This document shows positions 1 to 64,000 of a DNA stretch of 64,000 nt, in pieces. Source of the stretch: Candidatus Bipolaricaulota bacterium (lineage in GTDB: Bacteria; Bipolaricaulota; Bipolaricaulia; UBA7950; UBA9294); assembly GCA_030606565.1 (NCBI GenBank), contig JAUWGE010000002.1, forward strand, positions 36,107-100,106, given 5' to 3'. Every line of letters begins with the position of its first letter. Positions within the stretch are counted from its first letter, which is position 1. The notes under the pieces were generated by a model. That model was given only the letters and a program-made list of their open reading frames with translations. It did not search any database and was not told where the DNA came from. The translations under genes were made by a program, and so were the position numbers.

Positions 1-618
1 AAATATACCGGTGATATTCTGCCGACAATCCTCTCGCGCAGCCGCGTCGTGCGGCTTAAGCCTCCCTCACAGGAGATCCTTCTCGCTAAGCTCACAGCGG
101 TCGGCTATAGCGAGGAGGAGGGGCGTTACCTGATCGCTGTAACCCACAACGAAGAGGAGCTCGATCGTTTCATCGCAACACGCGAGGATATAGCAACACT
201 GCGCACACAGGCGAAAACGAGCACCCGTACGGCAATTGCCGAGGTTCTGGCCACTGCCGTGATCAGCCGCGATCCGATTCTCCGCCACGAAGGGATCCTC
301 TCTCTACTCGACCGTTTGATGAGCCGAGAGATGGAACTTGCCGTGGTAGGAGCACGGATCCTCGCGAAGGTGGAGAGCAAGGCAATAACTACCTTGCTGG
401 AGGACCTCATGCATGTTTCCTTCGACCTGGTTCACACAAACCTCTCCGTTCCTGTTTCATATCAGGATGAGGCTCTCATTTCGTTGAGTGCGCGGGTGGA
501 GATAAAGGAGATACTGCGGTTCTCCGAGTACATTGAGCGGGCGCGACAGGCGGTGGAGGGGCACTCCCCACTGGAGGCGGTTCTCCTCTGGCTACTTCTT
601 GCTGCGGGGAGGTTGTAA
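1..618 (+). CDS. holB: DNA polymerase III delta-prime subunit (HolB), C-terminal part; the gene starts upstream of the window
   Basis: The frame is open from position 1 and reads ...ILPTILSRSRVV, the clamp-loader sensor-2 SRC-like motif. A PSP1/RicT gene follows, which is the holB-yaaT synteny seen in Firmicutes-like gene order. The stop is at 616-618. Confidence 0.5.
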   Translation, partial: KYTGDILPTILSRSRVVRLKPPSQEILLAKLTAVGYSEEEGRYLIAVTHNEEELDRFIATREDIATLRTQAKTSTRTAIAEVLATAVISRDPILRHEGILSLLDRLMSREMELAVVGARILAKVESKAITTLLEDLMHVSFDLVHTNLSVPVSYQDEALISLSARVEIKEILRFSEYIERARQAVEGHSPLEAVLLWLLLAAGRL

Positions 619-619
619 G

Positions 620-1441
620 ATGGCTGACGGACAGATTGCCCTGGTACGAGTCCTCAATTTGGAGCGCGATACGGAGTACTTCCACGCTTCCTCTCTCTCC
701 CTCACCCCGGGGATGCACTGTATAGTTGACCACGGCGGACTGAGGCTGGGGGTAGTGAAGAGCCTCCTGGCCGCCGGTGAGGGGATCGGCGAGCAGCTCG
801 AGCGAATCGTGCGGCCGGCTACAGCTGCCGACCTCGACGCCTACGAGCGCAATCGGACTGGCGCCGAGCGTGTTCTTTTCTCCACCCGGGAGGCGATCGC
901 CCGCCACGAGCTTCCGATGCACCTTGTCGCCGCCGAGTACACGCTCGACCGCTCGCATTTGCGTATTTACTTCACCGCCCCGCATCGAGTCGACTTTCGT
1001 GTCCTGTTGCGGGAGTTAACTACTCTCTTCGGAGTGCGGATTGAACTGCGGCAGATAGGGGTGCGCGACGAGGCGCGGATCAAGGGTGGGGTCGGGCGCT
1101 GTGGGAGGACCATCTGTTGCTACGCGTTCCTACGCGAGCCGAAACCGGTCCCCATGGAGTTGGCGTACGACCAAGAGCTGTTCGTCTCACCGGAGCGGAT
1201 CACCGGAATCTGCGGCCGGCTGATGTGCTGTCTTTCCTATGAACACGAAGCCTACAAGCGTGAACTCAAAGGGATGCCGAAGCTGGGAACGTCGGTCTCC
1301 TGCAACGACAAATGTGGAAAGGTCATCGCGCACAACATCTTCCGCCACACCGTAACCATCCTCACTAATGCCCAGGAGCGTATCGAGGCGAATGTCGCCT
1401 CGGTGAAGATCATTCCCTCTGGAAAGAAGAGCAAGCGATAA
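620..1441 (+). CDS. PSP1 C-terminal domain protein (RicT/YaaT family)
   Basis: The ATG at 620 is one nt after the holB stop. The protein starts MADGQIALVRVLNLERD and has Cys-rich motifs GRCGRTICCYAF and ICGRLMCCLSYEHE typical of YaaT/PSP1. Confidence 0.75.
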   Translation: MADGQIALVRVLNLERDTEYFHASSLSLTPGMHCIVDHGGLRLGVVKSLLAAGEGIGEQLERIVRPATAADLDAYERNRTGAERVLFSTREAIARHELPMHLVAAEYTLDRSHLRIYFTAPHRVDFRVLLRELTTLFGVRIELRQIGVRDEARIKGGVGRCGRTICCYAFLREPKPVPMELAYDQELFVSPERITGICGRLMCCLSYEHEAYKRELKGMPKLGTSVSCNDKCGKVIAHNIFRHTVTILTNAQERIEANVASVKIIPSGKKSKR

Positions 1442-2753
1442 TTCGTGCCCCTGCCTTCCTCAACCGACCAAGCTCGTGGGTAGAGAGCAAGGCCTCAATC
1501 TCGATTCCTTCCTCAGTGTATTCCTTGATGGTCCCCCTTCCTTGCTGGGTGAAGCGGTGCACAAGGTCGCTCGCCGCGTAGGGGACCAACAAGGACGCTT
1601 CGACCTCATCTTGGTTCAACACGGTGCGGATGCGGTGAAGCAGACCGTCGATGTGAGTGCCTTCTTTCGCCGAGATCCGAACCCCCGCAGACGAGAACTC
1701 CGCCCTTTCTCCATCATGATCGATCAGGTCAAACTTGTTCAGAACGTTGAGGATCGGTGGGCGAAAGGCATCGGTGGTGAAAACCTCCTGATTGAGGGTC
1801 TCAAGAACAGCTTCATAGTCCTCCTCGAGTGAGGAGCTATCAAGGTCGACGATGTGGAGGATCAGGTCAGCGTCGCGTACTACCTCCAGCGTAGCGGCGA
1901 AAGCGGGGATCAAATCATGCGGGAGGGCGCGAATGAACCCAACCGTATCGATGAACAGTGCCCATCTCCCTGAGCCGAGTTCTCCTCGGCGGACCGTGGT
2001 AGAAAGGGTAGCGAACAGCTTGTCCTCGACAAGGGCATTTGACCCACACAGGCGGTTCAACAGCGTCGACTTGCCGCTGTTGGTGTAACCGACGAGGACA
2101 ACCTGCGGAAGAGAGCTCATCTTCCGCCTCTTCCGCCGCAGTGCGCGCTCGGCCTTCGCCTTCACGAGGCGGCGCTCGATAGTGTGAATCCGCCGATTGA
2201 TCTTCTTACGGTCGAGTTCGAGCTGCGTCTCCCCAGGGCCACGCGTCCCGATCCCTCCGCCGAGTCGGGTAAGGGCGCTCCCCCAGCCGCGTAAACGCGG
2301 GAGGAGGTAGCGAAGCTGGGCAAGTTCCACCTGCAGTTTTGCTTCTTTCGTTGCCGCCCGCTGAGCGAAGATGTCCATGATCAGCTGTGTGCGGTCGATC
2401 ACCTTTCTACCAATCGCCTCCTCCAGGTTGCGCGCCTGTGCTGGCGAGAGCTCGCCATCGAAGATGATTACCTCAGCATCAAGCTCGCTCGCTACCGCCT
2501 TCACTTCTGTAGCCTTCCCCTTCCCAATAAAGGTGGACGAGTCAGGACGCGGTCGCTTCTGGATTACATGCGCTAGGACCGGGACCCCTGCTGTATCAGC
2601 GAGTAACTCCACCTCGCGCAGGGAATCCATCGCTCCCTCACCGGGAGGTTGTAGGCCGACAAGTAAAGCTCGCTCGGAGCCATAGATGCGCGCCCGCTCA
2701 CCGAGACGGTCCTCGATCAATGGCCGGCCTTTTCGATCACCGCTCTCGTTCAA
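1410..2753 (-). CDS. hflX: GTPase HflX
   Basis: 447 aa. N-terminal HflX domain followed by the G domain with P-loop GYTNSGKSTLLNRL. Overlaps murA by 17 nt. Confidence 0.9.
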   Translation of the reverse strand: MNESGDRKGRPLIEDRLGERARIYGSERALLVGLQPPGEGAMDSLREVELLADTAGVPVLAHVIQKRPRPDSSTFIGKGKATEVKAVASELDAEVIIFDGELSPAQARNLEEAIGRKVIDRTQLIMDIFAQRAATKEAKLQVELAQLRYLLPRLRGWGSALTRLGGGIGTRGPGETQLELDRKKINRRIHTIERRLVKAKAERALRRKRRKMSSLPQVVLVGYTNSGKSTLLNRLCGSNALVEDKLFATLSTTVRRGELGSGRWALFIDTVGFIRALPHDLIPAFAATLEVVRDADLILHIVDLDSSSLEEDYEAVLETLNQEVFTTDAFRPPILNVLNKFDLIDHDGERAEFSSAGVRISAKEGTHIDGLLHRIRTVLNQDEVEASLLVPYAASDLVHRFTQQGRGTIKEYTEEGIEIEALLSTHELGRLRKAGARIIACSSFQRE

Positions 2754-3984
2754 TCTGTGCCCCCAAGAGGCTTAGTTTTACCTCGATCTTTGCATAGCCA
2801 CGGTCAATCTGCTCAAGCTGAGAAATCGTGGTGCAACCCTGGGCAGCGAGCCCGGCGAGGACGAGGGCGGCTCCAGCGCGAATGTCTGGCGCGTCCACTT
2901 CCGCTCCCCACAGGGTGCTCACACCGGTGATGGTGGCCGTCCGATCTGTGAGTACAATGTGAGCTCCCATACGCTTGAGTGACGGGATATATCCAAAGCG
3001 GCGCTCAAAGACCGTTTCCTTAATCACACTTTTTCCCCTCGCCAAACTGAGCATGGCGACAAGCGGAGGCTGGAGGTCAGTTGGAAATCCCGGGTGGGGC
3101 GCGGTACTCACTCGCACTGGGTGCGGACGCTCGGTATTGGCAAGCACGATTGTATCGTTCCCCTCGACACACATCATCCCGGCCTCCTTAAGGACGGCGA
3201 GCAACGGGCGCAGGTGCTTCGGGACCACACCTCTCACTTCCACTTCGCCGCCTGTGATTGCCGCCGCAAGGAGATAGGTTCCCGCCTCCAACCGATCAGG
3301 GATAACCGTATGCTCGGCCCCGTGAATACTCTCTGTCCCTACGACTCTGATCGCAGTTGGCGTGACCTCGATTTGGGCGCCCATTTTACGTAGAAGGTCG
3401 ATCAGATCAGCGACTTCAGGTTCCTTAGCCGGGTTCTCAATCCACGTCTCTCCCTTGGCCAGCGTGGCAGCCATGACCAGCTGTTCGGTTGCTCCCACTG
3501 ACGGGTACGGAAGGTCGATCCGAGCACCACGGAGTTGCTCCGCACTGACGGCGATATAGTCAACACGCTCCTCGATTATTGCCCCAAGTCGTTTAAGCCC
3601 CTGTAGGTGAAGATCGATCGGGCGGGGTCCGATCGTGCATCCACCGGGAAGCGGAACCACAGCGTGCCCGAGGCGGGCAAGAAGCGGACCGAGGATGAGA
3701 AACGAAGCACGCATCTGTTTAACATAACACGCCTCCGCCTCCGCTTTCAACGCGCCCCCGTGGGTAATCTCCACCCGGTCCCCTTCACGTGTTACCCTCT
3801 TCCCCAACGAGGTGATGGTGGCGAGAATCGTGCTCACATCGCGTAACTGCGGTATGCGATAAAGGGTGACTGGCTCGTCGGTCAGGAGAGTAGCGACGCA
3901 AGCAGGCAGAGTAGCGTTCTTTGCCCCCTCTACGTTGATCGATCCGGTAAGCCGCCTTCCTCCCTTAATTGACAGGTACTCCAT
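2737..3984 (-). CDS. murA: UDP-N-acetylglucosamine 1-carboxyvinyltransferase
   Basis: 415 aa starting MEYLSIKGGRRLTGSINVEGAKNATLP, collinear with MurA over its full length. Confidence 0.9.
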   Translation of the reverse strand: MEYLSIKGGRRLTGSINVEGAKNATLPACVATLLTDEPVTLYRIPQLRDVSTILATITSLGKRVTREGDRVEITHGGALKAEAEACYVKQMRASFLILGPLLARLGHAVVPLPGGCTIGPRPIDLHLQGLKRLGAIIEERVDYIAVSAEQLRGARIDLPYPSVGATEQLVMAATLAKGETWIENPAKEPEVADLIDLLRKMGAQIEVTPTAIRVVGTESIHGAEHTVIPDRLEAGTYLLAAAITGGEVEVRGVVPKHLRPLLAVLKEAGMMCVEGNDTIVLANTERPHPVRVSTAPHPGFPTDLQPPLVAMLSLARGKSVIKETVFERRFGYIPSLKRMGAHIVLTDRTATITGVSTLWGAEVDAPDIRAGAALVLAGLAAQGCTTISQLEQIDRGYAKIEVKLSLLGAQIERER

Positions 3985-3992
3985 CGGCTAGG

Positions 3993-4958
3993 TTAAGGAA
4001 GATAACGGAGCGGATCAACCGGAAACTCGCGATTGCACACCTCAAAGTGCAGGTGGGGACCACTGGAGATTCCACTGTTCCCTGATTCGGCGATCGGTTG
4101 TCCCGCCTCCACAAACTGCCTCGCGTACACGAGAATGCTCGAAAGGTGTCCATAGGCGGTATAGTAGCCCTCCGCGTGCTCGAGGATGACCAGGGTCCCG
4201 TACCCTTCCTCCTCCCCAACATAGGTCACCTTTCCCATCGCGGCGGCATAGACGGTCGTCCCAACCGGCACGTCTATGTCGATCCCATTGTGATGATGAT
4301 GGTACCCGAGAACAGGGTGAACCCGCCAGCCAAATTTTGAGACAACCTCGCCCGTAAGCGGCCAGATGAAGCGCATTTCCTCCCCTTTGGAGAGGTAGAT
4401 GACGTTCTCCCATGGGGAGGCAACCACCTGGGGAATCAAGATCTCCTCCCCCGCGTAGATCATCCCCGGATCGCTGATTCCATTGGCAGCTGTAATCTCC
4501 TCGATCGGGACAGCATAGGTGAGAGATATATCGGTCAAGGTCTGTCCCTCCTTGATGAGGTGGAGGATCCCTTCTTTAGGGACACGCAGGGTCTCACCTG
4601 GTCTGATCGCCTCCGGGGAGCGAATACGGTTGCTCGCCATGATCCGCTTGACGCTGACCCCCAGGAGGGAAGCGATCGAACTCAGTGTTTCCCCTTCTTC
4701 TACGGCGTGCTCAAGGAGGACGAACTCTTCCTCCTGCCGGAGTTCTACAAAGAGGGGCTCCTCTACAAAAGAAGGCTCTTCCATCGGCGGTTCTTCTAAC
4801 GATGGTGCTTCCTGCGGCGGTGCTTCTACTATCGAAAGTGGGGATTCTGGAGGCTCTGGGCCTCCCGAACGCAGCAAGATCGGTATAAGGATCACTCCCA
4901 GCAGGATGACAATCACCAGAAGGACGCGGTCTTTACGTATCGGTTTCTTATCAATCAC
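3993..4958 (-). CDS. LysM-domain peptidase M23 family protein
   Basis: N-terminal TM anchor, a Pro/Glu-rich linker, two LysM-like segments (GETLSSIASLLGVSVKRI; GQTLTDISLTYAVPIEEI), and an M23 catalytic region (HNGIDIDVPVGTTVYAAAMGKV, HLHFEV). Confidence 0.8.
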   Translation of the reverse strand: MIDKKPIRKDRVLLVIVILLGVILIPILLRSGGPEPPESPLSIVEAPPQEAPSLEEPPMEEPSFVEEPLFVELRQEEEFVLLEHAVEEGETLSSIASLLGVSVKRIMASNRIRSPEAIRPGETLRVPKEGILHLIKEGQTLTDISLTYAVPIEEITAANGISDPGMIYAGEEILIPQVVASPWENVIYLSKGEEMRFIWPLTGEVVSKFGWRVHPVLGYHHHHNGIDIDVPVGTTVYAAAMGKVTYVGEEEGYGTLVILEHAEGYYTAYGHLSSILVYARQFVEAGQPIAESGNSGISSGPHLHFEVCNREFPVDPLRYLP

Positions 4959-6201
4959 TGCTCATCAACTCGAGGAACTGCTCGTTGTCCTTAGTCGCCT
5001 CCATCTTGCTCTTGATCAACTCGAGAGCGGCCTGTGGATCGTTTCGTTCGGCCAACATCTTACGCAGGATCCACATGCGGTTCAACACCTTTTCTTCTAG
5101 AAGGAGTTCCTCCTTACGAGTCCCGCTCTGTTCGATGTCGATCGCTGGAAAGATTCGCTTGTTAGAGAGGCTTCGATCAAGGATCAACTCCATATTACCA
5201 GTCCCTTTGAATTCCTCAAATACAACCTGATCGAGCTTGCTTCCGGTATCGACGAGGGCGGTAGCGATAATCGTTAGACTCCCTCCCTCCTCGATGTTGC
5301 GAGCTGCCCCGAAGAATTCCTTTGGTTTGTACAAGGCAGTTGGGTCCACCCCGCCTGAGAGAAGCTTCCCTGATGGCGCGATCGAGAGGTTGTAGGCACG
5401 CGCCAGACGGGTGACCGAATCCATGAGAATCACCACATCATGCCCGACCTCTATCAGCCTCTTTGCCCGATTGGTGACAAGCTCAGCGATCCGCGTGTGA
5501 TGCCGCGGTTCCTGATCGAAGGTTGCAGCGATTACCTCACCATTTGCGATCGACCGCCTAAAGTCGGTCACCTCCTCCGGCCGCTCGTCGACCAACAGGA
5601 CGAAGAGCTTGACGTCAGGGTAATTGAGATTGATCCCTTTGGCGATATCCTTGAGAAGCGTCGTCTTCCCTGCCTTCGGTGGAGAGACAATCAGGCCTCG
5701 CTGTCCCTTACCGATCGGGCAAAACAGGTCGATAATCCGTGTGGCGATGTCCTCCGGGGAGTGCTCCAACCTCAGGTGCTCATCCGGGTGAAGCGGGGTG
5801 AGTTCCCGGAACTCCGGGCGATGGCGCATTTCCTCAGGATCACCGTAATTGATCTGTTCTATCTTGAGGAGGGCAAAGTAACGTTCATCGTTCTTTGGGG
5901 CCCGGATCAACCCACCCACCAAATCCCCGCCTCTTAGAGCAAAGCGCTTAATCTGCGAGGGGGAGACGTAGATGTCATTTCTCCCTGGCAGACAGTTACC
6001 ATCGCGCAGGAACCCATACCCGTCGGGAAGGATCTCCAAGATTCCGTCGTTGAAACGCAGTTCGTTCGCTTTGGAGAGCTGCACCATGATCGCTCGCAGG
6101 AGCTCCTCTTTTCCAAACTGCATTCCGTTTCTTATCTTCAGTTCTTGAGCGAGTTCCCGGAGGGAGCTAATGCTTTTTCCCCTTAGTTGTGCCAGTTCCA
6201 T
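4951..6201 (-). CDS. rho: transcription termination factor Rho
   Basis: 416 aa. N-terminal RNA-binding domain, Walker [16 protein letters not shown] and the Rho C-terminal ATPase region. Confidence 0.92.
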
Positions 6202-6213
6202 AATTGTATCACC

Positions 6214-7212
6214 TCAAATATTGATTCCACGATAGATAATCAGGTAAGTTCCGAGCAGGTACGCAGTGAGGAGTAAAGCGGCGTCGACCCCCATCCCAAG
6301 GACACGACGACGGGAACGGTAGCCGATGGCGATGATCGCGATAGCAGTGAGACCGATCCCCAAAGAGGCAACGATTAACTGGTCGTCTTTCCCTGTACCC
6401 AAACGGGCAAGGATCGCTCCACGGCGGAAGGCGATGTCGGCGACAAAGACGGTCAGGATATTAAACATGTTCGAGCCGAACAGGTTTCCCAGGATCATGT
6501 CGTACGCCCCAATTTTAAGCGCTCCGATCGAGGTAGAAAGCTCGGGAAGCGAGGTGACAACCGCCACCAGGATCGCCCCCATAAATGAAGCCGAAAGCCC
6601 GGTCTCGACCGAAATTGCCTTGCTTGCGTGAATCAGGAAGACTCCTGCGGTGATGATCACCGCAGCACAGATGAGGAACCCACCGACCGCTCGGACAAGC
6701 GACATCGTCCCCACCTCAGCCGGCTCGGTTAGCCCTTCCCTCTTCTCAACACGGTAAAGGATGAATATCCCGAAGAGGTAGGTAAGGAGGATAATCAGGC
6801 TGATCGGACTTAGTCCCAGGATCTCCACTCCGGGATCGAACGCAATTCCGAGGATGACGAGCGTGGTGAGCAAGATAGCGAACCCACCGCTTATCATGTG
6901 GTAAGAGCGTACTTTAACCAAGAACGGGCCACGCCCGAGTAAGAGAATATCCATGACAGTAACGATGGCGACGTTGAACATGTTGCTCCCCAGGGCATTG
7001 CCCACAGCGATGTTGGGAGCGTCAATCGCCGCCCCGGTGACGGTGGTGGTCAGCTCGGGGATCGAGGTGATGGTGGCAAGAAACAACAGCCCAATCCACC
7101 CCTGACCGATTCCAGTTCGCTTTCCGAGCGCCTCCCCGAAGGAGGCAAGCTTGACTCCGGCGATGATGATCGCCAAAGAAGCGAGAAGAAAGGTAATCCA
7201 ATGGATAGTCAT
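6214..7212 (-). CDS. Na+/Ca2+ exchanger (CaCA/YrbG family) membrane protein
   Basis: 332 aa polytopic protein with duplicated alpha-repeat motifs GNALGSNMFNV and GNLFGSNMFNI. Confidence 0.8.
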   Translation of the reverse strand: MTIHWITFLLASLAIIIAGVKLASFGEALGKRTGIGQGWIGLLFLATITSIPELTTTVTGAAIDAPNIAVGNALGSNMFNVAIVTVMDILLLGRGPFLVKVRSYHMISGGFAILLTTLVILGIAFDPGVEILGLSPISLIILLTYLFGIFILYRVEKREGLTEPAEVGTMSLVRAVGGFLICAAVIITAGVFLIHASKAISVETGLSASFMGAILVAVVTSLPELSTSIGALKIGAYDMILGNLFGSNMFNILTVFVADIAFRRGAILARLGTGKDDQLIVASLGIGLTAIAIIAIGYRSRRRVLGMGVDAALLLTAYLLGTYLIIYRGINI

Positions 7213-7247
7213 TCGGTAGTTAAGTCCTTGCCTCTAACGCTTAGTGC

Positions 7248-7670
7248 CTATCCGATCTTGCCAACCCGACGCGCGTGTTTTCCCCCCTCGAAGGGGGTGG
7301 TAAGCCACGTTTCTGTAATCTTTTCCGCCATCTCCACCCCGATCACCCTCGCCCCCAGGCAAAGGATGTTCGCATCGTTGTGGCGCCTACTCATCTCGGC
7401 CGAATAGGGTTCCGTGCATGTCGCCGCCCGGATCCCCGCTATCTTCCCTGCGGCCATCGCCATACCGATTCCGGTCCCACAGATAAGGATTCCTCGTTCG
7501 GCCTTCCCTGACGCGATCACACTGGAGACCCGCTTGGCAATATCCGGATAGTCGACTGGCTCCGGCAAATCGGTTCCAAGGTCGATGATCGTGTGGTCGG
7601 CAAGGACGCACTCAATGAGAGCACGCTTCAATGCCACGCCAGTGTGATCGCAGCCGATCGCGACCTTCAT
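7248..7670 (-). CDS. rpiB: ribose-5-phosphate isomerase B (RpiB/LacAB family)
   Basis: 140 aa starting MKVAIGCDHTGVALK, the conserved RpiB N-terminus. Confidence 0.85.
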   Translation of the reverse strand: MKVAIGCDHTGVALKRALIECVLADHTIIDLGTDLPEPVDYPDIAKRVSSVIASGKAERGILICGTGIGMAMAAGKIAGIRAATCTEPYSAEMSRRHNDANILCLGARVIGVEMAEKITETWLTTPFEGGKHARRVGKIG

Positions 7671-7671
7671 C

Positions 7672-8307
7672 CTACACCTTCTTCACGAGCCACCTGATCA
7701 TATCCCCGTACATCTTGAGCCGGTCACACACCCCCCTGGTGAACCCCCGCTTCTCCTCCTTCAGGATATGGGTCACTCCGTCAAGCTTCACCCTCTCCTT
7801 GCGCCACCCCTCTTTCGCCGCCAGCTTAGAGAGGGCTATCTCGATACCGTAATCCATCTCTGCTACGTTTTCCTTCGCCCGTTCCCAAAGGGTCTTAGAG
7901 AGCATGCGCTGTCCAGAGGCGAACGGATTGATCTTCTGCGCAATATCGGTATTCATACGACCGTTGGCGAAAACCCCTACCACCATATCTACTTCCCTTG
8001 GTCGGTAGGCGCTGATAAACCGCTCTATATGCTCCTCCTTAAGTCCAACCAGATCGGCATCAAGAAAGAGAAGGATGTCATTTCGTGCCTGAGCGACTCC
8101 TTCGTCGAGTGCAGCTGCCTTACCGCGGTTCTCTGGAAGGGAGATTACCTGCACCCCAAAACGACTGGCCACTTCAGCGGTGCCATCGTCGGATCCGTCG
8201 TCGACCACGATCACCTCATCTACATGAGAACAGGATACGAGGGGACGGAGAACAGCGCCAATTCGACAGGCCTCGTTGTATGCTGGCACCACCACGGAAA
8301 CATTCAT
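7672..8307 (-). CDS. family 2 glycosyltransferase (polyprenyl-phosphate sugar transferase-like)
   Basis: MNVSVVVPAYNE...VIVVDDGSDDGT...LFLDADL are GT2 signature motifs. The ORF runs to 8331, but M at 8307 gives the conserved N-terminus. Confidence 0.7.
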   Translation of the reverse strand: MNVSVVVPAYNEACRIGAVLRPLVSCSHVDEVIVVDDGSDDGTAEVASRFGVQVISLPENRGKAAALDEGVAQARNDILLFLDADLVGLKEEHIERFISAYRPREVDMVVGVFANGRMNTDIAQKINPFASGQRMLSKTLWERAKENVAEMDYGIEIALSKLAAKEGWRKERVKLDGVTHILKEEKRGFTRGVCDRLKMYGDMIRWLVKKV

Positions 8308-8482
8308 CAGACCAGAATTAGGACAGCCCAATCAGAGATATGAATCACTTTATTACCTATATTCTACCCTTTCAGCACGCGAAAGTCAATCTTTCTGTTC
8401 GAGGACGGCAATCCCGAAGGGGATGAGATGACAAGACAAGACCAGTACTTATAGTTATCTCCTATGGTAATGGTGACTGAGT

Positions 8483-10954
8483 TCAAGAGTAGTCAAACCA
8501 CGAGTGAAGATCCAGAAGGAGCTCCCTGAGACTGCTCATCTTCCTTCCCGTAACTGGAAGCGACGTGGTGAACAGGTGACCATAGCTCTTGTGTAAGATA
8601 CGATGATCGGTGATGATCACCACACCGCGATCGCTCCTCGTTCGAATCAGCCGGCCAGCCCCCTGGCGCAGCTTGAGAATAGCCAGTGGAACGGAAAGCT
8701 CCAAGAATGGGTCCCTCCCCTCGTGTGCCAGACGCTCCCCCAAGGCAGAGAGCACGGGGTCGGTAGGGACGGGAAACGGAAGCCGCGTAATGACAAGCAC
8801 TTCCAGGTCCTTCCCCGGAAGATCCACCCCCTCCCAGAAGCTGTCCGTGCCAAGGAGAACCGCACCCCCATCGCTGCCCCTGAACCGCTCAATTACTTTG
8901 CTGCGGGGGCCATCTATCCCCTGAGCAACAACGGGCAGGTCCCTTCCGATCCACGCATGGACGGCGCGTAGGAGGAGGTAAGAGGTGAAAAGGACCAAGA
9001 CTTTCCTCCTGGTCTCCCTCGCTACCCGCCTTACAAGGGAGGCGATCGCCTTGGCATACACCTCGTTTGGACCGTCGACCGGAGGGAGAAACTCGGCGAG
9101 GTAAAGGCGCATCCGCTCATTAAGAGAGAAGGGGCCCTCGACCAAGGTGTAGGTCACCTCCGCCGGGGCGGCAGCAAGTCCCAGGGACTCACGCAGGTAG
9201 CTGAACCCTCCCCCGAGGGAGAGGGTCGCCGACGTCAGAACCAGCCCTTTAAGCTTTGGGTAGAGAGCCTCCTTAAGAGAGGTTGCCACCTCAAGCGGTG
9301 AGGAGTGGAGGGCCACTCCTTCATTTATCCGCTCGTACCAGTAAACGGTGTTCTCCTCCCCAGGGCCAAACAACGCGGCGAATAGAGCGGTGACCGCCTC
9401 GATCTCCGCGATCAAACCGTCGGCCTCGCGTCGCGCCTCCGGCTCATCAACCGCCTCTCCGATTGTTTCAATTGTCGATTGTAGCTCCTTGAGCGTCCGT
9501 AGGATCCGCTCGACCTCTGGGTGGAGAGCCTCTAGAAAGGGGGTGGGGCCCCGTCGCTCCTGAGCCAGGCAATCGGCAAGGCCGGAGAAGAGGCGTGCGT
9601 TAACCACACGCAGGGCTCCGGCCAACTCCCGCACACGCGCGATCTGCCCATCGGTGCGGGAACGGGGAAGACGGGCAATCCACCCACCCATCTGCCGTCT
9701 AGCTGGGTGCTCAATCTCCGCAAGCAGACTATCAAGTGTGCGCTGCGTCAGCGTTGAGGTGAACGCTTGCCGTGTTGCCCCTTCCAGGGCATGTGCCTCA
9801 TCGATAACCAAGTACTGATAGTCTCCGAGGATTCCTTGGTCAGCTTTGAGGTCGGCAAGGAGCAGAGAGTGATTCACTACCACTAGATTTGCCCCCTTGG
9901 CGCGACGGCGAGCAGCGATAGAGAAACAGTCGTCGAAGAATGGGCAGATCGTCCCCAGGCAATGTCGAGGGTCGTCACGCAACCGGGGCCACAGCGCGCG
10001 CCCCTGCGGATCGGCAAGGAAAACGCTGTTTTCTTCGATGTCACCTGTCTTTGTTTTGAATAGCCAGGTAACTAGCGGTGCGAGCACGGGGAGCAAGTCC
10101 CGCTCGAGCCCTTGCGTGATCTCCCCTAGGACGAGCCGCCATCGCCGCAGGCATATGTAGTTCTCGCGTCCCTTAAGCAAAGCAATCTTAAGCTTTGGGG
10201 AAAGGCGAGAGATGAGGAATGGAAGGTCCTTGGTATAGAGCTGCTCCTGTAGTTGCTTGGTACGAGTGGAGACAACAAGGTGGGCGGTATCGTGGGATCG
10301 CAAGTAAAAGAGGGCCGGAACGAGGTAAGCGAACGTCTTCCCGATCCCTGACCCGGCCTCGACGACGAGGGTTCCACCCTCCTCGAAGGTTCGAGAGACA
10401 AGCTTGGCCATCTCCTTTTGTCCAATGCGATCCTCAAACGCGATGAGCCCCTTGCCAATCATCTCGCCACTTAGCACCTCCTCCACGGAAGTGCTCGGTC
10501 CCACCTGCAACTCTTTTGGGACCTCCTCGTGATGTGCAGAGGGGTTGTTCCTCTTCACTAAAGGAACCATGCGCGCCAATAATTCCCCACTGGGGGCAGG
10601 GAGGAGCTGGCTTAAAAGTGAGACGAGGTCACGCTTGAAGGTCAACGCCTCCGCGATGAGAAAGGCGAAAAGAATGCCGGTTGCCTCCCTCTCCGCCTCC
10701 AGTGGGATCTTGTAGTGAGCGCAGAGGCTCTTCAAGGTGTGATCAGGAAAAGTAGGAAGGAGGACGCGGGAAATAAGCCGCAGGTCAATTACACGCGCGT
10801 TATCTTCCTCCACAGTATAGGAAACGCAGGGGAGCTCTTCGCCCAGCTCAGCCCTCGTCTCCGGGCATGGTTCTCCGTCAACGAACAACAGGGTCCCGTG
10901 AGAATCAAGCGCGAGGAATTTAGAGAGCCCTAGCTCTCCCCATGGAAGGTCCAT
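8483..10954 (-). CDS. dinG: DinG-family ATP-dependent DNA helicase with an N-terminal degenerate exonuclease-like domain
   Basis: 823 aa. Walker A GSGIGKTFAYLVPAL, DEAH box VIDEAHALE, and C-terminal helicase motifs. The N-terminal ~110 aa resemble a DnaQ-like domain, but motif I reads FLALDSHGT, so the acidic residues are lost. Confidence 0.8.
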   Translation of the reverse strand: MDLPWGELGLSKFLALDSHGTLLFVDGEPCPETRAELGEELPCVSYTVEEDNARVIDLRLISRVLLPTFPDHTLKSLCAHYKIPLEAEREATGILFAFLIAEALTFKRDLVSLLSQLLPAPSGELLARMVPLVKRNNPSAHHEEVPKELQVGPSTSVEEVLSGEMIGKGLIAFEDRIGQKEMAKLVSRTFEEGGTLVVEAGSGIGKTFAYLVPALFYLRSHDTAHLVVSTRTKQLQEQLYTKDLPFLISRLSPKLKIALLKGRENYICLRRWRLVLGEITQGLERDLLPVLAPLVTWLFKTKTGDIEENSVFLADPQGRALWPRLRDDPRHCLGTICPFFDDCFSIAARRRAKGANLVVVNHSLLLADLKADQGILGDYQYLVIDEAHALEGATRQAFTSTLTQRTLDSLLAEIEHPARRQMGGWIARLPRSRTDGQIARVRELAGALRVVNARLFSGLADCLAQERRGPTPFLEALHPEVERILRTLKELQSTIETIGEAVDEPEARREADGLIAEIEAVTALFAALFGPGEENTVYWYERINEGVALHSSPLEVATSLKEALYPKLKGLVLTSATLSLGGGFSYLRESLGLAAAPAEVTYTLVEGPFSLNERMRLYLAEFLPPVDGPNEVYAKAIASLVRRVARETRRKVLVLFTSYLLLRAVHAWIGRDLPVVAQGIDGPRSKVIERFRGSDGGAVLLGTDSFWEGVDLPGKDLEVLVITRLPFPVPTDPVLSALGERLAHEGRDPFLELSVPLAILKLRQGAGRLIRTRSDRGVVIITDHRILHKSYGHLFTTSLPVTGRKMSSLRELLLDLHSWFDYS

Positions 10955-10959
10955 ACGAC

Positions 10960-11394
10960 CTACAGAAGATGACGAAGCAGATCGATCCGCTTGACTACAC
11001 CGACCAGTCTTCCATCCTTGTCGATCACGGGAAGGCTTTTCAAATCCTTGCGGATGATCAGGTCTGCCGCCTGAAGATCGTCATCGTCCTCTTCCACACA
11101 GACGACGTTGTGCTGCATGTATTTCTCAATTGGATCATCAGCGATCTGAGCGAGCTTCTTAACGAGCTGATTCATGTCGGGAATAAACGAGGTGCTGTGG
11201 AGCATTTCAAAGTAACCGGGAAGAGCAGCCTTGATGAGGTCCTTCTCGGAGATGAACCCAATGAGCTTCCCCTCCTCATCGACAATCGGCATGTTGGACA
11301 TCCCCGCGTTGTCCAGGGTGAAGATCAGCCCCCTCACCAGAGCGTCCTTCTCCATTGATGTCAGGTCTTTGGTCATGATCTGGTGAACCTTCAT
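10960..11394 (-). CDS. CBS domain pair protein
   Basis: 144 aa with two CBS-like segments (VHQIMTKDLTS...PIVDEEGKLIGFISEKDLI; VEEDDDLQAADLI...LPVIDKDGRLVGVV). Confidence 0.7.
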   Translation of the reverse strand: MKVHQIMTKDLTSMEKDALVRGLIFTLDNAGMSNMPIVDEEGKLIGFISEKDLIKAALPGYFEMLHSTSFIPDMNQLVKKLAQIADDPIEKYMQHNVVCVEEDDDDLQAADLIIRKDLKSLPVIDKDGRLVGVVKRIDLLRHLL

Positions 11395-11406
11395 GGGATC
11401 TCCTCT

Positions 11407-12363
11407 TTATATCCGCTCTAGGGAGATGTGTGCCATCTCCTCCTCGATCTTCTCCATGTTCTGACAAATCTTCTTATCGCTCTCTGCGCTCAGGATACCG
11501 GCAGCCATGCCAAAGCGCAGCGCCTCCTTGAGGTCCTCCCCCTTGTCCATCATGTAGAGGATCCCCCCGAGGAGGACGTCGTCCGCACCGACCAGGTTCT
11601 TGAACTGCGTCGTTTTCACCCGCGCTTTGATCTCCCAGATTGTATCCTGAGTGATGACGATGTCCCCGGTCACCTCGTGGGAGACAACGAGGATCCTAAC
11701 GCCAGTCTCGATGATCCTCCTCCCGGCGGCGATAATCTTGCTCCGGGTGGTGAGAGGGGCCCCCTCCATGGAGAGGTGCTCCCGCGTGTCCGGCTTGACG
11801 AGGTAGGGGACAGCGCGGAGGGCGTGGGTGAGCGCGTTTCCGCGGGCGCTCACCACCACCTTAGCCCCGGCCTCTGTCGCCATCTCGGCGAGTACGCGGT
11901 AGAGATCGGCATCGACCTTTGGGGGGAGACTTCCGGCAAGGACGACCCAGGTGGCGCGTTTGAGCATCCGCTTGTAGCGCCGCAGGAAGTAGGAGATCTC
12001 CTCCTGCGAGACCGGGCTGCCTTCCTCATCGATTAGGATGGGAATGTGCGCACGCTCGCGCTCCAGCACGGTCACATTGGTCCGCGTCTCCCCGTTCACC
12101 CAGACGAAGTTGGTCGTTACCCCCTCCTCGCGTAGGTCACGAACTACCACGTGGCCTGTGTGCCCCCCAACGAACCCCATCGCGACGTTCTCTACTCCCA
12201 TGCGGGCGAGGAAGATTGAAATGTTGATCCCCTTTCCGCCCGCGGAGGTGTCACTCCTAATGGCACGGGTCAGGAACTCCTCACGGACGACCCTCCCCAT
12301 CTTCAACCGATCGACCCAATACATCTTGTCGATAGCCGGGTTCGGTGTAACTGTGATGATCAT
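11407..12363 (-). CDS. PfkB-family carbohydrate kinase (1-phosphofructokinase/tagatose-6-phosphate kinase-like)
   Basis: 318 aa starting MIITVTPNPAIDKMYWVD, typical of FruK/LacC. The PfkB C-terminal motif GAGD is present as VGADDVLLGG. Confidence 0.8.
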   Translation of the reverse strand: MIITVTPNPAIDKMYWVDRLKMGRVVREEFLTRAIRSDTSAGGKGINISIFLARMGVENVAMGFVGGHTGHVVVRDLREEGVTTNFVWVNGETRTNVTVLERERAHIPILIDEEGSPVSQEEISYFLRRYKRMLKRATWVVLAGSLPPKVDADLYRVLAEMATEAGAKVVVSARGNALTHALRAVPYLVKPDTREHLSMEGAPLTTRSKIIAAGRRIIETGVRILVVSHEVTGDIVITQDTIWEIKARVKTTQFKNLVGADDVLLGGILYMMDKGEDLKEALRFGMAAGILSAESDKKICQNMEKIEEEMAHISLERI

Positions 12364-13679
12364 AGGACTCCTTTCACCACGGCGGGAATAAGAGCTCTCC
12401 CCGCGAGTGCGGAAGTGGAGGCCGCCTCAATACAGACGGAGACAAACGCTCCCAACTCTGTCTCTCCGCTTAGGACCACCGTGCGGTGATCGTCTCCCCT
12501 TCCGAAGAACGCTCCTACCCGGGTTCTTCCCTCCACGAGGACCTCCACTGTCTCCCCGATCCGGCGGCGGTTCTCTGCAAGAGCAATACGCCGCTGGTGG
12601 CTGAGGACCTCTTGCAGACGTTCGTCCTTGACTTCCTTAGGGATGTCATCAGGAAATGAAGCGCTGCGGGTACCTGGCCGCGGGGAGTACTTCGCCACAA
12701 AGATTGAGCCGAAACGAGCCTCCTCGATCAGCTCAACGGTATCGCGGAAATCCACTTCGCTCTCCCCGGGGTAGCCAACGATCAGGTCGGTGGTGATATT
12801 GATCCCCTTCACAGCTTTCCGCGCGCCTTTAATGATGGATAGGAACTCTCCCCGTGTGTAGCCCCGGTTCATTTCGCGGAGGATCCGGTCGCTCCCGGAC
12901 TGGCAGGCGAGGTGGATGTGGTTGCAGATATTCTCATGGCGAGCGATCGTCTCGATCACCTGTAGGGTCATGTCCCGAGGATGAGAACTCGTGAAGCGGA
13001 TGCGTGGGATCCCAATCTGCGCCACCCGGGTAAGAAGCTCAGCAAAGTCGCCGTAGCCCGGGAGGTCCCTCCCGTAGGAGTCGACGTTCTGCCCCAGGAG
13101 AAGGACCTCCCTATATCCGGCCTCCATCAACCTCTCCACTTCAGCTAAAAGCTTATCTGGCGGTCGGCTGCGCAGGGGCCCCCTGGCGTAGGGAACGATG
13201 CAGTAGGAACAGAAGTTAGAGCAACCTTCAGTGATGGTGACCATCGACGTGACTGAACTTCGTCGCCTATAGGGAATCTCCTGCGTCCCATAGGGATCGG
13301 GAAGGTGGACAACGCCGCCCTTGCCCTTATCTGCCTTGTGAATGAGTGAAGGAAGGGCGGCCAGGTCGGTAGTAGAAAAGAGGAAGTCGATCACAGGAAA
13401 CCGTTTCAACAGGGCCTCCCCACGCACTTGCGCCATGCACCCACCGACCCCGAACAGCACGTTCTTCTTAACTTTCAACGCTTCTATCGCCCCGAGGCGA
13501 CCGTAGACCTTCTCCTCGGCCTTCTGTCGGACAGTACAGGTGTTGAACAGGACTATATCAGCGTCGGAGAGTGAGTCGGCGACTTCAAACCCAGCATCCT
13601 CAAGGATACCGGCGATTCCCTCCGACTGATGGAGGTTCATCTGGCAACCCCAGGTCTCGATGTACAGGCGCTTTTTCAT
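12360..13679 (-). CDS. miaB: tRNA-i6A37 methylthiotransferase MiaB
   Basis: 439 aa. MTTase N-terminal domain (YIETWGCQMN), radical-SAM CxxxCxxC (CSNFCSYC) and a TRAM domain. Confidence 0.88.
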   Translation of the reverse strand: MKKRLYIETWGCQMNLHQSEGIAGILEDAGFEVADSLSDADIVLFNTCTVRQKAEEKVYGRLGAIEALKVKKNVLFGVGGCMAQVRGEALLKRFPVIDFLFSTTDLAALPSLIHKADKGKGGVVHLPDPYGTQEIPYRRRSSVTSMVTITEGCSNFCSYCIVPYARGPLRSRPPDKLLAEVERLMEAGYREVLLLGQNVDSYGRDLPGYGDFAELLTRVAQIGIPRIRFTSSHPRDMTLQVIETIARHENICNHIHLACQSGSDRILREMNRGYTRGEFLSIIKGARKAVKGINITTDLIVGYPGESEVDFRDTVELIEEARFGSIFVAKYSPRPGTRSASFPDDIPKEVKDERLQEVLSHQRRIALAENRRRIGETVEVLVEGRTRVGAFFGRGDDHRTVVLSGETELGAFVSVCIEAASTSALAGRALIPAVVKGVL

Positions 13680-13802
13680 GATCGGTCCACTTCAATATAA
13701 CTGATAGGGGATAGTCGGTCAAACGCTGATCAGGGCTGAATTCGAGGAACGCAGTTATCGCGGTGGCCGCCAGTGTGTCTATTCCAGTATCATCTTAGCA
13801 AG

Positions 13803-16800
13803 ATGATTATCCGCCGGTGCGATCGATATGTGCTTCGGGAAATGAGCGGGCCATTCCTCATCTCCCTATTTGGCCTACTTCTCTTCATCCTCTTGAACTT
13901 GATCCTCTCCCTTTCTGATCTAATGGTCGATCGAGGAGTAGGGATTACCACGCTCATGAGACTCCTGTTGCTAAAGATGCCCAGTCTGCTTGTCCTTGCT
14001 CTCCCCGTAAGCGGGCTCTTTGCCACCTTCCTCGGCTTGGGGAGGTTGGTACATGACCGGGAGGTAATGGCCTTAGAAGCAGCGGGGATTTCGCTTCGTC
14101 GCATTCTTCTACCCTTACTGGCAGCTGCATTCCTCCTTGGAGGTCTTGACTTTGCTCTCTACAACTGGGCCGTCCCCTTCTCGGAGCATGCCTATCAGCA
14201 GGAGCTGCGGGGAATAATCTTCCGCCATGGGGTACCGCATATCCAGGCAAACACCTTCTTCAAAGGACCGGAAGGGCAGTTCTTCTATGTGCGTCGCTAC
14301 GATGCGCAGGATGGTACCCTTCGCGGAATCCTCGTTTACGACATCGAGGGAAAGATATTTCCCCAGGCGGAGGCAGCGGTAACGATCCTCACTGCCGAGA
14401 CGGGGCGTTGGGAGCAAAGAGCGTGGGATCTTAACGAAGGTAGGGTGTACAGCTACAATCAAAAAGGAGAGCTGATCTACACCGGCACATTTGAGCAGTT
14501 CCACGTGGCGGTCGAACGGAGTGAGGTGGACTTCCTTCTTCGATCGCGCACACCAGCAGAGATGGGGATTGGGGAGCTTCGCAGCCGGATCACCCTGTTG
14601 CGAACAAGCGGTCTTCCTGCCGCCGATTTCATCGTCGAGTGCCACCTCAAAGCAGCAATTCCGTTGGCAACGCTGGTCTTCGTCTTGTTCGGTGGCTCGA
14701 CTAGCCTGATCTTCGGGTGGCGGAGCCGGGCAGCAGGAGTGGTAATTAGCCTCCTGCTTGTCGGCCTCTTCCAGGGTGTTCTTCTGTGGACACAGACCTT
14801 GGGAAGGCGAGGGATGATCCCTCCTTCACTTGCCGCCTGGATACCTAATATCCTGTTCGGCCTTATAGGAATCTTCCTTTTCCTCCGGCTCGACCGGTTG
14901 CGCTACCGAGACCTGTGGACTCGGATTCGCCACACCTTCCCGTTTTTAGGAATTCTTCTTTTGGTAAGCCTCCTCGCGTGGGGAGATGAGATCCCAGTCG
15001 AGATCGAGTGTGAAGAGCTTTTCATCTCAGCCGACCGCACGCATGTGCACGCTCAGGGAGCGGTACGCCTCTCCTATGGGGAGACTCTACTCTCGGCCGA
15101 CCAGGTGACCCTGGATGAGGAGGAGGAAGGTTCCTGGAAGCTGCGTGCCTCGGGGGAGGTCCACCTCGCCATCGGGGAGGATTTAACCCTTTCTGGGGAT
15201 GATCTCTCGACCCTTCTTGTACTTGAGGATAGATCGCTCATCACTCGCGAGGCAACGGCGGTCTGCTTTCGCGGCAAGAGCTTGTTTTTGAACTCCCAGG
15301 GAGAGGAGCAACTCCTCCTCTACCAAGGGAAGGAGGGACGTATCGAGTTCGATTCCAATGGGGAGGTCACTTTGATCGAAGTGCGCGAGGGACAGCTGAC
15401 GACTTGCGACTGTTACGGAAGGGCCCTCCGGGACCAGCCCTACTCGATCGAGATGGGGAGGCTTCTCCTCTACCCTGATCGGCTGCTCGTTGCTTTTAAT
15501 CTCACCGTTTCGTCCTTCGGATATCCCGTCTTTTGGCTTCCTGTCTACGTTCAGCCGCTTGAGGAGACGCTTGATAGCCCGCTTTTCCCCGCGATCGGGA
15601 AAAGCGGGCTTCGTGGCTGGTTTCTCAAGTGGAACTTCCCATTCTACCTCGACGAGGAAAACTATGGGGCGGTCCTATTCGATTGTTTCAGTCGCTTCCA
15701 CGAAGTGGGATTGGGTACGGTCTTACACTACGCTTTTGCCGCACATCAAGGTAAAGCAAAGGTGTATTACTTCCCGGCGCAAGTCGGGGATCGCGTCTTT
15801 GAGGTCTCCCTCGACCACACCGTTACCCTCACCGAGAGGTGGGGAATGGGGGGGCGCCTTGCATACAACCAGCTCGGAGAGGAGAAGAACCTCTCCTTTG
15901 CCTTCTCCCTGAACGGGGACGTGGATGGTTGGAGGTTCAATCTCTCCGCAGAGCGAAGTCGTGAAGAGGAAGAGGAGGTGATCTATACTACCGAGCGCCT
16001 ACCTGAGTTGGTCATCTCCCGGACGCGGATTGACATTGATCCCTTTTACATTCTCCCGCGCCTCGAAGCGGGGTGGTTTCGCGAGTGGAAAGGGGAGAAA
16101 GGGGGCGAGGTGTCAGTGAGTGAGTCGTTCCGTTTCGACGGTTCTTTAGAAACTACGCTAAGACCGTTCTCCTTTTGGGGATTCACCCTCACACCTACGA
16201 CCAGTCTTCGCTTGACCCACTACGAGGCCGGCGTGGAAAGCCAAAGCCGAGAAGCCCTCTCCTGCTCCGCCTCGCTTTGCTACCCTGGAATGGATCTATC
16301 CTACACCTACCTCCAGATTAACGGGAGGAGCCCCCTCTATTTCGATCGCCTCAAGTCCGTAAACCAGATCAGTTGGCGCTTCGCACGTGAGAACACACTC
16401 TCGCTACATGTCAATGGGGGATTCGATTTGGCAACCGTGACCTTCGACCCACTCCTGATAACCGCCCGTTGGAGTGGATGGTCATCTTTAACCCTCCTTA
16501 CCCGCTACGACCTCATGACCGCAGTAGTAGAGGAGATCAGCTTGAGTGGGCGATGGAACAGTGAGACAAACGAGATCTCCTGGGAGGTTCCCTACGAGCC
16601 CCGAGTTGGGAGATTCAAGCCGATTGTATTCGAGATTCGTGGAAAGGGTAAGACAGGGAAGCTCACCCTGACGGGAAAGGTCGACCTCGGAGAGGCGAAG
16701 TTGATCGAGGAAGTACTACACGTCGAGTTACGATCGGAAGTGGGATGGGGAATTAACTTAAGCGGCCGCTATGAGCAAGGAAGCCAAACGATCCTGGCTC

Positions 16801-16955
16801 CCAGCCTCGGTCTGTTTCGTGACCTGTGCGACTGCCTGCGGATTGGGATTGAGTACAAATCTGGGCAAGTCTGGGTCTACACCTCGATCCTTGCCTTCCC
16901 CAAAGCAGTCCTTCGCTACGCACCAACCGGGGCCGGCTTGGAAGTGGGGCAATAA
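13803..16955 (+). CDS. LptF/LptG-family LPS export permease fused to an LptD-like (OstA N-terminal jellyroll plus C-terminal barrel-like) domain
   Basis: The N-terminal ~370 aa (YVLREMSGPFLISLFGLLLFIL..., six predicted TMs with a periplasmic insert) match YjgP/YjgQ. An extra TM follows (FLGILLLVSLLAW). Next comes an OstA/LptA-like repeat region (ISADRTHVHAQGAVRLSYGETLLSADQVTLDEEE...) and a long beta-rich C-terminal domain with an LptD-like motif (GYPVFWLPVYVQP). The ORF runs from 13773; M at 13803 is the likely start. Confidence 0.65.
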   Translation: MIIRRCDRYVLREMSGPFLISLFGLLLFILLNLILSLSDLMVDRGVGITTLMRLLLLKMPSLLVLALPVSGLFATFLGLGRLVHDREVMALEAAGISLRRILLPLLAAAFLLGGLDFALYNWAVPFSEHAYQQELRGIIFRHGVPHIQANTFFKGPEGQFFYVRRYDAQDGTLRGILVYDIEGKIFPQAEAAVTILTAETGRWEQRAWDLNEGRVYSYNQKGELIYTGTFEQFHVAVERSEVDFLLRSRTPAEMGIGELRSRITLLRTSGLPAADFIVECHLKAAIPLATLVFVLFGGSTSLIFGWRSRAAGVVISLLLVGLFQGVLLWTQTLGRRGMIPPSLAAWIPNILFGLIGIFLFLRLDRLRYRDLWTRIRHTFPFLGILLLVSLLAWGDEIPVEIECEELFISADRTHVHAQGAVRLSYGETLLSADQVTLDEEEEGSWKLRASGEVHLAIGEDLTLSGDDLSTLLVLEDRSLITREATAVCFRGKSLFLNSQGEEQLLLYQGKEGRIEFDSNGEVTLIEVREGQLTTCDCYGRALRDQPYSIEMGRLLLYPDRLLVAFNLTVSSFGYPVFWLPVYVQPLEETLDSPLFPAIGKSGLRGWFLKWNFPFYLDEENYGAVLFDCFSRFHEVGLGTVLHYAFAAHQGKAKVYYFPAQVGDRVFEVSLDHTVTLTERWGMGGRLAYNQLGEEKNLSFAFSLNGDVDGWRFNLSAERSREEEEEVIYTTERLPELVISRTRIDIDPFYILPRLEAGWFREWKGEKGGEVSVSESFRFDGSLETTLRPFSFWGFTLTPTTSLRLTHYEAGVESQSREALSCSASLCYPGMDLSYTYLQINGRSPLYFDRLKSVNQISWRFARENTLSLHVNGGFDLATVTFDPLLITARWSGWSSLTLLTRYDLMTAVVEEISLSGRWNSETNEISWEVPYEPRVGRFKPIVFEIRGKGKTGKLTLTGKVDLGEAKLIEEVLHVELRSEVGWGINLSGRYEQGSQTILAPSLGLFRDLCDCLRIGIEYKSGQVWVYTSILAFPKAVLRYAPTGAGLEVGQ

Positions 16956-17909
16956 CCCTCTGCTTGCTCTCTTCTGTCCCTTTCATTAGACTATGCACGG
17001 TTTTTTTCTGTATGATGCTTGACGAACCGTGCCCTTAAGTTGTTGATTTGATGGCGTGCAAGCTGTGGAAAGGAGGTGCACTATAGCAGCTGATTTTTCG
17101 TGGATTGTTCTGTTTTTGATGGCCGTGATCCTCGCAGCAAAGCTGTTCGGTTGCGGGGGGAGCTGCAGATAAACAGAGGTGCCAAAAGGCGAGGCCAGCC
17201 TTTGTCATGGGTGACAGAATCCGAAGGACATCAACTCCTCTACATAGCCGTTTGTGCCGGAAGTTAGAACGGGAGATGAGGAAGGAGCCCCATCTTTGTT
17301 ATGTGCTTTACTCGATGGGTTCTGCTCTTATTGGTAGAGGCTAGGCTTCCAGCTCAAGTTCTTGAGGGAGTCTTTTATTCCCCTGCTCTAGGAGCGACTT
17401 CGAGCGAGTTATTGCCAGGATGTTTTGATCCCCTGTTTCCTTAAGTTGCCCTCGCCAAGCTAACGGGGGCGTAAGAGATCCTGCGCATCAGTCGCTGAAT
17501 AGGCTCTTTGAGTGCAGCAGGATATAACCAGTAACCTACCAGGCCTTCGATCACTAACCAGAGACTCAGTCTGTCACGTATCCGGGGACGTTTCTCCGGA
17601 ACGCTACCCGTCGCCGAGAAGAAAGTAGAACGTGCCTGCATCCTCACGCTTTCAGACCACAAGCAGCTTAGCGTCTTTGATGAGGACTACCTTCGACGCA
17701 TTGCGGATTTGCTTTATGTGGTTCCTCAATCAGGTTCGAAATCTCCCCCGGATTAACCTGCTTATTTAACCCAACAACAGGGTGGATGAATCAGGAGCGT
17801 CCTCCCTCGATCTTTCCATGAACAGACTCGTCACTCACTGCTCACCTCTTTTATCTGGGCCTTTTTGTTAAGAGATACCCAAAAGCGTAGGATAACAAGA
17901 GGTATAAAC

Positions 17910-18849
17910 ATGATAGCTAGGTTCATCGGGGTGTTTATCCTGCTTTGCGCGGCAATTGCTCTTGTCGGCATGGCGGAGCTCTCTTTGAGCGGAGATTTCT
18001 GGGCCAAGACAACACTAAAGCAGGATAAAATCGAGTTTGACACATCGATTGCCCTCTCCCTAAGCGCCAATAAATCCGAACTTGACTTTACCTGGAAAGG
18101 CGACGAGAACGGATTCTCCTCCTTTAAGACCGTCTTGGAAACAGAGTTATCTAAGGACATCGATGGTCGCGCTGAGGTCTTATTCGATGAGAAGAAGCTA
18201 AAATCCATCAAGCTGAAAGTGTATGACCTTCCGTGCTCGGAAGCCCTCGTTGATATCCAGGCTTGCTTCAAGCACAAAGAAGGCCTCTATCTCCACGAGA
18301 TGAGATTCGACCTTGACGAGCTGACACTTGCCAGACTTCCCGCCTCGCTCGATCTTGTTCACAGAGAAAGAATACCTGCGCGCGAAGCTCACGTTCGATC
18401 GCGAAAATGACAGCATCAGCTTGCAGGGTATCTGGAAGAAGAGAACTCTTTATGAGGGAAAGGCCACTTTGGACCACAATGGTGAAGACTGGTCGGTAAA
18501 GGAGGTGCTGATCTTCAAACCCACTCTTTCGCTCCTTTACCCAGAGAAGGGCACGCTGACCGTAGACGGCGATATCATTGATGACCTCTCGCTCAAGGTC
18601 GCCTGCTATCACACGTTCCTTGAGAGAGGGATCGAAGTGACTAAGCTCGTTTCAACGATAAAGCTGGAGATGGGAGATTTTGACCTCACCTGGAAAGGGA
18701 CGTTCTGTCCTACGGGGACCGCCTTCTGTCTGGGCGACTACGATCTCACCCTGGCCGCCGAGGCCAAGCTTAACGATCTCACACTTAATACTGTGCTCAA
18801 ACTCGATGAGGATGGTTTTGCCAGTTTCGCGGTAAAGCTCTCTCTTTAG
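17910..18849 (+). pseudogene. secreted/lipoprotein-like protein with internal DxTWKG repeat modules, split into two overlapping ORFs (17910..18410 and 18328..18849) by an apparent frameshift
   Basis: A signal-peptide-like N-terminus MIARFIGVFILLCAAIALVG is preceded by an AAGAGG RBS. The motifs ELDFTWKGDENGF, KLTFDRENDSISLQGIWKK and DFDLTWKGTFCP recur across both frames. The two frames overlap at 18328-18410. Confidence 0.5.
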
Positions 18850-19433
18850 TCTTTCGGGGTGATGATCCGATCGATCAGGCCATAGGCAAGCGCCTCGTCA
18901 GGGGACATATAGAAGTCGCGGTCGGTGTCCTTACGGATTTTCTTCACTGTCTGTCCAGTGTGCTCCGCGAAAGCGCCGATTATCTGATTATGCAGACGGA
19001 GCAGTTCATCGGTTTGAATCTTGACATCGGTTGCCGGTCCCTGAGCCCCGCCGAAGGCCTGATGAATGAGAATACGTGAGTTAGGTAGGGCTGAGCGTTT
19101 CCCTTTAGTTCCAGCGGCGAGGAGGAGCGCCGCCATGCTCGCTGCCTGGCCAATGCAGATCGTGGTGACGTCAGACTTCACGTAACGCACGGTGTCATAG
19201 ATGGCGAAGCCGGCAGTAACCGATCCGCCCGGAGAGTTGAGGTACAATTTGATATCCTTCGCCGGGTCCTTCGCCGCCAGGAATAGGATCTGCGCGATAA
19301 CTAGGTTTGCCACCTCGTCATCGATCTGATGGCGCAGAAAGACAATCCGATCCTCCAGCAAACGGGAGTAGATATCATAAGTCCGTTCAGTGTGGCCGGT
19401 GTGATCGATCACAAACGGGATCTGGGCTCTCAT
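18846..19433 (-). CDS. clpP: ATP-dependent Clp protease proteolytic subunit
   Basis: 195 aa. Catalytic Ser context [14 protein letters not shown], and strongly ClpP-like throughout. Confidence 0.9.
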
Positions 19434-20698
19434 TTCTCCTCCTTGGTAAGCTGTGCTTCCTGGTACAGGAGGTCAAGGACGCGCTCGTTCACCCTCTCAG
19501 TGCGATAGTCATCCCAACGCTCCTCGGCCTTGAGGCGAGCGATGAACCGAAGTGGAGCTTCCCCTTTACTTGCTGCCTCCGCAGTAGCGATTCGCTCTAG
19601 TTCTTCATCCTCGACGGCGATCTCCTCCTTCTCGGCGATCTTCTTAAGGAGAAGCTCATGGCGAATCCTGCGGGTTACGATCTCACGGTAGTCGGCCCGC
19701 ACATCTTCCTCGCTCCTCTCGTGTTTGTCGAGATAGTCCTCGAAGGATAGTGGGGAGCGTGGGTGGGAAAGGTTCTTCTTCAGCCGTTCAAACTCTTCTG
19801 CGGCGACCTCTTCCACCAGTGCCTGGGGAAGAGGAATCTCCACCTGATCGATAAGATGATCGAGAAGGTTTACTTTTATTGCACGTTCTCTCTTCGCGAC
19901 ATGGGCCTGCTTTAGCTTCTCCATTACATCTGCCTTCAGGGCAAGCAGGCTCTCAAAGCCCGCGTCCTTAGCCAGTTCATCATCCACTTCCGGAAGGACG
20001 ATCTCCTTTAAGCCTAGGATAGAAAGGGACGTGTGGACGGGTTTACTTCCAGGAAGATCAAGCTCGATTTTAACTGTCTCCCCAATCTTGTGGCCGATCA
20101 ACTTCTCAGTCACTGGGTTTCCCACTTCGGCGCGGGTGTCCCACTCCTCCTCCCCCTCCTGCACGTGGACGATGTCCCCGTCGGTGATGAGCCCTCCTTC
20201 CTTAGAAGAGAGCGTTCCGTACTGACGACGAATCTCCTCCAAGGCCGCCTGCACGCTGTCGTCAGTAATCTCTTTCACTGGCTCTGCTGCTAGCTCAATT
20301 CCCCGGTAGGCTGGAAGGTCAAACTGAGGGAGGACGGAAAAACTCGCCTCGAAGACGAACGGCTCGCTTTCCTCGAAGGAGACAGTCTTTACCTGCGGGG
20401 GCGTGACCGGGTGGAGGCTCAGTTCGGACAGAGCCTTGGGGAGGTGTTCTTCCGTGAGTTCCTTCTGTGCCTCTTCGATGAACTTCTCGCGACCGAAGCG
20501 CGAGTCGAGGAGGCTTCGTGGCACGTGGCCTTTGCGGAAACCGGGGATCTCGACCTCCCGGCCATATCGGCTATAGATCGTATCAATTCCATTCCGCACG
20601 ATCGGTGGCTCCACGGTCACCTGCAGGGTGACCTCGGTGGCCGAGCGTTCCTTGATCTCGTAGTTAATACCGTTGCTTGTCACGAAAAAACCCTCCAT
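19430..20698 (-). CDS. tig: trigger factor
   Basis: 422 aa. Ribosome-binding N-domain, FKBP-type PPIase middle domain (GFRKGHVP) and a C-terminal chaperone domain. tig-clpP synteny. Confidence 0.9.
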
Positions 20699-20780
20699 AT
20701 CCTTCTTTCTTTGCTGCCAGAGATTATACGAGTGGACTGACCCTCAAGCAAGACAGTATTGAGAATAGGTCCGGGAGTTC

Positions 20781-21512
20781 TTAAATTCTTGCGATTAGTC
20801 GCCAGTAGTCGCCCAGGAGCCCGTTCCAGATTCCACCCATCAGGCCAAAGAGGGCGTTAAGCCCTCCAAGAAAGATAAATGCAATAAGGATCAGGAACCC
20901 GTACCGTTCGAGGAGGATCATCACCCGTCGTCCTTCCGAGGGAAGGAAGTAGGTGAGGACACGCGACCCGTCGAGCGGTGGGATGGGAATCATGTTGAAG
21001 ACTGCAAGGAGGATGTTGATGATGACGAAGACACCGAGAAGGTAGAAGACGTTATGCACGAGATTGGCGGTGAAGCTTTGGCTGATGGCAGAAACGCGAT
21101 AAAAGGCTCCATTCCTTTCAACCAAACCAAAGAGTGAGTTTGGAACAGCGAGGAGGGCAAGTCGCCCGATCCCAGTGGTAGCCAGGGCTAGAGTGAGGTT
21201 TATCGCTGGTCCTGCGATGGCCACGTAGAGCATTCCCCTAAATGGGTTGCGGAAGTAGTTGGGGTTTATAGGGACAGGTTTTGCCCAACCAAAGAGGAAG
21301 GGAGAGCCCAGAACCACCAGAACAAGCGGTACGAGGACTGTCCCGATCGGATCGATGTGCGCCAGCGGGTTCAGACTCAACCTTCCCCGCGCCTTAGCGG
21401 TGGGGTCGCCAAGGCGGTAAGCGACGTAGCCGTGCGAGACCTCGTGGAGGACAATGGCGGTAAATACGGCAACAAGCGAAAGGATTATCTCCAGGATATG
21501 TGCGATGTTCAT
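20781..21512 (-). CDS. site-2 protease family (peptidase M50) membrane metalloprotease
   Basis: 243 aa polytopic protein with HExxH as HEVSHGYVAYRLGD in the first TM region. Confidence 0.8.
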   Translation of the reverse strand: MNIAHILEIILSLVAVFTAIVLHEVSHGYVAYRLGDPTAKARGRLSLNPLAHIDPIGTVLVPLVLVVLGSPFLFGWAKPVPINPNYFRNPFRGMLYVAIAGPAINLTLALATTGIGRLALLAVPNSLFGLVERNGAFYRVSAISQSFTANLVHNVFYLLGVFVIINILLAVFNMIPIPPLDGSRVLTYFLPSEGRRVMILLERYGFLILIAFIFLGGLNALFGLMGGIWNGLLGDYWRLIARI

Positions 21513-23116
21513 GGCTCCTTCTTCCCCTCGCTTGGATTCACGGTGAGTGTATCCTCCTGGGTGAGTATTACCAGGCCAAGGGGGGCTCCTTTTGGCTTGC
21601 GCACGTACTTAACTGGGGTATAGCTCACCTCGACACGTGTTTCCCCTTTCAACTTCGAGAACCTGGCAGCGAGCAGGGCTGCCTCCTTGATCACGGCCTG
21701 TGGAATCTGTTGCTTCTCGCGATGGCGGATGATGACGTGTGAGCCGGGGACTCCTTTGACGTGCAACCACAGGTCTTCCGGGTGCGCACTCCGCAAGAGC
21801 GCCTCGTTCTGCACGGCGTCCTTTCCCACCTGCACACTGTAGTCGAGGATGGAGAAGATGCGGGGCGCAGTCGGGGGTGAAGTTTTTTTTCGCGTCCTTT
21901 GGGTTGAGACAAGAGAGAGTAGGTTATCACTCAATCCCTCACCGCTCTCGAGGGCCTTAACCCCTTCTCGTAACCGCGCAAGCTCCCTTTCCAACCGGTG
22001 CAGGCGTCGGGTGACAATCGGGTGTCCCCGACGAAGCCGTTTGGCTCGCTCATACAGGGCCTGTGCGTTCTCGATTGGGTTCAACCGTGGGTTGAGTGGA
22101 ATTACGATCTTCTCTTCACTTACTGGGTCAAGGAGGGCCGCCTCGCGCATCCGGCGGGTGAGCGAACTCTGGTGGATCATAATCAGGTCGGCGTGATATC
22201 GAAGTCGCTCCTCAAATTCCGCACCAGCGAGCCACTCCTTGAGCTTCTTCACGGTCCGTTTTCGCTTAGCGATCGCGCGCAAGAGCCCCTCTCGAAACGG
22301 CTTCTGTGCCCCATTACTCTGTGTCACCTCGCGCTTTTCTCCCCACTCTGTGTCGAGCGCGTCGGAGAAACTGGGGTATCTTTTGCCAGGAGGAATGAGC
22401 GGGAAGAACGCGGCCCGATTCGTCGCGAGATCGACCTCTGCTTGCGGGTCCTCCACCCGTTTTAGGAGGAACAACAAACTCTCCAGGATCCCCTCTGTCA
22501 GCGATCCATCGGAGCGAGCCTGTGCTCGCGCGACAATCTCCTCCGCCGTCTTGCGCCCGATTCCGTCGATGCGATGTACCAAGGCACGAACCGGCTCCTC
22601 TTGATCAAAGGCCTCTTCGAGAAGCGCACAATTCATCTTTGGCGGATCGATCTTGTCCTGGGATGAAAGCGGCTGATAGACCTCTCCAGGGGCCACACGA
22701 GGCCCAGTTCGAAGCGCCGCGAGAACTCGGTCGCCCCGCAGGAGGGTCAGGTTCCCGCGCACTCCAAGAAGCTCCACAACCAGGAGGAATGTTTCTTCCT
22801 CCCCCGCCCGACGACGTTCTACCGTCAGGGTGACGACCCGGTCCCACCCCGATTGCTCGATACTAACGATCTTCCCGCCACGCAAGTGTTTCCGCAGGAG
22901 CATCACAAACGGCGAAGGAATCACAGGATAGGGAAGCTCAAGCTGCGTCAGGTGAAAGGCCGCTTCTCTCGGGGAGACAAGGAGGCGGATGGCCCTGCCC
23001 ACAAACAGATGTAGGACAAACGTCCCATGTTCCGGCTGGTAGATAGTCCGAATGACCCCTCCAACGACCGGCTTCTCTATCTCGGTGAGCGAGGCTGCAA
23101 TCGCCAATCCGTCCAT
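21509..23116 (-). CDS. rqcH: RqcH/FbpA (NFACT) family ribosome quality control protein
   Basis: 535 aa. NFACT-N domain (MDGLAIAASLTEIEKPVVGGVIRTIYQPEHGTFVLHLF), coiled-coil middle, and C-terminal DUF814/NFACT-R. Confidence 0.8.
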   Translation of the reverse strand: MDGLAIAASLTEIEKPVVGGVIRTIYQPEHGTFVLHLFVGRAIRLLVSPREAAFHLTQLELPYPVIPSPFVMLLRKHLRGGKIVSIEQSGWDRVVTLTVERRRAGEEETFLLVVELLGVRGNLTLLRGDRVLAALRTGPRVAPGEVYQPLSSQDKIDPPKMNCALLEEAFDQEEPVRALVHRIDGIGRKTAEEIVARAQARSDGSLTEGILESLLFLLKRVEDPQAEVDLATNRAAFFPLIPPGKRYPSFSDALDTEWGEKREVTQSNGAQKPFREGLLRAIAKRKRTVKKLKEWLAGAEFEERLRYHADLIMIHQSSLTRRMREAALLDPVSEEKIVIPLNPRLNPIENAQALYERAKRLRRGHPIVTRRLHRLERELARLREGVKALESGEGLSDNLLSLVSTQRTRKKTSPPTAPRIFSILDYSVQVGKDAVQNEALLRSAHPEDLWLHVKGVPGSHVIIRHREKQQIPQAVIKEAALLAARFSKLKGETRVEVSYTPVKYVRKPKGAPLGLVILTQEDTLTVNPSEGKKEP

Positions 23117-23168
23117 ATCCTCTCCAGTTGATTGATTGAAATAAGACCACTATAATCGCCATTATACC

Positions 23169-23240
<72 letters not shown>

Positions 23241-23570
23241 TTTTACTCTTTACCGTCAGAATCAGCCCTTTGAGGATCCTACGCTTGGCAAAGACAGACT
23301 AACTATCACGCACGTCCTGGAGTAAAGCGCGAATTATCTTACCTATCTCAAGGAAGCAAGTCAGGGCCATCTCCTTTTACCGTTCCTCTTCCTACAACCT
23401 CGGTGGCGTTGGCTCGCCTGATCAAGCCTTCCGGTCCTACGGCCCCACAAAAGTGGTGACCGGCTTCCCTTTCCTTATGGCCAAGTGAGGTTCTCAGTTG
23501 ATTTCTGTAATGGCATGATAAGGTAAACTTGATCGGCTAGGTAAGGATTTTTAAAAAGGGGTGAGGAAAC

Positions 23571-24167
23571 GTGGATGACATTGTGAAAATAGGGATTATC
23601 TCTGCTGTTATGGCAGCCCTGCTTCTGGGTGGCCTTGCACTTAGATACACAACCGTAGCGCCAGAAGTCACAGAGGTCGCAGAAACTACGGAAATAAACG
23701 TGCTTCCTCCAAAGTCGCTTGAGATGTTGGACCCAATCTATTCGGAGAAGGCAGTCTACCAAGACGACACTATCCGCATATCTTTTGACGCCGCTTATAC
23801 GGCTGACGGCGTAGAGAGCAAGCTGCCTTTCTGGCTACACAACGCCTCAGACGATGTCGTTACCGTCTTATGGAACCTTTGCTCAATACAGCTCCCCTGT
23901 GCAAATACGGTCAACATCGTCCATGAAGAGCAGTTAGGTCTATTCGGGCCGCTGGCCTCCCCACCCATCTCGATTGCTCCGGGTGGTGATTTGTTCGACG
24001 CGGTCTTCCCGCTATCAGAGGTTGATTGGATCGACGATAGTTGGTCCGTCTCTTCCGATGTGCTTGATCAGGGACCGTTCTTGTTCGTGTTGGCGTTAGA
24101 AGCCAGTGACCCATGTTGCACTGAACGCCAGATAAAGTATTACACTTTTAGGTTTATTATCAGGTAG
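23571..24167 (+). CDS. hypothetical membrane-anchored/secreted protein (lower-GC islet)
   Basis: 198 aa with an N-terminal hydrophobic anchor IGIISAVMAALLLGGLAL. An RBS-like GGTGAGGAAACGTGGATG lies upstream. No recognisable family. Confidence 0.45.
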   Translation: MDDIVKIGIISAVMAALLLGGLALRYTTVAPEVTEVAETTEINVLPPKSLEMLDPIYSEKAVYQDDTIRISFDAAYTADGVESKLPFWLHNASDDVVTVLWNLCSIQLPCANTVNIVHEEQLGLFGPLASPPISIAPGGDLFDAVFPLSEVDWIDDSWSVSSDVLDQGPFLFVLALEASDPCCTERQIKYYTFRFIIR

Positions 24168-24377
24168 CGACCGTCGTTTAAGGGTTTACTCCAACGTCCA
24201 CATCCTGCTATCGGTGAGAGGGAATTATGAGAGCCTGAACTCTTTTTTAGAAATCATAGACGCGGTTTCGTAAGGCACCTCGCCCTTTTCGTAATGAGCA
24301 AGGGGTTAATTTTGTGCATTTCTTTCTCCTATGCTATAGAATGTACAATGCAATAAAGACCTTAAGGAGGTAACCAC

Positions 24378-24548
24378 ATGGCTAGAAAGGAAATCTTTGA
24401 CAAAATCTCCATCTACATCCCGCAGACAAAGAAGGATCAGAAACCCGTCGAGCGGCTGATTCGCCTGAGTAGGAAACGCGATCGGTCGATCAACTACCTG
24501 GTTGTTGACGCGATCCTTGACTATCTCAAGCGGGAAGAGAAGAAGTAG
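24378..24548 (+). CDS. ribbon-helix-helix (CopG/Arc-like) small DNA-binding protein, 56 aa
   Basis: Not in the ORF track because it is under 60 aa. A strong SD TTAAGGAGGT sits 7 nt before the ATG. The protein reads MARKEIFDKISIYIPQTKKDQKPVERLIRLSRKRDRSINYLVVDAILDYLKREEKK: a beta-strand (ISIYIP) then two helices, the RHH pattern. Confidence 0.5.
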   Translation: MARKEIFDKISIYIPQTKKDQKPVERLIRLSRKRDRSINYLVVDAILDYLKREEKK

Positions 24549-24984
24549 ATCAACTTAAGACACAGCCTTCAAGCTTAAGAAAGCTGATCTACGACGCTGG
24601 CCCTTGTGACGCACCTCCAAGCAAAAGCGATGAACATCGCGGTGTGGTTGGAGTATGGCAAAAGTTTCACATCTTTTACCCGCGCCATGAGCGCTTGGAA
24701 GTTTTTCAAGCTCAGTTTAGAGCCACTCATTAAAGGAATCCCTGGTTCTGGACTCAAATAGCTTGAATTTGAACCTTCCTTAGATTCATGTCACAACCCC
24801 GAGGGATCGAAAAGCGGCGTTTCGACGCTCCACTTAAAAACCCATCGTAGTTCGGCGGAATGTGGCGCAGGCGGTAGCGCATCCTGGTTAAGATCTCCTG
24901 TCCAATTGGATCCAAGAAGTAGCCTTCAGAACGCAAGTGCGGTTGAAATCGTGGCTCTTTGCCCCTAGAATGATCAATAAAGCA

Positions 24985-25069
24985 GGAGGGGTGGGTGAGC
25001 GGTCTAAGCCGCTAGTTTGGAGAACTGGTGTACCTTCGGGTACCGCGGGTTCGAATCCCGCCCCCTCCG
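24985..25069 (+). tRNA. tRNA-Ser (anticodon GGA)
   Basis: GGAGGGGTGGGTGAGCGGTCTAAGCCGCTAGTTTGGAGAACTGG, then a long variable arm TGTACCTTCGGGTACC, then T-arm GCGGGTTCGAATCCCGC and CCCCTCCG. Class II tRNA. Confidence 0.85.
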
Positions 25070-25073
25070 AAAA

Positions 25074-25345
25074 CGCCTGTGCTAGGTGGGGGGCTAGCGG
25101 TCCCCTCCATCCACAACCCGCTATAGTGGAGCCGAAGGGTTCCCAGAGGGGGAAGGCAGTAGGGTCCGTTCTCGGGCAAGCGGTGTTGAGGGTCGAGCCC
25201 TCTGCGGCGCATGTTTGTGAATCCCGTCAGGCCCGGAAGGGAGCAGCGGTAAGCGAGCCTCTGCGGGTGTTAGAGAATAACTTGGCCTGAGCTGGCTGCC
25301 CGTGAAGCGCCTGGTGTCTTCTCACAACGGGACCACGCACAGGCG
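25074..25345 (+). ncRNA. ffs: signal recognition particle RNA, long (Bacillus-type, Alu domain-containing) form
   Basis: Domain IV motif GTCAGGCCCGGAAGGGAGCAGC at ~25228. The 5' Alu-like region CGCCTGTGCTAGGTGGGGGGCTAGCGGTCCCC resembles B. subtilis scRNA. A terminal helix is formed by 5' CGCCTGTGC (25074) pairing with 3' GCACAGGCG (25337-25345). Confidence 0.8.
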
Positions 25346-25474
25346 CAAAAATTATGTGGGACTACTCATCCCAGGAATGGATGACTCTCGTCCTCCTTCT
25401 CTTTACCTCGTGATCTAGCAAAAGCAGTCGTTCGATCGGTGCTCGTTATGCTATCATTCAGTGCGGAGGTGAAT

Positions 25475-26083
25475 ATGCGCACGTTTCTGTGCATCCCGAT
25501 TGACACTCCCCTGCGCGAAGCACTCTCTAACCTCTCCGGGGAACTTCGCTCATTAGTGCGGGTTCAGGCCTCGTGGGTAAAAACAGAGAACTTCCACGTG
25601 ACGCTGCGCTTCCTGGGGGAGATTGATCCCATGCTGACGATCGAGCTTCAGCAGCTCTGCCGCGTAGTCACTAAACGGATCCAACCTTTTAACCTTTCGA
25701 TAGACCGGCTGGGGATGTTTCCTTCACCGGAGCGCCCGCGGGTTCTATGGGCCGGTGGCGAGGCTCCTTCGACCTTCCGCGATCTCGCCTCCTCCCTTAA
25801 CCACGAACTGGTGAGGATCGGCTTTTCCAAAGAACGAAAGGCCACCATCTCACACATTACCCTGGCGAGGATCAAGGGAAGGGCTGACCGGTCGATCGGG
25901 GAGGCAATCCGCTCGCTGGGGAAGCTTCCGGGATGGACCCTGCATGCTGACCGACTCATACTGATGGAGAGCCGCCTCACCGCAGATGGGGCAGCCTATA
26001 CCCCACTGTTTACGCAACGATTTGGTGATGCCGCTGCCTGCGGTACCGACGCGAGTGGGGGTGCAAATGATCATGCCATTTGA
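25475..26083 (+). CDS. thpR: RNA 2',3'-cyclic phosphodiesterase (2H family, ThpR/LigT)
   Basis: Two H-x-T-x motifs, HVTLRFLGE and HITLAR, with correct spacing. The ORF runs from 25439, but MRTFLCIPI at 25475 gives the conserved N-terminus. Confidence 0.8.
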   Translation: MRTFLCIPIDTPLREALSNLSGELRSLVRVQASWVKTENFHVTLRFLGEIDPMLTIELQQLCRVVTKRIQPFNLSIDRLGMFPSPERPRVLWAGGEAPSTFRDLASSLNHELVRIGFSKERKATISHITLARIKGRADRSIGEAIRSLGKLPGWTLHADRLILMESRLTADGAAYTPLFTQRFGDAAACGTDASGGANDHAI

Positions 26084-26495
26084 ATACCTTGACCATACTG
26101 CCGATGTGTGCCTGCGTGGGACCGGGGAGACGGTCGAGGAGGCGTTCTGTGAGGCGGCGCGAGCGCTGTTCAACTTGATGATCGACCTGGAGCAGATCGC
26201 ACCGAAGCGATCACAGCGGGTCTCCTTATTCGCGGAACGACTCGAACTCCTCCTAGTGGAGTGGCTGTCCGAGTTGTTGGTCCAAAAGGACCTCACTGAC
26301 CTTTTCCTATCGAGATTTCATGTTGATATCCGGCAAGGCAAGGATGGGTTCCACCTTGAAGGAGAAGGGTGGGGGGAACCGCTTGATCCGCCCAGGCACC
26401 GCGTGAAGCTTGAGGTCAAAGGGGTAACTTATTCCGGGCTTCACGTCGCTCATAAAGGGAAAATTTGGATTGCCCAGTGTGTAGTCGATATCTGA
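26067..26495 (+). CDS. archease (RtcB activator)
   Basis: MIMPFEYLDHTADVCLRGTGETVEEAF... is the canonical archease N-terminus. The start overlaps the thpR stop by 17 nt. Confidence 0.85.
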   Translation: MIMPFEYLDHTADVCLRGTGETVEEAFCEAARALFNLMIDLEQIAPKRSQRVSLFAERLELLLVEWLSELLVQKDLTDLFLSRFHVDIRQGKDGFHLEGEGWGEPLDPPRHRVKLEVKGVTYSGLHVAHKGKIWIAQCVVDI

Positions 26496-26505
26496 AGGAG
26501 GAACG

Positions 26506-27966
26506 ATGAGCGAGGAATTCACCTTGAAGAGAATCTCACAGTCGGAATGGCTCCTTGAAAAAAGCGGAGAGATGCGGGTCCCCGGACGGATATTCGCCGA
26601 TATTCAAACGATCGAACAGCTACAAACTGACGTAGCGGAAAAAAAGGAGTGGAACGCGCTGCGGCAGGTGCGCGATGTCGCCTGCCTCCCTGGAATCGTG
26701 ACCGCAGCCCTCGCCCTCCCTGACGTCCACCCAGGTTATGGATTCCCCATCGGTGGAGTGGGGGCGTTCGACCTCAAGGAGGGGGTCGTCGTGGTCGGTG
26801 GAGTCGGCTTCGATATCAACTGCGGGGTCAGACTTCTCGCCACCCCGCTCCATAAGGAAGACTTAAGCGACGTCCTTTCCGAGCTCGCTGATGACCTCTA
26901 TCGCACTGTCCCCGCCGGACTTGGCTCGGAGGGGAAGCTCCGCCTCACACTCGATGAGATCGACCAACTCCTTCGGGAAGGAGCGCGCTATGTCGTTAAG
27001 CGGGGCTATGGGGTGGAGGAAGACCTGGTCCACATTGAGGAGGAAGGGCAAATCCCTGGGGCTGATCCGACCGTGGTCAGTCGGCTTGCCAAGCAACGCC
27101 AGTTTCGCCAAGTGGGGACCCTTGGCTCGGGAAATCACTACCTGGAGGTGCAGACGGTGGCACGAATCATCGATCCAGAGGCTGCAGCGGCCTACGGCCT
27201 CGAGGAGGGACAGGTCGTCATCTCCATCCACACTGGCTCGCGCGCCCTCGGCCATCAGATCTGCCAGGACTACTTAAAGGAGATGGAGCAAGCGAGCCAC
27301 CGGTATCAGATCCCGATTCGGTCAAAGGAGCTTGTCTGCGCCCCGATCTTAAGTGATGAAGGAAAACGTTACCTGAGCGCTGTGGCCTGTGGGTCAAACT
27401 GTGCCTTCGCCAACCGCCAGGTGATCGCCCATCTCGTCCGTTCATCGTTTGCTCGCATCCTCAGCCTGGCCGCAGAGAAAGTGCGCACCGTCTATGACAT
27501 TGGGCACAACAACGTTAAGGTTGAGCACCACCTCGTTGATGGAACGACGCGTGAGCTCCTTGTCCACCGCAAAGGGTCGACGCGGGCGTTCGGCCCGGGA
27601 CGAAAAGAGTCTCCACCTGCCTATCGAGCTGTTGGTCACCCAACTCTCGTCGGCGGCACGATGGGGACCGCCTCCTACGTCATGCGGGGAACAGACCTTG
27701 GGATGGAGAAGGCATTTGGCAGTGGAATCCATGGAGCAGGGCGGGCTCTGTCACGCAGGAAAGCGGCCAAGAAATACTGGGGGGAGGATGTGAAGTCGGC
27801 GATGGCTGCAGATGGAATCATTCTGCGTGCGCATAGTCTCCGTGGGGTTGCTGAGGAGGCGCCGGGCGCCTACAAAGACGTTGAGCGCGTGGTCCACGCT
27901 GCAACAGATGCGGGGATCAACCAACCGGTGGCGTGCCTCCGTCCCCTTCTCGTGATCAAGGGGTAA
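26506..27966 (+). CDS. rtcB: RNA-splicing ligase RtcB (3'-phosphate/5'-hydroxyl RNA ligase)
   Basis: 486 aa. RtcB motifs include DxNCGVR (DINCGVR), GSGNHYLEVQ, and GHNNV. Confidence 0.92.
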   Translation: MSEEFTLKRISQSEWLLEKSGEMRVPGRIFADIQTIEQLQTDVAEKKEWNALRQVRDVACLPGIVTAALALPDVHPGYGFPIGGVGAFDLKEGVVVVGGVGFDINCGVRLLATPLHKEDLSDVLSELADDLYRTVPAGLGSEGKLRLTLDEIDQLLREGARYVVKRGYGVEEDLVHIEEEGQIPGADPTVVSRLAKQRQFRQVGTLGSGNHYLEVQTVARIIDPEAAAAYGLEEGQVVISIHTGSRALGHQICQDYLKEMEQASHRYQIPIRSKELVCAPILSDEGKRYLSAVACGSNCAFANRQVIAHLVRSSFARILSLAAEKVRTVYDIGHNNVKVEHHLVDGTTRELLVHRKGSTRAFGPGRKESPPAYRAVGHPTLVGGTMGTASYVMRGTDLGMEKAFGSGIHGAGRALSRRKAAKKYWGEDVKSAMAADGIILRAHSLRGVAEEAPGAYKDVERVVHAATDAGINQPVACLRPLLVIKG

Positions 27967-29263
27967 ACAAGCTGCGGGAAAAAGCGCGCGAATGATGGAT
28001 GATCACCCGTGCTAGCTTGCTGGGATCGTGCTTCACGGTCGGTTTTCCTTCTAGCTCGATCGTCCCCACGAGGTCAGCGCGGATCACCTCCATCCCGTAT
28101 TGGTTCTCTTCTCCCAGGTCATCTTCCACCGGCTCGGCTGCCTCCTCGAGGTAGCCGACAAGGAGATCCTTATCAGGGAGGGAAGTATTGACGATGACAC
28201 TGTCAAAGCAGTTAAGGTTGATGTACTCATCGAGGGTGCGCAAGTGATCGCGGAGGGTATAGCCCTCGGTCTCTCCTGGTTGTGTCATCAGGTTCGCTAC
28301 GAGGATCTTCTCCGCAGCTGCCTCCTCGATCGCCGCGGCGATCCCCTCGACAAGCAGGTTGGGGATAAGGCTGGTAAACAGGCTACCCGGCCCGAGGAGG
28401 ATCAACTCAGCGCGGGCGATCGCTTGAAGAACCCGGCCGTAGGGTTTGACGTTTGCAGCGGAGAGTCTAATCCGTTCGATCCGCCGTGGGTCGGCGCTGA
28501 TCCGAGTCTCCCCTTCTACCCATTCCTCATCTTCCATCTGGGCGATGAGGTGGGTCTTGCAGAGCGTCGCTGGAAGGACCTGGCCGCGCACGTTTAGGAT
28601 ATGGCTCATCTCCTCAATCGCGTGGTCGAACCCGCCGGTTGCTTGCTCTATCCCTACCAGGAGGAGGTTCCCCAGGGAGTGTCCCTTAAGGTCAGTCGTT
28701 CCACGGAAGCGGTGCTGGAAGAGGCTTGCCATCCTTTCCTCGTCCGCGGCGAGGGCGAGAATGCAGTTGCGAACATCGCCAGGGGGGAGCACATCCAGTT
28801 CGTCCCGCAGGCGGCCCGAGCTCCCGCCGTCGTCCATTACCGTCACCACCGCGGTGAGGTTTGATGTCCCCCCCTTCAATCCACGTAGGAGGGTAGAGAG
28901 GCCGGTTCCTCCTCCCAGGCCGACAACCCGCGGGCCTTTTTGAAGAACACGAGTACGGTAGATAAGATCCGAGGGTTTCTCCTCTCGTCCGGGGGCGACT
29001 CCACGGGCGATCGAACGAACGAGGCATGCTACTCCTATGGCGAACCCACCGATCCCAACAAGGAGAATGACGGCGACCAAAGCGTAGCGAGCCAGTTCCC
29101 CTTTCGGAAGGAGCCGGTAGATCTCCCTAATCCTTTCTTTGCCTACAATCTCAAGTACGCCAAAGACGATAAGGCCCATCGAGAAAAGAGATAACAGGGC
29201 CCAACGCTTCACCCGCATTCCAGGATAGAGCCAGCGAAGCCCCCCTCGCAGGTGGAGGCTCAT
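27956..29263 (-). CDS. YvcK/CofD-like (UPF0052, gluconeogenesis factor family) protein with N-terminal membrane anchor
   Basis: Core begins VVGLGGGTGLSTLLRGLK (YvcK signature). It is preceded by ~100 aa with two hydrophobic helices (LLSLFSMGLIVFGVLEIV; ALVAVILLVGIGGFAIGVACLV). Confidence 0.75.
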   Translation of the reverse strand: MSLHLRGGLRWLYPGMRVKRWALLSLFSMGLIVFGVLEIVGKERIREIYRLLPKGELARYALVAVILLVGIGGFAIGVACLVRSIARGVAPGREEKPSDLIYRTRVLQKGPRVVGLGGGTGLSTLLRGLKGGTSNLTAVVTVMDDGGSSGRLRDELDVLPPGDVRNCILALAADEERMASLFQHRFRGTTDLKGHSLGNLLLVGIEQATGGFDHAIEEMSHILNVRGQVLPATLCKTHLIAQMEDEEWVEGETRISADPRRIERIRLSAANVKPYGRVLQAIARAELILLGPGSLFTSLIPNLLVEGIAAAIEEAAAEKILVANLMTQPGETEGYTLRDHLRTLDEYINLNCFDSVIVNTSLPDKDLLVGYLEEAAEPVEDDLGEENQYGMEVIRADLVGTIELEGKPTVKHDPSKLARVIIHHSRAFSRSLFTP

Positions 29264-32200
29264 TGCCTTACCCCGTTTAGGAAGCGGACCCGCCCCTCAC
29301 CAAGCAGTGCTTCCAACCCCTCCCTCAGCTCAGAGGAGGGATGCACACAGAAGCTCCGCCCTGCCATCACCTCGACACTTTCTCCCTCGTTCTCCACAAG
29401 GAACAGGACCGGCGCCTCTCCCGGGTGCTCCTTCATCAAAGTGGAGACCGCTTCAAGCCTCTCTGAATCAACCTCTGGCTCCTTCAGGGTGAGGGTGACG
29501 GAGAGCCGCTTGCGTGTTTCAAGTTCGTCGAGTGGGAAAGCCTCCTCAGCAATCAAGTTGAGTTCGCCGTTGCGATTCCCCGCGGTGAGTTTGAGGCCCA
29601 CGAGTCGGTCCACGTTCAACAGGTCGTAGGCAGTCTCTAGAACCCTTGGGAAGACCGTCACCTCAGCCTCAGCGGTGCCATCCTCTAGGGTGAGAAAGGC
29701 CATCTGGCTTCCATTTCTTGTCGCGATTCGGCGAATCTTCTTCACCCGCCCACCCACGGTTTCACCCTCTCCCTCTTTGATCGTGGTGATCTCAGAGAGT
29801 GGAGTGCAATAGAGGGCGAGCGCCTCGCGGTGGCGGTCAAGGGGATGAGCACTAACGTAGAGACCGAGAAGCTCTTTTTCGAAGGAGAGGAGCTCGGCCT
29901 GAGGAAACTCCTCATCCATGATGGTCGGCTCTACGAATGTTTGTCCCACGCCGTTGAAAAAGGAGCATTGCCCACTCTGCCGCTCGCGGCGGGCAATCTG
30001 CATTAACTCCAGCCCCTCCGAGAGTTGCATGAGAAGACCACGTCGTGTGACACCGAGGCTGTCAAAGGCACCCGCCTTGATCAACGCCTCCAACGTTTCC
30101 CGATCCACTCCGTCCCCTTCGATCCGTTGGCACAGGTCGAAGAAGGAGGAAAACCCGTCTCTCCGCACGGCAAGGATCGAGGCGATCGCCCCGTTCCCGA
30201 CGTGCTTGATCGCCCCGAGACCGAAGCGAATTCGGCCATCGCTCACCGGAGTGAAGTCGCATTCGCTCTCGTTAATATCCGGTGGGAGAACCTCGATTCC
30301 CATCCTCTGACACTCGCCGATGTACTGTGCTACCTTATCCGTGTCCCCCTGCACGCTGGCAAGGAGGCTCGCCATAAAGTGAGTCGGGTAGTTGGCTTTC
30401 AGGTAAGCGGTCCAGTAGGAGACAATGGCGTACGCGGTGGCGTGAGATTTGTTGAACCCGTACCGGGCGAACTTCTCCATATCGTTAAATACCTGAGTGG
30501 CTAGCTCCTGGGAGACCCCGTTTGTCCGACAGCCGGCGATGAACTTCTCGCGCAGGCTCGCCATGATGTCCTTCTTCTTCTTCCCCATTGCCTTTCTCAG
30601 GATGTCCGCCTCAGCAAGGGAGAAGGAGGCGAGTTTCTGCGCCATCAACATCAGCTGATCCTGGTAGATCGGAAGTCCGTAAGTCTCCTCAAGGATCTCC
30701 TTTAGGCTCGGATGAGGATAGCTCACTGACTGGCGACCGCTGCGCCGTTGCACGTAATCATCGGTCATTCCACTCTCCAGTGGCCCCGGGCGGTAGAGGG
30801 CCAAAAGAGTGATCAAATCCTCGAAACGGTCCGGCTGCACCCGCCGTATAAGCGCCGTCATTCCTGTACCCTCAAGCTGGAAGATCCCAGCCGTACGCCC
30901 CTCCTGAACCAGTTTGACAGTCTTCGTATCGTCAAACGGGATTTGATCGACGTCGATCTTGATCCCGGCTCGTTCTTGCAAGGAAGAGCAGGTTACATCG
31001 ATCAGGGTGAGATTACGCAAACCTAAAAAGTCGAATTTCAATAGCCCCACTGCCTCTACATCCCCCATGTCAAACTGGGTGACAATCTCCCCGTCGGACA
31101 AGCGCAGCAGAGGGACATGGCGAATCAGCTCGTCTGCGGCGATCACCACACCGGCGGCGTGTGTCGAGGCATTGCGCGTTAACCCCTCGAGGCGTAGGCC
31201 AATGTCGACGATCTTTCTCACTTCTTCATCGTTATCATAGAGGGACTTCAGTTCAGCCACGTTCTTTACCGCCGTCTGCAGCTTGTAGCCGTAGGGAATC
31301 AGCTTGGCCAACCGGTCAGTCATTCGATAGGGAGTGCCGAGGACACGCCCCACGTCACGGACCACGCTACGGGCAGCCATCCGGTCATAGGTGGCGATCT
31401 GGGCCATCTTCTGCTGACCGTACTTTTCCTTAACGTAACCGATTACCCGATCACGGCCTTTGACACAGAAGTCGATATCGAAGTCCGGCATGCTGATGCG
31501 GGCGGGATTGAGAAACCGTTCGAAAATCAAATTATACTTCAAAGGATCGACTCGGGTGATCCCGAGGCAGTAGGAGACAAGGCTCCCCGCGGCTGAGCCA
31601 CGTCCAGGTCCCACCGGTATGCCACTGTCATGCGCGAAGCGGACAAAATCCCACACGATGAGAAAGTAGGTGGCATAATGCATCCTCTCAATTACCCCAA
31701 GCTCGTAGTCCAGACGCTCTTCTACCGCGCCGCTCACAGTATCAAAGCGAGCCTTCGCGCCCTCATAGGCAAGGGTCCTCAGGTACTCGTCTGCATCCTC
31801 GAATCCTTCGGGAAGGTCAAACGGTGGGATCATGGTGGAACCAAACTGAAGCTCGAGGTTACAGCGTTCAGCAATCTTGCACGTGTTCTCGATCGCCTCC
31901 GGAAGATCGGAGAAGAGCTCCACCATCTCCTCAGAGCTACGAAAGTGATATCCGTCCCCGTCAAAGGACATCCGGTCAGGGTCAGTGATCTTCTTGTTCG
32001 CCCGGATATTCAGCAACACCTCGTGTGAAAGGCGGTCCTCCGGAGAAAGGTAGTGGATGTCAGTTGTGGCAACAAGGGGAAGGTCTAACGACCGAGCAAG
32101 CCTCCTTAAGCGCTCCTTAAGGAGCTTTCCCCGGTCGGTTCCGTGGTCCTGAAGCTCAATGTAGAAATTTCCTTCCCCAAAGATCTCAGCGTACTTAGCC

Positions 32201-32688
32201 GCTGCAGTTGCAGCCTCTTCCTCGCGGCCGGCAAGCAGGAGCATTGGAATCTCGCCGCTCTCACAAGCGGAGAGGGCGATCAGCCCAGTGTGATAGTGCC
32301 TTAACAGTTCCTTATCAACTCGTGGCTTGTAATAAAACCCCTCAGTATGGCCGAGGCTGACGAGAGCGATGAGGTTCTGATACCCCTCCTGATTTGTAGC
32401 GAGCAGGACAAGATGGTAGTACTTCTTGCCGTTTCGCACCCTGCGTTCACGCCGGTCCCCGGGAGAAAGGTAGACCTCGCAGCCGATAATCGGCTTAATT
32501 CCCCGTTTCTTTGCCTCTCGGTAGAACTTGATCGCTCCGCTCATCACTCCGTGGTCGGTAAGAGCGAGGGCGTGCATATCGCAGGCTACAGCTTTGTCGA
32601 GAAGCGCAGGGATCTTGCAGGAGGAATCCAGAATACTGTACTCGGAATGGGTATGGAGGTGGACAAACTTTTCCGTCAACGTCTTCAA
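29260..32688 (-). CDS. dnaE: DNA polymerase III alpha subunit
   Basis: 1142 aa. N-terminal PHP domain (HLHTHSEYSILDS), polymerase core, and OB fold. Collinear with DnaE. Confidence 0.92.
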   Translation of the reverse strand: MKTLTEKFVHLHTHSEYSILDSSCKIPALLDKAVACDMHALALTDHGVMSGAIKFYREAKKRGIKPIIGCEVYLSPGDRRERRVRNGKKYYHLVLLATNQEGYQNLIALVSLGHTEGFYYKPRVDKELLRHYHTGLIALSACESGEIPMLLLAGREEEAATAAAKYAEIFGEGNFYIELQDHGTDRGKLLKERLRRLARSLDLPLVATTDIHYLSPEDRLSHEVLLNIRANKKITDPDRMSFDGDGYHFRSSEEMVELFSDLPEAIENTCKIAERCNLELQFGSTMIPPFDLPEGFEDADEYLRTLAYEGAKARFDTVSGAVEERLDYELGVIERMHYATYFLIVWDFVRFAHDSGIPVGPGRGSAAGSLVSYCLGITRVDPLKYNLIFERFLNPARISMPDFDIDFCVKGRDRVIGYVKEKYGQQKMAQIATYDRMAARSVVRDVGRVLGTPYRMTDRLAKLIPYGYKLQTAVKNVAELKSLYDNDEEVRKIVDIGLRLEGLTRNASTHAAGVVIAADELIRHVPLLRLSDGEIVTQFDMGDVEAVGLLKFDFLGLRNLTLIDVTCSSLQERAGIKIDVDQIPFDDTKTVKLVQEGRTAGIFQLEGTGMTALIRRVQPDRFEDLITLLALYRPGPLESGMTDDYVQRRSGRQSVSYPHPSLKEILEETYGLPIYQDQLMLMAQKLASFSLAEADILRKAMGKKKKDIMASLREKFIAGCRTNGVSQELATQVFNDMEKFARYGFNKSHATAYAIVSYWTAYLKANYPTHFMASLLASVQGDTDKVAQYIGECQRMGIEVLPPDINESECDFTPVSDGRIRFGLGAIKHVGNGAIASILAVRRDGFSSFFDLCQRIEGDGVDRETLEALIKAGAFDSLGVTRRGLLMQLSEGLELMQIARRERQSGQCSFFNGVGQTFVEPTIMDEEFPQAELLSFEKELLGLYVSAHPLDRHREALALYCTPLSEITTIKEGEGETVGGRVKKIRRIATRNGSQMAFLTLEDGTAEAEVTVFPRVLETAYDLLNVDRLVGLKLTAGNRNGELNLIAEEAFPLDELETRKRLSVTLTLKEPEVDSERLEAVSTLMKEHPGEAPVLFLVENEGESVEVMAGRSFCVHPSSELREGLEALLGEGRVRFLNGVRQ

Positions 32689-33005
32689 TTCCCTTCGATA
32701 AAGATGACCTTTTCTTCGCCCGGTTTCACCAAACCGAGTAATCTACGTGCCGCGTTCTCAATCATCACGGGGTCATTTTGCAGGGCAAGGCGTGCCCGCA
32801 GTTCCTCCTGGGTGGCAAGGGCTCCCTTCGCTTGTTGCGCTAGGATAGACAGATCGCCTCGAAGTCGCCTTATCTCAAAGGTACGACCAAGATAGAGGAA
32901 GGTAAGTAAGAACAATATGGCAAGAAGTGCCCACACAAGGATATGCCGGCAACTTCGTCTAGCACGACGCTTAAGCACAGGATACCCGTACGTGCTCGTT
33001 CGCAT
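32685..33005 (-). CDS. ftsB: FtsB/DivIC-like septum formation initiator
   Basis: TM helix ILVWALLAILFLLTFLYL, a coiled-coil segment, and the C-terminal motif DPVMIENAARRLLGLVKPGEEKVIF. The ORF runs to 33056 but that would overlap eno; M at 33005 is the preferred start. Confidence 0.55.
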   Translation of the reverse strand: MRTSTYGYPVLKRRARRSCRHILVWALLAILFLLTFLYLGRTFEIRRLRGDLSILAQQAKGALATQEELRARLALQNDPVMIENAARRLLGLVKPGEEKVIFIEGN

Positions 33006-33031
33006 CCCCCCCATCTTTCCGTGCAGCGATC

Positions 33032-34309
<1,278 letters not shown>

Positions 34310-34448
34310 CTACCACTCCCTTCATATCATGCCGTGGGGAGTATAATCATCTGCTTTCAACTGGACAAGGACAGCCGTTCCTAGGTCAGCTCACCAAAGG
34401 AAAAGGGGGCCAATTTCTCGGCCCCCATGTATAAGGTCTATATACGAA

Positions 34449-35990
34449 CTAGTCTTTCCAGATCCGGTCGATGTGAACATCCATGGTGATGTTAAGCGTG
34501 CATCCATGGACGTTTGGCAACCAGGCCATAACCATCTCGTCGGTCATCGCCCACAGTGGGATCCACATGACATCCTGCACGCTCAGGATCTGAATCGCCT
34601 TGTACAGTTTCGTCCGTTTCGTCGGATCGGCGGTGGTCGTGGCGACCTCCATGATGTGCTTGTATGCCTCGTAGTTGGGATGGTTGTTGAAGTATGTTCC
34701 CATCCCTTCAGGCGACTCGGTCGTCCACGGGGCGAGGAAGTTCGACGACTCGAGGTAATCCGGGTGCCAACCGAGGAAGAACATGTCAAACCCACCGCTC
34801 GACATGCGCTCCACATAGGCTCCCCACTCCAGGACCTGGATCGTGATCTTGATTACACCTGTTTCCTCCAGGCTCCCCGCGACAACGGTTGCCACGTCGG
34901 CCTCGGTCGTCCCGTAGTGCTTCGGGGTGTACCACAGGTTAAGGTCGAGTGGGTTATCCTTGGTATACCCGGCCTTAGCCAACAACTCCACCGCCTTCTC
35001 CAGGTCGCGCTCCGGGAAGACAGGAATCGCGCCGAAGAACGGCGGATCGACCATCGGAACCATGGTGTAGATCGGATCGACTATTCCCTCGAACACCTGC
35101 GAGCAGATCGCAGCCCGATCAACCGCGTAGCTGATCGCCTGTCGCACCAGCGGATCGTCAACCGGCGGCTGAGTCACGTTGAACAACAGGTAGCGGACCC
35201 CCGGGCTGGGCGGGAAGAATTTCAGCACGACGTTCGGGTTGGCATCCAAGTCCCTGATGTCCTGCGGAGAGAGGGTCCTGAAGACAAAGTCGACGTCACC
35301 AGCCTCAATCGCTGCGCGCAGGGCCGCCGCATCCGAGTACAACTTCTCGATCACGTATTTGCTCTTCGGCGCCTCGCCGTAGTAGCCGTCGTAAGCCTCG
35401 TACTTCACGTACTGATCGGGCACGTGCTCGATCAGCTTGTACGGACCAGTCCCGGCGTAGACACCGTTAGCAAAGTCATTCTCCGGGGTCGTCTTCGGCG
35501 AGTAGATCAGCGCCGGGGCGAGGCTCTCTTCCATGCGCAGAAGGAAGATCGCGTCCGGCATCGTTAGGTAGATCTTCACGGTGAGATCGTCGATCACGAC
35601 GATGTGGTCGATGACCTTGATCAACCCAACACCACCTTCTGGACCATCCAGTCGGAGGTTGCGGTCAAGACACCACTTCACTGCATGCGCGTCGCACTTC
35701 TCGCCGTCCCAGAACGTGATCCCTGGCCGGATGTGGAACGTGTACTCCATTCCGTCCGCGGAGATGTCCCAGGACTCGGCGATGCCTCCCTTGAGTTCCA
35801 GTGTATCCGGATCGAGCTTCATCAGCGCATCGGTGGTCGCTCGCAGCACGTGCCAAGAGTAGTGGTCATAGCTGTTCGCGAACGCAAGCTGAGTGACCCG
35901 ATCAGTCGTCCCCATGATCAGGGGTTCTTGCCCTACTGCAACCAGGGCAAAAAGACCAACCACGAATAGAACTCCCAAAAGTTTTCTCAT
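34449..35990 (-). CDS. ABC transporter substrate-binding protein, family 5 (peptide/nickel, DppA/OppA-like)
   Basis: 513 aa with signal peptide MRKLLGVLFVVGLFALVAVG. SBP_bac_5-like throughout. Confidence 0.8.
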   Translation of the reverse strand: MRKLLGVLFVVGLFALVAVGQEPLIMGTTDRVTQLAFANSYDHYSWHVLRATTDALMKLDPDTLELKGGIAESWDISADGMEYTFHIRPGITFWDGEKCDAHAVKWCLDRNLRLDGPEGGVGLIKVIDHIVVIDDLTVKIYLTMPDAIFLLRMEESLAPALIYSPKTTPENDFANGVYAGTGPYKLIEHVPDQYVKYEAYDGYYGEAPKSKYVIEKLYSDAAALRAAIEAGDVDFVFRTLSPQDIRDLDANPNVVLKFFPPSPGVRYLLFNVTQPPVDDPLVRQAISYAVDRAAICSQVFEGIVDPIYTMVPMVDPPFFGAIPVFPERDLEKAVELLAKAGYTKDNPLDLNLWYTPKHYGTTEADVATVVAGSLEETGVIKITIQVLEWGAYVERMSSGGFDMFFLGWHPDYLESSNFLAPWTTESPEGMGTYFNNHPNYEAYKHIMEVATTTADPTKRTKLYKAIQILSVQDVMWIPLWAMTDEMVMAWLPNVHGCTLNITMDVHIDRIWKD

Positions 35991-36125
35991 CTCTTGTACC
36001 TCCTTGTTAACGCTTGCCCGTTGTCTCTACCAGATAGATGCTTTGCTTGGTGGACATCACCTCCTGATAACGTGATGAGAGTTTCTACTTTTTCGTTACT
36101 AGTCTAGCACAGCTATTTTAGAAAG

Positions 36126-37052
36126 TCAAACTCTCTTCCGCCTTCGCTTCGGGTTCACCAGGTCGCTGATCCCTTCACCAATCAGACCAAACCCGAGGGA
36201 GAGGGCGATGATCATCAACCCGGGAAAGGTGATCAGCCACCATGAACCCGACTGCAGGTACTTCTGCCCGTTTTGTATGTCGAAACCCCAATCCGGAGCC
36301 GGCGGAGGCAGCCCAAACCCGAGGAAGGAGAGCGCGGCAACGGTGAGGATGGCATCGGCGAGGTTAAACGAGGAGACAGCCATGATCGCGTTTACCGTGT
36401 TGGGAGCCGCATGTCTAAGGATAATGCGGGTGTTGCTCGCCCCCACGGCGCGTATTGCCTCGATGTATGTCGTCTCCCGAACCTGTAAGACCTCGGCGCG
36501 CGTCACGCGGAAGTAGGTAGGAATGTAGACAAACCCAACGGCCCAGATCATCGGCCCGATTCCCGCCCCGAACATGGCGACGAGCACGATGGCAAGGATC
36601 ATCGAGGGAAAGGAGTAAATCGCGTCCATGATCAGGGAAAGGACGCGGTCGAGGAATCCACCGGTAAACCCGGAGATCCATCCAAGGACGGATCCCACTG
36701 TCATGCTTAGGGCAATCGCCCCGAAGGCAACGATCAAGGACGCCTTCCCCCCAGCCAGCACCCGGCTGAACACGTCGCGGTGCAGCTGATCGGTTCCCAT
36801 TAAATGGCTGGCCGAAGGCCCTTGAAGTCGGGGAGCGTCTCGGTACTTTGTCGTGTGATACGGAGTGAGTCCCTCGATCTGCGTCAAGCCTGTGGTGAGA
36901 ATGAAAAGAAACACGATGATCAGCCCGACCTTGAGGATGGTCTGTCTGCGCAGGGCATGTCGTCCACTGGAGAGTCGCCTCACGATCCAGCGAATAACCC
37001 CGATTACAAAAGTAGGATTCTCGATCTTTGTTTGTCCCGTGTTTTCTGGCAT
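36126..37052 (-). CDS. ABC transporter permease (DppC/OppC-like)
   Basis: 308 aa polytopic protein with the EAA-like motif of BPD transporters. Confidence 0.8.
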   Translation of the reverse strand: MPENTGQTKIENPTFVIGVIRWIVRRLSSGRHALRRQTILKVGLIIVFLFILTTGLTQIEGLTPYHTTKYRDAPRLQGPSASHLMGTDQLHRDVFSRVLAGGKASLIVAFGAIALSMTVGSVLGWISGFTGGFLDRVLSLIMDAIYSFPSMILAIVLVAMFGAGIGPMIWAVGFVYIPTYFRVTRAEVLQVRETTYIEAIRAVGASNTRIILRHAAPNTVNAIMAVSSFNLADAILTVAALSFLGFGLPPPAPDWGFDIQNGQKYLQSGSWWLITFPGLMIIALSLGFGLIGEGISDLVNPKRRRKRV

Positions 37053-37055
37053 GAA

Positions 37056-38075
37056 TTAATACCTCACCCGTGGGTCAATGACCGAGTAGAGGACATCAAC
37101 GATTAAGTTAATGATGGAGATAAAGATCGCAATGAATACGATACTCCCTTGAATTGCGGGCCAATCGCGCGCCTCGATACTACGAACAAGGAAGCTCGCC
37201 ACTCCGGGCCAGGAAAAGACGGTCTCGGTGAGGACCGCCCCACCCATGAGGATAGCAAACTGAAGCCCGAACACGGTAACGATAGGAATGAGGGCGTTTC
37301 GTAGCGCATGGGCGAGGATCACCACCCTTTCTTTTAGTCCCTTTGCCCTCGCTGTGGTAACGTAGTCTTGGTCGAGCACCTCGAGCATGCTCGCCCGGGT
37401 CATCCGCCCGAGCAAACCGGTTAGAGCAAACCCCAGGGTGATCGATGGCAACACCAAGTGCTTGGCGATATCGGCGATCACTTCCCCGTTTCCTCGAATC
37501 AAAGAATCGAGAAGATAAAAGCCAGTGATTGGTTCAAAAGTAAACGCGATCCGTCCCCCGAGTCGGCTCGCCACCGGGAACCAACCAAGCTTCACGGCGA
37601 AGAGCACCTGCAACATCAGCCCAAGCCAAAATAGAGGCATGGCAAACGAACCGACGTGGAAGATGCGTACGGCGTGATCAATCGGCCGATCGGCACGAGT
37701 AGCAGCGAGGACTCCAGTGGTAAACCCGAAAAGAGCGGCAAACAGCAATCCGAATGCGGCAAGCTCTAATGTAGCGGGAAAGCGCTGGAACAGTTCCCAC
37801 ACAACGGGTTTGTTCGTACGGAATGACTTTCCGAAGTCACCGTGGATGATCCCGTTAAGGTATTCGGCGTACTGCACCGGGATCGGACGATCGACCCCCA
37901 TCTTGTGGCGATACACCTCGATCAGCTCAGGAGATATGTTTCTGCCGCCGAGCATCGCCAAGACCGGATCGCCTGGCATCACCCGCAGGATGAGGAAGAC
38001 CAGGGTCAGGAGAATGAGGAGCATCGGAATGGTCAACAGGAGCCGCTGCGCGATGTATCGGCTTATACCACCCAT
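37056..38075 (-). CDS. ABC transporter permease (DppB/OppB-like)
   Basis: 339 aa starting MGGISRYIAQRLLLTIPMLLILLTLVFLILRVMPGDP, the DppB family N-terminus. Confidence 0.8.
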   Translation of the reverse strand: MGGISRYIAQRLLLTIPMLLILLTLVFLILRVMPGDPVLAMLGGRNISPELIEVYRHKMGVDRPIPVQYAEYLNGIIHGDFGKSFRTNKPVVWELFQRFPATLELAAFGLLFAALFGFTTGVLAATRADRPIDHAVRIFHVGSFAMPLFWLGLMLQVLFAVKLGWFPVASRLGGRIAFTFEPITGFYLLDSLIRGNGEVIADIAKHLVLPSITLGFALTGLLGRMTRASMLEVLDQDYVTTARAKGLKERVVILAHALRNALIPIVTVFGLQFAILMGGAVLTETVFSWPGVASFLVRSIEARDWPAIQGSIVFIAIFISIINLIVDVLYSVIDPRVRY

Positions 38076-38213
38076 GACATCCTCATTTCGGTCTACAAAT
38101 CACTCCACGACCAAAGAAAATCGAAGTCACAGTCTACAATAGCGAGTTAAGAATTACAACGCCAAGATGGAAGCTTTGATTTCCTGGGAGGGGCTTATTA
38201 GAATTCTTGCGCG

Positions 38214-40835
38214 TTGCAAAAGGGGGTTCTCATAAAGACCGACCAGCTTCGCAAGCTATATCTTGATTACTTTGCCGAGCGAGGGCATAAGGTCCTCCCG
38301 AGTGCTTCGTTGGTGCCCAAAGATCCAACGCTCTTGTTCACTTCAGCGGGGATGGTCCAGTTCAAAGATAGCTTTTGGGGACAGATCGATCCGCCTTCCC
38401 CTCGTGTGGTCACGTGTCAAAAGTGTTTTCGCACAACAGACATAGAAAATGTGGGAAAGACCGCGTTTCACCATACGTTTTTCGAGATGCTCGGAAACTT
38501 CTCTTTCGGAGACTACTTCAAGGAGGGGGCGATAAAACTTGCCTGGGAGTTTGTTGCCAGGGAACTGTCGATCCCTCATGAGCGGCTGTGGGTATCGGTA
38601 TACGAGGAGGATGAGGAGGCATACGCTATTTGGAGGGATGTCATCGGCCTACCGCCTGAGCGAATTGTCCGATTGGGAAAGGAACACAACTGGTGGGGGC
38701 CGGTGGGGAAGTCCGGACCGTGCGGACCGGATTCCGAGATCTTCTACGACGCCGGAGCTGACAAGGCGTGCGGACCAGGCTGCTCTGGTGTCTCTTGTGA
38801 GTGCGCTCGATTCTCTGAGATCTGGAACCTTGTGTTCATGCAGTATGAGGCAAAGGATGATGGAAGCTTCGTCCCACTTAAACGGAAGAACATCGACACT
38901 GGAATGGGCCTTGAACGAACCGCTGCCGTACTGCAGGGGGTGACAAGCGACTTTGAGATCGACTTGTTTAAACCAATTGTCGGAGCGATTAAAGAAGCAG
39001 TGCCAGGGTCGGCAACGGAAGGAACTATAGCCTATCGTAACCTCATTGCCGATCACATTCGTGGTGTGGTCTTCCTCATCGCTGACGGCGTGTTGCCAGA
39101 AAACGAAAAGCAAGGATACGTCCTTCGCCGCATCCTGCGACGGGCGATCAGAGCCGGGGAGCAACTCGAACTTCCCGCTGGAACCCTGAAGGACCTTGTC
39201 GATCCGGTCATCGACACCCTCGGTGACGTCTATCCGGAGATCGTCTCTGTTCACTCGCTCGCTGAGCGGATCATCGCTCGCGAGGAAGAGACCTTCCGCA
39301 AGACGCTTCGCAGTGGAGAGAACCGATTGCAGGGCATCTTGAAAGACCTACTCTCGGAAGGCCAGACAACACTTTCTGGAAAAGTCGCGTTCGAGCTCTA
39401 CGATACGTACGGCTTTCCTCTTGAAATGACCGAGGAGATTGCTGCAGAGCAGGGTTTGTCCACTGACCTTGGAGAATTTCATGATGCAATGAGTCAGCAA
39501 CAGGAGACGTCGAAGGAAGCCTCTGTACACATCAGCGCTTTACCGTCGGTCATTGCCACTGCAACCGTCATAAGGTCTTGGCACAGGGAATCGACTGAGT
39601 TCGTGGGATACGAGAAGCTTGAGGCAGAGGCCGAAGTAATCGGCGTTGAGAAGGAGACAGACCGTATTCATGTTGTCTTCTCGCGAACTCCATTCTATGC
39701 ACGGGCAGGCGGTCAAGTGGGTGACACAGGGACGGCTGAGAACCTTGCACGCCATGGGCAAGCTGTCATCTATGATACTGTCCGTCATGAAGCCGGGGCC
39801 ACGCTTCACTATGTTCAAATTACGAGTGGCCAGTTCAGGAAGGGTGACCGCTGTCAATTAACAGTTGATGCCAACCGCCGCAAGCAAATCCAGCGCAACC
39901 ATACCGCGACACACCTTCTTCACGCCGCCCTCCGCGAGGTGCTCGGCGAACATGTGGTCCAGGCTGGTTCTTACGTCTCCGATGACGAGCTGCGCTTTGA
40001 CTTCTCCCATTTCGAGAAGGTCACGCCTGAGGAACTCGCGCGCGTCGAAGACCTCGCCAATACCGTCGTTATGAAGGACCTACCGGTCAAAACCGAAAAG
40101 ATGTCACTTGAAGCGGCGAAAGCATCGGGGGCGGCCGCCCACTTCGACGAGGAGTACAAGGGGAAGGATCTCGTCCGCGTTGTCTCGGTCGGTGACTTCA
40201 GCCGCGAGTTATGCGGTGGGACTCACGTGATGCGAAGCGGGGAGATCGGCCTGATCAAGGTCATCTCCGAGGAGAGCATCGCTGCAGGAACGCGAAGGAT
40301 CCGCGCCGTCACCGGTGATGGAGCGCTTGCTCAATTCCGCTCTCAGGAGGATCTCCTCGGGCAGCTAAAAACTGAGTTAGGTGAGGAGCCGCTTGCGGGG
40401 CTAGCGCACCTGCAAGATGAGATCGCTACCTTACGCGAAAGCTCGAAGCAAATGACCGAGGAGACCCTTAAAAGAAAGCGCGATGAGATCCTCGCTCATG
40501 GGGAGAAACACGGTAAAGTGACCCTCCTCTCCGGTCGGTTAGACATGAGTCCCGAGGAGATCAAGCGCCTCGCCGATCTGCTCGAAGAGAAATCGCGTCC
40601 GGCGGTCGTCCTTCTAGTTGGAAATGCCGATGATCGTGGGATTGCGGTCTGCAAGGTGAGCAAGGGCCTTGGTGCTGTGGATGCGAGCGCACTTCTCCAC
40701 ACAATGACCGTGTCCCTCGGCGGCGGTGGAGGGGGAAACCGTTCTTTCGCGCAAGGGGGCGGATCCCAGGTTTCCAAGCTCGACGAGGCACTTACAAGCG
40801 GCGTCACAGCCGCCCGTGCCGCGCTTGCCAGCTAG
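38214..40835 (+). CDS. alaS: alanine--tRNA ligase
   Basis: 873 aa (TTG start in the ORF track). Class II core LLFTSAGMVQFKD, editing domain HTATHLLH, and C-terminal DHHA1-like domain. Confidence 0.92.
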   Translation: MQKGVLIKTDQLRKLYLDYFAERGHKVLPSASLVPKDPTLLFTSAGMVQFKDSFWGQIDPPSPRVVTCQKCFRTTDIENVGKTAFHHTFFEMLGNFSFGDYFKEGAIKLAWEFVARELSIPHERLWVSVYEEDEEAYAIWRDVIGLPPERIVRLGKEHNWWGPVGKSGPCGPDSEIFYDAGADKACGPGCSGVSCECARFSEIWNLVFMQYEAKDDGSFVPLKRKNIDTGMGLERTAAVLQGVTSDFEIDLFKPIVGAIKEAVPGSATEGTIAYRNLIADHIRGVVFLIADGVLPENEKQGYVLRRILRRAIRAGEQLELPAGTLKDLVDPVIDTLGDVYPEIVSVHSLAERIIAREEETFRKTLRSGENRLQGILKDLLSEGQTTLSGKVAFELYDTYGFPLEMTEEIAAEQGLSTDLGEFHDAMSQQQETSKEASVHISALPSVIATATVIRSWHRESTEFVGYEKLEAEAEVIGVEKETDRIHVVFSRTPFYARAGGQVGDTGTAENLARHGQAVIYDTVRHEAGATLHYVQITSGQFRKGDRCQLTVDANRRKQIQRNHTATHLLHAALREVLGEHVVQAGSYVSDDELRFDFSHFEKVTPEELARVEDLANTVVMKDLPVKTEKMSLEAAKASGAAAHFDEEYKGKDLVRVVSVGDFSRELCGGTHVMRSGEIGLIKVISEESIAAGTRRIRAVTGDGALAQFRSQEDLLGQLKTELGEEPLAGLAHLQDEIATLRESSKQMTEETLKRKRDEILAHGEKHGKVTLLSGRLDMSPEEIKRLADLLEEKSRPAVVLLVGNADDRGIAVCKVSKGLGAVDASALLHTMTVSLGGGGGGNRSFAQGGGSQVSKLDEALTSGVTAARAALAS

Positions 40836-41983
40836 CTACCGAGGCGAACCGGCATGCAGACGTAGAGGAATCCCTCGTCTTCTGGAGCAATCTTCTCCCC
40901 TGAGGGCTCGATCAGGCCCGCCTTCTCCGAGGAGGAGAGCCAAAGCACGGTCTCCTCGGAGTGCATCCGCTTGAGTGCATCGATCAGGTATTCGGCCTTA
41001 AACGAGACCTCGATTTCCCCTTGAGGGACCTTCTTTAAGCGCACGCGCTCCTCAGCCTCTCCTTTCACCTTGTCGGCAGAGTTGATCCGGGCAGCGCTCT
41101 CCTCATTTGCGACACGGAGGGTCACCGCTCCCGATTCCTCTGCCGCAGTGATCTCGATCCGCTGCATCGTCTCCAGGAAGGCGCGGCGGTCGAAGACGAG
41201 GGAGATCGGGTTCTCCTTGGGAATCACTCGCTCGAAGTCAGGGAACTCCTCAGCGATCGTCCTTGCCATGAACGTCACTCCATCTGACTGGAAGAAGAGC
41301 TGTCCCTCCCCCTTGTACAGATCGACCGTCTCCCCTTCTACCTGGGATAGGACCCGATCCAGGTCAGTAAGGACGCTGGCGTCGATGAGGTATTCTCCCT
41401 CCTCGAAAACCTCATCCACCCCTACCATCTTCATCGCGAGGCGGTAGCCGTTGGTGGCGACCATCTTCAGCGAGGCACTTTTAAGGACAATATCTACACC
41501 GGTGAGACTAAGACGGGTCGTCTCCGCCGCTTTAAGCGTGGCGAAGGCCGTCTGGTCGAGCCCCTGGTGGAAGCTCTTGACCTTGAGTGAGGCGATTTTG
41601 GTCTGCGGGAGTGAGGGAACCTCGGGGTAGTCCTCCACAGGGAGTGTCGGAAGGTCGAACGACGCTTCCCCGCATCGTAGCTTGACAACTGTTCCATTCT
41701 CGGCATCGGTCTTCAACGTGATTCGCTCGTCCTCTGGGAGGTGAGCCGCGATCTGTGAGAGGACAGCTCCATTCAGCACCACTGCCTCATCGCCAGCTTG
41801 GTTGTCGATCGGAATCTCGCAGCGTACCGCCCGCTCGAGGTCGGTCGCGTAAAGGCGCAACCGATCCCCCTCGATTTCCATCTTCAAGCCCGAGAGAATC
41901 GGCATGCTACTACGAGTCCCCAAGGCATAGCTTGAGAGCTTTACCCCGAACACCAAGTCATTCTTCACACATACAAAGTCCAT
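40832..41983 (-). CDS. dnaN: DNA polymerase III beta subunit (sliding clamp)
   Basis: 383 aa with three-domain clamp architecture, starting MDFVCVKNDLVFGVKLSSYALGTRSSMPILSGLKMEIEG. Confidence 0.88.
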   Translation of the reverse strand: MDFVCVKNDLVFGVKLSSYALGTRSSMPILSGLKMEIEGDRLRLYATDLERAVRCEIPIDNQAGDEAVVLNGAVLSQIAAHLPEDERITLKTDAENGTVVKLRCGEASFDLPTLPVEDYPEVPSLPQTKIASLKVKSFHQGLDQTAFATLKAAETTRLSLTGVDIVLKSASLKMVATNGYRLAMKMVGVDEVFEEGEYLIDASVLTDLDRVLSQVEGETVDLYKGEGQLFFQSDGVTFMARTIAEEFPDFERVIPKENPISLVFDRRAFLETMQRIEITAAEESGAVTLRVANEESAARINSADKVKGEAEERVRLKKVPQGEIEVSFKAEYLIDALKRMHSEETVLWLSSSEKAGLIEPSGEKIAPEDEGFLYVCMPVRLGS

Positions 41984-42050
41984 TTGGTCACCCCTTGCTC
42001 TCGATTCTTACCCGCTTCATGATACCCGATTGGTTAGGCCCTCGGCAAAA

Positions 42051-42824
42051 CTAGAGTCCGAGATGCTCTGCCACCTTCTCTGCTATTCGTTCAATGGGGA
42101 GCCTTCCGTCGATGACATAGAAGTGGGAGTTTCTGGCAGCAGCCCTAAGGTACCCCTCCCGAACGCGTGTAAGAAAATGGCCATTGAGACTTACCTTCTC
42201 GTCATCGGGTGTCTCGGGATAAGAGGGGGCAACGGACTCAGAGAAACTGAACTTCACTAGTTCAGCAAACAGTGGGAGATTCGCACGCACTCCATACGCT
42301 TTCAGATAGCCTTGTCGAACTTCTTGGTAGAAAACTCGGTCCTCTTGCTCGATTCGATCAACAACTTCCGGTTTGCGTTCCATAAGCTCCTCAACGGACA
42401 GATCTATGAGAAACGTCACATCAGCACGCTTACCTTCCGTAACTTGATCGTTTAGCTGTTCGATCAGGTCGAGGCTGATTTCCCTACCATACCCTTGATA
42501 CATTACGCTGGAGTCTCGAAAGCGGCTGGAGAGAACTACGTCGCCGCGTTCAAGAGCTGGCCGCACTATTTCCCTCCAAAGCTGGGCTCTGCAAATCATG
42601 AAAAGCAGGAGTTCAGAAAGAGGAAGCAGGCGGGTATTCCTATCCGAGAGGATCACCTTGCGTATTAGCTCTCCAATGGCCGTCCCGCCAGGTTCACGGG
42701 TAATCGTAACGTTATATCCAAGATCGCGGAGCCTTCGGCCCAGGATGCGAACTTGAGTTGACTTGCCAGTGAAGTCAAGCCCCTCGAAGACGACCAACTT
42801 ACCCCGAAGCTCGATCCTTCTCAC
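42051..42824 (-). CDS. tmk: thymidylate kinase with C-terminal extension
   Basis: P-loop FEGLDFTGKST, TITREPGGT and LSDR motifs. 257 aa, so about 50 aa longer than typical Tmk. Confidence 0.8.
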   Translation of the reverse strand: MRRIELRGKLVVFEGLDFTGKSTQVRILGRRLRDLGYNVTITREPGGTAIGELIRKVILSDRNTRLLPLSELLLFMICRAQLWREIVRPALERGDVVLSSRFRDSSVMYQGYGREISLDLIEQLNDQVTEGKRADVTFLIDLSVEELMERKPEVVDRIEQEDRVFYQEVRQGYLKAYGVRANLPLFAELVKFSFSESVAPSYPETPDDEKVSLNGHFLTRVREGYLRAAARNSHFYVIDGRLPIERIAEKVAEHLGL

Positions 42825-43260
42825 CTCCGAGGAACGTACGAATGAGGATCAGCCCCACCCCCACAGTGACACAGGCATCTGCCAGGTTGAAGACGGGAAA
42901 GCCGCGGACCTCAAAAAAGTCAAGCACGTATCCAAAGTATAGCCGATCGATTAGGTTTCCGATTGCCCCTCCGAGAACTAAAGCCAGACCTATCTTTAGA
43001 AGAGGGCCTCGTAGGTTGACAGCGAGCAGTAGAATAAGCAGTCCCACCGCCACGATCGATGAGACAGCGAGAAACAGGTCACCGTTTTCATGGAAGATCC
43101 CAAATGCACCGCCGGCGTTATGCACCCGCGTCAGCCGGATCGCCTGACCCAACAGAGGGCGTGGCTGTGAAAGAGCTAGAGAACTCACTACCCACCCTTT
43201 GAGAAGGCGGTCAAGGCCAACAACAAGGCCGGCGATAAGGAGATAGGGAAACCTGCTCAT
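42799..43260 (-). CDS. lspA: lipoprotein signal peptidase (signal peptidase II)
   Basis: 153 aa, four TMs, conserved FNLADACVTVGVGLIL region. Confidence 0.8.
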   Translation of the reverse strand: MSRFPYLLIAGLVVGLDRLLKGWVVSSLALSQPRPLLGQAIRLTRVHNAGGAFGIFHENGDLFLAVSSIVAVGLLILLLAVNLRGPLLKIGLALVLGGAIGNLIDRLYFGYVLDFFEVRGFPVFNLADACVTVGVGLILIRTFLGGEKDRASG

Positions 43261-43364
43261 AACACTACAGCCTATCAGTGAGCGTATGTGCCGTCAAGAT
43301 GAAACGATCGACCGGCGCAGCATCTTTTAGACCAAATAACTCTCTCTTTGGAAGAAAGGCATAG

Positions 43365-43437
43365 TGGTCCCGAGGGGATTCGAACCCCTGTCGCCGGGAT
43401 GAGAGCCCGATATCCTAGGCCACTAGACGACGGGACC
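43365..43437 (-). tRNA. tRNA-Glu (anticodon CUC)
   Basis: Reverse complement reads GGTCCCGTCGTCTAGTGGCCTAGGATATCGGGCTCTCATCCCGG...GGGGTTCGAATCCCCTCGGGACCA. Confidence 0.8.
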
Positions 43438-43509
43438 GATTGCTAACACCAAATTATGCTGAAATGCGGCTTCCACCATCAAGGAAGATTGGCACATAGG
43501 GTAACTGGA

Positions 43510-43791
43510 CTACGAAGCCGCTTCTTGCTCTGACGCTGCTTCCTTAGAACGCTTCACGATCAGTGGTTCGGCCTCCTTGAGAGCTGCCATCAGCTCCGCG
43601 TACAATTCGACTGGGATAGCAATCCCCTTCCGGGTCGGCCTCCACTCACCCTCCTCGGCCTCGTAGAAGTTGCGGATGTCAAGGTAGTCACGCTCACGGA
43701 ATCGGGAAAGACGAACGTGAATCTGTCCCCCTACTCCTTTATCAATAACTTTCACCAACTTCTCATCGCTGCCCTGAACATCATCGGCCAT
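43510..43791 (-). CDS. PC4/YdbC-like ssDNA-binding transcriptional coactivator family protein
   Basis: QIHVRLSRFRERDYLDIRNFYEAEEGEWRPTRKGIAIPVELYAELMAAL matches the PC4-fold signature (Y.DIR.F...G...PT.KGI). The ORF runs to 43860; M at 43791 is preferred. Confidence 0.65.
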   Translation of the reverse strand: MADDVQGSDEKLVKVIDKGVGGQIHVRLSRFRERDYLDIRNFYEAEEGEWRPTRKGIAIPVELYAELMAALKEAEPLIVKRSKEAASEQEAAS

Positions 43792-43872
43792 AGTCCCTCC
43801 TTCAACCTGTGTGTGCCCTCTCATAACAGGTAATACAGCATTATACACTAAGCGGAGCATGGGGTGAAAAAA

Positions 43873-43946
43873 TGGGCCTGCCTGGACTCGAACCAGGGAC
43901 CTCCCGCTTATCAGGCGAGCGCTCTAACCAACTGAGCTACAGACCC
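43873..43946 (-). tRNA. tRNA-Ile (anticodon GAU)
   Basis: Reverse complement reads GGGTCTGTAGCTCAGTTGGTTAGAGCGCTCGCCTGATAAGCGGGAGGTCCCTGGTTCGAGTCCAGGCAGGCCCA. Confidence 0.85.
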
Positions 43947-44026
43947 TAGAACCACGATTATGGTAGCAACGGGGCGAGCGCTTGTCAAGGAACAATTCGC
44001 CCAAAATCAAGACTTAAAGGGATGTT

Positions 44027-45091
44027 TTAAACCACGATCTCTTCCGCAGCTGCCGCGTGGAGCTTATCGACCAACAGATCGAGGTCCCCCTCAAGGATCC
44101 CTGCAAGGTCATAGAGGCTTATCTTAATCCGGTGATCGGTCACCCGGTTCTGCGGGAAGTTGTAGGTACGAACCTTCTCACTGCGATCGCCAGAGCCAAT
44201 CTGTTTGCGTCGCGTCGCTGTAAGTTGCGCCTCCTGTTCCTTCTCGTAGCGATCCTTCAACCGAGCGCGCAGGACACGCAGCGCCTGGGCCTTGTTCTTG
44301 TGCTGCGACTTTTCATCCTGGCATCTCACCACGAGCCCTGTGGGGAGGTGGGTGATCCGCACCGCGGAATCGGTCGTGTTCACACTCTGACCCCCTGGAC
44401 CGGTGGAACGGAAGGTATCGATCTTTAAATCCTTGGGGTCGATAGTGACCTCTACTTCTTCAGCCTCGGGGAGGACGACGACCGTTGCGGTCGAAGTGTG
44501 GATGCGGCCCGAGGACTCTGTCGCGGGGACGCGCTGCACTCGATGCACGCCGGACTCGTAGCGGAACCGGCCGTAGGCGCCCTCCCCCTCAACGGCGAAC
44601 ACAATCTGCTTGAACCCACCAAGGGGGGTAGGGTGACTATCGAGTAAAGAGACCTTAAAGTGCTTTGCTTCAGCGTAGCGGCCGTACATGCGAAATATGT
44701 CGGCAGCAAACAGGCTCGATTCATCGCCTCCGGTTCCGGCGCGGATCTCCACGATTGCACTCTTGCGGTCATTGGGATCTAGCGGGATAAGGAGACGGAG
44801 AAACTCTTCCTCCACCTGTTCCAACCGGTGACGGTCCTTCTCCAACGCCTCTTCGATCTGACCTCGCAGCTCCTCCTCACTCTCCCACAGCTCCTCTTCT
44901 TCGGCGATGGAAGATGTGAGCCTTTCCCACTCCTCTCCCAGGTGAATGACCTCGCGCAGGCGGGCATAGCGTTGGGCCAAGTCGCGGTAGGAGGGAGCGG
45001 CGATTACCTTATGGTCGCTCAGTTGCTCCTCGAGAGCGGCGTACTCTTCTCGTGCTCTTGAAAGTCGTTCGCTTAATCCCGTTATTGCCAT
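44027..45091 (-). CDS. prfA: peptide chain release factor 1
   Basis: 354 aa with GGQ motif ([24 protein letters not shown]) and the RF1-type PxT tripeptide ([13 protein letters not shown]). Confidence 0.88.
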
Positions 45092-45125
45092 TCCAAGCTA
45101 AACCTACGGGATGCGCAGGAGGAAT

Positions 45126-45392
45126 TCAACTTGAAGGAGAAGGAAAATGCCCTTTAAGGAAACGATTCTCGTCGAGGAGCAGGGCTACCTGTGCGTCCTT
45201 TTCGGCAAGGCGCGCCCGCAGCTCAGTGATGACGCCGTCCCTCTCAAGGGCGTCTTGGGTAGCACAGGCATTGATGACCTGCCGCAGGTACTTCACCTCT
45301 TCAGCAAGAACCCGCTCAAGGTCACAGGCGAAATCGATCTCATCGAGTGAGACCCGAGAAAGGAGCTTATCCATGAACTCGTGCATCTCCAT
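45126..45392 (-). CDS. hypothetical small protein
   Basis: 88 aa ORF upstream of prfA on the same strand. Helical/charged composition. No family recognised. Confidence 0.4.
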   Translation of the reverse strand: MEMHEFMDKLLSRVSLDEIDFACDLERVLAEEVKYLRQVINACATQDALERDGVITELRARLAEKDAQVALLLDENRFLKGHFPSPSS

Positions 45393-46029
45393 GGCTCTTA
45401 TTCTCTTTAAAAGATCGCCCCAGAGAGGGGACAGATGACCCTGACGGTCAAGAACTTTCCTCCTTCTAGCAAGGGAAATTCTCTTAAATATCCCCTTTAC
45501 TTCTGTTGAATCTGTTTTCGGTGGGATGAGGCGCCGGCTCGGGGTTTAAACGAGAATACTCTTTAATGCAAGCGCACGTGTTTAGCGGCTTTGGTCCCTG
45601 AATCGCGCGGCCAGACCATCAACTAAAAAGCAAAGATTAACTCGCAAGCTTTACCCTGCAGGCTTGAGGCTCGCCACTAGCAGCGTTATTTGCCATTATG
45701 ACCGTTGTCTCTTGTCAGTAAGGAACGTCGCACACAAGGTACGACGCTACAAAAACGGATGTACGTCGGAGTTTATCGCCGACGTTGAGGGATTTATTCT
45801 TACGAGAACTCATGCAGCCAGTACGAACAACAGGCAAATTCGCCTTAGACGAATCTCCGCTTTCCTCACCTTAAGCTCGCTTAAGGGTATAAAGCAGAGG
45901 ATTTTTATGAGAAGAGAAAAACCAGGGAACGGTGGCCTTTGCTCCTTTTAGAGAGTCAGGGAAAGCCGATCGTGGCCATCCCACACCTTCATTTTCCTTA
46001 AAGATAGATAAGGCTTTGGATCGAGCTTT

Positions 46030-46851
46030 TTAAAAAAGTATCCCGATTTCCGCCTCTTCTTTCGCCTCACTGAACCATGCCTCCCAGGTATCAGCTTCGA
46101 TCTTTGGCAGAAGCTTCTCACGAATCTGATCTTCTACCTCGACAAGCGGAGGGATGGATTCATCTTCGGAAGCAAATTCATCCCCGTGCTCTTCGTAATA
46201 AGCAGCTATCTCCTCATCGCTCACTGTGGCGTCCTGGACGATCTTATCATGGAGCCCTTGAACCAAAAGTTGCTCGCGGAAGGAGGTCCTCAATCGTTCC
46301 TTGTACTCATCCAAACTCGACCCCTTCTGTTTCAAGATTCCGTCGATGTCCTCGAGCGTCAGTTGGTTCTGCTCCATGATCTGATCGAGCTGTCCCTCAA
46401 CCCGCTCCTCGACTGTTGCCTCGTCCACCTCAATCGTTTCTTCAATCGCCTTCTGAACCAACAGACGACTATCTATCATCTGATGAAGCACATCGAGTTG
46501 ATAGACACGTAAGAAGGCTTCTCCTTCAGGGGTGGAGAGAAGGACCTGCCCAAAATGTAAAAATTGCGTAAAAAGCACCTGAAATATGCTGTTTAGGCCC
46601 GCGGCTGCCGCCAATTCGTCTTTGGTGACAATCTCACCGTTTACTAGAGCAGCGATTGTCTCTGATCCTGTCTGTGTTTCATCCTGAGCGGATGTACTCT
46701 GCGCGATAGCAATCGATGAGACTGAGACGAGGAAAAAACCTGCCAATAGAAAGATAAGCGCCTGTTTCAAGTTAAGCCCCCCTCTTGAGTTTCGAGTATG
46801 AAGATCTTTCCTCATCCTGACTGTCTTTTCAAGAAGGCCGGTTTGCTTCAT
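46030..46851 (-). CDS. SurA N-terminal domain-like periplasmic chaperone (no PPIase domain)
   Basis: Signal anchor [20 protein letters not shown], then a region resembling the SurA/PpiD N-terminal chaperone domain ([18 protein letters not shown]...[13 protein letters not shown]). Confidence 0.6.
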
Positions 46852-46889
46852 TGATCCTCCTCCGCGGAATTGCTACCATGTACGATAGG

Positions 46890-48884
46890 ATGAGTATGCC
46901 AAGAGTCGGAGAAAAAGCAGGATTTCAAATTTCTAAACGCTTAATTCCACGGGGGGACCAGCCGCGGGCGATCGCACAGCTCACCGAAGGCCTCCTCTCT
47001 GAAATGAAGTTTCAGACGCTCCTCGGGGCGACAGGTACCGGAAAGACGTTCACTATCGCCCACATTATCCAGGCCGTGCAGCGGCCAACGCTGGTGATCG
47101 CCCACAACAAGACCCTTGTCGCGCAGCTTTGCAACGAGTTCCACGAGCTCTTCCCGGACAACGCGGTTCACTACTTTGTCTCCTACTACGACTACTACCA
47201 ACCAGAGGCCTACCTTCCGCAGACCGACACCTACATCGAGAAGGACTCCTCGATCAACGACGAGATTGACCGCCTCCGACACGCCGCCACCTGCGCCCTG
47301 TTCGAACGTCGTGATGTGATCATCGTCGCTTCGGTCTCCTGTATTTACGGCCTTGGCTCGCCGGAGAACTACCACGACATGTCGATCAGCCTCACCTTGG
47401 ACGATGAAAAGGATCGCGACGAGGTGATGCGCGACCTTGTCACCTTGCAATATACCCGCAACGAAATCGGATTTGAGCGGGGGACCTTCCGTGCTAAAGG
47501 GGACACACTGGAGATCATCCCCGCCTATCAGGAGAACGTGGTGCGCCTCGAGTTCTTCGGTGATGAGATCGAGCGGATCGCGATCCTCGATCCGATCACC
47601 GGCCATACACTCCGGGAAGAGGAGGAAGCGACGATCTACCCCGCCTCACACTTCATCACCCCGCGCGAGCGGACGCGGCGTGCTATCGAGTCGATCGAGG
47701 AGGAATTAGAGGAGCGCTTGGCGCAGTTGCGGGGGGAGGAGAAGCTCCTCGAGGCACAAAGGCTCGAACAGCGAACGCGCTACGACCTGGAGATGATGCA
47801 GGAGATGGGTTACTGCTCGGGAATCGAGAACTACTCACGTCACCTCGACGGCCGGGCAGCCGGGCAGCCTCCGTCGGTCCTCCTCGACTACTTTCCCGAG
47901 GACTTCCTGATGGTGATCGATGAGTCGCACCAGACCGTACCTCAGGTCCGTGGAATGTACCACGGGGACCGCTCGCGCAAGGAAACGTTGGTCGAGTATG
48001 GGTTCCGTCTGCCCTCTGCGCTTGACAACCGGCCGCTCATGTTCCCGGAGTTCGAAGAGCGCCTGAACCAGGCGATCTTCACCTCAGCGACGCCGGGCCC
48101 GTATGAAGAGCGGCACAGCCAACAAGTGGTGGAGCAGATCATCCGACCGACCGGTCTCGTCGATCCAGAAGTAGTGGTCCAACCGGTCACCGGCCAGGTC
48201 GATCACCTGCTTGAAGAGATCCGCGCCGTGATCGAGCGAAGCGAGCGGGTGTTGGTCACCACCCTTACCAAGCGCATGGCCGAGGATCTCACCGAGTACC
48301 TGGTCGATTTGGGGATCAAAGCGCGGTACCTTCACTCCGAGATCGACACCCTTGATCGGGTCGAGATCCTGCGCGACCTGCGGCTGGGAAAGTTCGATGT
48401 GCTGGTGGGGATCAACCTACTGCGAGAGGGGCTGGACCTTCCCGAGGTGTCGCTGGTAGCGATCCTCGACGCAGACAAGGAGGGGTTCCTCCGCTCGGGA
48501 ACCTCCCTCATCCAAACGATCGGCAGAGCGGCGCGGAATGTGCGCGGAAAGGTCCTCCTGTATGCCGACACTATCACTGACTCCATCCACCACGCTGTCG
48601 ATGAGACGAACCGGCGCCGCGCCGTGCAGACCGCGCACAATAGGAAACACGGGATAACTCCAAAGACGATCGAGCGCGCAGTCACCGACATCGTGCAGTC
48701 GATGCGTGCCCCGCAACAGGTAACCCACCCGCCGCTAAAAGAGATCGAAGGCCTTTCGCCAGAAAAGATCATCACTACGATTAAACAACTCGAGAAGGAG
48801 ATGTTGCAGGCGGCCGAGCGGCTGGAGTTTGAGCTTGCCGCGGCGCTGCGCGATGAGATAAGAACGCTTAAAAAGAAACTATGA
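46890..48884 (+). CDS. uvrB: excinuclease ABC subunit B
   Basis: Begins ...[18 protein letters not shown] (UvrB N-terminus), Walker [10 protein letters not shown], beta-hairpin, helicase motifs, and C-terminal UVR domain [10 protein letters not shown]. The ORF runs from a TTG at 46851; ATG at 46890 is preferred. Confidence 0.9.
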
Positions 48885-51712
48885 ACGTCCTTCGTGTAAA
48901 AGGCGCCAGAGAGCACAACCTAAAAAACATCGACCTGGAAATCCCACGTGATCAACTGGTCGTCATCACCGGGATCTCCGGATCGGGAAAGAGCTCACTC
49001 GCCTTTGACACGATCTATGCCGAGGGGCAACGCCGCTACGTGGAGTCGCTCTCCGCCTATGCCCGACAGTTCCTCGGCCAGATGGAAAAACCGGATGTTG
49101 ACTTTATCGAAGGGCTTTCACCGGCGATCTCCATCGATCAGAAGACGCGTAGCCACAACCCGCGTTCGACCGTGGGGACGGTGACTGAGATATACGACTA
49201 CCTGCGACTCCTTTATGCCCGCATCGGGCATCCTCACTGCCCCCGGTGTGGCCAGCCGATCACGCAACAGTCGGCGCAACAGATCATCGACGCGATCATG
49301 GCCTTCCCACAAGGGACCAAGGTACAGATCCTCGCTCCGGTGGTGCAGGGTCGCAAGGGGGAGTACAGAAAGACGTTTACGGAGATCCGTCAGGAGGGGT
49401 TCACCCGCGTGCGCGTCGACGGGGTCACCCGCACCCTATACGAGGAGATCGAGCTCGTCAAGCAGAAGAAGCACACGATCGACATCGTGGTCGACCGGGT
49501 GGTCGTGGAGCCGCGCAAGCGCTCCCGGATCGCCGACTCGGTGGAGACTGCCCTAAAGCGCGGGGGAGGAGTCATAAACGTCATCACTGGCAAGGGAGAA
49601 GAACACCTCTACAGCGATCACTACGCCTGTATCCATTGTGGGGTGAGCTACAATGAGCTCTCCCCGCGGATGTTCTCGTTTAACAATCCCTACGGTGCCT
49701 GCCCAGAGTGTAGCGGCCTGGGCTATCGCAAGGAGATCGATCCTGAGCTTATCGTCGATCAAACCCGTAGCCTTGAAGGCGGGGGGCTGCTCCCATGGGC
49801 GAATTCCAAGAGCCGCTGGTTCGAAGCGGAGATGAGCGCCCTGTGCGAGATGTTTGATATCGATCCCAACCTCCCTCTGGGAGATCTTCCAGCGGAGAAA
49901 CTAGATCTGATCCTTCACGGGACGCGAGGAACAAAAATCAAGTTTGACTACACCTCCACAAAAGGTCGTACACGCACCTACATTCGTGCTTTTAATGGCG
50001 TGATCCCCACCCTCGAGCGCTGGTATCGTGAGACCAGCTCACAGGAGTGGCGTCAGGAGATGGAGCAGTTCATCGCCACCCTTCCCTGCCCGGCCTGCCA
50101 CGGTGCGCGGTTGAAACCGGAGATCCTGGCGGTGACCGTAGACGGGCTTAACATCCACCAGGTGACAGCCCTCTCCATTCGCAGCACCCTCACCTTCTTT
50201 GAGAACCTCTCGCTTTCTTCTCGCGAGGAGATGATCGCTTCCCAGATCTTAAAGGAGATAAGAGCGCGGCTTGCGTTCATGGTGGCAGTCGGCATTGACT
50301 ACCTCACCCTTGACCGCGAGGCAGGGACCCTCGCCGGGGGGGAGGCGCAGCGAATCCGGCTCGCCACCCAAATCGGGAGCCAGTTGACCGGGGTCCTTTA
50401 CGTCCTCGATGAGCCATCGATCGGTCTGCACCAGCGGGACAACCGCCGACTGCTTAAAACGCTCAAGGAGTTGCGCGATCTGGGAAACACGGTGATCGTG
50501 GTGGAACACGATGAGGAGACGATGCGCGAGAGTGACTACATTATCGACCTTGGTCCCGGCGCCGGGGCGCACGGCGGCGAGGTCGTAGTGGCAGGAACTG
50601 CTGAGGAGGTCGCCGCCTGTCCGGGCTCGATCACCGGCCAGTACCTCGCGGGGACCCTTTCCATTCCCATCCCAAAGCTGCGACGTGATGGAAACGGGAA
50701 GTCCCTGCGGGTGGTCGGTGCCGCAGTGCACAATCTTAAAGAAATCGACGTAGAGATCCCACTTTCCCGCTTCGTCTGCGTGACAGGGGTCTCTGGATCG
50801 GGAAAGAGCTCCCTCATCGAGGACGTCCTCTACCGCGGCCTCGCCCATCGTCTTCACCAAGCGGCCCGCCGGCCCGGTGAGCACCAAGACATCCTCGGGA
50901 TCGAGGGGATCGACAAGGTGATCGAGATCGACCAGTCCCCGATCGGCCGCACCCCCCGCTCCAATCCGGCAACCTACACCAAGCTGTTCGACGACATCCG
51001 AGCTCTGTTCGCCCGCACTCCGGACGCCAGACTGCGTGGCTACACGGCAGGACGGTTCAGTTTCAACGTCAAAGGAGGGCGCTGCGAGGCCTGTCAGGGA
51101 CAGGGGAAAGAGAAGATCGAGATGCACTTTCTTCCCGATATTTATGTCCCGTGCGAGGTGTGCAAAGGCACCCGTTACAACCGCGAGACCCTGCAGATCC
51201 GCTACAAAGGAAAGTCGATCGCCGATGTGCTTAAGATGTCGGTGGAGGAAGCGCTCACCTTCTTTACAAACATCCCGCGCGTGCGCAGAAGGCTTCAAAC
51301 CCTCTACGATGTCGGCCTCTCCTACATCGAACTCGGTCAGCCAGCGCCGGAGCTCTCCGGGGGGGAGGCACAGCGGATAAAGCTTTCAAAGGAGCTCTCC
51401 CGTCGTTCCACCGGGAGGACCCTTTATATCCTCGACGAGCCGACGACAGGGCTTCACGCTGCCGATGTGCGAAAGCTCCTCCAGGTCCTTCACCGGCTCG
51501 TTGATGGGGGGAACACCGTGGTGGTGATCGAGCACAACCTCGACGTGGTCAAGACAGCCGACTGGATTATCGACCTTGGCCCTGAGGGGGGCGATGCCGG
51601 CGGGAGGGTGATCGCTACGGGGACCCCGGAACAGATCGCGAAGACCCCTGGCTCCTACACGGGGGAGTACCTGACCGAGATCCTAAAAGCGAAGCTCTCT
51701 TCACCCACCTGA
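48881..51712 (+). CDS. uvrA: excinuclease ABC subunit A
   Basis: 943 aa starting [65 protein letters not shown]. Two ABC modules and zinc-finger Cys clusters. Start overlaps the uvrB stop. Confidence 0.92.
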
Positions 51713-51733
51713 GCAGTGCAAGAGTTGAGTGGT

Positions 51734-52492
51734 CTATTCCTTGTGGTACACATCGGCGAAGCGGTTTTGTGCGATGATGTTGTCGTGCATTTCAACACTT
51801 ATAACATAGCTTCCGATGCGTACCCCTACGCCCTGCTCGAGGTTCCAGCCATTGTCGGTTATCGTACAGCCGGTGATGATGAGATGCTCCACGGACTGGG
51901 CGTCCATCCCGTCCATCCCGTTTGCGATGAGTTGGCAGTCCTCCACCCGCAACTCGCTAATCTTCCCCCGCGGGCCGATGATGTGAATCCCGGTCCACTC
52001 GTTTTCTTCGATGTGGCAGTTGCGGATTGTGATCCGATCGATCACCTCGCGGTTGACCTCGATTCCGTGTCCGCTGGACATGTTCTTGCGCGCGCCGGTG
52101 ACCGCAATACGATCGAGGATGACTCCGTCGGCATCGACCTCCACCGTGCCCCAGATGTCGGCCATTTCCTCAGCATCTGCATCGGTCGTTACCGTTATGC
52201 GCGGGGTGAGGATCCATACATCCACCTTGTACTGACCGGGGTCAAGCACGATTACGTCGCCGGGATGGGCCTCGATATGCGTATCGAACCAGTCCGTGTT
52301 CCGCACGCCGTTTGCCCCCTGCCACACGGCGATGTCAAGCGGCACCTGTACATCATCAACAATCTTGTAGAACGACTCAGCGATGAGCACCGTGCCCGCG
52401 AAGGGCGCGTCGGCGGGGATGTAAATCTCGGCCCCGATGACGAGAACACCGAAAACAACTGCAACAATGACCACAGCAAGAACATTTTTCAT
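51734..52492 (-). CDS. secreted right-handed parallel beta-helix repeat protein
   Basis: Signal peptide MKNVLAVVIVAVVFGVLVIGA. Repeated beta-helix rungs with Asn/Gly ladders (ITIRNCHIEENEWTGIHII; CTITDNGWNLEQGVGVRI; HDNIIAQNRF). Confidence 0.65.
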   Translation of the reverse strand: MKNVLAVVIVAVVFGVLVIGAEIYIPADAPFAGTVLIAESFYKIVDDVQVPLDIAVWQGANGVRNTDWFDTHIEAHPGDVIVLDPGQYKVDVWILTPRITVTTDADAEEMADIWGTVEVDADGVILDRIAVTGARKNMSSGHGIEVNREVIDRITIRNCHIEENEWTGIHIIGPRGKISELRVEDCQLIANGMDGMDAQSVEHLIITGCTITDNGWNLEQGVGVRIGSYVISVEMHDNIIAQNRFADVYHKE

Positions 52493-52545
52493 CTATGAAT
52501 CCTCCTTAACGATTAACATAACACGAACAACAGACAAAGGCAAGA

Positions 52546-52571
52546 CAAAAAAGGGGAGTGTCCCCCTTTTT
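52546..52571 (-). terminator. rho-independent terminator hairpin (functional on the minus strand; A/T-flanked on both sides)
   Basis: AAAAAAGGGGAGTGTCCCCCTTTTT lies immediately 3' of the stop of the 52578..54662 gene. GGGGA/TCCCC stem with T-run on the minus strand. Confidence 0.6.
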
Positions 52572-52577
52572 GTCGTT

Positions 52578-54662
52578 CTAGATCGTTAGATCAAGCTTAA
52601 TCTGAAGGATCAGTTCATCGCTATCCTTTGTTGGATCATTCCAGTCTACTACGTTCTTCCACGCCAAGGAGAAGGAGATGTCCAGACCATCGGCGATCTC
52701 TCCGTCCCACGAGAGCTCAGCGTGGCGCGTTTCCTTGACCAATGTCTCATTTGACAGGGCTGTCAACGTCCGCTTCGTCTCATCGCTCAGCTGGAGCTGA
52801 AAGGTTCCTTCTGCGACCTCCCAAGAGGTGTCCAGGCTGATTGTCGTCTCCCTCGAAGTGGGTTTAGCGGCATTATTGGGGTGAGCGGTCACCTTGTTTG
52901 TGAGTCCAGCCGAAATGCTCGCCTCAGAAAGATCGAAATCGAGCTGTAGACCGATCTCCTGTACCCATTGGTCCTTCTTGCTGGCGTGAGGGTAGGTCGT
53001 CTGTTGATGAAAGAGCGTCAGCGCAAGGTCGCCGCAGGCCATCTCATTCTCGACTGATCCCTCCCATTTTCGCAAGGAACGGTTCTTGACCGTAGCATTG
53101 GGGTAGACCAGTTCTTCTCGCTCGAGATAGCCGCTGATCGTGGATGCGGACTCATCCCTGGTGTAGCTCACCTTTTGGGTAGACGTGTCACGATTGAGCA
53201 GGCTATCCGCCGGGTAGGTCTTGTTCTCCCACTCAAGGTCGAGCGTCAGGTCTCCGTCATGGAATGGGAAGCCGCACGACAACGGGATGTCAAGCTGCCG
53301 AATTCGCTTACGCGGAAGGATCAACAGCGCCTTGTCCGCCAAGAGCTGGGCAGCGTCGGAGGTGATATCACCATCCCATTTCGCATCGTAGACCTCATCG
53401 ATGAAATCCTCCAACTGGTCGACGGCCTCTCTGCGATCCCCGGCTACAAGTTCCCCCAACGCGCCCTCTTCTCCCAACTCCTTTAGCAGGTCATCTTCCA
53501 CCGCTGCGGGCAGCCCCAATGCGCGCACCTCGTCGATGAGACTCTGAATCGCTGCAATCGCTTGTGAAACCCGGGCGGGCTCAATCTCATCGTCGATATA
53601 GTTTGGGTAGGACTCGGAGTCAAAGGAGACCGACCCCGATGCCGCCCAAGGATCGCGATCCCAAGAGAGCGCAAGGTCGAGACTGTGGCTGATCCTGTCT
53701 TTATCGTCCTTCAACCGGTCCGTGTAATCACGATGTTCCTGCTCGTAGTTGATAGAGGTCCCCCAGTCCTCATCTTCAAACCCCGCCCCAATCTCCAAGT
53801 CCGTCGTATGAACGTCCTTGCTCGGGGCACGGTAGTCATCCGACTCCCAAGTGAGCGTACCATCGAGGTCAATACCCCCAACCGTAGTCGATAGCTCTAG
53901 CTCCCAGAGGCGCTCTGTCCCCTGCTCTTGCACCTTTCGCAGCAGGTAGTCGCCCTTGTACCTGATCCTGTCTGCCTCTTCCTCCTTGATCGCCTCGCCA
54001 CGGTATTGATCAATACGGACTAGAAGCTTCTCTAAATCGCGAATATAGTCTGCCTTGTTGCCATCGGTGAGGTGAAGGACGGTCTCCCGCAAGAGGCTCG
54101 CGATCTGCGGCTTCACCTCATCCCTTGTGTATTTTCTGACCTTGTTTACGATGCACTTCAAGTAGTCGTAGCGTTGCTCGATCGGCTTTGCAACGACAAG
54201 GAGCCTTCCCTTATCCGTACGAGAGATTTCTAGGCAATCGTTCACACGATCGATAAACTGCTTGTCAAGTGCCTTCTCGATGTCCTTCAGCTTATGATAT
54301 AGAGTATCGATTGAGATCCCATTGCCAGCGTTCCTGATCTCAGCAAGAGCAGCCTCAGCCTGCCCGAGCGCCTGTTCCAATGTGTCTTTAAGCGTGCCTG
54401 GGGGCAGGGTGTCTGTCTCGCTGCGAAGGTCATTTAGCGTTCTAAGACTCACTCCACTTAAAACCCCTTCCACGGTGTAGTCCACGTCCATCGATATATC
54501 CGCAAGCGCAGAGGAAAGAGTAAACTGCGATTCTAAGTTAAGCTTTTGCTCGGCAAGGCCTACGATGTCCTGGGTGAAGGAGAGCGCATCCTCCTGTTTA
54601 AAATCGATCGTTTGCGAGAGGGCCGGCGGGGTTAGAAAAAGGAAAAACAAAGCCCAAATCAC
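52578..54662 (-). CDS. large hypothetical secreted protein (acidic, beta-rich C-terminal half)
   Basis: 694 aa with signal peptide MIWALFFLFLTPPALSQ. No recognisable catalytic motif. The C-terminal third has an alternating hydrophobic pattern suggestive of beta structure. Confidence 0.55.
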   Translation of the reverse strand: MIWALFFLFLTPPALSQTIDFKQEDALSFTQDIVGLAEQKLNLESQFTLSSALADISMDVDYTVEGVLSGVSLRTLNDLRSETDTLPPGTLKDTLEQALGQAEAALAEIRNAGNGISIDTLYHKLKDIEKALDKQFIDRVNDCLEISRTDKGRLLVVAKPIEQRYDYLKCIVNKVRKYTRDEVKPQIASLLRETVLHLTDGNKADYIRDLEKLLVRIDQYRGEAIKEEEADRIRYKGDYLLRKVQEQGTERLWELELSTTVGGIDLDGTLTWESDDYRAPSKDVHTTDLEIGAGFEDEDWGTSINYEQEHRDYTDRLKDDKDRISHSLDLALSWDRDPWAASGSVSFDSESYPNYIDDEIEPARVSQAIAAIQSLIDEVRALGLPAAVEDDLLKELGEEGALGELVAGDRREAVDQLEDFIDEVYDAKWDGDITSDAAQLLADKALLILPRKRIRQLDIPLSCGFPFHDGDLTLDLEWENKTYPADSLLNRDTSTQKVSYTRDESASTISGYLEREELVYPNATVKNRSLRKWEGSVENEMACGDLALTLFHQQTTYPHASKKDQWVQEIGLQLDFDLSEASISAGLTNKVTAHPNNAAKPTSRETTISLDTSWEVAEGTFQLQLSDETKRTLTALSNETLVKETRHAELSWDGEIADGLDISFSLAWKNVVDWNDPTKDSDELILQIKLDLTI

Positions 54663-54805
54663 AAAAAAGCTTCCAAAGAAGCCATCCCGCTGCGAGCCTA
54701 TCTTTCACCTCCATAGAATGCCGTAGGGTCCGTGACCCCATGACCCCAAAGTATGCCCGTCACCTGTTGTAAAATTCAATGGTAGACCCCATACTACGAC
54801 GCGCC

Positions 54806-54922
54806 TTAGAGACCTGGTCTTTGGCTGATTGCTGAGAGCTGCCCGCTGATAGCTTTTTACCGCAGAAGCGCTGAAGTCACAGAGTGAAGTGACATGGTAG
54901 AGGCGCGAATTGCGGTATCCCG
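54806..54922 (+). repeat. intergenic repeat family, copy A (core ~117 bp)
   Basis: TTAGAGACCTGGTCTTTGGCTGATTGCTGAGAGCTGCCCGCTGATAGCTTTTTACCGCAGAAGCGCTGAAGTCACAGAGTG...GGCGCGAATTGCGGTATCCCG aligns with copy B (55950..) and copy C (57069..). Confidence 0.8.
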
Positions 54923-55040
54923 CCCCCCTCTCCCTCTCTCCCCATCGCCCCCTCTCCCTCTCCGCACTCTCCGCCCTCCGCATTCCGAACTCATCCTTCC
55001 CTCTTCCTCTTCTCTTTTCCCCACCGGTCCAGTACAGTAA
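54923..55040 (+). repeat. polypyrimidine (CT-rich) tract following repeat copy A, ending in the shared tail TTTTCCCCACCGGTCCAGTACAGTAA
   Basis: About 100 nt that are almost entirely C/T on the + strand (CCCCCTCTCCCTCTCTCCCC...). A similar tract and tail follow copy C at 57181..57292. Confidence 0.8.
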
Positions 55041-55149
55041 TAGAGGGGTTATCTTTGTGCTGGTGCCAAGCGGTTGTCTATCTCTTGTCTTTGAGTTATC
55101 ATAAAATTGATTGGGCTGATTAGAAGGGCAGGAGGGGAGGGAGTACGCT

Positions 55150-55425
55150 ATGGCGGTGAGTACCAAGATCCCGAATGATCTGGATAAGCAAACCTTTGCC
55201 AAGCGGGCTAAAGCCCTTTACAACCACAGATACCGCAAGAGACTTGAAGCGGCCGAGTGGGGTAAAGTAATTGCCATTGAAGTGGAAAGCGGGGAGGTTT
55301 TCATCGGCCGTACAGCTTTGGAAGCTGGATTAAAGGCTCGAGAGAAATATCCTGATAAGTTCTTCTACTTTATCCGGATCGGATATCCGGCAGTTCACTG
55401 TCTAAAGAGCCCTGGCAAGCCGTGA
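55150..55425 (+). CDS. small partner protein of retropepsin-like protease module (DUF5678-like)
   Basis: 91 aa with a ...GKVIAIEVESGEVFIGRTALEAGLKAREKYPDKFFYFIRIG pattern. The stop overlaps the start of the downstream protease gene. Confidence 0.55.
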   Translation: MAVSTKIPNDLDKQTFAKRAKALYNHRYRKRLEAAEWGKVIAIEVESGEVFIGRTALEAGLKAREKYPDKFFYFIRIGYPAVHCLKSPGKP

Positions 55426-55805
55426 GTTATCTCGGAAAGGTGTTCTTACAAGGGTTCATCAACGATAATCTGGAGCCAATAGTGGAGAACGTTATCTTAG
55501 TCGGTAAGGAAGAGCGGATTTCACTAGAAGCCATTCTGGACACCGGTTTTAATGGGATGTGCTGCTTGCCAAGGAAGTTCCAACCCCTGTGCGAGCTCAA
55601 TGCTCTCGGCATAGAAACTTTCGAGTTAGCCGATGGAACCTTGGTTGAAGAAGAACTATACGTGGGACAAATTCTCGTGGGTGACGTTTGTTATTCCGTT
55701 GAGCTGACCCTGACTGATGCCGATCGAGCCCTGTTAGGTATGCAATTGTTGCTAGATAAAGTTGCTATCTTCGACCTTAAGACGATGCGAATCGAGGTGA
55801 AATAA
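55422..55805 (+). CDS. retropepsin-like (clan AA) aspartic protease
   Basis: 127 aa with the catalytic motif ILDTGFNGMC (D-T-G), which is a retroviral-type aspartyl protease fold signature. Translationally coupled to the upstream small gene. Confidence 0.65.
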   Translation: MSYLGKVFLQGFINDNLEPIVENVILVGKEERISLEAILDTGFNGMCCLPRKFQPLCELNALGIETFELADGTLVEEELYVGQILVGDVCYSVELTLTDADRALLGMQLLLDKVAIFDLKTMRIEVK

Positions 55806-55949
55806 GGAGCGGGTTCAGTTGGAGCCCTGGTATGGTATGCGCACAACCGGTCGCTGTGGCTCGATCTGATCATTCGGTAAACCGCGGGTCTACGCAACGC
55901 TAGTCGAGAATCGATGCACTACTACCTTCCAGCAATCAGTTTGCGCATC

Positions 55950-56080
55950 TTAGAGGCCTGGTCTTTGGTTGGCAACTGGCAGCTGATAGCTTTTTACCGC
56001 AGAGGCCTTGAAGTCACAGAGTGGGGATGACACGTTAAGGGCGCGAATCGCGGTATCCCGAAATCATTTTGTGTCAAGTG
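55950..56080 (+). repeat. intergenic repeat family, copy B
   Basis: TTAGAGGCCTGGTCTTTGGTTGGCAACTGGCAGCTGATAGCTTTTTACCGCAGAGGCCTTGAAGTCACAGAGTGGGGATGACACGTTAAGGGCGCGAATCGCGGTATCCCGAAATCATTTTGTGTCAAGTG. Confidence 0.8.
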
Positions 56081-56148
56081 CCCCCGGGTCCTATGGACAT
56101 CAGACTTCGGACTAAGTAGACTATCAGCTATAGGAAGGGGTGTTTTTA

Positions 56149-56445
56149 ATGGTGCTAACAGTACGGACGCAAGAGCTGCTGGAAAAGGTATTGGCAGTCC
56201 TGCCGACTGCTGAGGATGAGGTTATCACTAAGGGCATCACCAGTAGCGTGGCCGATCGGATTCTGGAGTTGAAGAGATCCGCCCACCGCTTGAAGGAGAC
56301 CTATGGCAACGTTGAGAAGCTGGAGAAACGGATCGAGGAGGAAAGTGTCTCCGCGGACGATCATACACTCTACAATGACCTCCTGGAGTGGCGGGCAACT
56401 CTGGACGAGTTGGATAAACTGTTGCAGATTCTAGAATCCCTCTGA
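56149..56445 (+). CDS. hypothetical small helical protein (first gene of a coupled small-gene string)
   Basis: Start MVLTVRTQELLEKV... with an RBS-like GGAAGGGG upstream. The stop overlaps the next start (TGATG). Confidence 0.45.
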   Translation: MVLTVRTQELLEKVLAVLPTAEDEVITKGITSSVADRILELKRSAHRLKETYGNVEKLEKRIEEESVSADDHTLYNDLLEWRATLDELDKLLQILESL

Positions 56446-56843
56446 TGCCAGTCTCTCCGTCTTGGCACCAGAGGGTTCGAACCAGCCTAGAAGCGTCGGG
56501 TATCTTTGCTGGTGTGAAGATCATAGGAGCTAAGGTGCGCGGGGTCATCAGCAAGGAGCTGTATGTGGACATCTATTATGACCCAACCACCAACAGTTAC
56601 TCCTATGCCTTGATCGATCAAACCCTTCCCTATCCAGGGGACAAGCGAGTCTTTCTTTGGGTGGGATGACTATCCACACAAGAACGTGCGGAAATCAAAC
56701 AGCTCGAAAGCTTCCCGCACCATTTCCAGAAACGAAACAAAGAAGGATGGATCTTTGAGGAGTCTCCGATGCGCGGGAACGTGAAGGGCGAGATGGACTT
56801 GGTAATCAAAATGGTGAAAGAATATCTGAAAACATCAACATGA
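56445..56843 (+). pseudogene. small ORF interrupted by an in-frame TGA at 56667-56669; the frame stays coding-like to 56843
   Basis: Reads MPVSPSWHQRVRTSLEASGIFAGVKIIGAKVRGVISKELYVDIYYDPTTNSYSYALIDQTLPYPGDKRVFLWVG, then TGA, then continues in the same frame as LSTQERAEIKQLESFPHHFQKRNKEGWIFEESPMRGNVKGEMDLVIKMVKEYLKTST. Confidence 0.4.
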
Positions 56844-57022
56844 GAATTGAGCAGTTTGAGGATCTTTTAAGACCCTACGTTGAGGGTTTCAGATTTATGG
56901 AAGATGGTTCAAGTCAAGAAATTGGTTTAAGGATATTGAAATTTGGAGAGCGGCGAGGAGCTGTCCCAAGAAGGCAGCCTTCAGCAATCATGATTCAGCG
57001 GTCAGGAAGTGACAATCAGTGA
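56840..57022 (+). CDS. hypothetical small protein (third coupled ORF)
   Basis: 60 aa, with ATGA start/stop overlap with the preceding reading frame. Weak support. Confidence 0.3.
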   Translation: MRIEQFEDLLRPYVEGFRFMEDGSSQEIGLRILKFGERRGAVPRRQPSAIMIQRSGSDNQ

Positions 57023-57068
57023 TCAGTTTACAACAACCCATTACTCACCGGCTTTCACGCTTTTGCTT

Positions 57069-57171
57069 CTGGCTGAATGCTAATTTACCGGTAGAGGCGC
57101 TGAGGTTGCAGCGAGAGATGACACGTCAAGGGCGCGGATCGCGGTATCCCAAAATCGTTTTGTGTCAAGTG
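57069..57171 (+). repeat. intergenic repeat family, copy C
   Basis: CTGGCTGAATGCTAATTTACCGGTAGAGGCGCTGAGGTTGCAGCGAGAGATGACACGTCAAGGGCGCGGATCGCGGTATCCCAAAATCGTTTTGTGTCAAGTG. Its 3' half is nearly identical to copy B. Confidence 0.8.
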
Positions 57172-57180
57172 TAGGCCTGA

Positions 57181-57292
57181 CCCTCTGCTGCCCCTGCCTC
57201 GACTTGCTTTTCCTTCTCCCCCTCTCCGTGTCGCCCCCTCTCCCTATCTCTCCTTTTCCCCTTCGGCTTTTCCCCACCGATCCGGTATACTA
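57181..57292 (+). repeat. polypyrimidine (CT-rich) tract following repeat copy C, ending in the shared tail TTTTCCCCACCGATCCGGTATACTAA
   Basis: CCCTCTGCTGCCCCTGCCTCGACTTGCTTTTCCTTCTCCCCCTCTCCGTGTCGCCCCCTCTCCCTATCTCTCCTTTTCCCC... It sits directly upstream of the RBS of the 57310 gene. Confidence 0.8.
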
Positions 57293-57309
57293 AGAAAATC
57301 CAACCGGAG

Positions 57310-58117
57310 GTGAGTCTCATGATGAGACGGCCTTACTTCATCCTTCTTTCCTTGCTGCTCATCGCGGTCCCTATTCTTGGCGGTGACTTGCCCCAGGTCG
57401 TTCAGCCTAACACAACAGGCTATTCGGCCACAGAGGTTGCCGCTCTTGTCCGAGAGATCTCCGCCCTCGAAGAAACGCTCAACGATCATTCCTTCGGCTC
57501 ACGGCGCAGCTTTGCCCCCAACGGGTGGCAGGGCCGCAACTTTGCCGAGTACACCGGGGGAGTCCTCGCCGAGCGGGGATACCCAATTACGCTCGCCAGC
57601 CAACCTGGCTGGCCCGACGGCGTCCATACGTGGGCTCTCAACTGGAGGACAAACGGCCTGGGTCCCGGTGGAAGCCTCCCCGGAACCTGGGAACAGCCAG
57701 CGGAGCCTCGGCTATGTCCCGAGCTATTCAGACAGTACCGGAGACCTGTGGTTCGAGGCGACGTATCTTGACTTCAACGAGGCAGTGAGCCTGCCGGCAA
57801 ATCTCCCACCCGTTGCGAAGATTCGCCCACCCTCCCCTCCTGTTGTGATCAATAAGGGCGTCAGAATCTTCACGGTTGGTTCTCACGACCCAGATGGGGA
57901 AATCGTGCTTTATCGATGGGACTTTGGCGATGGAAATATCAAGACAGCCACAGCATCCAGCATCCGCCACAAGTTCAGAAGACCCGGCACCCATACCGTC
58001 TCCTTGACCGTTGTTGACAACCGCGGCAAGAGCGCTGCCACCAGCGTCACCATCTCGGTTATGGAGCCTGATGGGAGTGTAGCCCCATCCGACGGGGGGT
58101 GTGGGTGTGGGACTTGA
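57310..58117 (+). pseudogene. secreted PKD-domain protein, apparent frameshift between ORFs 57310..57771 and 57377..58117
   Basis: Signal peptide MMRRPYFILLSLLLIAVPILG in frame 1. The PKD domain (YRWDFGDGNIKTATASSIRHKFRRPGTHTVSLTVVDNRGKSAATSVTISV) is in frame 2. The plausible junction is near 57690-57710. Confidence 0.55.
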
Positions 58118-58476
58118 AGATGAACTGAACCGCTTCATTGTGTTCGTTTCCGAGAAGGAGGCCCAACTACTTGAGCAAGTTCCAACGGTACGTCAAACGA
58201 TCGCTTGCTCTCCTCCTATGGCTTACTGGCACGGATAGTCTGACTATCCCGTTTTGAGCTAGCCGTTGAAAACAGGCTCTTCTTACGGTAGTTACTAGAC
58301 TGTAGTTTTCGATCCCAGGGGCCTGTCATCATAAAATCCCGAGATGAGGAAGCCTTTTATCTTCCAGGCTGTATAAAACAAAACCCTCTTTTCTCCTTCC
58401 TTTATCCACAGAACCTAAGAACCAAAAAAGGGCCCTGGCGAACCAGGGCCCTGTATTCACTTGAGTTAAACCTGGG

Positions 58477-60426
58477 CTACCAAATGAAGCCAAAACCCAG
58501 GCTGAAGATCTCCCATCCGCGGAAGGAAACCTCGGAACCAACGGTGAGGGTGAAGTTCGAGAAGAGCGAGACGCTGACATTGACGTCGGTCGCCATCCAG
58601 CTAAACAGCTGGTTGAGCTGGCCGACCTCGGTGTAGTTGGCGTCCTGTGTGAACTCACAGTAGTATACGGGTTCCGCCGGATCCAGGAAGCAGCACTCTT
58701 TCTCATAATCTTTAATGCAGATGCAGCCACAGAACTCTGGATCGGCCTCGTACTCCTTCCCGATGTAGTTGTCGATTGTGATCTCGTAGGCGCCGCCGCA
58801 GCAGGCATCCCCAGCGAGCACGATACCGAACGACTCCCAGGCGTAGTACTTGTACTTGGGCGTCTCCCAGTACTCGAGGTGGATCCCATCGTCAGGACCC
58901 GTGAGGTCGCCGTCGCCATCGTCTTCGAACGGCGGACACCAAGCGGCACAGCCAGTCGGAACGAGGAACCGCAGCATCTCATCCGATGAGATCGTCTTTA
59001 AAGCGTTTGTCGGCAGGTCGTAAAGCACGGTCTTGAAGGTAGCCGTTGCGCCGTTGAACTCACAGGTGAGCGAGAAGTCCTTGATGTCGATCCCGGTCAG
59101 CTTGTTCGCGATAGAGTTGTGTGACTCGTCCTCTTTCCAGTTGGCGAGAAGGGTCATGCTGAAACAGGTATCGAGCCCGAAGCTGGGCTGGCCGCACAGC
59201 GCGAACTCCTTCTCATCGGTGGTTAACTTGATCGAGGCCGTGAGGTCGTAGAAGCCGGGGATGAACGGGATGTCCTTCACGAGGAACTGCAGGTACTCAA
59301 AGCCGACAACCGCCGTCGTGAATGTGCAATCCTCATCCCAGGAAGGCAAGTAGATGGGGATTAGCGTCCCATCAGGCATCACATACTCCTTCAACAGCTC
59401 GTCCTCGCACACGCAGGTGAGGGTCTCCGACTCCTCAGGGCAGACAAGCTTCAGGGCCACATCAAGGGTGGTGTTGCAGCAGAAGGGGATTCCCTCTACC
59501 ATGAAGTATTCCTCGATGAAGCCAATGCCACACCCTGCGGCAACGGCGTAGTTGCCCTTCTTGCCAAGCACGGGACAGCCGGAATCGGTATCCGCCTTCT
59601 TATCCGACTCGGTCATGTTGAAGTAGGTGAAGCTGGTGAAGTTCATACCGCCCACGCTGCCGGCGAGATTCAGCCGGAATCCGGCCCCGATCGGAGTCGA
59701 CCCAGGAACGGTGCAGGTGCCAGTCTGAAGCACGTCTACACCAACAGCATGCGTAGAGCCACTCTGCGGCACGTGCGTCCAGTAGATGTTCTCCGGCATC
59801 TCAACCGGGAATAGGTACTCAGTACAGACGTCCCACAAGAAGATGTCTGTTATGGTGGTCGTCCCGGCCCAGGCGTTCATCAGGAACAGGCCTCCAAGCT
59901 GAACTCCGGCGAGGCTAATATCCACAGCCAGCTCAAAGTCCTTAAACGCTGGCCCAGTTACCTCGGCCCAGCGGTCGAGGCTGCACCCTGGGAAAAGCGT
60001 GAGTACGGTGGTCTTGCAACAGGTAGCGGCGAAATTGTTGTAGAGGTACCAGGGCCAGATCTGGGCTGGGTCAATCCCCCCCCACCATCCCTGCGTCTTT
60101 GTTAGGACGGCAGAAGGCAGGAACTCCATCTTGGCAGCGAGGTTAATCGCCCCGAGGCTGCCTGCGGCGCTGAACTCCTGGGCGTTGAAACCGTGCTGGG
60201 CGTCGAAGCTAGACTTGCTTTCAAAGACGAACCCACCCACGGTATAGTCCACTACCAAGTCGGAACTTAAGCCCCATATCTCCCACCATTGGTAGGGACA
60301 TGGGCTTCCCAACTTATAGAGGTCAAAAGTGTATGTAAAGTCCCAACTGCCTGTAAACGTCTGGGCGGATACTAATGCACCACCCGCCAACACCAACATA
60401 CATGCTATTACGAGAGCTTTCTTCAT
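58477..60426 (-). CDS. large Cys-rich secreted protein, candidate outer-membrane beta-barrel/porin-like partner of the upstream SLH protein
   Basis: 649 aa with signal peptide MKKALVIACMLVLAGGALVSA, more than 30 Cys, beta-rich composition and a C-terminal aromatic end ...SLGFGFIW. The SD AGGAGGTAATGATAG precedes the ATG. Confidence 0.6.
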   Translation of the reverse strand: MKKALVIACMLVLAGGALVSAQTFTGSWDFTYTFDLYKLGSPCPYQWWEIWGLSSDLVVDYTVGGFVFESKSSFDAQHGFNAQEFSAAGSLGAINLAAKMEFLPSAVLTKTQGWWGGIDPAQIWPWYLYNNFAATCCKTTVLTLFPGCSLDRWAEVTGPAFKDFELAVDISLAGVQLGGLFLMNAWAGTTTITDIFLWDVCTEYLFPVEMPENIYWTHVPQSGSTHAVGVDVLQTGTCTVPGSTPIGAGFRLNLAGSVGGMNFTSFTYFNMTESDKKADTDSGCPVLGKKGNYAVAAGCGIGFIEEYFMVEGIPFCCNTTLDVALKLVCPEESETLTCVCEDELLKEYVMPDGTLIPIYLPSWDEDCTFTTAVVGFEYLQFLVKDIPFIPGFYDLTASIKLTTDEKEFALCGQPSFGLDTCFSMTLLANWKEDESHNSIANKLTGIDIKDFSLTCEFNGATATFKTVLYDLPTNALKTISSDEMLRFLVPTGCAAWCPPFEDDGDGDLTGPDDGIHLEYWETPKYKYYAWESFGIVLAGDACCGGAYEITIDNYIGKEYEADPEFCGCICIKDYEKECCFLDPAEPVYYCEFTQDANYTEVGQLNQLFSWMATDVNVSVSLFSNFTLTVGSEVSFRGWEIFSLGFGFIW

Positions 60427-60612
60427 TCTATCATTACCTCCTTACATGTACGTACGTACACTCTCTTTTGCTTTTGACAAGAAGCACGCTCTCTCACCAA
60501 GTTTTTTAAGAGTGTAATCACCTCCTTAGTTCTTGTAGGTTCCGCCTCTCCACTAGATCTTGTCCCTACTATAACACACAAAAAGGTCGATGTCAAGTGA
60601 TCGATATCACCT

Positions 60613-61272
60613 TCAAAGGCCGAGTGTTGCCAGTGCTACAGCGATAATCCCTATAAGAAGTGCCGTCAAAGAGATGATGAAGTTGGCGTTTATGCGATTT
60701 AGGAGCTTTCCAGATGGGCCTTGCTCTTCGAGTTGAGCGATCTGTTGCTCGTTACGCGCTACCCGCGCCTCCAATGGGGAGCTACCCCCTCCCACAAGTG
60801 AGTCCATCTGCGCCTGGAGGCTTGAAAGGTTGTCTGAGACCTTGAATATCAGGTCCTTTAGGATATCTAGATCCTGCGGGGTGACTGACTCGGGGTTGTT
60901 TTGAAGGTAGCGGATCGCTCGCGCGATCAGCGCGGCAGCGGAGTAGCGGTCGAGCGGTTGGTCTCCTTGGTAGCTTCCCCCGGGAAGCCCGGTGATGATC
61001 CCACGCTCGACAAGGTATGAAAGATCATCGTAGGCCCAGTGGTCCCGTGGGACATCACTAAACAGTCCACCGGCCTGCGGTGGCTGCGCAGTTCCATTCC
61101 CTGCTCCCCCATCCCCAAAGGCGATGCCACCCAGAAAAAGGGATAGGGTCGCGATCAACAGGATGACAAATAGATTCTTTTTCACCTTGAAAACCCCCTC
61201 TTCTTCACAGAATCGATAAAGCAGTATAGAGCTTGTTTCGCTCTGAGTCAATAACTGGCTTTTAGCCGCCAA
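60613..61272 (-). CDS. SLH-domain / coiled-coil / C-terminal TM anchor protein (Omp-alpha-like)
   Basis: SLH motif FSDVPRDHWAYDDLSYLVERGIITGLPGGSYQGDQPLDRYSAAALIARAIRYL. Coiled-coil segment (LSSLQAQMDSL...EARVARNEQQIAQLEEQ). C-terminal hydrophobic helix IISLTALLIGIIAVALATLGL. Confidence 0.75.
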   Translation of the reverse strand: MAAKSQLLTQSETSSILLYRFCEEEGVFKVKKNLFVILLIATLSLFLGGIAFGDGGAGNGTAQPPQAGGLFSDVPRDHWAYDDLSYLVERGIITGLPGGSYQGDQPLDRYSAAALIARAIRYLQNNPESVTPQDLDILKDLIFKVSDNLSSLQAQMDSLVGGGSSPLEARVARNEQQIAQLEEQGPSGKLLNRINANFIISLTALLIGIIAVALATLGL

Positions 61273-61372
61273 TCAGCTATCAGCAGTCAGCTAAAAGCCA
61301 AACTGCAAAGACCGACAAGCCAACGTATGAAATGTAGGTTGCTTCTTGCCGTAAGCTGAGAGCTGATCACTG
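61270..61372 (+). repeat. degenerate copies of the intergenic repeat family (one inverted, one direct fragment)
   Basis: CAGCTATCAGC...CAAAGACC (61274-61313) is the reverse complement of the GGTCTTTG...GCTGATAGCTG segment of copies A/B. GCTGAGAGCTGATCAC (61355-61370) matches the CTGAGAGCTG segment of copy A. Confidence 0.55.
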
Positions 61373-62149
61373 CTTCACCTTGAAGCTTCGGCGGTGGATC
61401 GATGATGGACCGAGGCGCTTGAGCGCCGCAAGATGAGCAGGCGTCCCGTATCCCTTGTTAGAATCGAGTCCATATCCAGGGTATTGAGCGTTAAGCTTGA
61501 CCATCATCCGGTCACGATAGACCTTGGCGAGGATGGAAGCAGCCGCGATGTGAAGGGAGCGGGAATCCCCTTTGGTGAACGACAGCGCGGGAGGGCGAGA
61601 AATTGAGTGATTGAGAGATTGAGTGATCGGGGGATTGGAAGATTGAGAGATTGAAAGATTGAGTGATTGAGTGATTGAGTGATCGGATGATTGAGAGATT
61701 GGATGGTTGGGAGTTCTAGGTTGTAAATGATTCAATCTCTCACTCGCTAAATCTCTCAATAGTGTGAGCCCGCGGTCGAGCAGGAGGAGGTCGACCGGGT
61801 GTCTCATGGCGCGATAGGCGCGCTGGGCGGCAAGGGTTAGGGCAAGAACGATCCCGACACGATCGATCTCGGACGGTGTAGCGTAGCCGATCCCCCAGTT
61901 AGAGACGGAAGTGATCCGGGGAAAGAGCGCCTCCCGCCTCTTTGAGGAGACCCGCTTGGAATCGTCGATCCCAGCGAGGAAATCAAGAATCGATGTTCCA
62001 CGTCGGGCATGAAGCCCGACGCTACAGGGATTCCTTTCCTCCTCAACGTCGGGCATGAAGCCCGACGCTACAGGAATGTGGACACAGCAGACGACAACCG
62101 GACCGGCAAGGGCCCCACGACCCACCTCATCGAAGCCGGCAATCTCCAT
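61367..62149 (-). CDS. rnhB: ribonuclease HII with internal low-complexity insertions (the ORF is open to 62467)
   Basis: Canonical N-terminus MEIAGFDEVGRGALAGPVVVCCV at 62149, and C-terminal RNase HII region (SKRREALFPRI..., KGDSRSLHIAAASILAKVYRD). An in-frame 8-bp tandem array and an extra insert (VASGFMPDVEEERNPCSVGLHARRG) interrupt the fold. Confidence 0.8.
   Translation of the reverse strand: MEIAGFDEVGRGALAGPVVVCCVHIPVASGFMPDVEEERNPCSVGLHARRGTSILDFLAGIDDSKRVSSKRREALFPRITSVSNWGIGYATPSEIDRVGIVLALTLAAQRAYRAMRHPVDLLLLDRGLTLLRDLASERLNHLQPRTPNHPISQSSDHSITQSLNLSISQSSNPPITQSLNHSISRPPALSFTKGDSRSLHIAAASILAKVYRDRMMVKLNAQYPGYGLDSNKGYGTPAHLAALKRLGPSSIHRRSFKVKQ
61601..61713 (+). repeat. tandem repeat (GATTGAGN)x14 inside the rnhB reading frame
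   Basis: Fourteen consecutive 8-bp units (gattgagt gattgaga gattgagt gatcgggg gattggaa ...). On the minus strand they encode an 8-aa periodic SITQSLNH-like insert. Inverted partial copies (CAATCTCTCACT, AATCTCTCAAT) follow at 61731-61762. Confidence 0.85.
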
Positions 62150-62453
62150 GGTTTTTATTCTTTTCGTTTCACCGCAGAGATCGCGGAGGCCACAGAGGTT
62201 TTTACCTCTATAGGAGTTCTCCGCGTTCTTTGCGTACCTGGGGGGTGTAGTAAATCCCTCTCCGGACACTACACCCCCCGAGACGGTAGAAGCTTTTGAA
62301 AACGGACGTCGGACGTTGGGGACAAGGCCCTCAACGTCGGGCGTAAAGCCCTCAACGTCGGGCACAAGGCCCTCAACTACAGAGGAGCGGATCTGTTCGT
62401 CGAAGGCGTAGAGCTCACGCACGCGTAAAACAGGTGAGGAGGGGTTCTTGCTC

Positions 62454-63341
62454 CTAGTTTTTGCCATGAAGGCTGAAGTAGCCGTTCATCGGCCCAAAGC
62501 GGGGAAGCGGCCACACACGCAGGTACGGCTCGCCGATGAGGTCGTCCTCATCGACAAATCCCCAGAAACGCGAATCCCAGGAGTCCTCCGAGTTATCCCC
62601 GAGGACAAACCACTTACCTTCCGGGACGAGAGTCGGAGTTACCCCGTAGTGCATACGGGGGTCGCTCGAGGTGTAGTGGCGGTCAAAGCGCGGGCCTTTA
62701 AGTTTCTCTTCGTTTAGATAGATGTCCCCGCCCTTGATATATACGGTTTGCCCTCCTACGGCGATCAGCCGCTTTACATACCGTACTTTCTTTTCACGCC
62801 CCAAAATCCCTAAATCGGCAAGCGAATCGATTCCCACTTCTCTTAACCCCAAGTCCAGTTGGCGGCCTTCATACAATGCAAGATAGATGTGCGTTCCCTC
62901 AGGGAGGGAAGCGATAATCTCATCTGCCCCGGCGGCGACCGCTTGCTGGTTTATATAGATGATCCGATCTTTAACATTAAGACCGGCGCGTGCGGCCCGT
63001 GAGCCGTCTTTTACTTCCTTCACCAGAACCGCTTCGGTGTGCCAAAAGACAACGATGTCCCCTGGCTTGGGATCGCGGAAATAGTAGGAGATCTTATCGA
63101 CAAAGAAACTGTCGGCCACAAGTACACTACGGTCGCCATTGATCGTTGGGTACATCGAATCAGTGGGTACGTGCATGCGCACGGTGACAAAGCTGATCAC
63201 AAGAAAAGCAAGGACACCCGCGACAACAAGGACCTCAACCCACTCCAGGATCTCGCTTGATACTCGCCCGGGGTTATAGCCGAAACGGCGAACCAGGCGC
63301 AGGATGAACGCTTGCTTCTTCTCCTTCTTTTTTCTTTTCAT
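62454..63341 (-). CDS. lepB: signal peptidase I
   Basis: 295 aa with TM anchor, catalytic Ser box PTDSMYPTI, and GDNSEDSWDSRFWGFV (box E). Confidence 0.85.
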   Translation of the reverse strand: MKRKKKEKKQAFILRLVRRFGYNPGRVSSEILEWVEVLVVAGVLAFLVISFVTVRMHVPTDSMYPTINGDRSVLVADSFFVDKISYYFRDPKPGDIVVFWHTEAVLVKEVKDGSRAARAGLNVKDRIIYINQQAVAAGADEIIASLPEGTHIYLALYEGRQLDLGLREVGIDSLADLGILGREKKVRYVKRLIAVGGQTVYIKGGDIYLNEEKLKGPRFDRHYTSSDPRMHYGVTPTLVPEGKWFVLGDNSEDSWDSRFWGFVDEDDLIGEPYLRVWPLPRFGPMNGYFSLHGKN

Positions 63342-63665
63342 CTAGTGGATGCGCCGCAGGCGGCGGAGGAAATAGGGTTTCGCCTGGCGGGTACGGTGGG
63401 ATCTCACTAGTTCAATGGCCTCGATCTTGGGGGAGTGGACGGGATAGGTCTTCTCCACCCCGATCCCGGAGGAGACCTTGCGCACGGTCACCATCTCCCG
63501 CGTACCGGCCCCGCTCCGCTTAAGGACGATCCCCTCGAAGATCTGGATCCGCTCCTTTGACCCCTCGGAGACCCGCTCGTGCACCTTGACGATGTCCCCA
63601 GGAGAGAACTCCTCCCTTTTCTCCTTTAGGTATTCTTTTTCCACAGCTTTTAAGATGTCGTCCAT
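63342..63665 (-). CDS. rplS: 50S ribosomal protein L19
   Basis: 107 aa reading FSPGDIVKVHERVSEGSKERIQIFEGIVLKRSGAGTREMVTVRKVSSGIGVEKTYPVHSPKI, the L19 signature. Confidence 0.9.
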   Translation of the reverse strand: MDDILKAVEKEYLKEKREEFSPGDIVKVHERVSEGSKERIQIFEGIVLKRSGAGTREMVTVRKVSSGIGVEKTYPVHSPKIEAIELVRSHRTRQAKPYFLRRLRRIH

Positions 63666-63674
63666 TATCTCCTC

Positions 63675-64000
63675 CTAACGCTCTCCTACCACGCGGTCGA
63701 GGACGATCGCCACTGCCGCCCGCACCGATAGGTGATTGAAGTCACTTTCCACCATGATCGGTGGCAGGATAACGTCGCAGACATCGATCAACTCGTCGGC
63801 CATCCCCCACCCCGTTCCAAACAGGATGTATACCGGCCCTCCCTCATTGCGCAATCTCTCTTTCAACTTAGCACAAGTAATACACTGCTTTCCCTGCCGC
63901 CGCGCCGAGGTAGCGACCAGTAGTGGTGAGCCCCCCTCTGCCTCGCGGATCCAATCTGTTGTCTCCTCCAGATCACCGGCGACAAAGACAAGCTCGAGCG
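63675..64000 (-). CDS. SPOUT (SpoU/TrmH-like) RNA methyltransferase, C-terminal part; gene continues beyond window end
   Basis: The frame is open to 64000. The C-terminus FGTGWGMADELIDVCDVILPPIMVESDFNHLSVRAAVAIVLDRV matches the SpoU pattern G.E..G...E....CD..h.IPM.G...SLNVS.A..I.LYE. Confidence 0.45.
   Translation of the reverse strand, partial: LELVFVAGDLEETTDWIREAEGGSPLLVATSARRQGKQCITCAKLKERLRNEGGPVYILFGTGWGMADELIDVCDVILPPIMVESDFNHLSVRAAVAIVLDRVVGER

Follow-up and report, generated by a model that had tools for sequence, protein, structure and literature searches.

Between uvrA and rnhB of a Bipolaricaulota genome lies a block of ~10.7 kb (51734–62467 of the 64-kb window, by which we mean the whole stretch of DNA analysed). 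It encodes a beta-helix protein, a 694-aa acidic protein (acid694), a PKD-domain protein, a Cys-rich 649-aa protein and an SLH-domain protein, together with small cassettes and repeats (Table 1). The UvrA encoded beside it is 78% identical to that of a Ca. Bipolaricaulota MAG and 87% to that of the related contig L085. Hydrophobic N-termini were seen by inspection in all five of these proteins. An earlier note on this DNA had described the block as an envelope/secretion accessory island, variable and decaying. Almost every feature that it listed is indeed present in the sequence; of its four large secreted proteins, the 694-aa, PKD and 649-aa proteins stand, but the beta-helix protein, at 252 aa, is not large.

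Table 1 Features of the block and its borders (window coordinates).
Feature	Position	Strand	Remarks
uvrA	48881-51712	+	conserved left flank; DNA 94-99% identical to close relatives up to the stop codon
Beta-helix protein gene, 252 aa	51734-52492	-	NosD-like, right-handed, membrane-anchored; Pfam Beta_helix 47 bits
Terminator-like hairpin, 14-pair stem	52544-52574		separates acidic barrel gene and beta-helix gene
acid694 gene, 694-aa acidic protein	52578-54662	-	pI 4.47, D+E 19.5%
Repeat copy 1	54796-55040	+	GCTGAnn heptamer array, core (54902-54921), CT-rich tract (54922-55040)
Cassette 1	55150-55805	+	p91 (55150-55425, basic) and p127 (55422-55805, putatively retropepsin-like), 4-nt overlap
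Repeat copy 2	55944-56080	+	heptamer array and core
Cassette 2	56140-56839	+	p101 coiled-coil protein (56140-56445) and TumE-type toxin pseudogene (56445-56839)
Remnant mini-ORF	56840-57022	+	beginning of next cassette as in L105; L105 homology stops at ~56928
Repeat copy 3	57084-57293	+	core (57131-57150) and CT-rich tract
PKD-domain secreted protein gene	57310-58117	+	frameshifted; Pfam PKD_4 63 bits
Terminator-like hairpin of 649-aa gene	58452-58429	-	
Cys-rich 649-aa protein gene	58477-60426	-	28 Cys; Sec-type signal peptide; C-terminal ...GFGFIW
Promoter-like site for 649-aa gene	60596-60568	-	TTGACA-17-TATAGT
SLH-domain protein gene	60613-61272	-	Pfam SLH; short helical region and C-terminal hydrophobic anchor
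96-nt module upstream of SLH gene	61271-61366	-	GCTGA heptamers; 99% identical to PKD upstream sequence of L097/L103/L098
rnhB ORF, 366 aa	61367-62467	-	followed by lepB, rplS
8-nt tandem array in rnhB	61597-61713	-	inside 53-aa loop insertion
In-frame insertion in rnhB	61997-62077	-	dimer of GTAG-tagged REP hairpins, +27 aa
lepB-rnhB spacer	62150-62453	-	REP-related repeats (21-nt tandem 62313-62377); right boundary of variable region

The SLH protein is the candidate for the anchor protein that had been proposed. Its SLH domain at residues 71–109 scores 32.3 bits against Pfam SLH (cutoff 20.8), and the NCBIfam model por_somb matches its N-terminal part (E 1.5e-11). By inspection, its C-terminus, ...INANFIISLTALLIGIIAVALATLGL, is a hydrophobic membrane anchor and there is no barrel in the chain. 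The GTG at 61197 is the likely start, and the protein is 194–219 aa long with ~60 residues between SLH domain and anchor. The 649-aa protein, which would be the SLH protein's barrel partner, has a large outer-membrane beta-barrel as its predicted fold: it carries the signal peptide and aromatic C-terminal residue of such proteins, and its predicted strands are amphipathic and antiparallel and close the barrel. A profile search with it returned 188 cluster representatives, of which the few that name a source come from Bipolaricaulota and are annotated as hypothetical.

This arrangement recalls Omp-alpha, an SLH and coiled-coil protein, with its adjacent beta-barrel Omp-beta, which form the tether of Thermotogae. 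A split, OmpM-like system of SLH protein and adjacent barrel has also been reported for Bipolaricaulota, with CsaB said to be nearby (Witwinowski et al., bioRxiv 10.1101/2021.05.31.446380; Sexton et al., PMC10160955). As in these bipartite systems, the SLH gene lies immediately upstream of the gene for a signal-peptide-bearing predicted barrel, the pair is conserved in relatives, and the SLH protein shares with Omp-alpha an SLH domain at its N-terminus, a helical stretch and, at the C-terminus, a hydrophobic anchor. However, it is about half as long as Thermotoga Omp-alpha (~400 aa) and too short for the long central coiled coil that forms the 45–50-nm rod there. The barrel is of a large class (best matches, 22-strand barrels), its likeness to Omp-beta lies in adjacency and predicted fold, and this allele carries 28 cysteines, most of them in predicted loops. 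Unlike in the reported Bipolaricaulota system, no CsaB was found among the ORFs scanned in the window.

A second outer-membrane beta-barrel is predicted for acid694, interrupted by two helical bundles (residues ~76–245 and 362–448). The AF2 models are of moderate confidence, with a pTM of 0.36 for acid694, and its family was found solely in Bipolaricaulota/Acetothermia. The beta-helix gene adjoins uvrA in relatives too, yet its product is only 61–71% identical to near-conspecific copies (dS 1.1–1.8). The cell-surface character suggested for the block is supported by its SLH tether, its two predicted outer-membrane barrels, its PKD protein and its beta-helix protein with a membrane anchor.

The acidic barrel gene and the PKD gene diverge from a gap that comprises the middle 2.6 kb and forms a slot with two cassettes. 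The three repeats described there are indeed related through a shared 20-nt core, GGCGCGAATTGCGGTATCCC (three copies against a chance expectation of 0.04, and absent from the rest of the 64 kb); the CT-rich tracts attributed to them are present in copies 1 and 3 but missing from copy 2. In relatives, the tract of copy 3 forms the native upstream region of the PKD gene. Cassette 1 is low in GC and codon-atypical, 97–99% identical in L087 and L105, and its proteins are 70–80% identical to those of Chloroflexota MAGs. Calling p127 retropepsin-like is weak but plausible, given a DTGF motif and a match to TIGR03698 clan_AA_DTGF below the cutoff (30.4 versus 57.35 bits, E 3.6e-7); Pfam gag-asp_proteas matches at an E of only 0.06. 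In cassette 2, the string of overlapping mini-ORFs noted before (56140–57022) turned out to be a decayed two-gene TumE-type cassette. Its TumE gene carries a 4-nt TCTT duplication (56650–56653), an in-frame TGA (56667–56669) and a 1-nt deletion after 56688, and after manual frame correction its product scores 31.4 bits against Pfam TumE (PF20126; cutoff 23.4). The PKD gene changes frame at 57617–57639. In six relatives it is a single intact frame of 270–280 aa with the C-terminus GCGCG[KNG].

TumE–TumA is a type II toxin–antitoxin module (Durairaj et al. 2023, PMC10584680). The slot resembles such systems in its two-gene modules with overlapping or abutting ORFs, in the frame-corrected TumE that passes the Pfam threshold, and in what relatives hold in the same place: RelB/YafQ in L105, HEPN/MNT in L087 and HicB in L089. 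Unlike TumE–TumA, there is no intact TumE ORF with a cognate antitoxin, given the +4/−1 indel pair and the in-frame TGA. Upstream of TumE, the partner gene encodes p101, a coiled-coil protein that lacks any recognised DNA-binding domain and showed no antitoxin-type domain in the Pfam scan. The retropepsin-like pair is not an established toxin–antitoxin family.

At the right border, the lepB–rnhB spacer is stop-free in the rnhB frame, and the 366-aa ORF is therefore inflated; RNase HII probably starts at M107, giving a core at 61367–62149 on the minus strand. The same two RNase HII loops are occupied across several diverged lineages with differing repeat content. The 8-nt array in one of them differs in length from that of L093 by ~24 codons, near a whole number of 24-nt steps. 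In the other, the REP unit consists of GTAG and CGTCGGGC-TTCAT-GCCCGACG with an 8-bp stem, and a folding energy of −50 kcal/mol (z −6.2) was obtained for the dimer; GTAGCGTCGGGCTTCATGCCCGACG is present twice in rnhB. Stem-loop copies number eight in L085, six in L097 and two each in L093 and L102, against none in 1.37 Mb of other-phylum loci. REPs of this type are associated with a RAYT transposase; beyond the block, 29 of the longer ORFs were scanned and none matched a transposase family. Intragenic GTAG-tagged REPs are often dimers encoding 20–30 aa and often lie in replication or repair genes, according to Di Nocera et al. 2013 (PMC3733652). The elements here share the palindrome with GTAG at one end, the multiple copies and the dimer adding ~27 residues in a replication/repair gene, but they occur in Bipolaricaulota, which is not among the phyla named in the passage on them in that paper. 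GTAG-tagged REPs, in-frame intragenic ones included, and the Rickettsia palindromic elements are the closest known kinds.

Comparison with close relatives revealed a sharp contrast between the block and its surroundings. Flanks are 94–99% identical (UvrA, 98–99%), against 61–81% for the beta-helix and acidic-barrel alleles. In L091, DNA identity is 94–99% over most of 44500–51700, 51–85% over 52000–54400 and 92% at the acid694 5′ end. On the right, L003 is 99.7% identical up to its contig end at 62387, and L097 is 99% identical over 62387–62485 (99 nt only), followed by 81–92% in rnhB, 82% in SLH and 72% in the barrel. The drop in identity and the rise in synonymous divergence are bounded by the stop codons of uvrA and lepB. 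In four genomes whose UvrA is 98–99% identical, the beta-helix and acidic barrel genes fall into three allele classes. Barrel types are 100, 80, 56 or 28% identical while SLH stays at 92–96%, and at 92–94% relative to the copies of close relatives even beside a swapped barrel. An optional Ala-rich protein of ~1,100 aa lies between SLH and rnhB in L105, L106 and L097. Since the comparators are single contigs from several different metagenomes, we infer the co-occurrence of alleles in one population.

Surface proteins far less conserved than the flanks, with a divergence that shifts gradually and not in one step, could also arise by accelerated evolution in place under positive selection, without allele exchange. 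We consider this improbable. The synonymous divergence inside the block is itself 5–15 times the flank value (dS 1.1–1.8 for the beta-helix gene and 0.61–0.63 for acid694, versus 0.09–0.13 for uvrA/uvrB), and dN/dS is 0.16–0.36 rather than above 1. Within acid694, synonymous divergence is a mosaic, with per-window pS from 0.10 to 0.77. Moreover, in one genome (UvrA 98.6%, SLH 94%) the barrel and PKD region is swapped for 28%-identical or non-homologous genes, and the same alleles recur in different metagenomes (L086 = L087 = L088; L091 is ~95–96% identical to L105). The claim of variability holds for alleles and populations, with very different alleles or non-homologous replacements confined to exactly this block, but not for gene order.

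That order is kept. The backbone rnhB, SLH, beta-barrel, PKD, (slot), acidic barrel, beta-helix, uvrA was seen in ~20 related contigs, and its order and orientation hold down to 87% UvrA identity, where L085 reads rplS-lepB-rnhB-SLH-barrel718-PKD274-betahelix249-(RmuC)-uvrA-uvrB. The rnhB-SLH-barrel-PKD part is preserved in 13 metagenome loci and acid707-betahelix-uvrA-uvrB in L086, L091 and L105. In the more distant Bipolaricaulota MAG L005 (UvrA 78%), uvrA is followed only by a PKD-repeat protein, and the cluster is therefore clade-wide rather than demonstrably phylum-wide. The earlier note had named a conserved syntenic block of intact genes with uniform composition as what would overturn its reading; half of this is seen, since the order is conserved but the genes are neither uniform nor all intact.

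A horizontally acquired envelope or secretion island, inserted between adjacent core genes and now decaying, would account for the abrupt change in identity at the stop of uvrA and close to that of lepB, for the pseudogenes and repeats, and for the foreign-looking composition of the cassettes. Nevertheless, it is very unlikely in view of the conserved synteny, and uvrA directly adjoins rnhB in none of the relatives examined. The five large genes are host-typical in GC3 and codon usage (|z| ~1.5 or less for composition), and the protein families were found in the Bipolaricaulota phylum only. There is no tRNA gene within ~8 kb of the block and no integrase or transposase Pfam domain in the island ORFs or the called genes of related loci. 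The patchier composition once ascribed to the block is not borne out either: 1-kb GC is 0.49–0.57 against 0.475–0.62 window-wide, with equally deep dips elsewhere, and only the four small cassette genes deviate (z ~−1.7 to −4 on GC and codon-fit measures).

The number of modules in the slot ranges from two in the window to ~9 in L105 (among them HTH/Xre, retropepsin pair, RelB/YafQ, TumE pair, PDDEXK_3 and DUF4258). Shared cassettes are 96–98% identical in DNA while their neighbours are 67–71% identical in protein. Could the repeat be the recombination site of a site-specific recombinase, bounding each small cassette in an integron-like array? A copy precedes each of the two window cassettes at a spacing of ~1,140 nt, genomes differ in the order of their cassettes, the junctions falling at the repeat core, and the repeat is 92–97% conserved between genomes where neighbouring genes are ~70% identical. 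Yet the ~9-module array of L105 has a single core copy, no integrase Pfam domain is present in the called genes of the 20-kb L105 and L085 loci or in the island ORFs, and no attC-like R′/R″ motif was seen by inspection of the aligned copies. The repeat also has no stable fold (z −0.6 to −1.0), a weak consensus structure and no Rfam match, which leaves such an array with very little probability.

Both frameshifts and the in-frame stop reported before are confirmed, the frameshifts lying in the PKD and TumE genes and the stop in the TumE gene. An assembly or binning artefact, in the form of a chimeric, frameshifted consensus of co-occurring strains, is hardly credible, even though repeat-rich hypervariable regions are difficult to assemble and independent contigs break or diverge at ~62387 (L003 ends and L097 starts there), since an independent Logan contig from run SRR14876846 matches with 100% identity along 7,737 nt (51512–59248), both frameshift sites included, these sites lie outside long homopolymers, and the allele classes are reproduced in unrelated metagenomes. 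Because this assembly is identical and the breaks in TumE fall at other sites in L105/L106 than in the window, we regard the decay as real. It concerns only the PKD gene and the toxin cassette, not the rest of the block as formerly implied.

Taken together, these data suggest that the region is probably a chromosomal gene cluster for a toga-like outer-membrane structure, maintained as a replacement-type hypervariable island. We regard the block as one more variable surface island of a kind already known, with a decaying toxin–antitoxin slot, and not as a foreign insertion; the label of accessory island is not supported. Replacement flexible genomic islands, or 'metagenomic islands', encode exposed cell structures (Lopez-Perez et al. 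2014, PMC4033161), other cases being the cell-wall island of Haloquadratum (PMC4535781) and Salinibacter (PMC2800850). The block resembles them in its constant chromosomal position, near-identical flanks, and divergent or non-homologous content of the same functional class, with mostly synonymous divergence climbing towards the island. In contrast to those cases, it belongs to an uncultured deep-branching phylum and is known from single contigs of several metagenomes rather than isolates, and the swapped genes are for structural outer-membrane barrels instead of glycosyltransferases or S-layer proteins.

In such a toga-like cluster, the SLH protein would bind the cell wall and reach across the periplasm, placing its hydrophobic C-terminal segment at the outer membrane. 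The 649-aa and acidic barrels may be the major outer-membrane proteins, and the PKD and beta-helix proteins may have accessory roles at the surface or in the periplasm. As exposed targets, for example for phages, whose pressure is conjecture, they might lead the population to keep different versions. Alleles could then be exchanged by homologous recombination through the conserved flanks and internal stretches such as the SLH gene and the acidic barrel 5′ end. The promoter gap would gather mobile addiction-type cassettes that later decay, and REP hairpins and short tandem repeats would populate the spacers and the two rnhB loops.

A more speculative and rather doubtful extension is that a protein-rich, toga-like outer layer is built mainly from the products of this cluster, with a major barrel that is freely exchangeable. 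A near-invariant SLH tether (92–96%) might then serve barrels that are 56% or 28% identical and have 9 to 28 cysteines, the link being generic and made through the membrane helix at the C-terminus, not through a specific protein–protein fit. With the Cys-rich allele, the surface might be cross-linked by disulfides or metal, comparable to the chlamydial outer-membrane complex.

No Bipolaricaulota are in culture, and what is known of their envelope comes from gene inventories only. The locus gathers what are likely major outer-membrane proteins and varies more than any other part of genomes that are otherwise nearly identical, offering concrete targets for proteomics, cryo-ET and phage–host work. 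It also warns that Bipolaricaulota MAGs will break or be mis-assembled here. The findings do not overturn current understanding; they add a deep-branching phylum to the range of replacement islands for exposed structures and of in-frame REP insertions in repair genes.

ORF mapping and family scans of the stretch between uvrA and rnhB (51.7-62.4 kb) gave the layout listed below. An earlier note, made from the sequence alone, had read this block as a variable, decaying accessory island of surface genes, and the features that it described, composition excepted, were accurate as judged by the ORF map, the family scans and the repeat counts. The finding is real, its boundaries are meaningful and its components are all of known kinds.

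Features of the uvrA-rnhB block and its immediate flanks (window coordinates)
Feature	Position	Strand	Basis
uvrA	48881-51712	+	ORF map + family scans
Beta-helix protein, 252 aa, N-terminal membrane anchor	51734-52492	-	ORF map + family scans
Acidic protein, 694 aa, pI 4.47	52578-54662	-	ORF map + family scans
Repeat 1	about 54796-55040		
p91 + p127	55150-55805	+	ORF map + family scans
Repeat 2	55944-56080		
p101 + overlapping mini-ORFs	56140-57022	+	ORF map + family scans
Repeat 3	57084-57293		
PKD gene, split over two frames	57310-58117	+	ORF map + family scans
649-aa protein, 28 cysteines	58477-60426	-	ORF map + family scans
SLH protein	60613-61272	-	ORF map + family scans
RNase HII ORF, 366 aa	61367-62467	-	ORF map + family scans
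lepB, then rplS	from 62454	-	ORF map + family scans

Comparison loci from metagenomes or MAGs revealed the variability at the population level. Against L091 (UvrA 98.9% identical), DNA identity was 94-99% across most of 44500-51700, dropped to 51-85% over the beta-helix and acidic barrel genes (52000-54400) and returned to 92% at the 5' end of the acidic barrel gene. The dS was 0.09-0.13 for uvrA/uvrB, 1.1-1.8 for the beta-helix gene and 0.61-0.63 for the mosaic 694-aa gene (pS 0.10-0.77 per 60 codons). In the same comparisons dN/dS was 0.16-0.36, indicating old exchanged alleles rather than a burst of amino-acid change. To the right of the block, L003 matched the window at 99.7% from 63700 to the end of its contig at 62387, and L097 was 99% identical over 62387-62485, after which identity was 81-92% for rnhB, 82% for the SLH gene and 72% for the barrel (the 649-aa protein). 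The 178-kb contig L105 (UvrA 98.6%) carries a beta-helix protein 71%, an acidic barrel 67%, a barrel 28% and an SLH protein 94% identical to those of the window, together with a different, three-gene PKD region and a middle-slot array of roughly 7 kb with about nine small modules. Across four genomes with UvrA 98-99% identical, the beta-helix and acidic barrel genes fall into three allele classes, and the same alleles were found again in unrelated samples. In pattern and boundaries this corresponds to the replacement flexible genomic islands that encode exposed structures. The proposed variability was thus borne out, with near-identical flanks against divergent or replaced block genes in L091, L097 and L105, and the variable segment coincides with the interval delimited in the earlier note. 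Separately, an indel of roughly 240 nt separates the window from L091 at 45700-46000, in a left flank otherwise 94-96% identical; this region has a low GC (0.49) and lies near a SurA-like gene (46030-46851).

UvrA shares 78% identity with that of a Candidatus Bipolaricaulota MAG, and the fused LptF/LptG and large SRP RNA of the window fit a diderm deep-branching lineage. The LptF/LptG permease domain occupies residues 1-372 of a 1,060-aa ORF (13773-16955) that continues into a long extension and is a marker of LPS-type export in this diderm lineage; the bacterial large SRP RNA (25077-25342, 161.6 bits) adjoins tRNA-Ser. Exact-protein look-ups of UvrA and the 649-aa protein returned no recorded match. 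A UvrA scan of genome contigs yielded mostly other phyla, and its only Bipolaricaulota locus, the more distant L005, is without the cluster. It was the gene contexts of the homologues of the 649-aa (n=17) and 694-aa (n=35) proteins, whose named sources are Bipolaricaulota/Acetothermia, that settled the question of synteny. L085 (UvrA 87%) has the order rplS-lepB-rnhB-SLH-barrel-PKD-betahelix-RmuC-uvrA-uvrB; rnhB-SLH-barrel-PKD is kept in 13 JGI loci, and acidic protein-betahelix-uvrA-uvrB-SurA-prfA in L086, L091 and L105. In L085 an RmuC gene (14930-16048) separates the beta-helix gene from uvrA; in the window, L091 and L105 these two are 21 nt apart and RmuC is missing from that position. Insertion of a foreign island, as the earlier note implied, is contradicted by this retained order, by the host-like codon fit, GC and GC3 of the five large genes (within about 1.5 sd of 29 window housekeeping genes) and by the lack of integrase or transposase domains among island ORFs or called genes of related loci; no tRNA gene lies closer to the block than about 8 kb. 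The block is native and syntenic within its clade.

The SLH protein combines its SLH domain with a signal/anchor segment, a short helical stretch and a hydrophobic tail at the C-terminus. Paired with the adjacent predicted barrel, it matches the split OmpM-like arrangement of an SLH protein beside a barrel as in Thermotogae, which has been reported for Thermotogae, Bipolaricaulota and Fraserbacteria (Witwinowski et al., bioRxiv 10.1101/2021.05.31.446380). CsaB was not found among 20 of the longer ORFs outside the block. With 188 cluster representatives at E<=1e-3 in a profile search of 1.84 billion proteins, the barrel family is a small one. Against solved structures, the 649-aa family profile had no match and the 694-aa profile nothing significant (E 0.28 or worse). 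PKD proteins end in a conserved ...GCGCG[KNGT] in the window (58090-58117) and in homologues from L085, L095, L097, L098, L102 and L103, a possible signal for sorting or attachment. Three relatives (L097:1108-4446, L105:19192-20384 and L106:9863-10969) encode an extra Ala-rich (AQAEA-type) secreted protein of roughly 1,100 aa between the SLH gene and rnhB; it is absent from the window, where this spacer is only 94 nt.

The middle slot holds two cassettes, p91/p127 and p101 with a broken TumE-type gene. Both have low GC and atypical codons (z about -1.7 to -4 in GC and codon-fit measures), and the patchy composition perceived earlier is confined to these small genes, the block being otherwise ordinary for the window in GC and codon fit. 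p127 (55422-55805) carries a DTGF motif and a below-threshold match to clan-AA proteases. Relatives from 29 JGI contigs share 98% identity with it and those from Chloroflexota MAGs 70-80%, which exceeds the roughly 60-62% of UvrA between these phyla and points to horizontal mobility. A basic 91-aa partner always precedes p127 with a 4-nt overlap, and the pair may be an undescribed addiction-type module. PADLOC did not assign the cassette proteins to any defence system. After frame correction, the second gene of cassette 2 scored above the Pfam threshold for TumE, of the validated TumE-TumA toxin-antitoxin family (PMC10584680). In relatives the same gap holds HEPN/MNT, RelB/YafQ, HicB, Xre-type, PDDEXK_3 and DUF4258 modules; the DNA of cassettes shared between genomes is 96-98% identical, against about 70% in protein for the flanking barrels.

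Decay is also evident. The TumE gene of the window carries a duplicated TCTT and a TGA and has lost 1 nt, and that of L105/L106 has a 2-nt deletion at another site; p127 is frameshifted in L087 and p101 in L105, and the PKD frameshift occurs in the window only, the gene being intact in six relatives. A Logan contig (SRR14876846) is 100% identical to the window over 51512-59248, so the indels do not stem from an error of a single assembler. The suggestion of ongoing decay is upheld only for the PKD gene and the cassette genes.

The three intergenic repeats have in common a GCTGAnn heptamer array and a core of roughly 65 nt (TAAGGGCGCGRATYGCGGTATCCC...TTTTGTGTCAAGTG...). Three copies of a 20-nt stretch of the core were counted where chance would give 0.04, with none elsewhere in the 64 kb, and the core was not found in other phyla (1.37 Mb of loci). 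The CT-rich tract of copies 1 and 3 is the native PKD upstream region in relatives. The core is single-copy in the nine-module array of L105 and therefore is not a per-cassette recombination site, and an integron-like reading of the slot was dropped. A structured-RNA reading was dropped as well: the consensus structure was unconvincing (7 pairs, one covarying), folding energy was no better than that of shuffles, and Rfam gave no match in the block at gathering score, nor at E<=1 over 54600-57400. By position, the core, CT-rich tracts and heptamer arrays lie upstream of predicted promoters. The SLH gene is preceded by a 96-nt module (61271-61366; fold z -2.7) that is 99-100% identical to PKD-gene upstream sequence in L097 (9599-9694), L103 (3250-3343) and L098 (4668-4736), against only 51-87% for the coding genes of these relatives, which suggests a portable upstream element. 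GCTGAnn (or TCAGCnn) arrays (window 54816-54860, 55964-55995 and 61275-61313; L091:1-500 and 1100-1300) occupy many spacers of this locus in the window and its relatives beside 8-nt CCCCCTCT tracts, and resemble the short tandemly repeated sequences of cyanobacteria.

Repeats have also inflated the rnhB ORF. RNase HII most likely starts at M107, and it aligns with solved structures in three blocks between which 27 and 53 extra residues are inserted, with the DEVGRG, DDSK, LLLD and KGDS motifs intact. The first insertion is formed by a dimer of GTAG-CGTCGGGC-TTCAT-GCCCGACG hairpins (-50 kcal/mol, z -6.2), which read VASGFMPDV or CSVGLHARR in two frames; the second holds an 8-nt array of 12.5 copies. 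The same two sites are used with differing repeat content in four diverged lineages (window 61367-62467, L085:7827-8888, L093:49-981 and L097:19-1032), and the ORF is open in all but L085, where a stop falls inside the REP. In the window (61597-61713) the 8-nt (CAATCNCT) array exceeds that of L093 (653-770) by about 24 codons, a difference near a multiple of 24 nt, the step at which an 8-nt unit preserves the reading frame. By their sequence, the hairpin elements fit the GTAG-tagged REP class; a passage in PMC3733652 describes intragenic copies of these REPs as often dimeric, encoding 20-30 residues and frequent in replication/repair genes.

Taken together, the block is a predicted outer-membrane gene cluster of split-OmpM type, conserved in its clade, that acts as a replacement hypervariable island; it also includes a slot for toxin-antitoxin cassettes, REP elements and short tandem repeats. 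The cysteines of the 649-aa protein lie mostly in predicted loops, and one SLH tether would serve very different predicted barrels.

Follow-up and report, generated by a model that had tools for sequence, protein, structure and literature searches.

Repeats at the junctions of a variable toxin-antitoxin cassette island in an uncultured Bipolaricaulota bacterium

Within the 64-kb stretch of DNA analysed here (the window), we identified a rapidly changing chromosomal locus in an uncultured Bipolaricaulota bacterium, at which repeats form non-coding "seams" between small toxin-antitoxin cassettes (Table 1). These repeats are neither integron sites, genome-wide mobile elements nor gene leaders, and on balance it is probable that cassettes are gained, lost and shuffled through them.

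Table 1. Coordinates of the island, its repeats and cassettes, and neighbouring features in the window.
Feature	Position	Strand	Description
FIMAH-domain gene	52578-54662	-	5' region conserved up to 54710
Variable cassette island	54711-57195		Between the FIMAH-domain gene and the native PKD operon upstream region
Junction-motif remnant CAATGGTAGACCC	54777-54789	+	GTAGRCC variant; 13 nt, at the island's left edge
Copy A	54806-54922	+	TTAGAGACCTGGTCTTTGG, GCTGANN heptamers, core parts c1 and c2; ends abruptly after GGTATCCCG
Polypyrimidine tract and tail before TA1	54924-55036	+	Duplicate of the PKD promoter region; -10-like TACAGT
Cassette TA1	55037-55813	+	Promoter-like site, 91-aa gene, 127-aa gene
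TA1 promoter-like site	55074-55102	+	TTGTCT-17-TATCAT, predicted
TA1 91-aa gene	55150-55425	+	
TA1 127-aa gene	55422-55805	+	DTG clan-AA aspartic-protease-like; TIGR03698, E 3.6e-7, below curated cut-off
Copy B	55930-56080	+	Lead-in (55930-55949), TTAGAGGCCTGGTCTTTGG, heptamers, core parts c1, c2 and d; ends after GTGTCAAGTG
Cassette TA2	56091-56928	+	Promoter-like site, antitoxin-like gene, frameshifted toxin, ORF stump
TA2 promoter-like site	56094-56122	+	TGGACA-17-TAGACT, predicted
TA2 98-aa antitoxin-like gene	56149-56445	+	
TA2 TumE-like toxin gene	56445-56843	+	Frameshifted; PF20126 match on the L016 copy
Copy C	57038-57195	+	Complete long form (c1', c2, d, e); ends ...GTGTAGGCCTGACCCTCTGCTGCCC
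Native PKD operon upstream region	57196-57309	+	Polypyrimidine tract, tail with -10-like TATACT, ribosome-binding site GGAGGTG
PKD-domain secreted protein ("module 3")	57310-58117	+	Core gene; frameshifted in this assembly, two overlapping ORFs
Separate palindromic element	61271-61366		96 nt; arms are inverted heptamer arrays

The island is embedded in a gene order conserved on related Bipolaricaulota/Acetothermia contigs, UvrB-UvrA-beta-helix-FIMAH-(island)-PKD-OMP-SLH-rnhB-lepB-rplS, and position 54710 marks the end of left-hand homology with all relatives. Synteny is kept among strain groups X, Y, Z and V and locus L082, with island content differing throughout: one cassette was found in L097, two in the window, at least five in L095 and at least nine in L083, and gene calls placed no cassette genes between the PKD and beta-helix genes of L082. 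The surface-protein genes adjoining the island are hypervariable. Cassettes have been gained, lost and reordered among strains ~96% identical in uvrA, the baseline being 96.1-96.7% among the window, X and Y. Cassette types include RelBE, HicAB, TumE-like, HEPN/MNT, HTH/DUF4160 and a DTG aspartic-protease pair, many of them toxin-antitoxin-like, and in strain X cassettes lie on both strands. Family matches within the island comprise RelB, HicA/HicB, TumE and GxxExxY, together with a weak MqsA-like match, and precomputed Pfam hits in the islands of relatives correspond to YafQ/ParE, HEPN/MNT and DUF4160 with HTH. Conserved flanking genes, varying content and a predominance of toxin-antitoxin-type pairs thus characterize the locus as a variable toxin-antitoxin islet.

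The earlier note on this DNA had described three cassette-like modules delimited by repeats. For modules 1 and 2 (TA1 and TA2) this description holds, with repeats at the seams: both recur in close strains at 96-98% identity (TA1, 96.3-96.9% in X and Y; TA2, 97.5% to L016 and L083), with sharp, reproducible ends and with different neighbours and order. Found inserted between them in relatives were RelBE, HicAB, HTH/DUF4160, a 75/77-aa pair, GxxExxY and a DUF4258/MqsA-like pair. TA2 additionally carries the 5' stump of a further ORF. Module 3, on the other hand, is no cassette but a conserved core gene, with orthologues at the same position in L079-L082, L083, L097 and L100. Nor do the genes of modules 1 and 2 look promoter-less, as had been supposed, each module having a promoter-like site of its own. 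The cassette ends have no motif in common (GTAATAGAGG...AAGGAGCGGG for TA1; TATGGACATC...CAAGAAATTGG for TA2), and thus give no evidence of a uniform mechanism of the integron kind.

Flanking the cassettes is a duplication of host sequence. The polypyrimidine tract and shared tail previously noticed beside copies A and C are both real, but rather than extending the repeat family they represent a duplicated PKD promoter region. The segment preceding TA1 aligns with the PKD gene upstream region of W (the window strain), X, Z, V and L081, homology with X restarts at 54924, and the tail TTTTCCCCACCGRTCCRGTA occurs exactly twice in the window, at 55015 and 57268. Upstream of the PKD gene itself, the tail, -10-like box and ribosome-binding site are kept in all strain groups. 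The whole inserted block sits between the two promoter region copies, each of tract plus tail; strain Z possesses a single tract-plus-tail copy and no + strand cassettes, as an empty site compared with a filled one.

The three same-orientation repeat copies were recovered where the earlier note had placed them, A at 54806-54922 and B at 55950-56080, with the end points of C revised: its first boundaries, 57069-57171, were too short for what is a 156-nt unit common to L095. The core GGCGCG-AT-GCGGTATCCC is present three times in the 64-kb window (at 54902, 56040 and 57131), compared with 0.04 occurrences expected by chance. Pairwise identity is 80.7% for A and B (119 nt), 83.1% for B and C (89 nt) and 74.6% for A and C (67 nt), rising to 90% (48 nt) for A and B and 93% (55 nt) for B and C in the best stretches. 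Copy B is a chimera, its left part being A-like (90%) and its right part C-like (93%); at its position, X retains the lead-in and heptamers with the core absent, and Y carries a short core with a complete right end. Copy C (57038-57193) is 96.8% identical over 156 nt to the L095 copy, with flanks differing on both sides, and 98.4% identical to L016 over 64 nt. Given that W_C is nearer to Y_1 (96.8%) than to W_A or W_B, the copies belong to old sub-families that have since been shuffled.

Searches for further copies, proposed in the earlier note, confirmed these three and located none outside the island in the window and 24 related loci. A repeat scan of the whole 64-kb window returned no additional copy; neither did a covariance model of the element (R1, representing only the 3' part of the repeat), which scored copies A, B and C at 38.2 (over 54878-54940), 62.4 and 108.8 bits, respectively. 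All R1 matches fell inside the island across ~260 kb (the window plus 24 related loci). The core pattern occurs once in L016, a species-representative metagenome-assembled genome, a scan of 241 million metagenome records added one related contig (L063), and viral, plasmid and phage collections gave no core pattern match. The earlier note had weighed confinement to one locus and lack of conserved structure against a repeat family. Neither condition decides the question: the repeats are indeed confined to this locus and have no significantly conserved structure, but they recur here in several strains and at cassette junctions. They are also not duplicated 5' ends of paralogous genes, the other origin considered there.

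Two further regions had been assigned to the family as degenerate pieces. That at 61270-61372 is a different element, a palindrome 99% identical to L079 9599-9694 at a different genomic position; its resemblance to the 5' portion of A and B is limited to GCTGANN heptamers and GGTCTTTG, and it has no R1 match. The second, 62168-62206, has only ACCGCAGAG and CACAGAG in common with the repeats and, by eye, differs from the 14-mer by 3 mismatches; lying beyond the 2-mismatch limit and giving no match to R1 (which covers the 3' part only), its membership is not supported.

The element is non-coding, and comprises a GCTGANN heptamer array followed by a 75-156 nt core ending ...GGCGCGGATCGCGGTATCCC-AAAATCGTTTTGTGTCAA-GTGTAGGCCTGACCCTCTGCTGCCC, with a conserved unit of ~75 nt that terminates ...GTAGGCCTGACCCTCTGCTGCCC. 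Most spacers, like the repeats over their 5' half, consist of arrays of 7-nt units (GCTGANN, CCCTCTC, CACTCAY); strain X spacers hold in addition other repeated blocks of 62-109 nt without an obvious role. At six distinct sites in three strain groups (W_A, W_B, W_C, Y_1, Y_2 and X) the element keeps one orientation along the FIMAH-to-PKD axis. At least four different partners adjoin its right end, the joints lying within 1-3 nt of ...CTCTGCTG(C/T)CC: the PKD upstream region in the window, TA1 at Y_1 (...CTGCTGCCC followed directly by GTAATAGAGGGG), an unknown cassette at Y_2 and the 75/77-aa cassette in X, coincidences which rest on few events (~six independent sites, three close strain groups). 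The end part of the motif alone, GTGTAGGCCTGACCCTCTGCT, precedes the HicAB cassette in L063, and the 9-mer GTGTAGGCC lies on both sides of the 75/77-aa cassette in X. The exact 13-mer at the island's left edge in the window also occurs, in the same orientation, at the L063 element junction and beside the HicAB cassette of L100/L101. In the window, which is arranged A-TA1-B-TA2-C, one copy is complete (C) and two have truncated right ends, and in strain X the core is missing before TA1, TA2 and the PKD gene. Since A and B are truncated at different points and the core is missing in X, many junctions were not formed at the element end.

The core is dispensable for the cassettes, whose counterparts in L016 and L083 lack it upstream. 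The earlier suggestion of a shared promoter or leader module is not borne out, as in the window the core is situated ahead of the predicted -35 boxes, and an element upstream of the cassette promoters is not a leader. Folding, suggested as a check for conserved secondary structure, yielded no significant conservation: the consensus structure pairs 98% of 106 cells, but holds only a single compensatory pair, and its score was equalled by 166 of 500 shuffles, the copies being few and too similar. Minimum-free-energy folds of A, B and C differ on both strands and do not pair the 5' end of the unit with its 3' end, unlike an attC-type hairpin, and only copy A folds better than shuffled sequence (z-score -2.8).

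How the repeats relate to cassette turnover can be read in several ways. On the reading that we hold to be somewhat probable, the island would be a hot spot that stacks small, self-promoted two-gene cassettes, and the directly repeated seams and duplicated promoter would offer places at which DNA is joined during cassette addition, deletion and reshuffling. A cassette with its seam might loop out, or recombine in at another seam, and toxin-antitoxin addiction would counter-select loss, giving the cassettes a stabilising role; joining could proceed by general homologous recombination, by microhomology or through a site-specific enzyme. Against such seams, no recombinase is linked to the island, either among the window ORFs (ten by Pfam, the rest by eye) or within 10 kb in L083 and L082 (precomputed Pfam hits), and neither a circular intermediate nor a population-level deletion variant was observed in the single assembly of this strain's island. 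The element could also be a passive flank copied along with the cassettes. This possibility, which we regard as rather unlikely, would make the repeats functionless intergenic DNA, i.e. heptamer arrays and the leftover 3' flank of an older cassette, multiplied by local segmental duplication and subsequently eroded, with cassette turnover due to unrelated illegitimate recombination. It would account for the truncation of A and B and their divergence (75-83% pairwise identity), for the dispensability of the core in strain X, for the non-significant structure and for the other repeated blocks among the X spacers. It would be harder pressed to explain the variety of partners at the same element end, the constant orientation at six sites, and a long form conserved at the genome baseline (96.8%) though non-coding and relocated, and we infer that the seams are a recombination substrate, not passive passengers. 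A more specialised variant, which we judge unlikely, is that the ~75-nt element serves for attachment in an undescribed cassette system unlinked to any integrase, cassettes being joined site-specifically at the C run after GTAG(G/A)CC...CTCTGCTG by a recombinase or HUH enzyme encoded elsewhere, e.g. host Xer.

Quite improbable, in our estimation, is a small non-autonomous element, mobile in the manner of MITEs or IS200/IS605 PATEs, inserting beside heptamer arrays with a transposase supplied in trans from elsewhere. The 156-nt long form begins and ends alike in the window and L095, with different flanks on each side, W, Y and X differ in having or lacking the core at one and the same position ahead of TA2, the same genomes hold a second, clearly mobile 96-nt element, and TTAC, as read from the sequence, stands ahead of the long form at its left end and ahead of c1 in A, B and C, resembling IS608 targets. 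However, the unit ends take part in no inverted-repeat pair, no target duplication is visible beside the 156-nt unit in either the window or L095, no transposase was found among the window ORFs, and upstream of TA2 the filled and empty sites do not differ by a clean insertion; the known copies all share one island and one orientation, and the single match in the representative genome, with none in the viral, plasmid and phage collections, is not the dispersal expected of MITEs. The MITE-delimited modules envisaged in the earlier note are accordingly not supported, none of the MITE hallmarks tested having been seen. Doubtful, too, is a cis-acting RNA or DNA signal between cassettes, such as an insulator, terminator or small regulatory RNA. 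A GC-rich hairpin (GGGCGCGRATYGCGG..CCC, then AAAATCGTTTTGTGT) has its pairs kept in 8 of 8 copies, its loop-closing pair being G-C, G-T or A-T; in two stems the sole changes are to G-T, a pair tolerated only by the + strand, and B and C lie downstream of + strand operons. Yet covariation is not significant, the folds differ among copies, a terminator scan gave no match at the repeats, and Rfam returned none, whether the gathering threshold was applied or E was relaxed to 10. Moreover, in X the element directly adjoins the 3' end of an operon on the - strand and copy A follows no + strand gene, so that position is inconsistent with respect to transcription.

Most remote of all is a degenerate integron cassette array, that is, an attC cluster lacking an integrase (CALIN), whose sequence features are already refuted. 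Toxin-antitoxin cassettes are typical of chromosomal integrons, and the alternation of repeat, small gene set and repeat every ~1.1-1.2 kb resembles CALINs and chromosomal (super)integron arrays with homogeneous attC sites, e.g. the 120-130 bp repeats of Vibrio cholerae: all have short cassettes, often toxin-antitoxin, spaced ~1.1 kb apart, ~100 nt repeats in one orientation, content that differs between close strains, and one end that meets many partners. Nevertheless, no RYYYAAC...GTTRRRY pair was detected at a spacing of 50-150 nt when both strands of the island and of every 2.66-kb tile of the window were scanned, and the copies have no whole-site imperfect palindrome in common. The absence of an integrase and of attC-like cores reported in the earlier note therefore stands, for the window ORFs and the R''/R' pair scan. 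In contrast to integron arrays, the island is without R''/R' boxes, whole-site hairpin, IntI or other tyrosine recombinase (window ORFs; relatives within 10 kb), attI or Pc, its cassettes carry promoter-like sites and lie on both strands in relatives, many cassette junctions lack the repeat, and the cassette ends lack a common core site.

Other known systems offer partial parallels. Xer-dependent pdif modules of Acinetobacter plasmids are likewise small, often toxin-antitoxin modules with no linked recombinase, which move between short recombination sites through a host enzyme encoded elsewhere; pdif sites, however, are 28-bp XerC-6-XerD sequences in inverted orientation on plasmids, whereas the present elements are 75-156 nt, direct and chromosomal, and by-eye inspection of the element revealed no dif-like 11-6-11 architecture. 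Toxin-antitoxin and defence hot spots (genomic islets) share conserved flanks, variable small genes and rapid turnover at ~96% identity, but are usually described without a dedicated, orientation-fixed junction element or a duplicated host promoter, both of which this island has. Cyanobacterial short tandemly repeated repetitive (STRR) heptamers and REP/BIME sequences resemble the 7-nt unit arrays in the repeats' 5' half and most spacers, and the junction motif holds GTAGGCC, also the 7-mer heading the E. coli REP sequence. STRR and REP sequences occur scattered over the whole genome, with copies numbering from tens to hundreds, whereas the island core is confined to one locus; a REP is a palindrome of 20-40 nt with an associated RAYT transposase, whereas the core is not a simple palindrome, no palindrome follows its GTAG(G/A)CC, and neither a RAYT gene nor any HUH/Y1 gene is present in the window.

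Mechanistic understanding of cassette arrays is almost restricted to integrons, and the present case comes from a candidate phylum without cultured genetics, in which toxin-antitoxin cassettes turn over at ~96% identity around an orientation-fixed seam and a duplicated host promoter, with no integrase seen. If the seams are not crossover points, the locus would amount to a common type of toxin-antitoxin islet whose spacers are repetitive; in both cases, exact junction sequences are provided. If the element were an attachment site, the island would represent an integron-like toxin-antitoxin array without attC or IntI. If the seams are crossover points, the island would exemplify a second, independent route to gene-cassette arrays, homology-driven or via a site-specific enzyme, and would provide a concrete case of addiction modules stabilising a repeat-rich, deletion-prone locus.

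The repeats between the FIMAH-domain gene and the PKD-domain gene are best explained as seams in a hot spot for toxin-antitoxin cassettes, formed by an orientation-fixed, island-specific element together with a duplicated host promoter. The three direct copies (A, B and C) described in the earlier note were borne out by reading positions 54000-64000 and by repeat searches: the 20-mer GGCGCGAATCGCGGTATCCC, allowing up to 3 mismatches, matches at 54902, 56040 and 57131 only, with 0.04 matches expected by chance in the 64-kb scan. Identities are 80.7% over 119 nt (A/B), 83.1% over 89 nt (B/C) and 74.6% over 67 nt (A/C), with top blocks of 90% (A/B, 48 nt) and 93% (B/C, 55 nt). All three copies are present at 100% identity in Logan contig L001, an independent assembly from the same sample, and exact-protein look-ups for further assemblies of this strain (W) returned the same contig only. 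The alignments (A3, A4) took in eight copies, which represent six separate sites and three strain groups, and a covariance model built on A4 (R1) scored the window copies at 108.8, 62.4 and 38.2 bits; elsewhere in ~260 kb it matched twice in strain group Y, once in each contig of group X and nowhere else. Every copy has the same orientation relative to the FIMAH-to-PKD axis.

Genes in the window run in the order UvrA, a beta-helix protein, the 694-aa FIMAH-domain protein (- strand), the repeat region and the secreted PKD-domain protein, followed by a 649-aa outer-membrane-like protein, an SLH protein, RNase HII, LepB and L19. Two toxin-antitoxin-like cassettes, TA1 and TA2, lie among the repeats, each with sharp ends and its own predicted sigma-70-like site. 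TA1 pairs a 91-aa gene with a 127-aa DTG clan-AA aspartic-protease-like gene, whose product matches TIGR03698 at E 3.6e-7, under the curated cut-off; TA2 pairs a 98-aa gene with a TumE-like toxin gene. The latter carries a frameshift in the window and a differently placed one in two contigs of group X (L016 and L083), which may reflect independent toxin inactivation or assembly error.

Coordinates of the repeats, cassettes and neighboring elements
Feature	Locus	Positions	Remark
Copy A	Window	54806-54922	
Copy B	Window	55930-56080	
Copy C	Window	57038-57195	
156-nt unit at copy C	Window	57038-57193	96.8% identical to Y_1, an element site in Y
CAATGGTAGACCC variant	Window	54777-54789	Left edge of island
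Block between direct repeats	Window	55037-57195	
TA1	Window	55037-55813	
Genes of TA1 (module 1)	Window	55150-55805	
TA1 sigma-70-like site	Window	55074-55102	TTGTCT-17-TATCAT (predicted)
TA2 (module 2)	Window	56091-56928	
TumE-like gene	Window	56445-56843	
TA2 sigma-70-like site	Window	56094-56122	TGGACA-17-TAGACT (predicted)
PKD gene (module 3)	Window	57310-58117	Broken into two overlapping frames
Surface-gene stretches compared	Window	52578-54662; 57310-60426	Against L083, L094, L097
Palindromic element	Window	61271-61366	96 nt; inverted TCAGCNN / NNGCTGA heptamer arrays form the arms
rnhB (RNase HII)	Window	61367-62152	- strand
rnhB insert 1	Window	61602-61701	8-nt tandem array, ATTGAGTG x12.5
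rnhB further inserts	Window	61997-62077	Two 35-nt units encoding VASGFMPDV
lepB-rnhB gap repeats	Window	62233-62283; 62313-62377	Hairpin unit plus 21-nt x3 array
Hairpin units in GxxExxY gene	L016	5985-6030; 6130-6175	
Spacer blocks	L083	8090-8254; 9385-9541	157-165 nt, ~87% identical (BLAST alignment)
Spacer blocks	L083	7351-7459; 13205-13313	109 nt, 87% identical
Inverted repeats of GxxExxY cassette	L083	12092-12121; 12498-12527	30 nt, CACGAAG-type units
Insertion sequence	L092	1560-2930	384-aa ORF with weak HTH matches; terminal inverted repeats

Searching for homologues with the flanking proteins and the 127-aa protein yielded the relatives, whose contigs keep one gene order on either side of a variable center. 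Of the genes called in L082, none is a cassette gene in the interval from PKD to beta-helix, and group Z (L097) has DUF4160+HTH only. The window carries TA1 and TA2; Y (L095) has HEPN/MNT, a truncated ParE-like gene read from sequence, TA1, RelBE and further content; and V (L100) has HicAB and MNT. Group X (L083-L092, L016, L063, L099) holds an MNT-like gene (in certain members, a HEPN/MNT pair), 73/90-aa and 75/77-aa pairs, HTH/DUF4160, TA1, RelBE, TA2, GxxExxY and DUF4258/MqsA-like genes, and differs internally by an extra HicAB cassette in L063, an insertion sequence in L092 and deletions in L086. The L092 insertion sequence lies within a GCTGANN heptamer array, directly past the RelBE cassette. 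The PKD gene, counted in the earlier note as a third cassette module, is a core gene, being found at one fixed position in all the relatives.

Identity of uvrA to the window (X 96.5%, Y 96.1%, L099 96.7%) marks these strains as very close relatives of W. TA1 (96.3-96.9%) and TA2 (97.5%) sit at this baseline, and it is the surface genes that are unusually divergent, not the cassettes: the FIMAH (77-80%), PKD (~65%) and outer-membrane-like genes fall far below uvrA, the last having no match whatever in L083. Transfer of cassettes between species, considered from the 97% cassettes versus 65-80% PKD/FIMAH identity, was dropped in view of the 96.1-96.7% uvrA baseline. These comparisons show cassettes being rapidly gained, lost and reordered beside cell-surface genes that are hypervariable or swapped for other alleles. 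The larger X island also has repeated spacer blocks of its own, each pair of which in L083 lies beside different cassettes, so repeated seams are a general trait of the locus and not specific to the window. The L083 GxxExxY cassette is bracketed by a simple-repeat vocabulary other than that at other cassettes.

Across strains, the element comprises a conserved 3' unit of ~75 nt in the eight-copy alignments, made up of segments c2, d and e (ACGGTAAGGGCGCGGATCGCGGTATCCC, AAAATCGTTTTGTGTCAA and GTGTAGGCCTGACCCTCTGCTGCCC, respectively), and a variable part 5' of it. A further segment of ~35-37 nt, c1, exists in two types, one shared by A and B and the other by C and Y_1, and is missing from a short form found in X and at Y_2, the other Y site. 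GCTGANN heptamer arrays occur farther upstream of the unit, accompanied in A, B, X and Y by the motif TTRGAGGCYYGGTCTTTGG; the idea that the arrays always point toward the downstream cassette fails at several L083 spacers. Copy C is part of a discrete 156-nt unit, and as its counterpart Y_1 sits between the truncated ParE-like gene and TA1, both flanks of this unit differ between the window and Y.

At its right end, no more than 1-3 nt from ...CTCTGCTG(C/T)CC, the element meets any of four partners: the region upstream of PKD (copy C), TA1 at GTAATAGAGGGG (Y_1), a cassette of unknown type (Y_2) and the 75/77-aa cassette (X). In X the 75/77-aa cassette has GTGTAGGCC at both sides, and where X reads GTGTAGGCC followed by ATGGCC, L063 has just the terminal portion of the motif (GTGTAGGCCTGACCCTCTGCT) preceding its inserted HicAB cassette. 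The variant CAATGGTAGACCC stands at the window island's left edge and also occurs at the L063 element and beside V's HicAB cassette. Weighing against this junction pattern, the cassettes' own ends have no motif in common. The 5' motif TTAGAGGCCTGG of A and B resembles the 3'-end GTAGGCCTGA; as it is never seen joined to other partners, the resemblance is taken as unproven and the candidate second att core was set aside.

The tail TTTTCCCCACCGRTCCRGTA, described earlier as shared by the extensions of A and C, indeed occurs exactly twice in the window, and the polypyrimidine tracts are degenerate tandem units of 6-9 nt. W, X, Z, V and L081 all conserve, ahead of the PKD gene, CTTCTCTTYCCCCCACCGATCCGGTATACTAA followed ~10 nt on by GGAGGTGACTCGTATG, the predicted promoter and ribosome-binding region of the PKD operon. 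A diverged duplicate of this promoter region precedes TA1 in W and X, ending just beyond the -10-like box; it is absent in Y, where TA1 abuts the element, and Z has a single copy and zero + strand cassettes. By virtue of this duplication, the inserted block is bracketed by direct target repeats. Circular DNA recombining into a matching site would leave such repeats, and deletion between them would restore the Z state.

Under the seam interpretation, DNA would be joined at these points whenever cassettes are added, lost or shuffled, whether through general homologous recombination, microhomology at the run of C that follows every junction (truncated A and B included), or an unlinked site-specific enzyme. 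The descriptive side of this interpretation has good support, and an active role of the seams as recombination substrate is an inference. Its main rival holds the repeats to be passive flanks under erosion: C is the sole complete copy in the window, B ending after GTGTCAAGTG and A after GGTATCCCG, and X has no core before TA1, TA2 or the PKD gene, so that many joints must have formed elsewhere than at the element. Membership of the integron arrays, whose likeness the earlier note raised, is excluded on the features tested, there being no R''/R' attC boxes, no common whole-site hairpin and no integrase; nor is any recombinase or transposase evident among the window ORFs (ten examined by Pfam, the remainder by eye).

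A mini-element mobilized in trans is less likely. Inverted ends, duplications and dispersal are all absent, contrary to the suggested MITE (or a REP) identity; viral contigs, plasmids and phages gave zero matches to the element pattern, and among 31 loci from one genome per species and 45 from metagenome contigs, one each was real (L016 and L063, respectively) and the rest chance. Also less likely is an insulator or small-RNA role. The shared leader proposed earlier was not supported and a known RNA was likewise rejected: Rfam yielded nothing relevant across the window at gathering threshold or across the island at E up to 10, and a tRNA/tmRNA scan gave nothing near the island. Minimum-free-energy structures disagree among copies, and one compensatory pair (G-C, G-T, A-T), closing a GC-hairpin loop, is suggestive but not significant, being equaled in 166 of 500 shuffles; the element is not demonstrably structured. 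Interpretation as a gene was rejected: B contains a stop codon, A and B differ by a frameshift in the only open frame, and a 37-nt indel separates the long form from the short.

Two degenerate pieces further downstream had also been assigned to the family. Kinship of that at 62168-62206 was not supported, and that at 61270-61372 proved to be a separate palindromic heptamer-array element; as L079-L081 have a 99% identical copy at a different genomic position, ahead of their PKD gene, it looks like a mobile, MITE-like element belonging to this lineage. The adjacent rnhB frame stays open across repeat-derived inserts, and its L082 orthologue has other inserts encoding the same peptide. The hairpin unit of the lepB-rnhB gap (GGGGGGTGTAGTAAA...ACTACACCCCCC) occurs twice within the L016 GxxExxY gene, is absent there in L083 and L081, and looks like another small insertion element.

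Literature searches on Bipolaricaulota toxin-antitoxin systems and on STRR/heptanucleotide repeats found nothing on such an island. The locus belongs to known kinds, namely cassette arrays and toxin-antitoxin islets, and would be of high interest only should a novel site-specific system for joining DNA underlie the coincident junctions.

Follow-up and report, generated by a model that had tools for sequence, protein, structure and literature searches.

Free-standing retropepsins of prokaryotes (the COG5550 type) have been on record since the 2000s, and we know of no role that has been assigned to them. Retroviral and pepsin-type proteases may descend from ancestors related to them. The retropepsin-like APRc of Rickettsia is embedded in the membrane. 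In the accessible parts of the published reports, RimB of Pseudomonas takes part, alongside RimA and RimK, in the modification of ribosomal protein S6, and the RloA-C enzymes of P. aeruginosa are linked to osmotic stress tolerance. On the prokaryotic single-domain clan AA peptidases, the published verdict is that “little is known about pSNCAPs” (PMC2642776).

Here, we describe a pair of small genes from a Candidatus Bipolaricaulota bacterium that ties one large subfamily of retropepsins to a specific, uncatalogued partner. Throughout, “the window” is the whole stretch of DNA that was analysed (64,000 nucleotides of contig JAUWGE010000002.1), and all features are on its forward strand. We establish that the pair is a conserved, autonomous, and horizontally scattered two-gene module. 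The loci collected further establish that a catalytically intact retropepsin is never kept without the partner, and that the partner is often kept without the retropepsin. The reading that we prefer, tentatively and at somewhat less than an even chance, is that of a self-contained toxin-antitoxin-like module in which the partner would restrain a harmful protease.

The ORF list places the partner gene at 55150-55425 (ATG start, 91 aa, pI 9.8) and the retropepsin-like aspartic protease gene at 55422-55805 (127 aa from the GTG at 55422, pI 4.3). The first-pass annotation had the two translationally coupled by an ATGA overlap. Both ORFs and their 4 shared nucleotides are as it described; the overlap itself reads GTGA, with GTG as the start. 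There is also an alternative in-frame start, the GTG at 55440, which gives 121 aa. Nearly all homologues of the protease are 121-122 aa long and begin with MFLQG, which aligns with this second GTG, so the true start may lie 14 nt past the stop codon of the partner. Coupled translation would be compatible with either start. Neither ORF is a chance product, given 45 close homologues of the protease, more than 500 of the partner, and a conserved gene order. A purine-rich run resembling a Shine-Dalgarno sequence, AGGAGGGGAGGGAG, can be read at 55130-55143, 6 nt before the ATG of the partner. In addition, a consensus scan found a weak sigma-70-like promoter match (TTGTCT-17-TATCAT, 55074-55102), 48 nt upstream of this first ATG; the scan yielded six sites in the region against 1.9 expected, which makes for weak evidence.

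The D-T-G motif that had been picked out in the 127-aa protein, ILDTGFNGMC, is indeed there at residues 38-47. Its catalytic D40-T41-G42 (55539-55547) is invariant across 16 close homologues, and so is G106 of the second clan AA signature, the hydrophobic-hydrophobic-Gly motif L104-L105-G106 (55731-55739). A profile built from these 16 sequences retrieved the retropepsin domains of Ddi1 and ASPRV1 from the PDB (E of about 0.02), with L104-L105-G106 aligned to the LIGLD motif of Ddi1. Proteases retrieved via the partner alone, a route that removes the circularity of motif-based retrieval, keep the D, the T, and G106 invariant and the G of the motif at least 90% conserved; one archaeal protease carries DTC in place of DTG.

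The best library match to the protease is TIGR03698 “clan_AA_DTGF” (E = 3.6e-7); at 30.4 bits against a cut-off of 57.35, the protein lies outside that curated family. The two Pfam models suggested for it earlier do not capture it: PF13650 gave no match in the Pfam search, and PF13975 stayed below threshold (E = 0.06; 14.4 bits against a cut-off of 28.2). Sub-threshold library matches were to clan AA in every case, and relatives in JGI records are labelled “predicted aspartyl protease.”

The first-pass annotation had staked its reading on the prediction of an aspartic-protease fold, and such a fold is what was predicted. The AlphaFold2 model, made from the family alignment, is nearly all-beta (pLDDT 88, pTM 0.77). 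Its best Foldseek match in the PDB is Rickettsia APRc (5c9f; E = 1.2e-4, TM 0.61), the other top matches being mostly proteases of HIV-1, HTLV, and foamy virus; top matches as a group range from E = 1e-4 to 1e-3 and TM 0.5-0.6. The list also holds fungal pepsins (Candida Sap3, a two-lobe member of clan AA) and two bacterial clan-AA-like proteins, the DUF785 protein Lpg0085 (2pma) and RloA (9g58). We take 2pma, as a DUF785-family protein, to represent the RimB family. Sequence identity to the APRc, RimB-family, and RloA structures is only 16-20%. Model, structural matches, and conserved motifs together bear out the assignment to the clan AA retropepsins, and we confidently predict that the 127-aa protein adopts a single-lobe retropepsin beta-barrel fold. 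Neither a signal peptide nor a membrane segment was found in it, and it is strongly acidic, as is its family (median pI 4.5).

The partner had been called a small DUF-like protein, and it does remain outside all curated models searched: it has no match in Pfam, NCBIfam, PHROGs, or PADLOC-DB v2. A profile of its homologues nevertheless gathers 517 proteins in a database clustered at 90%, and 2,708 clusters at 50% identity (E ≤ 1e-3), 634 of them at E ≤ 1e-10. Named relatives in the source databases are hypothetical proteins, and a single one of the 517 bears a Pfam annotation (P0086, a 181-aa fusion with PF20797). DUF5678 (PF18929) is the sole Pfam family with any signal, in 4 of 34 relatives (best E = 0.0052). 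The partner from the window does not match it, nor does any of 46 more distant members, none of which matches any other Pfam or NCBIfam model either. We rejected DUF5678 as the identity of the partner, its signal being weak and inconsistent.

For the partner, the AlphaFold2 model (pLDDT 82) predicts a helix-strand-strand-helix-strand fold, opening on a long N-terminal helix, and after it a conserved tail; a comparison with the PDB found no structural relative. In the model, secondary structure ends past residue 76 and confidence drops past about residue 81. The most conserved segment of the family, R-V-G-[YH]-x-A-x-[YH], spans the last strand into this tail. It takes the form RIGYPAVH in the subfamily of the window, where the C-terminal motif G-Y-P-A-V-H-C-L is encoded at 55381-55404. 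Among the 46 distant members, G78 is invariant and R76 at least 90% conserved. The Tyr-Pro of the tail is confined to the close subfamily and is replaced in other members by H-R, S-P, or Y-K. Some members of the family string two to three complete partner domains together in a single chain, and every domain has a tail to itself. Structure searches found no recognisable DNA-binding fold in the partner (no RHH, HTH, AbrB, or Phd), and no palindromic operator lies upstream of the pair; classical type II autoregulation is thus unsupported.

To look at co-occurrence, we scanned one genome per GTDB species with the protease motif [AT][IV]LDTGFNG, which gave 52 loci. They span about 15 phyla, the groups being Chloroflexota/Dehalococcoidia, Bipolaricaulota, Planctomycetota, Acidobacteriota, KSB1, Nitrospirota, Nitrospinota, Poribacteria, Latescibacterota, Armatimonadota, Cyanobacteria, Pseudomonadota, Methylomirabilota, Rubrobacteraceae, and one archaeon. 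In 48 of the 52, a local HMM search placed the partner immediately upstream and on the same strand, and two further loci have, in this position, a divergent small ORF with partner motifs and a 4-nt overlap with the protease. The remaining two were left out (one at a contig edge, one a 17-residue remnant), so that all 50 testable loci have a partner directly upstream. The pairing is essentially obligate, and the earlier expectation that the pair would recur across genomes is amply supported. It also reaches the distant branches of the partner family: six of seven distant members examined, including ones from Acetothermia, Poribacteria, and a Methanosarcinales archaeon, have a protease of 122-130 aa lying 2-10 nt downstream or overlapping, and the seventh is an orphan. 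The distribution is patchy over distant phyla and archaea, and some genomes carry the pair more than once or as tandem duplicates (L035; L019 and L029 from one MAG).

The converse scan, of metagenomes and seeded on the partner alone, returned 80 loci, 74 of them with enough sequence. An intact protease follows immediately downstream in 52 of the 74 (one arranged partner-partner-protease), and in the other 22 an intact partner sits beside a damaged or missing protease. The damage takes several forms. In some loci, internal deletions have fused N- and C-terminal remnants of the protease (L093/94, L113/115, L117, L135, L139, L153); in others, the gene has a nonsense or frameshift mutation (L116, L132, L125, L137, L141), is truncated (L149), or is wholly absent (L095, L104, L123, L108, L118, L110, L130, L152). 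Further decayed proteases were seen at L029, L050, and L070 and in the fusion P0051. A whole series can be followed at one locus, in front of an oligopeptide permease gene, from an intact protease through a 43-aa and then a 24-aa remnant to none. Clustering the partners at 90% identity gives 41 clusters, 13 of which have at least one case of a decayed or missing protease. Set against 0 of 50 proteases without a partner, the excess is significant by Fisher's test whether loci (p = 4e-6) or clusters (p = 9e-6) are counted. Assembly errors may account for a few of the single-base defects, but not for the deletions and absences.

The first-pass annotation had such modules down as suggested toxin-antitoxin or defence pairs. 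We did not come upon that suggestion in the searchable literature; the one-sided decay is new evidence in this direction. It is important to remember, however, that the same asymmetry would be expected if the partner were useful in its own right and the protease a dispensable accessory.

The module stands alone in its genomic setting. The 125 ORFs nearest to the pair in 45 loci fall into 117 different Pfam families, none recurring more than twice. With no recurrent neighbour family there is no conserved third component, and with neighbours unrelated between genomes the module is autonomous. In the window, the pair is flanked on one side by a gene for a 694-aa FIMAH-domain protein and on the other by one for a PKD-domain protein, in ordinary chromosomal surroundings; the genes of the 48.9-63.3 kb stretch include UvrA, FIMAH, PKD, SLH, RNase HII, and signal peptidase. 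Elsewhere, the pair adjoins HicAB, PIN/Phd, HEPN, CopG, or DUF2442 genes, and IS110 with integrases.

The same two boundary genes were found in sister contigs from several JGI metagenomes and in a MAG labelled Candidatus Bipolaricaulota, and here the comparison by blastn is instructive. Homology to the window between the boundary genes is limited to two sharp blocks, 55013-55813 and 56091-56925, about 97% identical. The first, an 801-bp unit made up of the promoter-like region and both genes, is 96.9-97.0% identical over exactly this interval in six sister metagenome contigs and one MAG, and the sequences flanking it differ between contigs. The second block, 97.6% identical, is another cassette, with a 101-aa gene (56140-56445) followed by a TumE-like gene (56445-56842) that is broken by an in-frame TGA at 56667-56669; with the stop read through, it matches TumE PF20126 at E = 0.0095. 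By blastn, the “91 aa + 36 aa” genes of L001 are a homologue of this second cassette. The sister contigs hold more cassettes than the window does: HTH/DUF4160, the pair, RelB/YafQ, a TumE-like pair, PDDEXK_3, and DUF4258. The island of toxin-antitoxin cassettes to which the window pair belongs varies between strains.

Similarly, we asked whether the pair belongs to a catalogued mobile or defence repertoire. A phage or plasmid origin was rejected, as the partner profile has no match in IMG/VR, the protease none in PLSDB (by tblastn), and neither protein any in PHROGs. A known defence system was rejected as well: PADLOC-DB v2 gives a marginal match for the protease alone (PDLC01052 “peptidase,” E = 0.0036) and none for the partner. 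Absence from plasmid and viral collections is unusual for addiction modules; please note that these collections under-sample the phyla concerned.

How might a toxin-antitoxin-like pair of this kind work? The downstream gene would encode a soluble, cytoplasmic, strongly acidic aspartic protease of the retropepsin type, presumably active as a homodimer. Left unrestrained, it would cleave cellular proteins and damage the cell. The upstream, co-translated partner would be its dedicated neutraliser and would bind it, with the unstructured tail (R-V-G-Y-P-A-V-H) perhaps occupying or blocking the substrate cleft. The trigger may be a stress or a phage. Several observations are consistent with this scheme. 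The protease has a predicted retropepsin fold and invariant catalytic motifs and, in all 50 testable loci, is accompanied by the partner, and decay strikes the protease side (22/74) and spares the other (0/50). The module is autonomous among unrelated neighbours, and in the window and the sister contigs it is set among RelB/YafQ, HTH/DUF4160, TumE-like, DUF4258, and PDDEXK cassettes. The putative antitoxin comes first, the genes overlap by 4 nt, the two proteins have opposite charges (+7.7 for the partner, -11.5 for the protease), and conservation within the partner peaks in the very tail for which the monomer model shows no structure. On the other side of the ledger, the partner has no recognisable DNA-binding fold and no operator palindrome lies upstream, the Tyr-Pro of the tail is restricted to the close subfamily, a few of the decay cases may be assembly errors, IMG/VR and PLSDB did not yield the module, aspartic proteases are not known to us as toxins of any established toxin-antitoxin family, and a partner with a function of its own, beside a dispensable protease, would leave the same asymmetry.

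This last point leads to the main rival, which explains the same asymmetry of decay and which we judge rather unlikely: that the two proteins form a protease-substrate (maturation) pair. The partner would be the effector and the protease its processor, for example by clipping the conserved tail, with clipping serving to activate, release, or turn over the partner; partners with tandem domains would then be mini-polyproteins. The candidate cleavage would fall at Tyr-Pro, with the partner peptides RIGYPAVHSLKG. The attraction of this idea lies in the tail, as GY-PAVH resembles retroviral Tyr-Pro sites such as that at HIV MA/CA, and in the chains of two to three partner domains that each bring a tail. 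It would also account for a protease never seen without its partner in the 50 testable loci, and for a partner that survives protease loss as if independently functional. If processing were essential, however, the partner should follow the protease into loss, and intact orphans are common, also where the protease gene is completely gone. The residue past the conserved G-[YH] varies (P, R, or K), which leaves no fixed cleavage motif, and no activity suggests itself for the partner, for which neither a fold nor a family match was found. A toxin-antitoxin-like module accords better than maturation with the place of the pair in an island, with its patchy and multi-copy distribution, and with the intact orphans.

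We consider it unlikely that the protease is instead a regulatory or quality-control enzyme with a dedicated adaptor or chaperone, a non-selfish arrangement comparable to RimB within RimABK. The physiological roles given for RimB, RloA-C, and APRc, in such portions of the reports as are accessible, lend this idea some appeal, as does the presence of the pair on the chromosome amid housekeeping genes in many genomes. Against it, there is no conserved neighbour or pathway, the pair is patchy over distant phyla and archaea, some genomes have multiple copies or tandem duplicates, pseudogenes are frequent, and the window copy sits in a strain-variable toxin-antitoxin island, all of which is atypical of a housekeeping function.

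Reversed roles are very improbable. Here the small partner would be the toxin and the protease an enzymatic antitoxin, type VII-like, that destroys it. Toxin-first operons do exist (higBA, hicAB), and the partner in the window is very basic, with a predicted long N-terminal helix that could bind nucleic acid. Its family is not consistently basic, however (median pI 7.2), and a toxic partner should kill the cell wherever it stays intact beside a deleted or disrupted protease, as it does in 22 of 74 loci.

It remains to place the repeats around the pair, in view of the earlier claim of a cassette delivered with repeats at its flanks. The pair does lie between direct repeats; these are not part of the conserved 801-bp unit. 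Repeat searches, alignment, and pattern searches define R1 upstream (54800-54925; repeat families D3, D6, and D8), followed by a CT-rich tract (54926-55012), and R2 downstream (55944-56085); R3, a partial third copy recovered by repeat search and alignment (57080-57175), closes the second cassette. About 120 nt align between 54800-54925 and 55944-56060, more weakly with 57080-57175, and a 20-nt core occurs three times in the window against 0.03 expected. The three repeats have the same orientation and bracket two successive cassettes about 1.1 kb apart. In the sister contigs, a RelB/YafQ cassette takes the position of R2, and the island spacers consist of other repeat blocks, rich in short units of the heptamer type. 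We rejected a structured-RNA reading, as Rfam matches at gathering thresholds (four tRNAs and the SRP RNA) lie elsewhere in the window and none at the repeats. The repeats may be recombination-prone spacers of a hypervariable island, rather than attC sites or the ends of a mobile element. That they are attC sites and the pair a promoterless cargo moved by an integron integrase is scarcely credible: the like-oriented repeats of about 120 nt around two cassettes, and a cassette content that varies between strains, would suit an integron, but on neither strand do the repeats form more stable folds than their shuffled counterparts (z from -1.8 to +0.6), the flanks of the 801-bp unit differ in the sister contigs, the genes of the 48.9-63.3 kb stretch include no intI or other integrase (none within about 8 kb of the pair), each of the two cassettes carries its own promoter-like site in the consensus scan, and the spacers are short heptamer-type repeats and not attC.

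What, then, is new? The protease superfamily is known and is functionally orphan in prokaryotes; the novelty is a toxin-antitoxin-like module with new components. The pair had been described as functionally uncharacterised, and we agree, having found in the searchable literature no functional study, paper, or curated model of the partner family or of the pair. Nor did that literature hold anything linking a retropepsin or aspartic protease toxin to toxin-antitoxin systems, and to our knowledge no established toxin-antitoxin family has an aspartic protease as its toxin. More broadly and more tentatively still, there may be a widespread and unrecognised class of toxin-antitoxin or abortive-infection systems in which a retropepsin toxin is held by a partner of new fold through a pseudo-substrate tail. 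If this were true, it would be the first toxin-antitoxin family with a protease toxin, would add a new class of enzymatic toxin to toxin-antitoxin and defence biology, and would give a function to the “orphan” prokaryotic relatives of retroviral proteases; the partner would be a natural protein inhibitor, or a defined substrate, of a retropepsin. Pairing, autonomy, and one-way loss turn a “hypothetical protease” into a concrete hypothesis that is cheap to test. We recommend that the partner family be given a curated family model.

Among known systems, the protease is most readily compared with COG5550/TIGR03698 “clan_AA_DTGF” (the AF_0612 family), with which it shares a length of about 120 residues, a single retropepsin lobe, the D-T-G-F motif, the lack of a signal peptide or membrane anchor, and an occurrence in both bacteria and archaea. 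It differs in scoring below the cut-off of that family, the description of which mentions no partner protein. APRc, RimB, and RloA-C have the fold that is predicted for the protease, and none of their genes follows one for a member of this partner family. RloA (9g58) is periplasmic according to its PDB title, and the Rlo enzymes are described as secreted in the accessible part of the report, whereas the window protease has no signal peptide. DUF5678 (PF18929), with its weak signal in a few relatives of the partner, is itself a family of unknown function. The ImmA/IrrE-type protease pairs and staphostatin-staphopain offer an analogy, in that a protease is encoded beside a small substrate or cytoplasmic inhibitor. 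These are metallo and cysteine proteases with other folds and other gene orders, and have no relationship in sequence or structure to the window pair. Finally, type II toxin-antitoxin systems such as RelBE, Phd-Doc, and VapBC resemble the pair in consisting of two small genes that overlap, run in the same direction, and put the protective one first, and in their autonomy, patchiness, clustering with toxin-antitoxin genes, and orphan “antitoxins” beside decayed “toxins.” They differ from it in that the partner has no RHH, HTH, AbrB, or Phd DNA-binding fold and the pair no operator palindrome, and in that the putative toxin here is an aspartic protease.

An element of 55-64 nt occurs at 56026-56080 and 57117-57171, within the same-orientation repeats that bracket the partner-protease pair and the second cassette, and again in the sister contig (L001, 1472-1540) and in a MAG (L018, 472-540). 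Its pattern (GATGACACGT.AAGGGCGCG.ATCGCGGTATCCC.AAATC.TTTTGTGTCAAGTG) shows 86-98% conservation between strains, even where the remainder of the repeat is missing, and includes an outer TGACAC/GTGTCA inverted repeat enclosing a CGCG..CGCG palindrome. An Rfam match to this element was looked for and none was found, and its computed folding energy is not exceptional.

Other repeated sequence accompanies these cassettes. The spacers between toxin-antitoxin cassettes of the sister contig (1240-1460, 2090-2254, 3385-3541, 5115-5190, and 7186-7340) are composed of degenerate heptamer-like units (GCTGA.., CAGC...) together with larger direct repeats of 62-109 nt. Their GCTGATTGCTGAGAGCTG...GCTGATAGCT pattern is also present in the first of the bracketing repeats (R1, 54800-54925), and cassette shuffling may use these sequences as substrates. 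At 54926-55040 and 57212-57293, a CT-rich tract leads into CTTTTCCCCACCG.TCC.GTA.A.TAA; this combination stands 5' of the pair and 5' of a PKD-domain gene, with two copies in the sister contig, and it is either a duplicated promoter region or a common regulatory element.

In the second cassette, the downstream, TumE-like gene (56445-56842, + strand) has an FPHH motif and matches PF20126 on read-through (E = 0.0095). It is broken by an in-frame TGA at 56667-56669, and the sister contigs likewise have only a short fragment called for it. With the gene upstream (56140-56445) intact, this looks like another decayed toxin adjoining an intact neighbor.

Repeats are also found inside the RNase HII gene (61367-62467, - strand), where several insertions, notably at 61597-61713, 61997-62077, and 62313-62386, leave the reading frame open throughout, and Pfam matches RNase_HII over three separate stretches. 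One insertion is an 8-nt tandem array of 12.5 copies, in which three units (24 nt) encode an ITQSLNHS-like peptide repeat; further insertions are of a hairpin type (TCAACGTCGGGCATGAAGCCCGACG...). A housekeeping gene thus seems to have undergone in-frame expansion of repeats.

Elsewhere, a Dehalococcoidia chromosome (L035, 2717-4065) has two full copies of the partner-protease pair arranged in tandem, and two consecutive partner genes are present in each of L117 and L144. In the proteins P0171, P0207, and P0220, a single chain contains two or three fused partner domains. On two unrelated contigs, L070 (1483-4288) with an orphan partner and L072 (2001-4133) with a full pair, the partner adjoins molybdenum hydroxylase/CO-dehydrogenase-type enzyme genes (Fer2_2, FAD_binding_5, MoCoBD), which may be coincidence or a favored insertion site.

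At 24985-25342, a tRNA lies directly 5' of a large-type bacterial SRP RNA (Rfam RF01854, 161 bits), which would probably suit a lineage of Chloroflexota, Bipolaricaulota, or Firmicutes-like type. Most protein homologues are labeled Chloroflexi, whereas the island's nearest labeled genome record is the Candidatus Bipolaricaulota MAG (L018).

Follow-up and report, generated by a model that had tools for sequence, protein, structure and literature searches.

Positions 56091-56925 of the window (the whole 64,000-nucleotide stretch of Bipolaricaulota DNA analyzed here) hold, with a probability which we put at roughly 0.9, a TumA-TumE-type cassette in which tumE has recently been pseudogenised by a four-nucleotide duplication (+TCTT) and the loss of a single C. 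The window tumE is an ordinary, recently inactivated gene of the known TumE family standing beside an intact TumA-type partner, and the in-frame TGA followed by coding-like sequence, which had drawn attention to this locus as a possible recoding event, is accounted for by these two lesions.

Results

Organization of the cassette

The three open reading frames lying between 56149 and 57022, their TGATG and ATGA start/stop overlaps, and the open frame which continues past the TGA of the second ORF were all confirmed as they had been described in the preliminary description (Table 1), although the "58 codons" given there for the continuation had included the final stop. The peptide which had been quoted for this continuation is correct and corresponds position by position to the C-terminal half of over 200 DUF6516/TumE proteins, and for this reason the post-TGA stretch is to be read as real coding sequence and not as a chance open frame. 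The edges of the cassette, as mapped by blastn, fall at 56091/56093 on the left and at 56925 on the right, and were identical in all contexts with the exception of L017, which alone extends the homology past 56925, to 56979. The site at 56094-56122 is promoter-like by its consensus match, and its sequence is kept in the 87%-identical orthologues L002 and L003.

Table 1. Positions of the cassette, its genes and lesions, and the neighbouring repeats in the window.
Feature	Position	Strand	Remarks
Repeat copy A	54800-55040	+	Its 54800-54886 common with left part of copy B
Repeat copy B	55944-56080	+	Upstream of tumAE cassette; right part common with copy C (57117-57171)
Conserved cassette unit	56091-56925	+	97.6-98.7% identity with L001, L005, L007, L008, L017 and L021
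Promoter-like site (TGGACA, 17-nt spacer, TAGACT)	56094-56122	+	Consensus scan; left edge of cassette, upstream of tumA
ORF1, TumA-type partner (putative antitoxin)	ATG 56149 to TGA 56443-56445	+	Intact, 98 aa; C-terminal motif DDHTLYxDLLEWRA
ORF2	ATG 56445 to TGA 56667-56669	+	Overlaps ORF1 as TGATG
Post-TGA continuation of ORF2 frame	to TGA 56841-56843	+	57 sense codons
tumE pseudogene (DUF6516, PF20126)	56445-56843	+	ORF2 plus continuation; one gene, two frameshifts
Lesion 1, +TCTT tandem duplication (TCTT TCTT)	56650-56653	+	Extra copy equally placeable at 56654-56657
Premature TGA	56667-56669	+	Native GAT GAC (DD of GWDDYPH) read out of frame as GGA TGA C
Lesion 2, one C lost	56689-56690	+	GTGCCGGAA to GTGCGGAA, after 56689
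ORF3	ATG 56840 to 57022	+	Overlap with preceding frame, ATGA
Repeat copy C	57084-57293	+	Downstream of tumAE cassette, then CT-rich tract

Identification of tumE

A DUF6516 gene is as a rule the downstream member of a bicistronic pair with diverse partners, and for six gammaproteobacterial pairs studied in E. coli the DUF6516 protein was a translation-inhibiting toxin neutralised by its partner (Durairaj et al., Nature 2023, PMC10584680). When the translation of ORF2 joined to its continuation was scanned against Pfam, it matched PF20126 (TumE, formerly DUF6516) with 14.4 bits, the match spanning the TGA. The score stays below the gathering cut-off of 23.4 bits since the window carries the motif region in another frame; the intact L007 allele, whose protein differs from that of the window outside the frameshifted stretch by S50N alone, passes the cut-off with 34.1 bits (E = 2.7e-8). 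The earlier statement that no family could be recognised for any part is thereby superseded. With the joined sequence as query, 207 homologues at E <= 1e-3 were obtained from 5.8 billion proteins. Among the 120 homologues listed nearly all are 124-136 aa in length, the few shorter ones being truncated calls (e.g., P0057 and P0037), and all 25 of those aligned are uninterrupted across the TGA position and match PF20126 TumE. Whether homologues are single uninterrupted proteins had been raised as a check at the outset, and more than 200 of them, typically about 126-132 aa long, prove to be so. Residues invariant in the 25 aligned homologues are FGW-DDYPH...S(F/Y)PHHFQxR...W..E.S.MR; where relatives have FGWDDYPHxNVP the window reads FLWVG(stop)LSTQERA, with agreement on both flanks of this stretch.

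The published TumE fold is of the alpha+beta type, its two helices lying against an antiparallel sheet of seven strands (PMC10584680). The AlphaFold model of a 77%-identical homologue (P0001, pLDDT 92.9) likewise consists of two helices (H7-18 and H112-130) and seven strands, and the lesion of the window allele starts in strand 5. No solved-structure relatives of TumE were found either by sequence profile or by Foldseek (best E = 0.17), and searches of PADLOC and NCBIfam gave no matches. By analogy with the validated pairs, an intact TumE of the present subgroup would be expected to inhibit translation. An uninterrupted frame encoding the GWDDYPH ... PHHFQxR core is absent from the window tumE, and at the level of sequence the window copy is a pseudogene of the TumE family and not a functional member.

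The two lesions and the premature TGA

Comparison of the window with L007 (98.4% identity; intact product of 131 aa) revealed two lesions, +TCTT and -C, and the same two were recovered when the window DNA was aligned with the 87%-identical orthologues L002 and L003. Lesion 1 (GAG TCTT TCTT TGGG in the window, GAG TCTT TGGG in L007; within 56647-56692, GAGTCTTTCTTTGGG in the window and GAGTCTTTGGG in the intact form) shifts the frame by +1 and is absent from all eight other sequences which cover the site in the DNA alignments and the allele table. The 12 codons between the two lesions are out of frame and take the place of the invariant GWDDYPH motif, which can still be read in the +1 frame of the window as FGWDDYPHKNV; native TGG GAT GAC is read here as GTG GGA TGA, producing the stop at 56667. 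Lesion 2 brings reading back to the original frame, and it is because of this deletion that the 57 codons downstream are protein-like. As the window differs from its relatives only between the lesions and agrees with them on both sides, the pattern is one of two compensating frameshifts and not of point nonsense, and the TGA is best described as a hidden out-of-frame stop, neither a nonsense mutation nor a recoding site. Thus of the "nonsense-mutated gene (fresh pseudogene)" proposed in the preliminary description, the pseudogene stands, while the nonsense mutation is replaced by the paired frameshifts seen on alignment with intact relatives.

With respect to the consequences for the protein, the TCTT duplication would throw the ribosome into the other frame and translation would end after 74 codons, the second lesion restoring the original frame by chance. 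The 74-aa product would keep helix 1 and strands 1-4 and would be without GWDDYPH, PHHFQxR, strands 6-7 and the C-terminal helix; since both motifs and these elements are missing from it, its toxin activity is presumably lost. The TGATG overlap of the tumA-like gene with what would be a 131-codon tumE suggests translational coupling of the two.

ORF1, a putative TumA-type antitoxin

ORF1 is a genuine gene. When 1.8 billion representative proteins were searched exhaustively with phmmer, its family came to 37 clusters at E <= 1e-3, most of them about 98 aa long; the best matches are 98 aa in length and align end to end, and the C-terminal PDDHTLYxDLLEWRA is strongly conserved. In every context examined (window, L002, L003, L007, L008 and L009-L015) a gene of 97-98 aa abuts or overlaps the start of the DUF6516 gene; among them are contigs (35 kb, 104 kb and 23-29 kb) with unrelated neighbourhoods, and this adjacency is kept in diverged taxa. 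No significant match to ORF1 was found in local Pfam, NCBIfam, PADLOC or PDB, the last giving only spurious helical matches, and the sole domain signal was a weak precomputed Pfam match to PF27273 (MJ0235). TumA is defined operationally as the cognate partner of TumE. From the synteny with DUF6516, and given the partner role reported in PMC10584680, we infer that ORF1 is a putative antitoxin of TumA type, the putative function of which would be to neutralise TumE.

ORF3

An unusual multi-part toxin-antitoxin (TA)-like cassette had also been considered in the preliminary description. Its TA-like character is borne out by the tumA-like gene and tumE, but its three-part structure is not, as ORF3 belongs to no family and has a C-terminus which depends on the junction. 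When 5.8 billion proteins were searched, ORF3 matched a single one, the 36-aa version of L005/L007, with which it has the first 28 codons in common. According to context ORF3 ends in one of three different tails, giving 60 aa in the window, 58 aa in L017 and 36 aa in L005/L007, because the homology of the cassette ends at 56925 (56979 in L017). ORF3 is absent downstream of tumE in L002, L003, L012 and L013, an unrelated 44-aa ORF occupies this place in L009, and more distant orthologues carry unrelated sequence beyond the tumE stop. ORF3 was rejected as a third cassette component on account of the one 36-aa match, the variable C-termini and the unrelated ORF in L009, and it is probably an open frame running over the right cassette boundary and not a gene.

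Decay of the module in sister alleles

The relatives compared were L001 (an ENA scaffold), the orthologues L002 and L003, L005 (a GTDB MAG, Candidatus Bipolaricaulota bacterium RS_12_53), L007 and L008, and L017-L022 (JGI metagenomes), and the comparison of decay was made between alleles diverged by no more than about 2% (Table 2). Independent disabling events number six in tumE and two in tumA. No indels were observed in the 141 nt of non-coding cassette sequence, nor in the 801-nt neighbouring cassette. The 90%-identity protein cluster contains 13 distinct called products, and the -AC form of tumE is present in at least 30 contigs on several SNP backgrounds.

Table 2. State of tumA and tumE in the window and in related alleles.
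Allele	tumA	tumE
L007	Intact	Intact
Window	Intact	+TCTT and -C
L001	No lesion in covered part (first 14 nt missing)	+A after 56606
L005	Intact	-AC (56599-56600)
L021	+A after 56244	-AC (common with L005)
L022	+A (common with L021)	Outside contig end
L008	Intact	Q9 to stop and +A
L017	-7 nt	Intact

Segregating sites in tumAE comprise 3 synonymous and 11 non-synonymous changes, as compared with the 14 synonymous and 3 non-synonymous differences which separate the window from L005 in the neighbouring cassette (cassette 1, 55150-55805; Fisher p = 0.001). The substitutions in tumAE are thus neutral-like, whereas the neighbouring cassette is under purifying selection. The whole tumAE module is decaying in this lineage.

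An in-frame GTG was seen in L017 (391-588, equivalent to window 56251-56445) which leaves a 65-aa C-terminal tumA ORF containing DDHTLYxDLLEWRA. Both tumA frameshifts, at codons 18 and 32, lie upstream of that GTG, so the neutralising part of the tumA protein may still be made from it in the frameshifted alleles. The state of L017, with an intact tumE beside a frameshifted tumA, is unexpected for a potent TumE toxin unless the 65-aa tumA product is re-initiated at the GTG.

Alternative explanations

Decoding of the TGA, either by simple read-through or as selenocysteine, tryptophan or glycine, would yield a 132-aa protein and would agree with the frame being open on either side of the TGA, as well as with a fold of 56660-56730 which is weakly more stable than shuffled sequence (z = -1.8). 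However, the open frame is already accounted for by the compensating -1 deletion, the decoded product would carry LWVGxLSTQERA instead of the invariant GWDDYPHxNVP and falls below the Pfam cut-off, and no homologue has Cys or Sec at the TGA position, where relatives have Asp-Asp codons in another frame. The SECIS-like hairpin which the preliminary description had envisaged just downstream of 56669 did not appear when 56660-56730 was folded, there being no clean hairpin after the TGA. An Rfam search over 54.6-57.4 kb gave no match at E <= 1, a search of the whole window at the gathering threshold gave nothing supporting selenocysteine or read-through, and a tRNA scan of the window found no tRNA-Sec. 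Furthermore, TGA is the commonest genuine stop in the window, ending 16 of the 36 long ORFs, tumA and tumE included, and on this count a genome-wide reassignment of TGA was rejected. Stop-codon read-through or recoding, as first suggested, is therefore left without support, and we regard it as extremely improbable. The same is to be said of programmed ribosomal frameshifting (+1 near CUU UGG, then -1 near GUG CGG), by which normal TumE would be made, the +1 frame between the lesions giving back GWDDYPHKNV. Two distinct programmed shifts at a distance of 40 nt from each other would be required, with no recognisable slippery site or stimulator, while the intact relatives L007, L017 and L002 have a single frame and need no shift at all. 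The other alleles are broken at unrelated positions, a pattern which is mutational and not that of a conserved recoding signal, and no +4/-1 configuration conserved in diverged relatives was found.

That the two indels are sequencing or assembly errors, with the gene intact in the organism, is unlikely, although it deserves more weight than either form of recoding. The two lesions of the window allele rest on two assemblies, possibly from one sequencing run, and local consensus problems could be suspected from the PKD-domain gene next to the cassette (57319-58117), which likewise occupies two frames. On the other side, a Logan assembly produced with a different pipeline (L023, run SRR14876846) matches the window at 100% identity along 6.8 kb (52445-59248), and a 4-nt tandem duplication is atypical as a base-calling error. 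The housekeeping genes of the window give full-length domain matches (e.g., archease 1-136/136 and SPase II 1-141/142), making a generally error-ridden assembly unlikely. Other sister-allele lesions recur across independent assemblies (-AC in L005/L021, +A in L021/L022); such variants must then be biological, and real decay of tumE is the norm in this lineage. Very unlikely, too, is the retention of the 74-aa fragment or of an orphan tumA for some new role such as anti-addiction or regulation, in which case the locus would not be purely decaying. Orphan antitoxins are known to persist after toxin loss, and tumA is intact in the window, L005, L007 and L008. However, tumA has 4 non-synonymous and 0 synonymous segregating sites together with two independent sister-allele frameshifts, which speaks for relaxed constraint on tumA as well, and the lesions of tumE lie at many different positions and would leave different fragments. 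Recent pseudogenisation of tumE by paired frameshifts, within a decaying module, is thus the reading which we retain.

The surrounding genomic island

A FIMAH-domain gene (52578-54662, minus strand) and the PKD-domain gene flank the small variable island to which the cassette belongs. In the window this island holds two cassettes, tumAE and, at 55150-55805, a pair of genes encoding 91-aa and 127-aa proteins. In this pair (cassette 1) the stop of the 91-aa ORF overlaps the start of the gene for the 127-aa protein, which has a DTGF motif and weakly matches gag-asp_proteas as well as TIGR03698 (clan AA aspartic protease; 30 bits). Strong purifying selection acts on these two genes, whose L005 counterparts are 97% identical, and they may form an uncharacterised TA-like pair. 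In L005 at least 7 TA-like cassettes were found in 8 kb, as compared with the two of the window, and these modules include MNT-like, DUF4160/HTH, RelB/YafQ, tumAE, PDDEXK_3 and DUF4258/zinc-finger types.

Three direct repeat copies (A, B and C; Table 1) bracket the two TA cassettes of the window, with CT-rich tracts following copies A and C. They contain a 21-mer, GGGCGCGRATCGCGGTATCCC, which has 3 matches in the window as against 0.01 expected by chance, and the repeat is also present at L005 1104-1172. When genome contigs were scanned with the 21-mer, L005 was the one relevant locus to emerge, the two matches in L004 and L006 being due to chance. Folding of the repeat gave z-scores of -1.0 to +1.6 relative to shuffled sequence and there was no Rfam match over 54.6-57.4 kb; a structured RNA was rejected, since the repeat folds no better than shuffled sequence and matches no Rfam family. 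Inspection of 56091, 56925 and repeats A, B and C for attC-like R''/R' motifs (RYYYAAC...GTTRRRY, in the right order) found none, and none of the nine large ORFs scanned between 48.9 and 63.3 kb matched an integrase family. With no motif, no stable fold and no integrase nearby, an attC/integron reading of the flanking repeats was likewise rejected.

The spacers of L005 (897-1055, 4745-4820 and 6924-7153) consist of tandem heptamer/14-mer repeats of GCTGANN type, preceded by the motif GGTCTTTGG, and degenerate GCTGANN copies were seen in the window at 54816-54854 and 55964-55991, with an inverted copy at 61275-61313. These spacers resemble short tandemly repeated intergenic sequences, and gain and loss of cassettes may be mediated by them. 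The TA cassettes of the window (55013-55813 and 56091-56925) are 97-98% identical to those of L005 (3224-4024 and 4829-5658), and the flanking PKD gene is only about 86% identical (window 57876-58054, L005 7792-7973); either the cassettes have been exchanged between diverged genomes or the flanking PKD gene evolves unusually fast.

The secreted PKD-domain gene at 57319-58117 is split, with a switch of frame between 57640 and 57652 such that the 57319 frame encodes the signal peptide and N-terminal part, and the frame of 57377-58117 the PKD part. As its L005 orthologue (about 86% nucleotide identity) is one uninterrupted frame, this is a probable second frameshift pseudogene right beside tumE. 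Elsewhere in the window, an 8-nt tandem array of about 12.5 copies (ATTGAGTG, 61597-61713) and a 21-nt array of about 3 copies with hairpin-like GGGC...GCCC units (62313-62377) both lie inside a long ORF at 61367-62467 (minus strand) of which only the C-terminal 70 residues match RNase HII. Because the arrays lie within it and the RNase HII match is confined to those 70 residues, the N-terminal part of this ORF is probably non-coding. At 25077-25342, adjoining tRNA-Ser, the window has an SRP RNA of the bacterial large (Alu-domain-containing) type (161.6 bits against the Rfam model).

Discussion

These results remove a candidate recoding or read-through event. Two compensating frameshifts have left as their mark an in-frame TGA with good coding sequence after it, a pattern which it is useful to recognise in genome scans. 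In addition, an uncharacterised TumA-type family (98 aa, DDHTLYxDLLEWRA) is placed beside a TumE subgroup of Bipolaricaulota, Chloroflexi and archaeal metagenomes, and the locus offers a small natural example of a TA module caught in the midst of decay, with lesions which differ between strains. The current understanding of TA biology is unchanged by the finding. A more far-reaching proposal would be that the many knock-outs reflect active selection for loss of the module in wild Bipolaricaulota-like populations and that the island is a new cassette-shuffling platform, the latter because it is integrase-less and delimited by heptamer repeats, with 97-98% identical cassettes apparently exchanged between genomes in which the flanking genes have only about 86% identity; this we consider doubtful, though not far-fetched.

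The TumE-TumA superfamily (PMC10584680) is the system closest to the present one: the intact allele passes PF20126, the predicted fold is the same, the toxin lies downstream of a small overlapping partner, and TumE is without a solved-structure relative both in that paper and here. While the validated TumE members are gammaproteobacterial (subcluster 1a), the present subgroup is found in Bipolaricaulota, Chloroflexi and archaeal metagenomes and has its own 98-aa helical partner, weakly PF27273 MJ0235-like and with no recognisable DNA-binding domain. Unlike the validated members, the toxin gene of the window is a frameshifted pseudogene.

Bacterial selenoprotein genes, in which UGA is followed directly by a SECIS element, have in common with the window an in-frame TGA and then open, protein-like sequence, but the TGA of the window was made by a frameshift, and SECIS, Cys/Sec homologues and a tRNA-Sec in the window are all lacking. 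The island is similar to integron/CALIN arrays rich in TA modules in having adjacent short, promoter-bearing TA cassettes which are separated by repeats and vary in content between related genomes; in contrast to those arrays, the spacers of the window and L005 are GCTGANN heptamer tandem repeats together with an element containing the 21-mer. In decaying chromosomal TA loci, such as the chromosomal ccd homologues of E. coli, the toxin is inactivated while the antitoxin persists. The tumAE module conforms to this in its several independent toxin knock-outs among close strains, its mostly intact antitoxin and its neutral-like substitutions, but differs in that here the antitoxin has been struck as well (L017, L021 and L022), in L017 with the toxin ORF intact.
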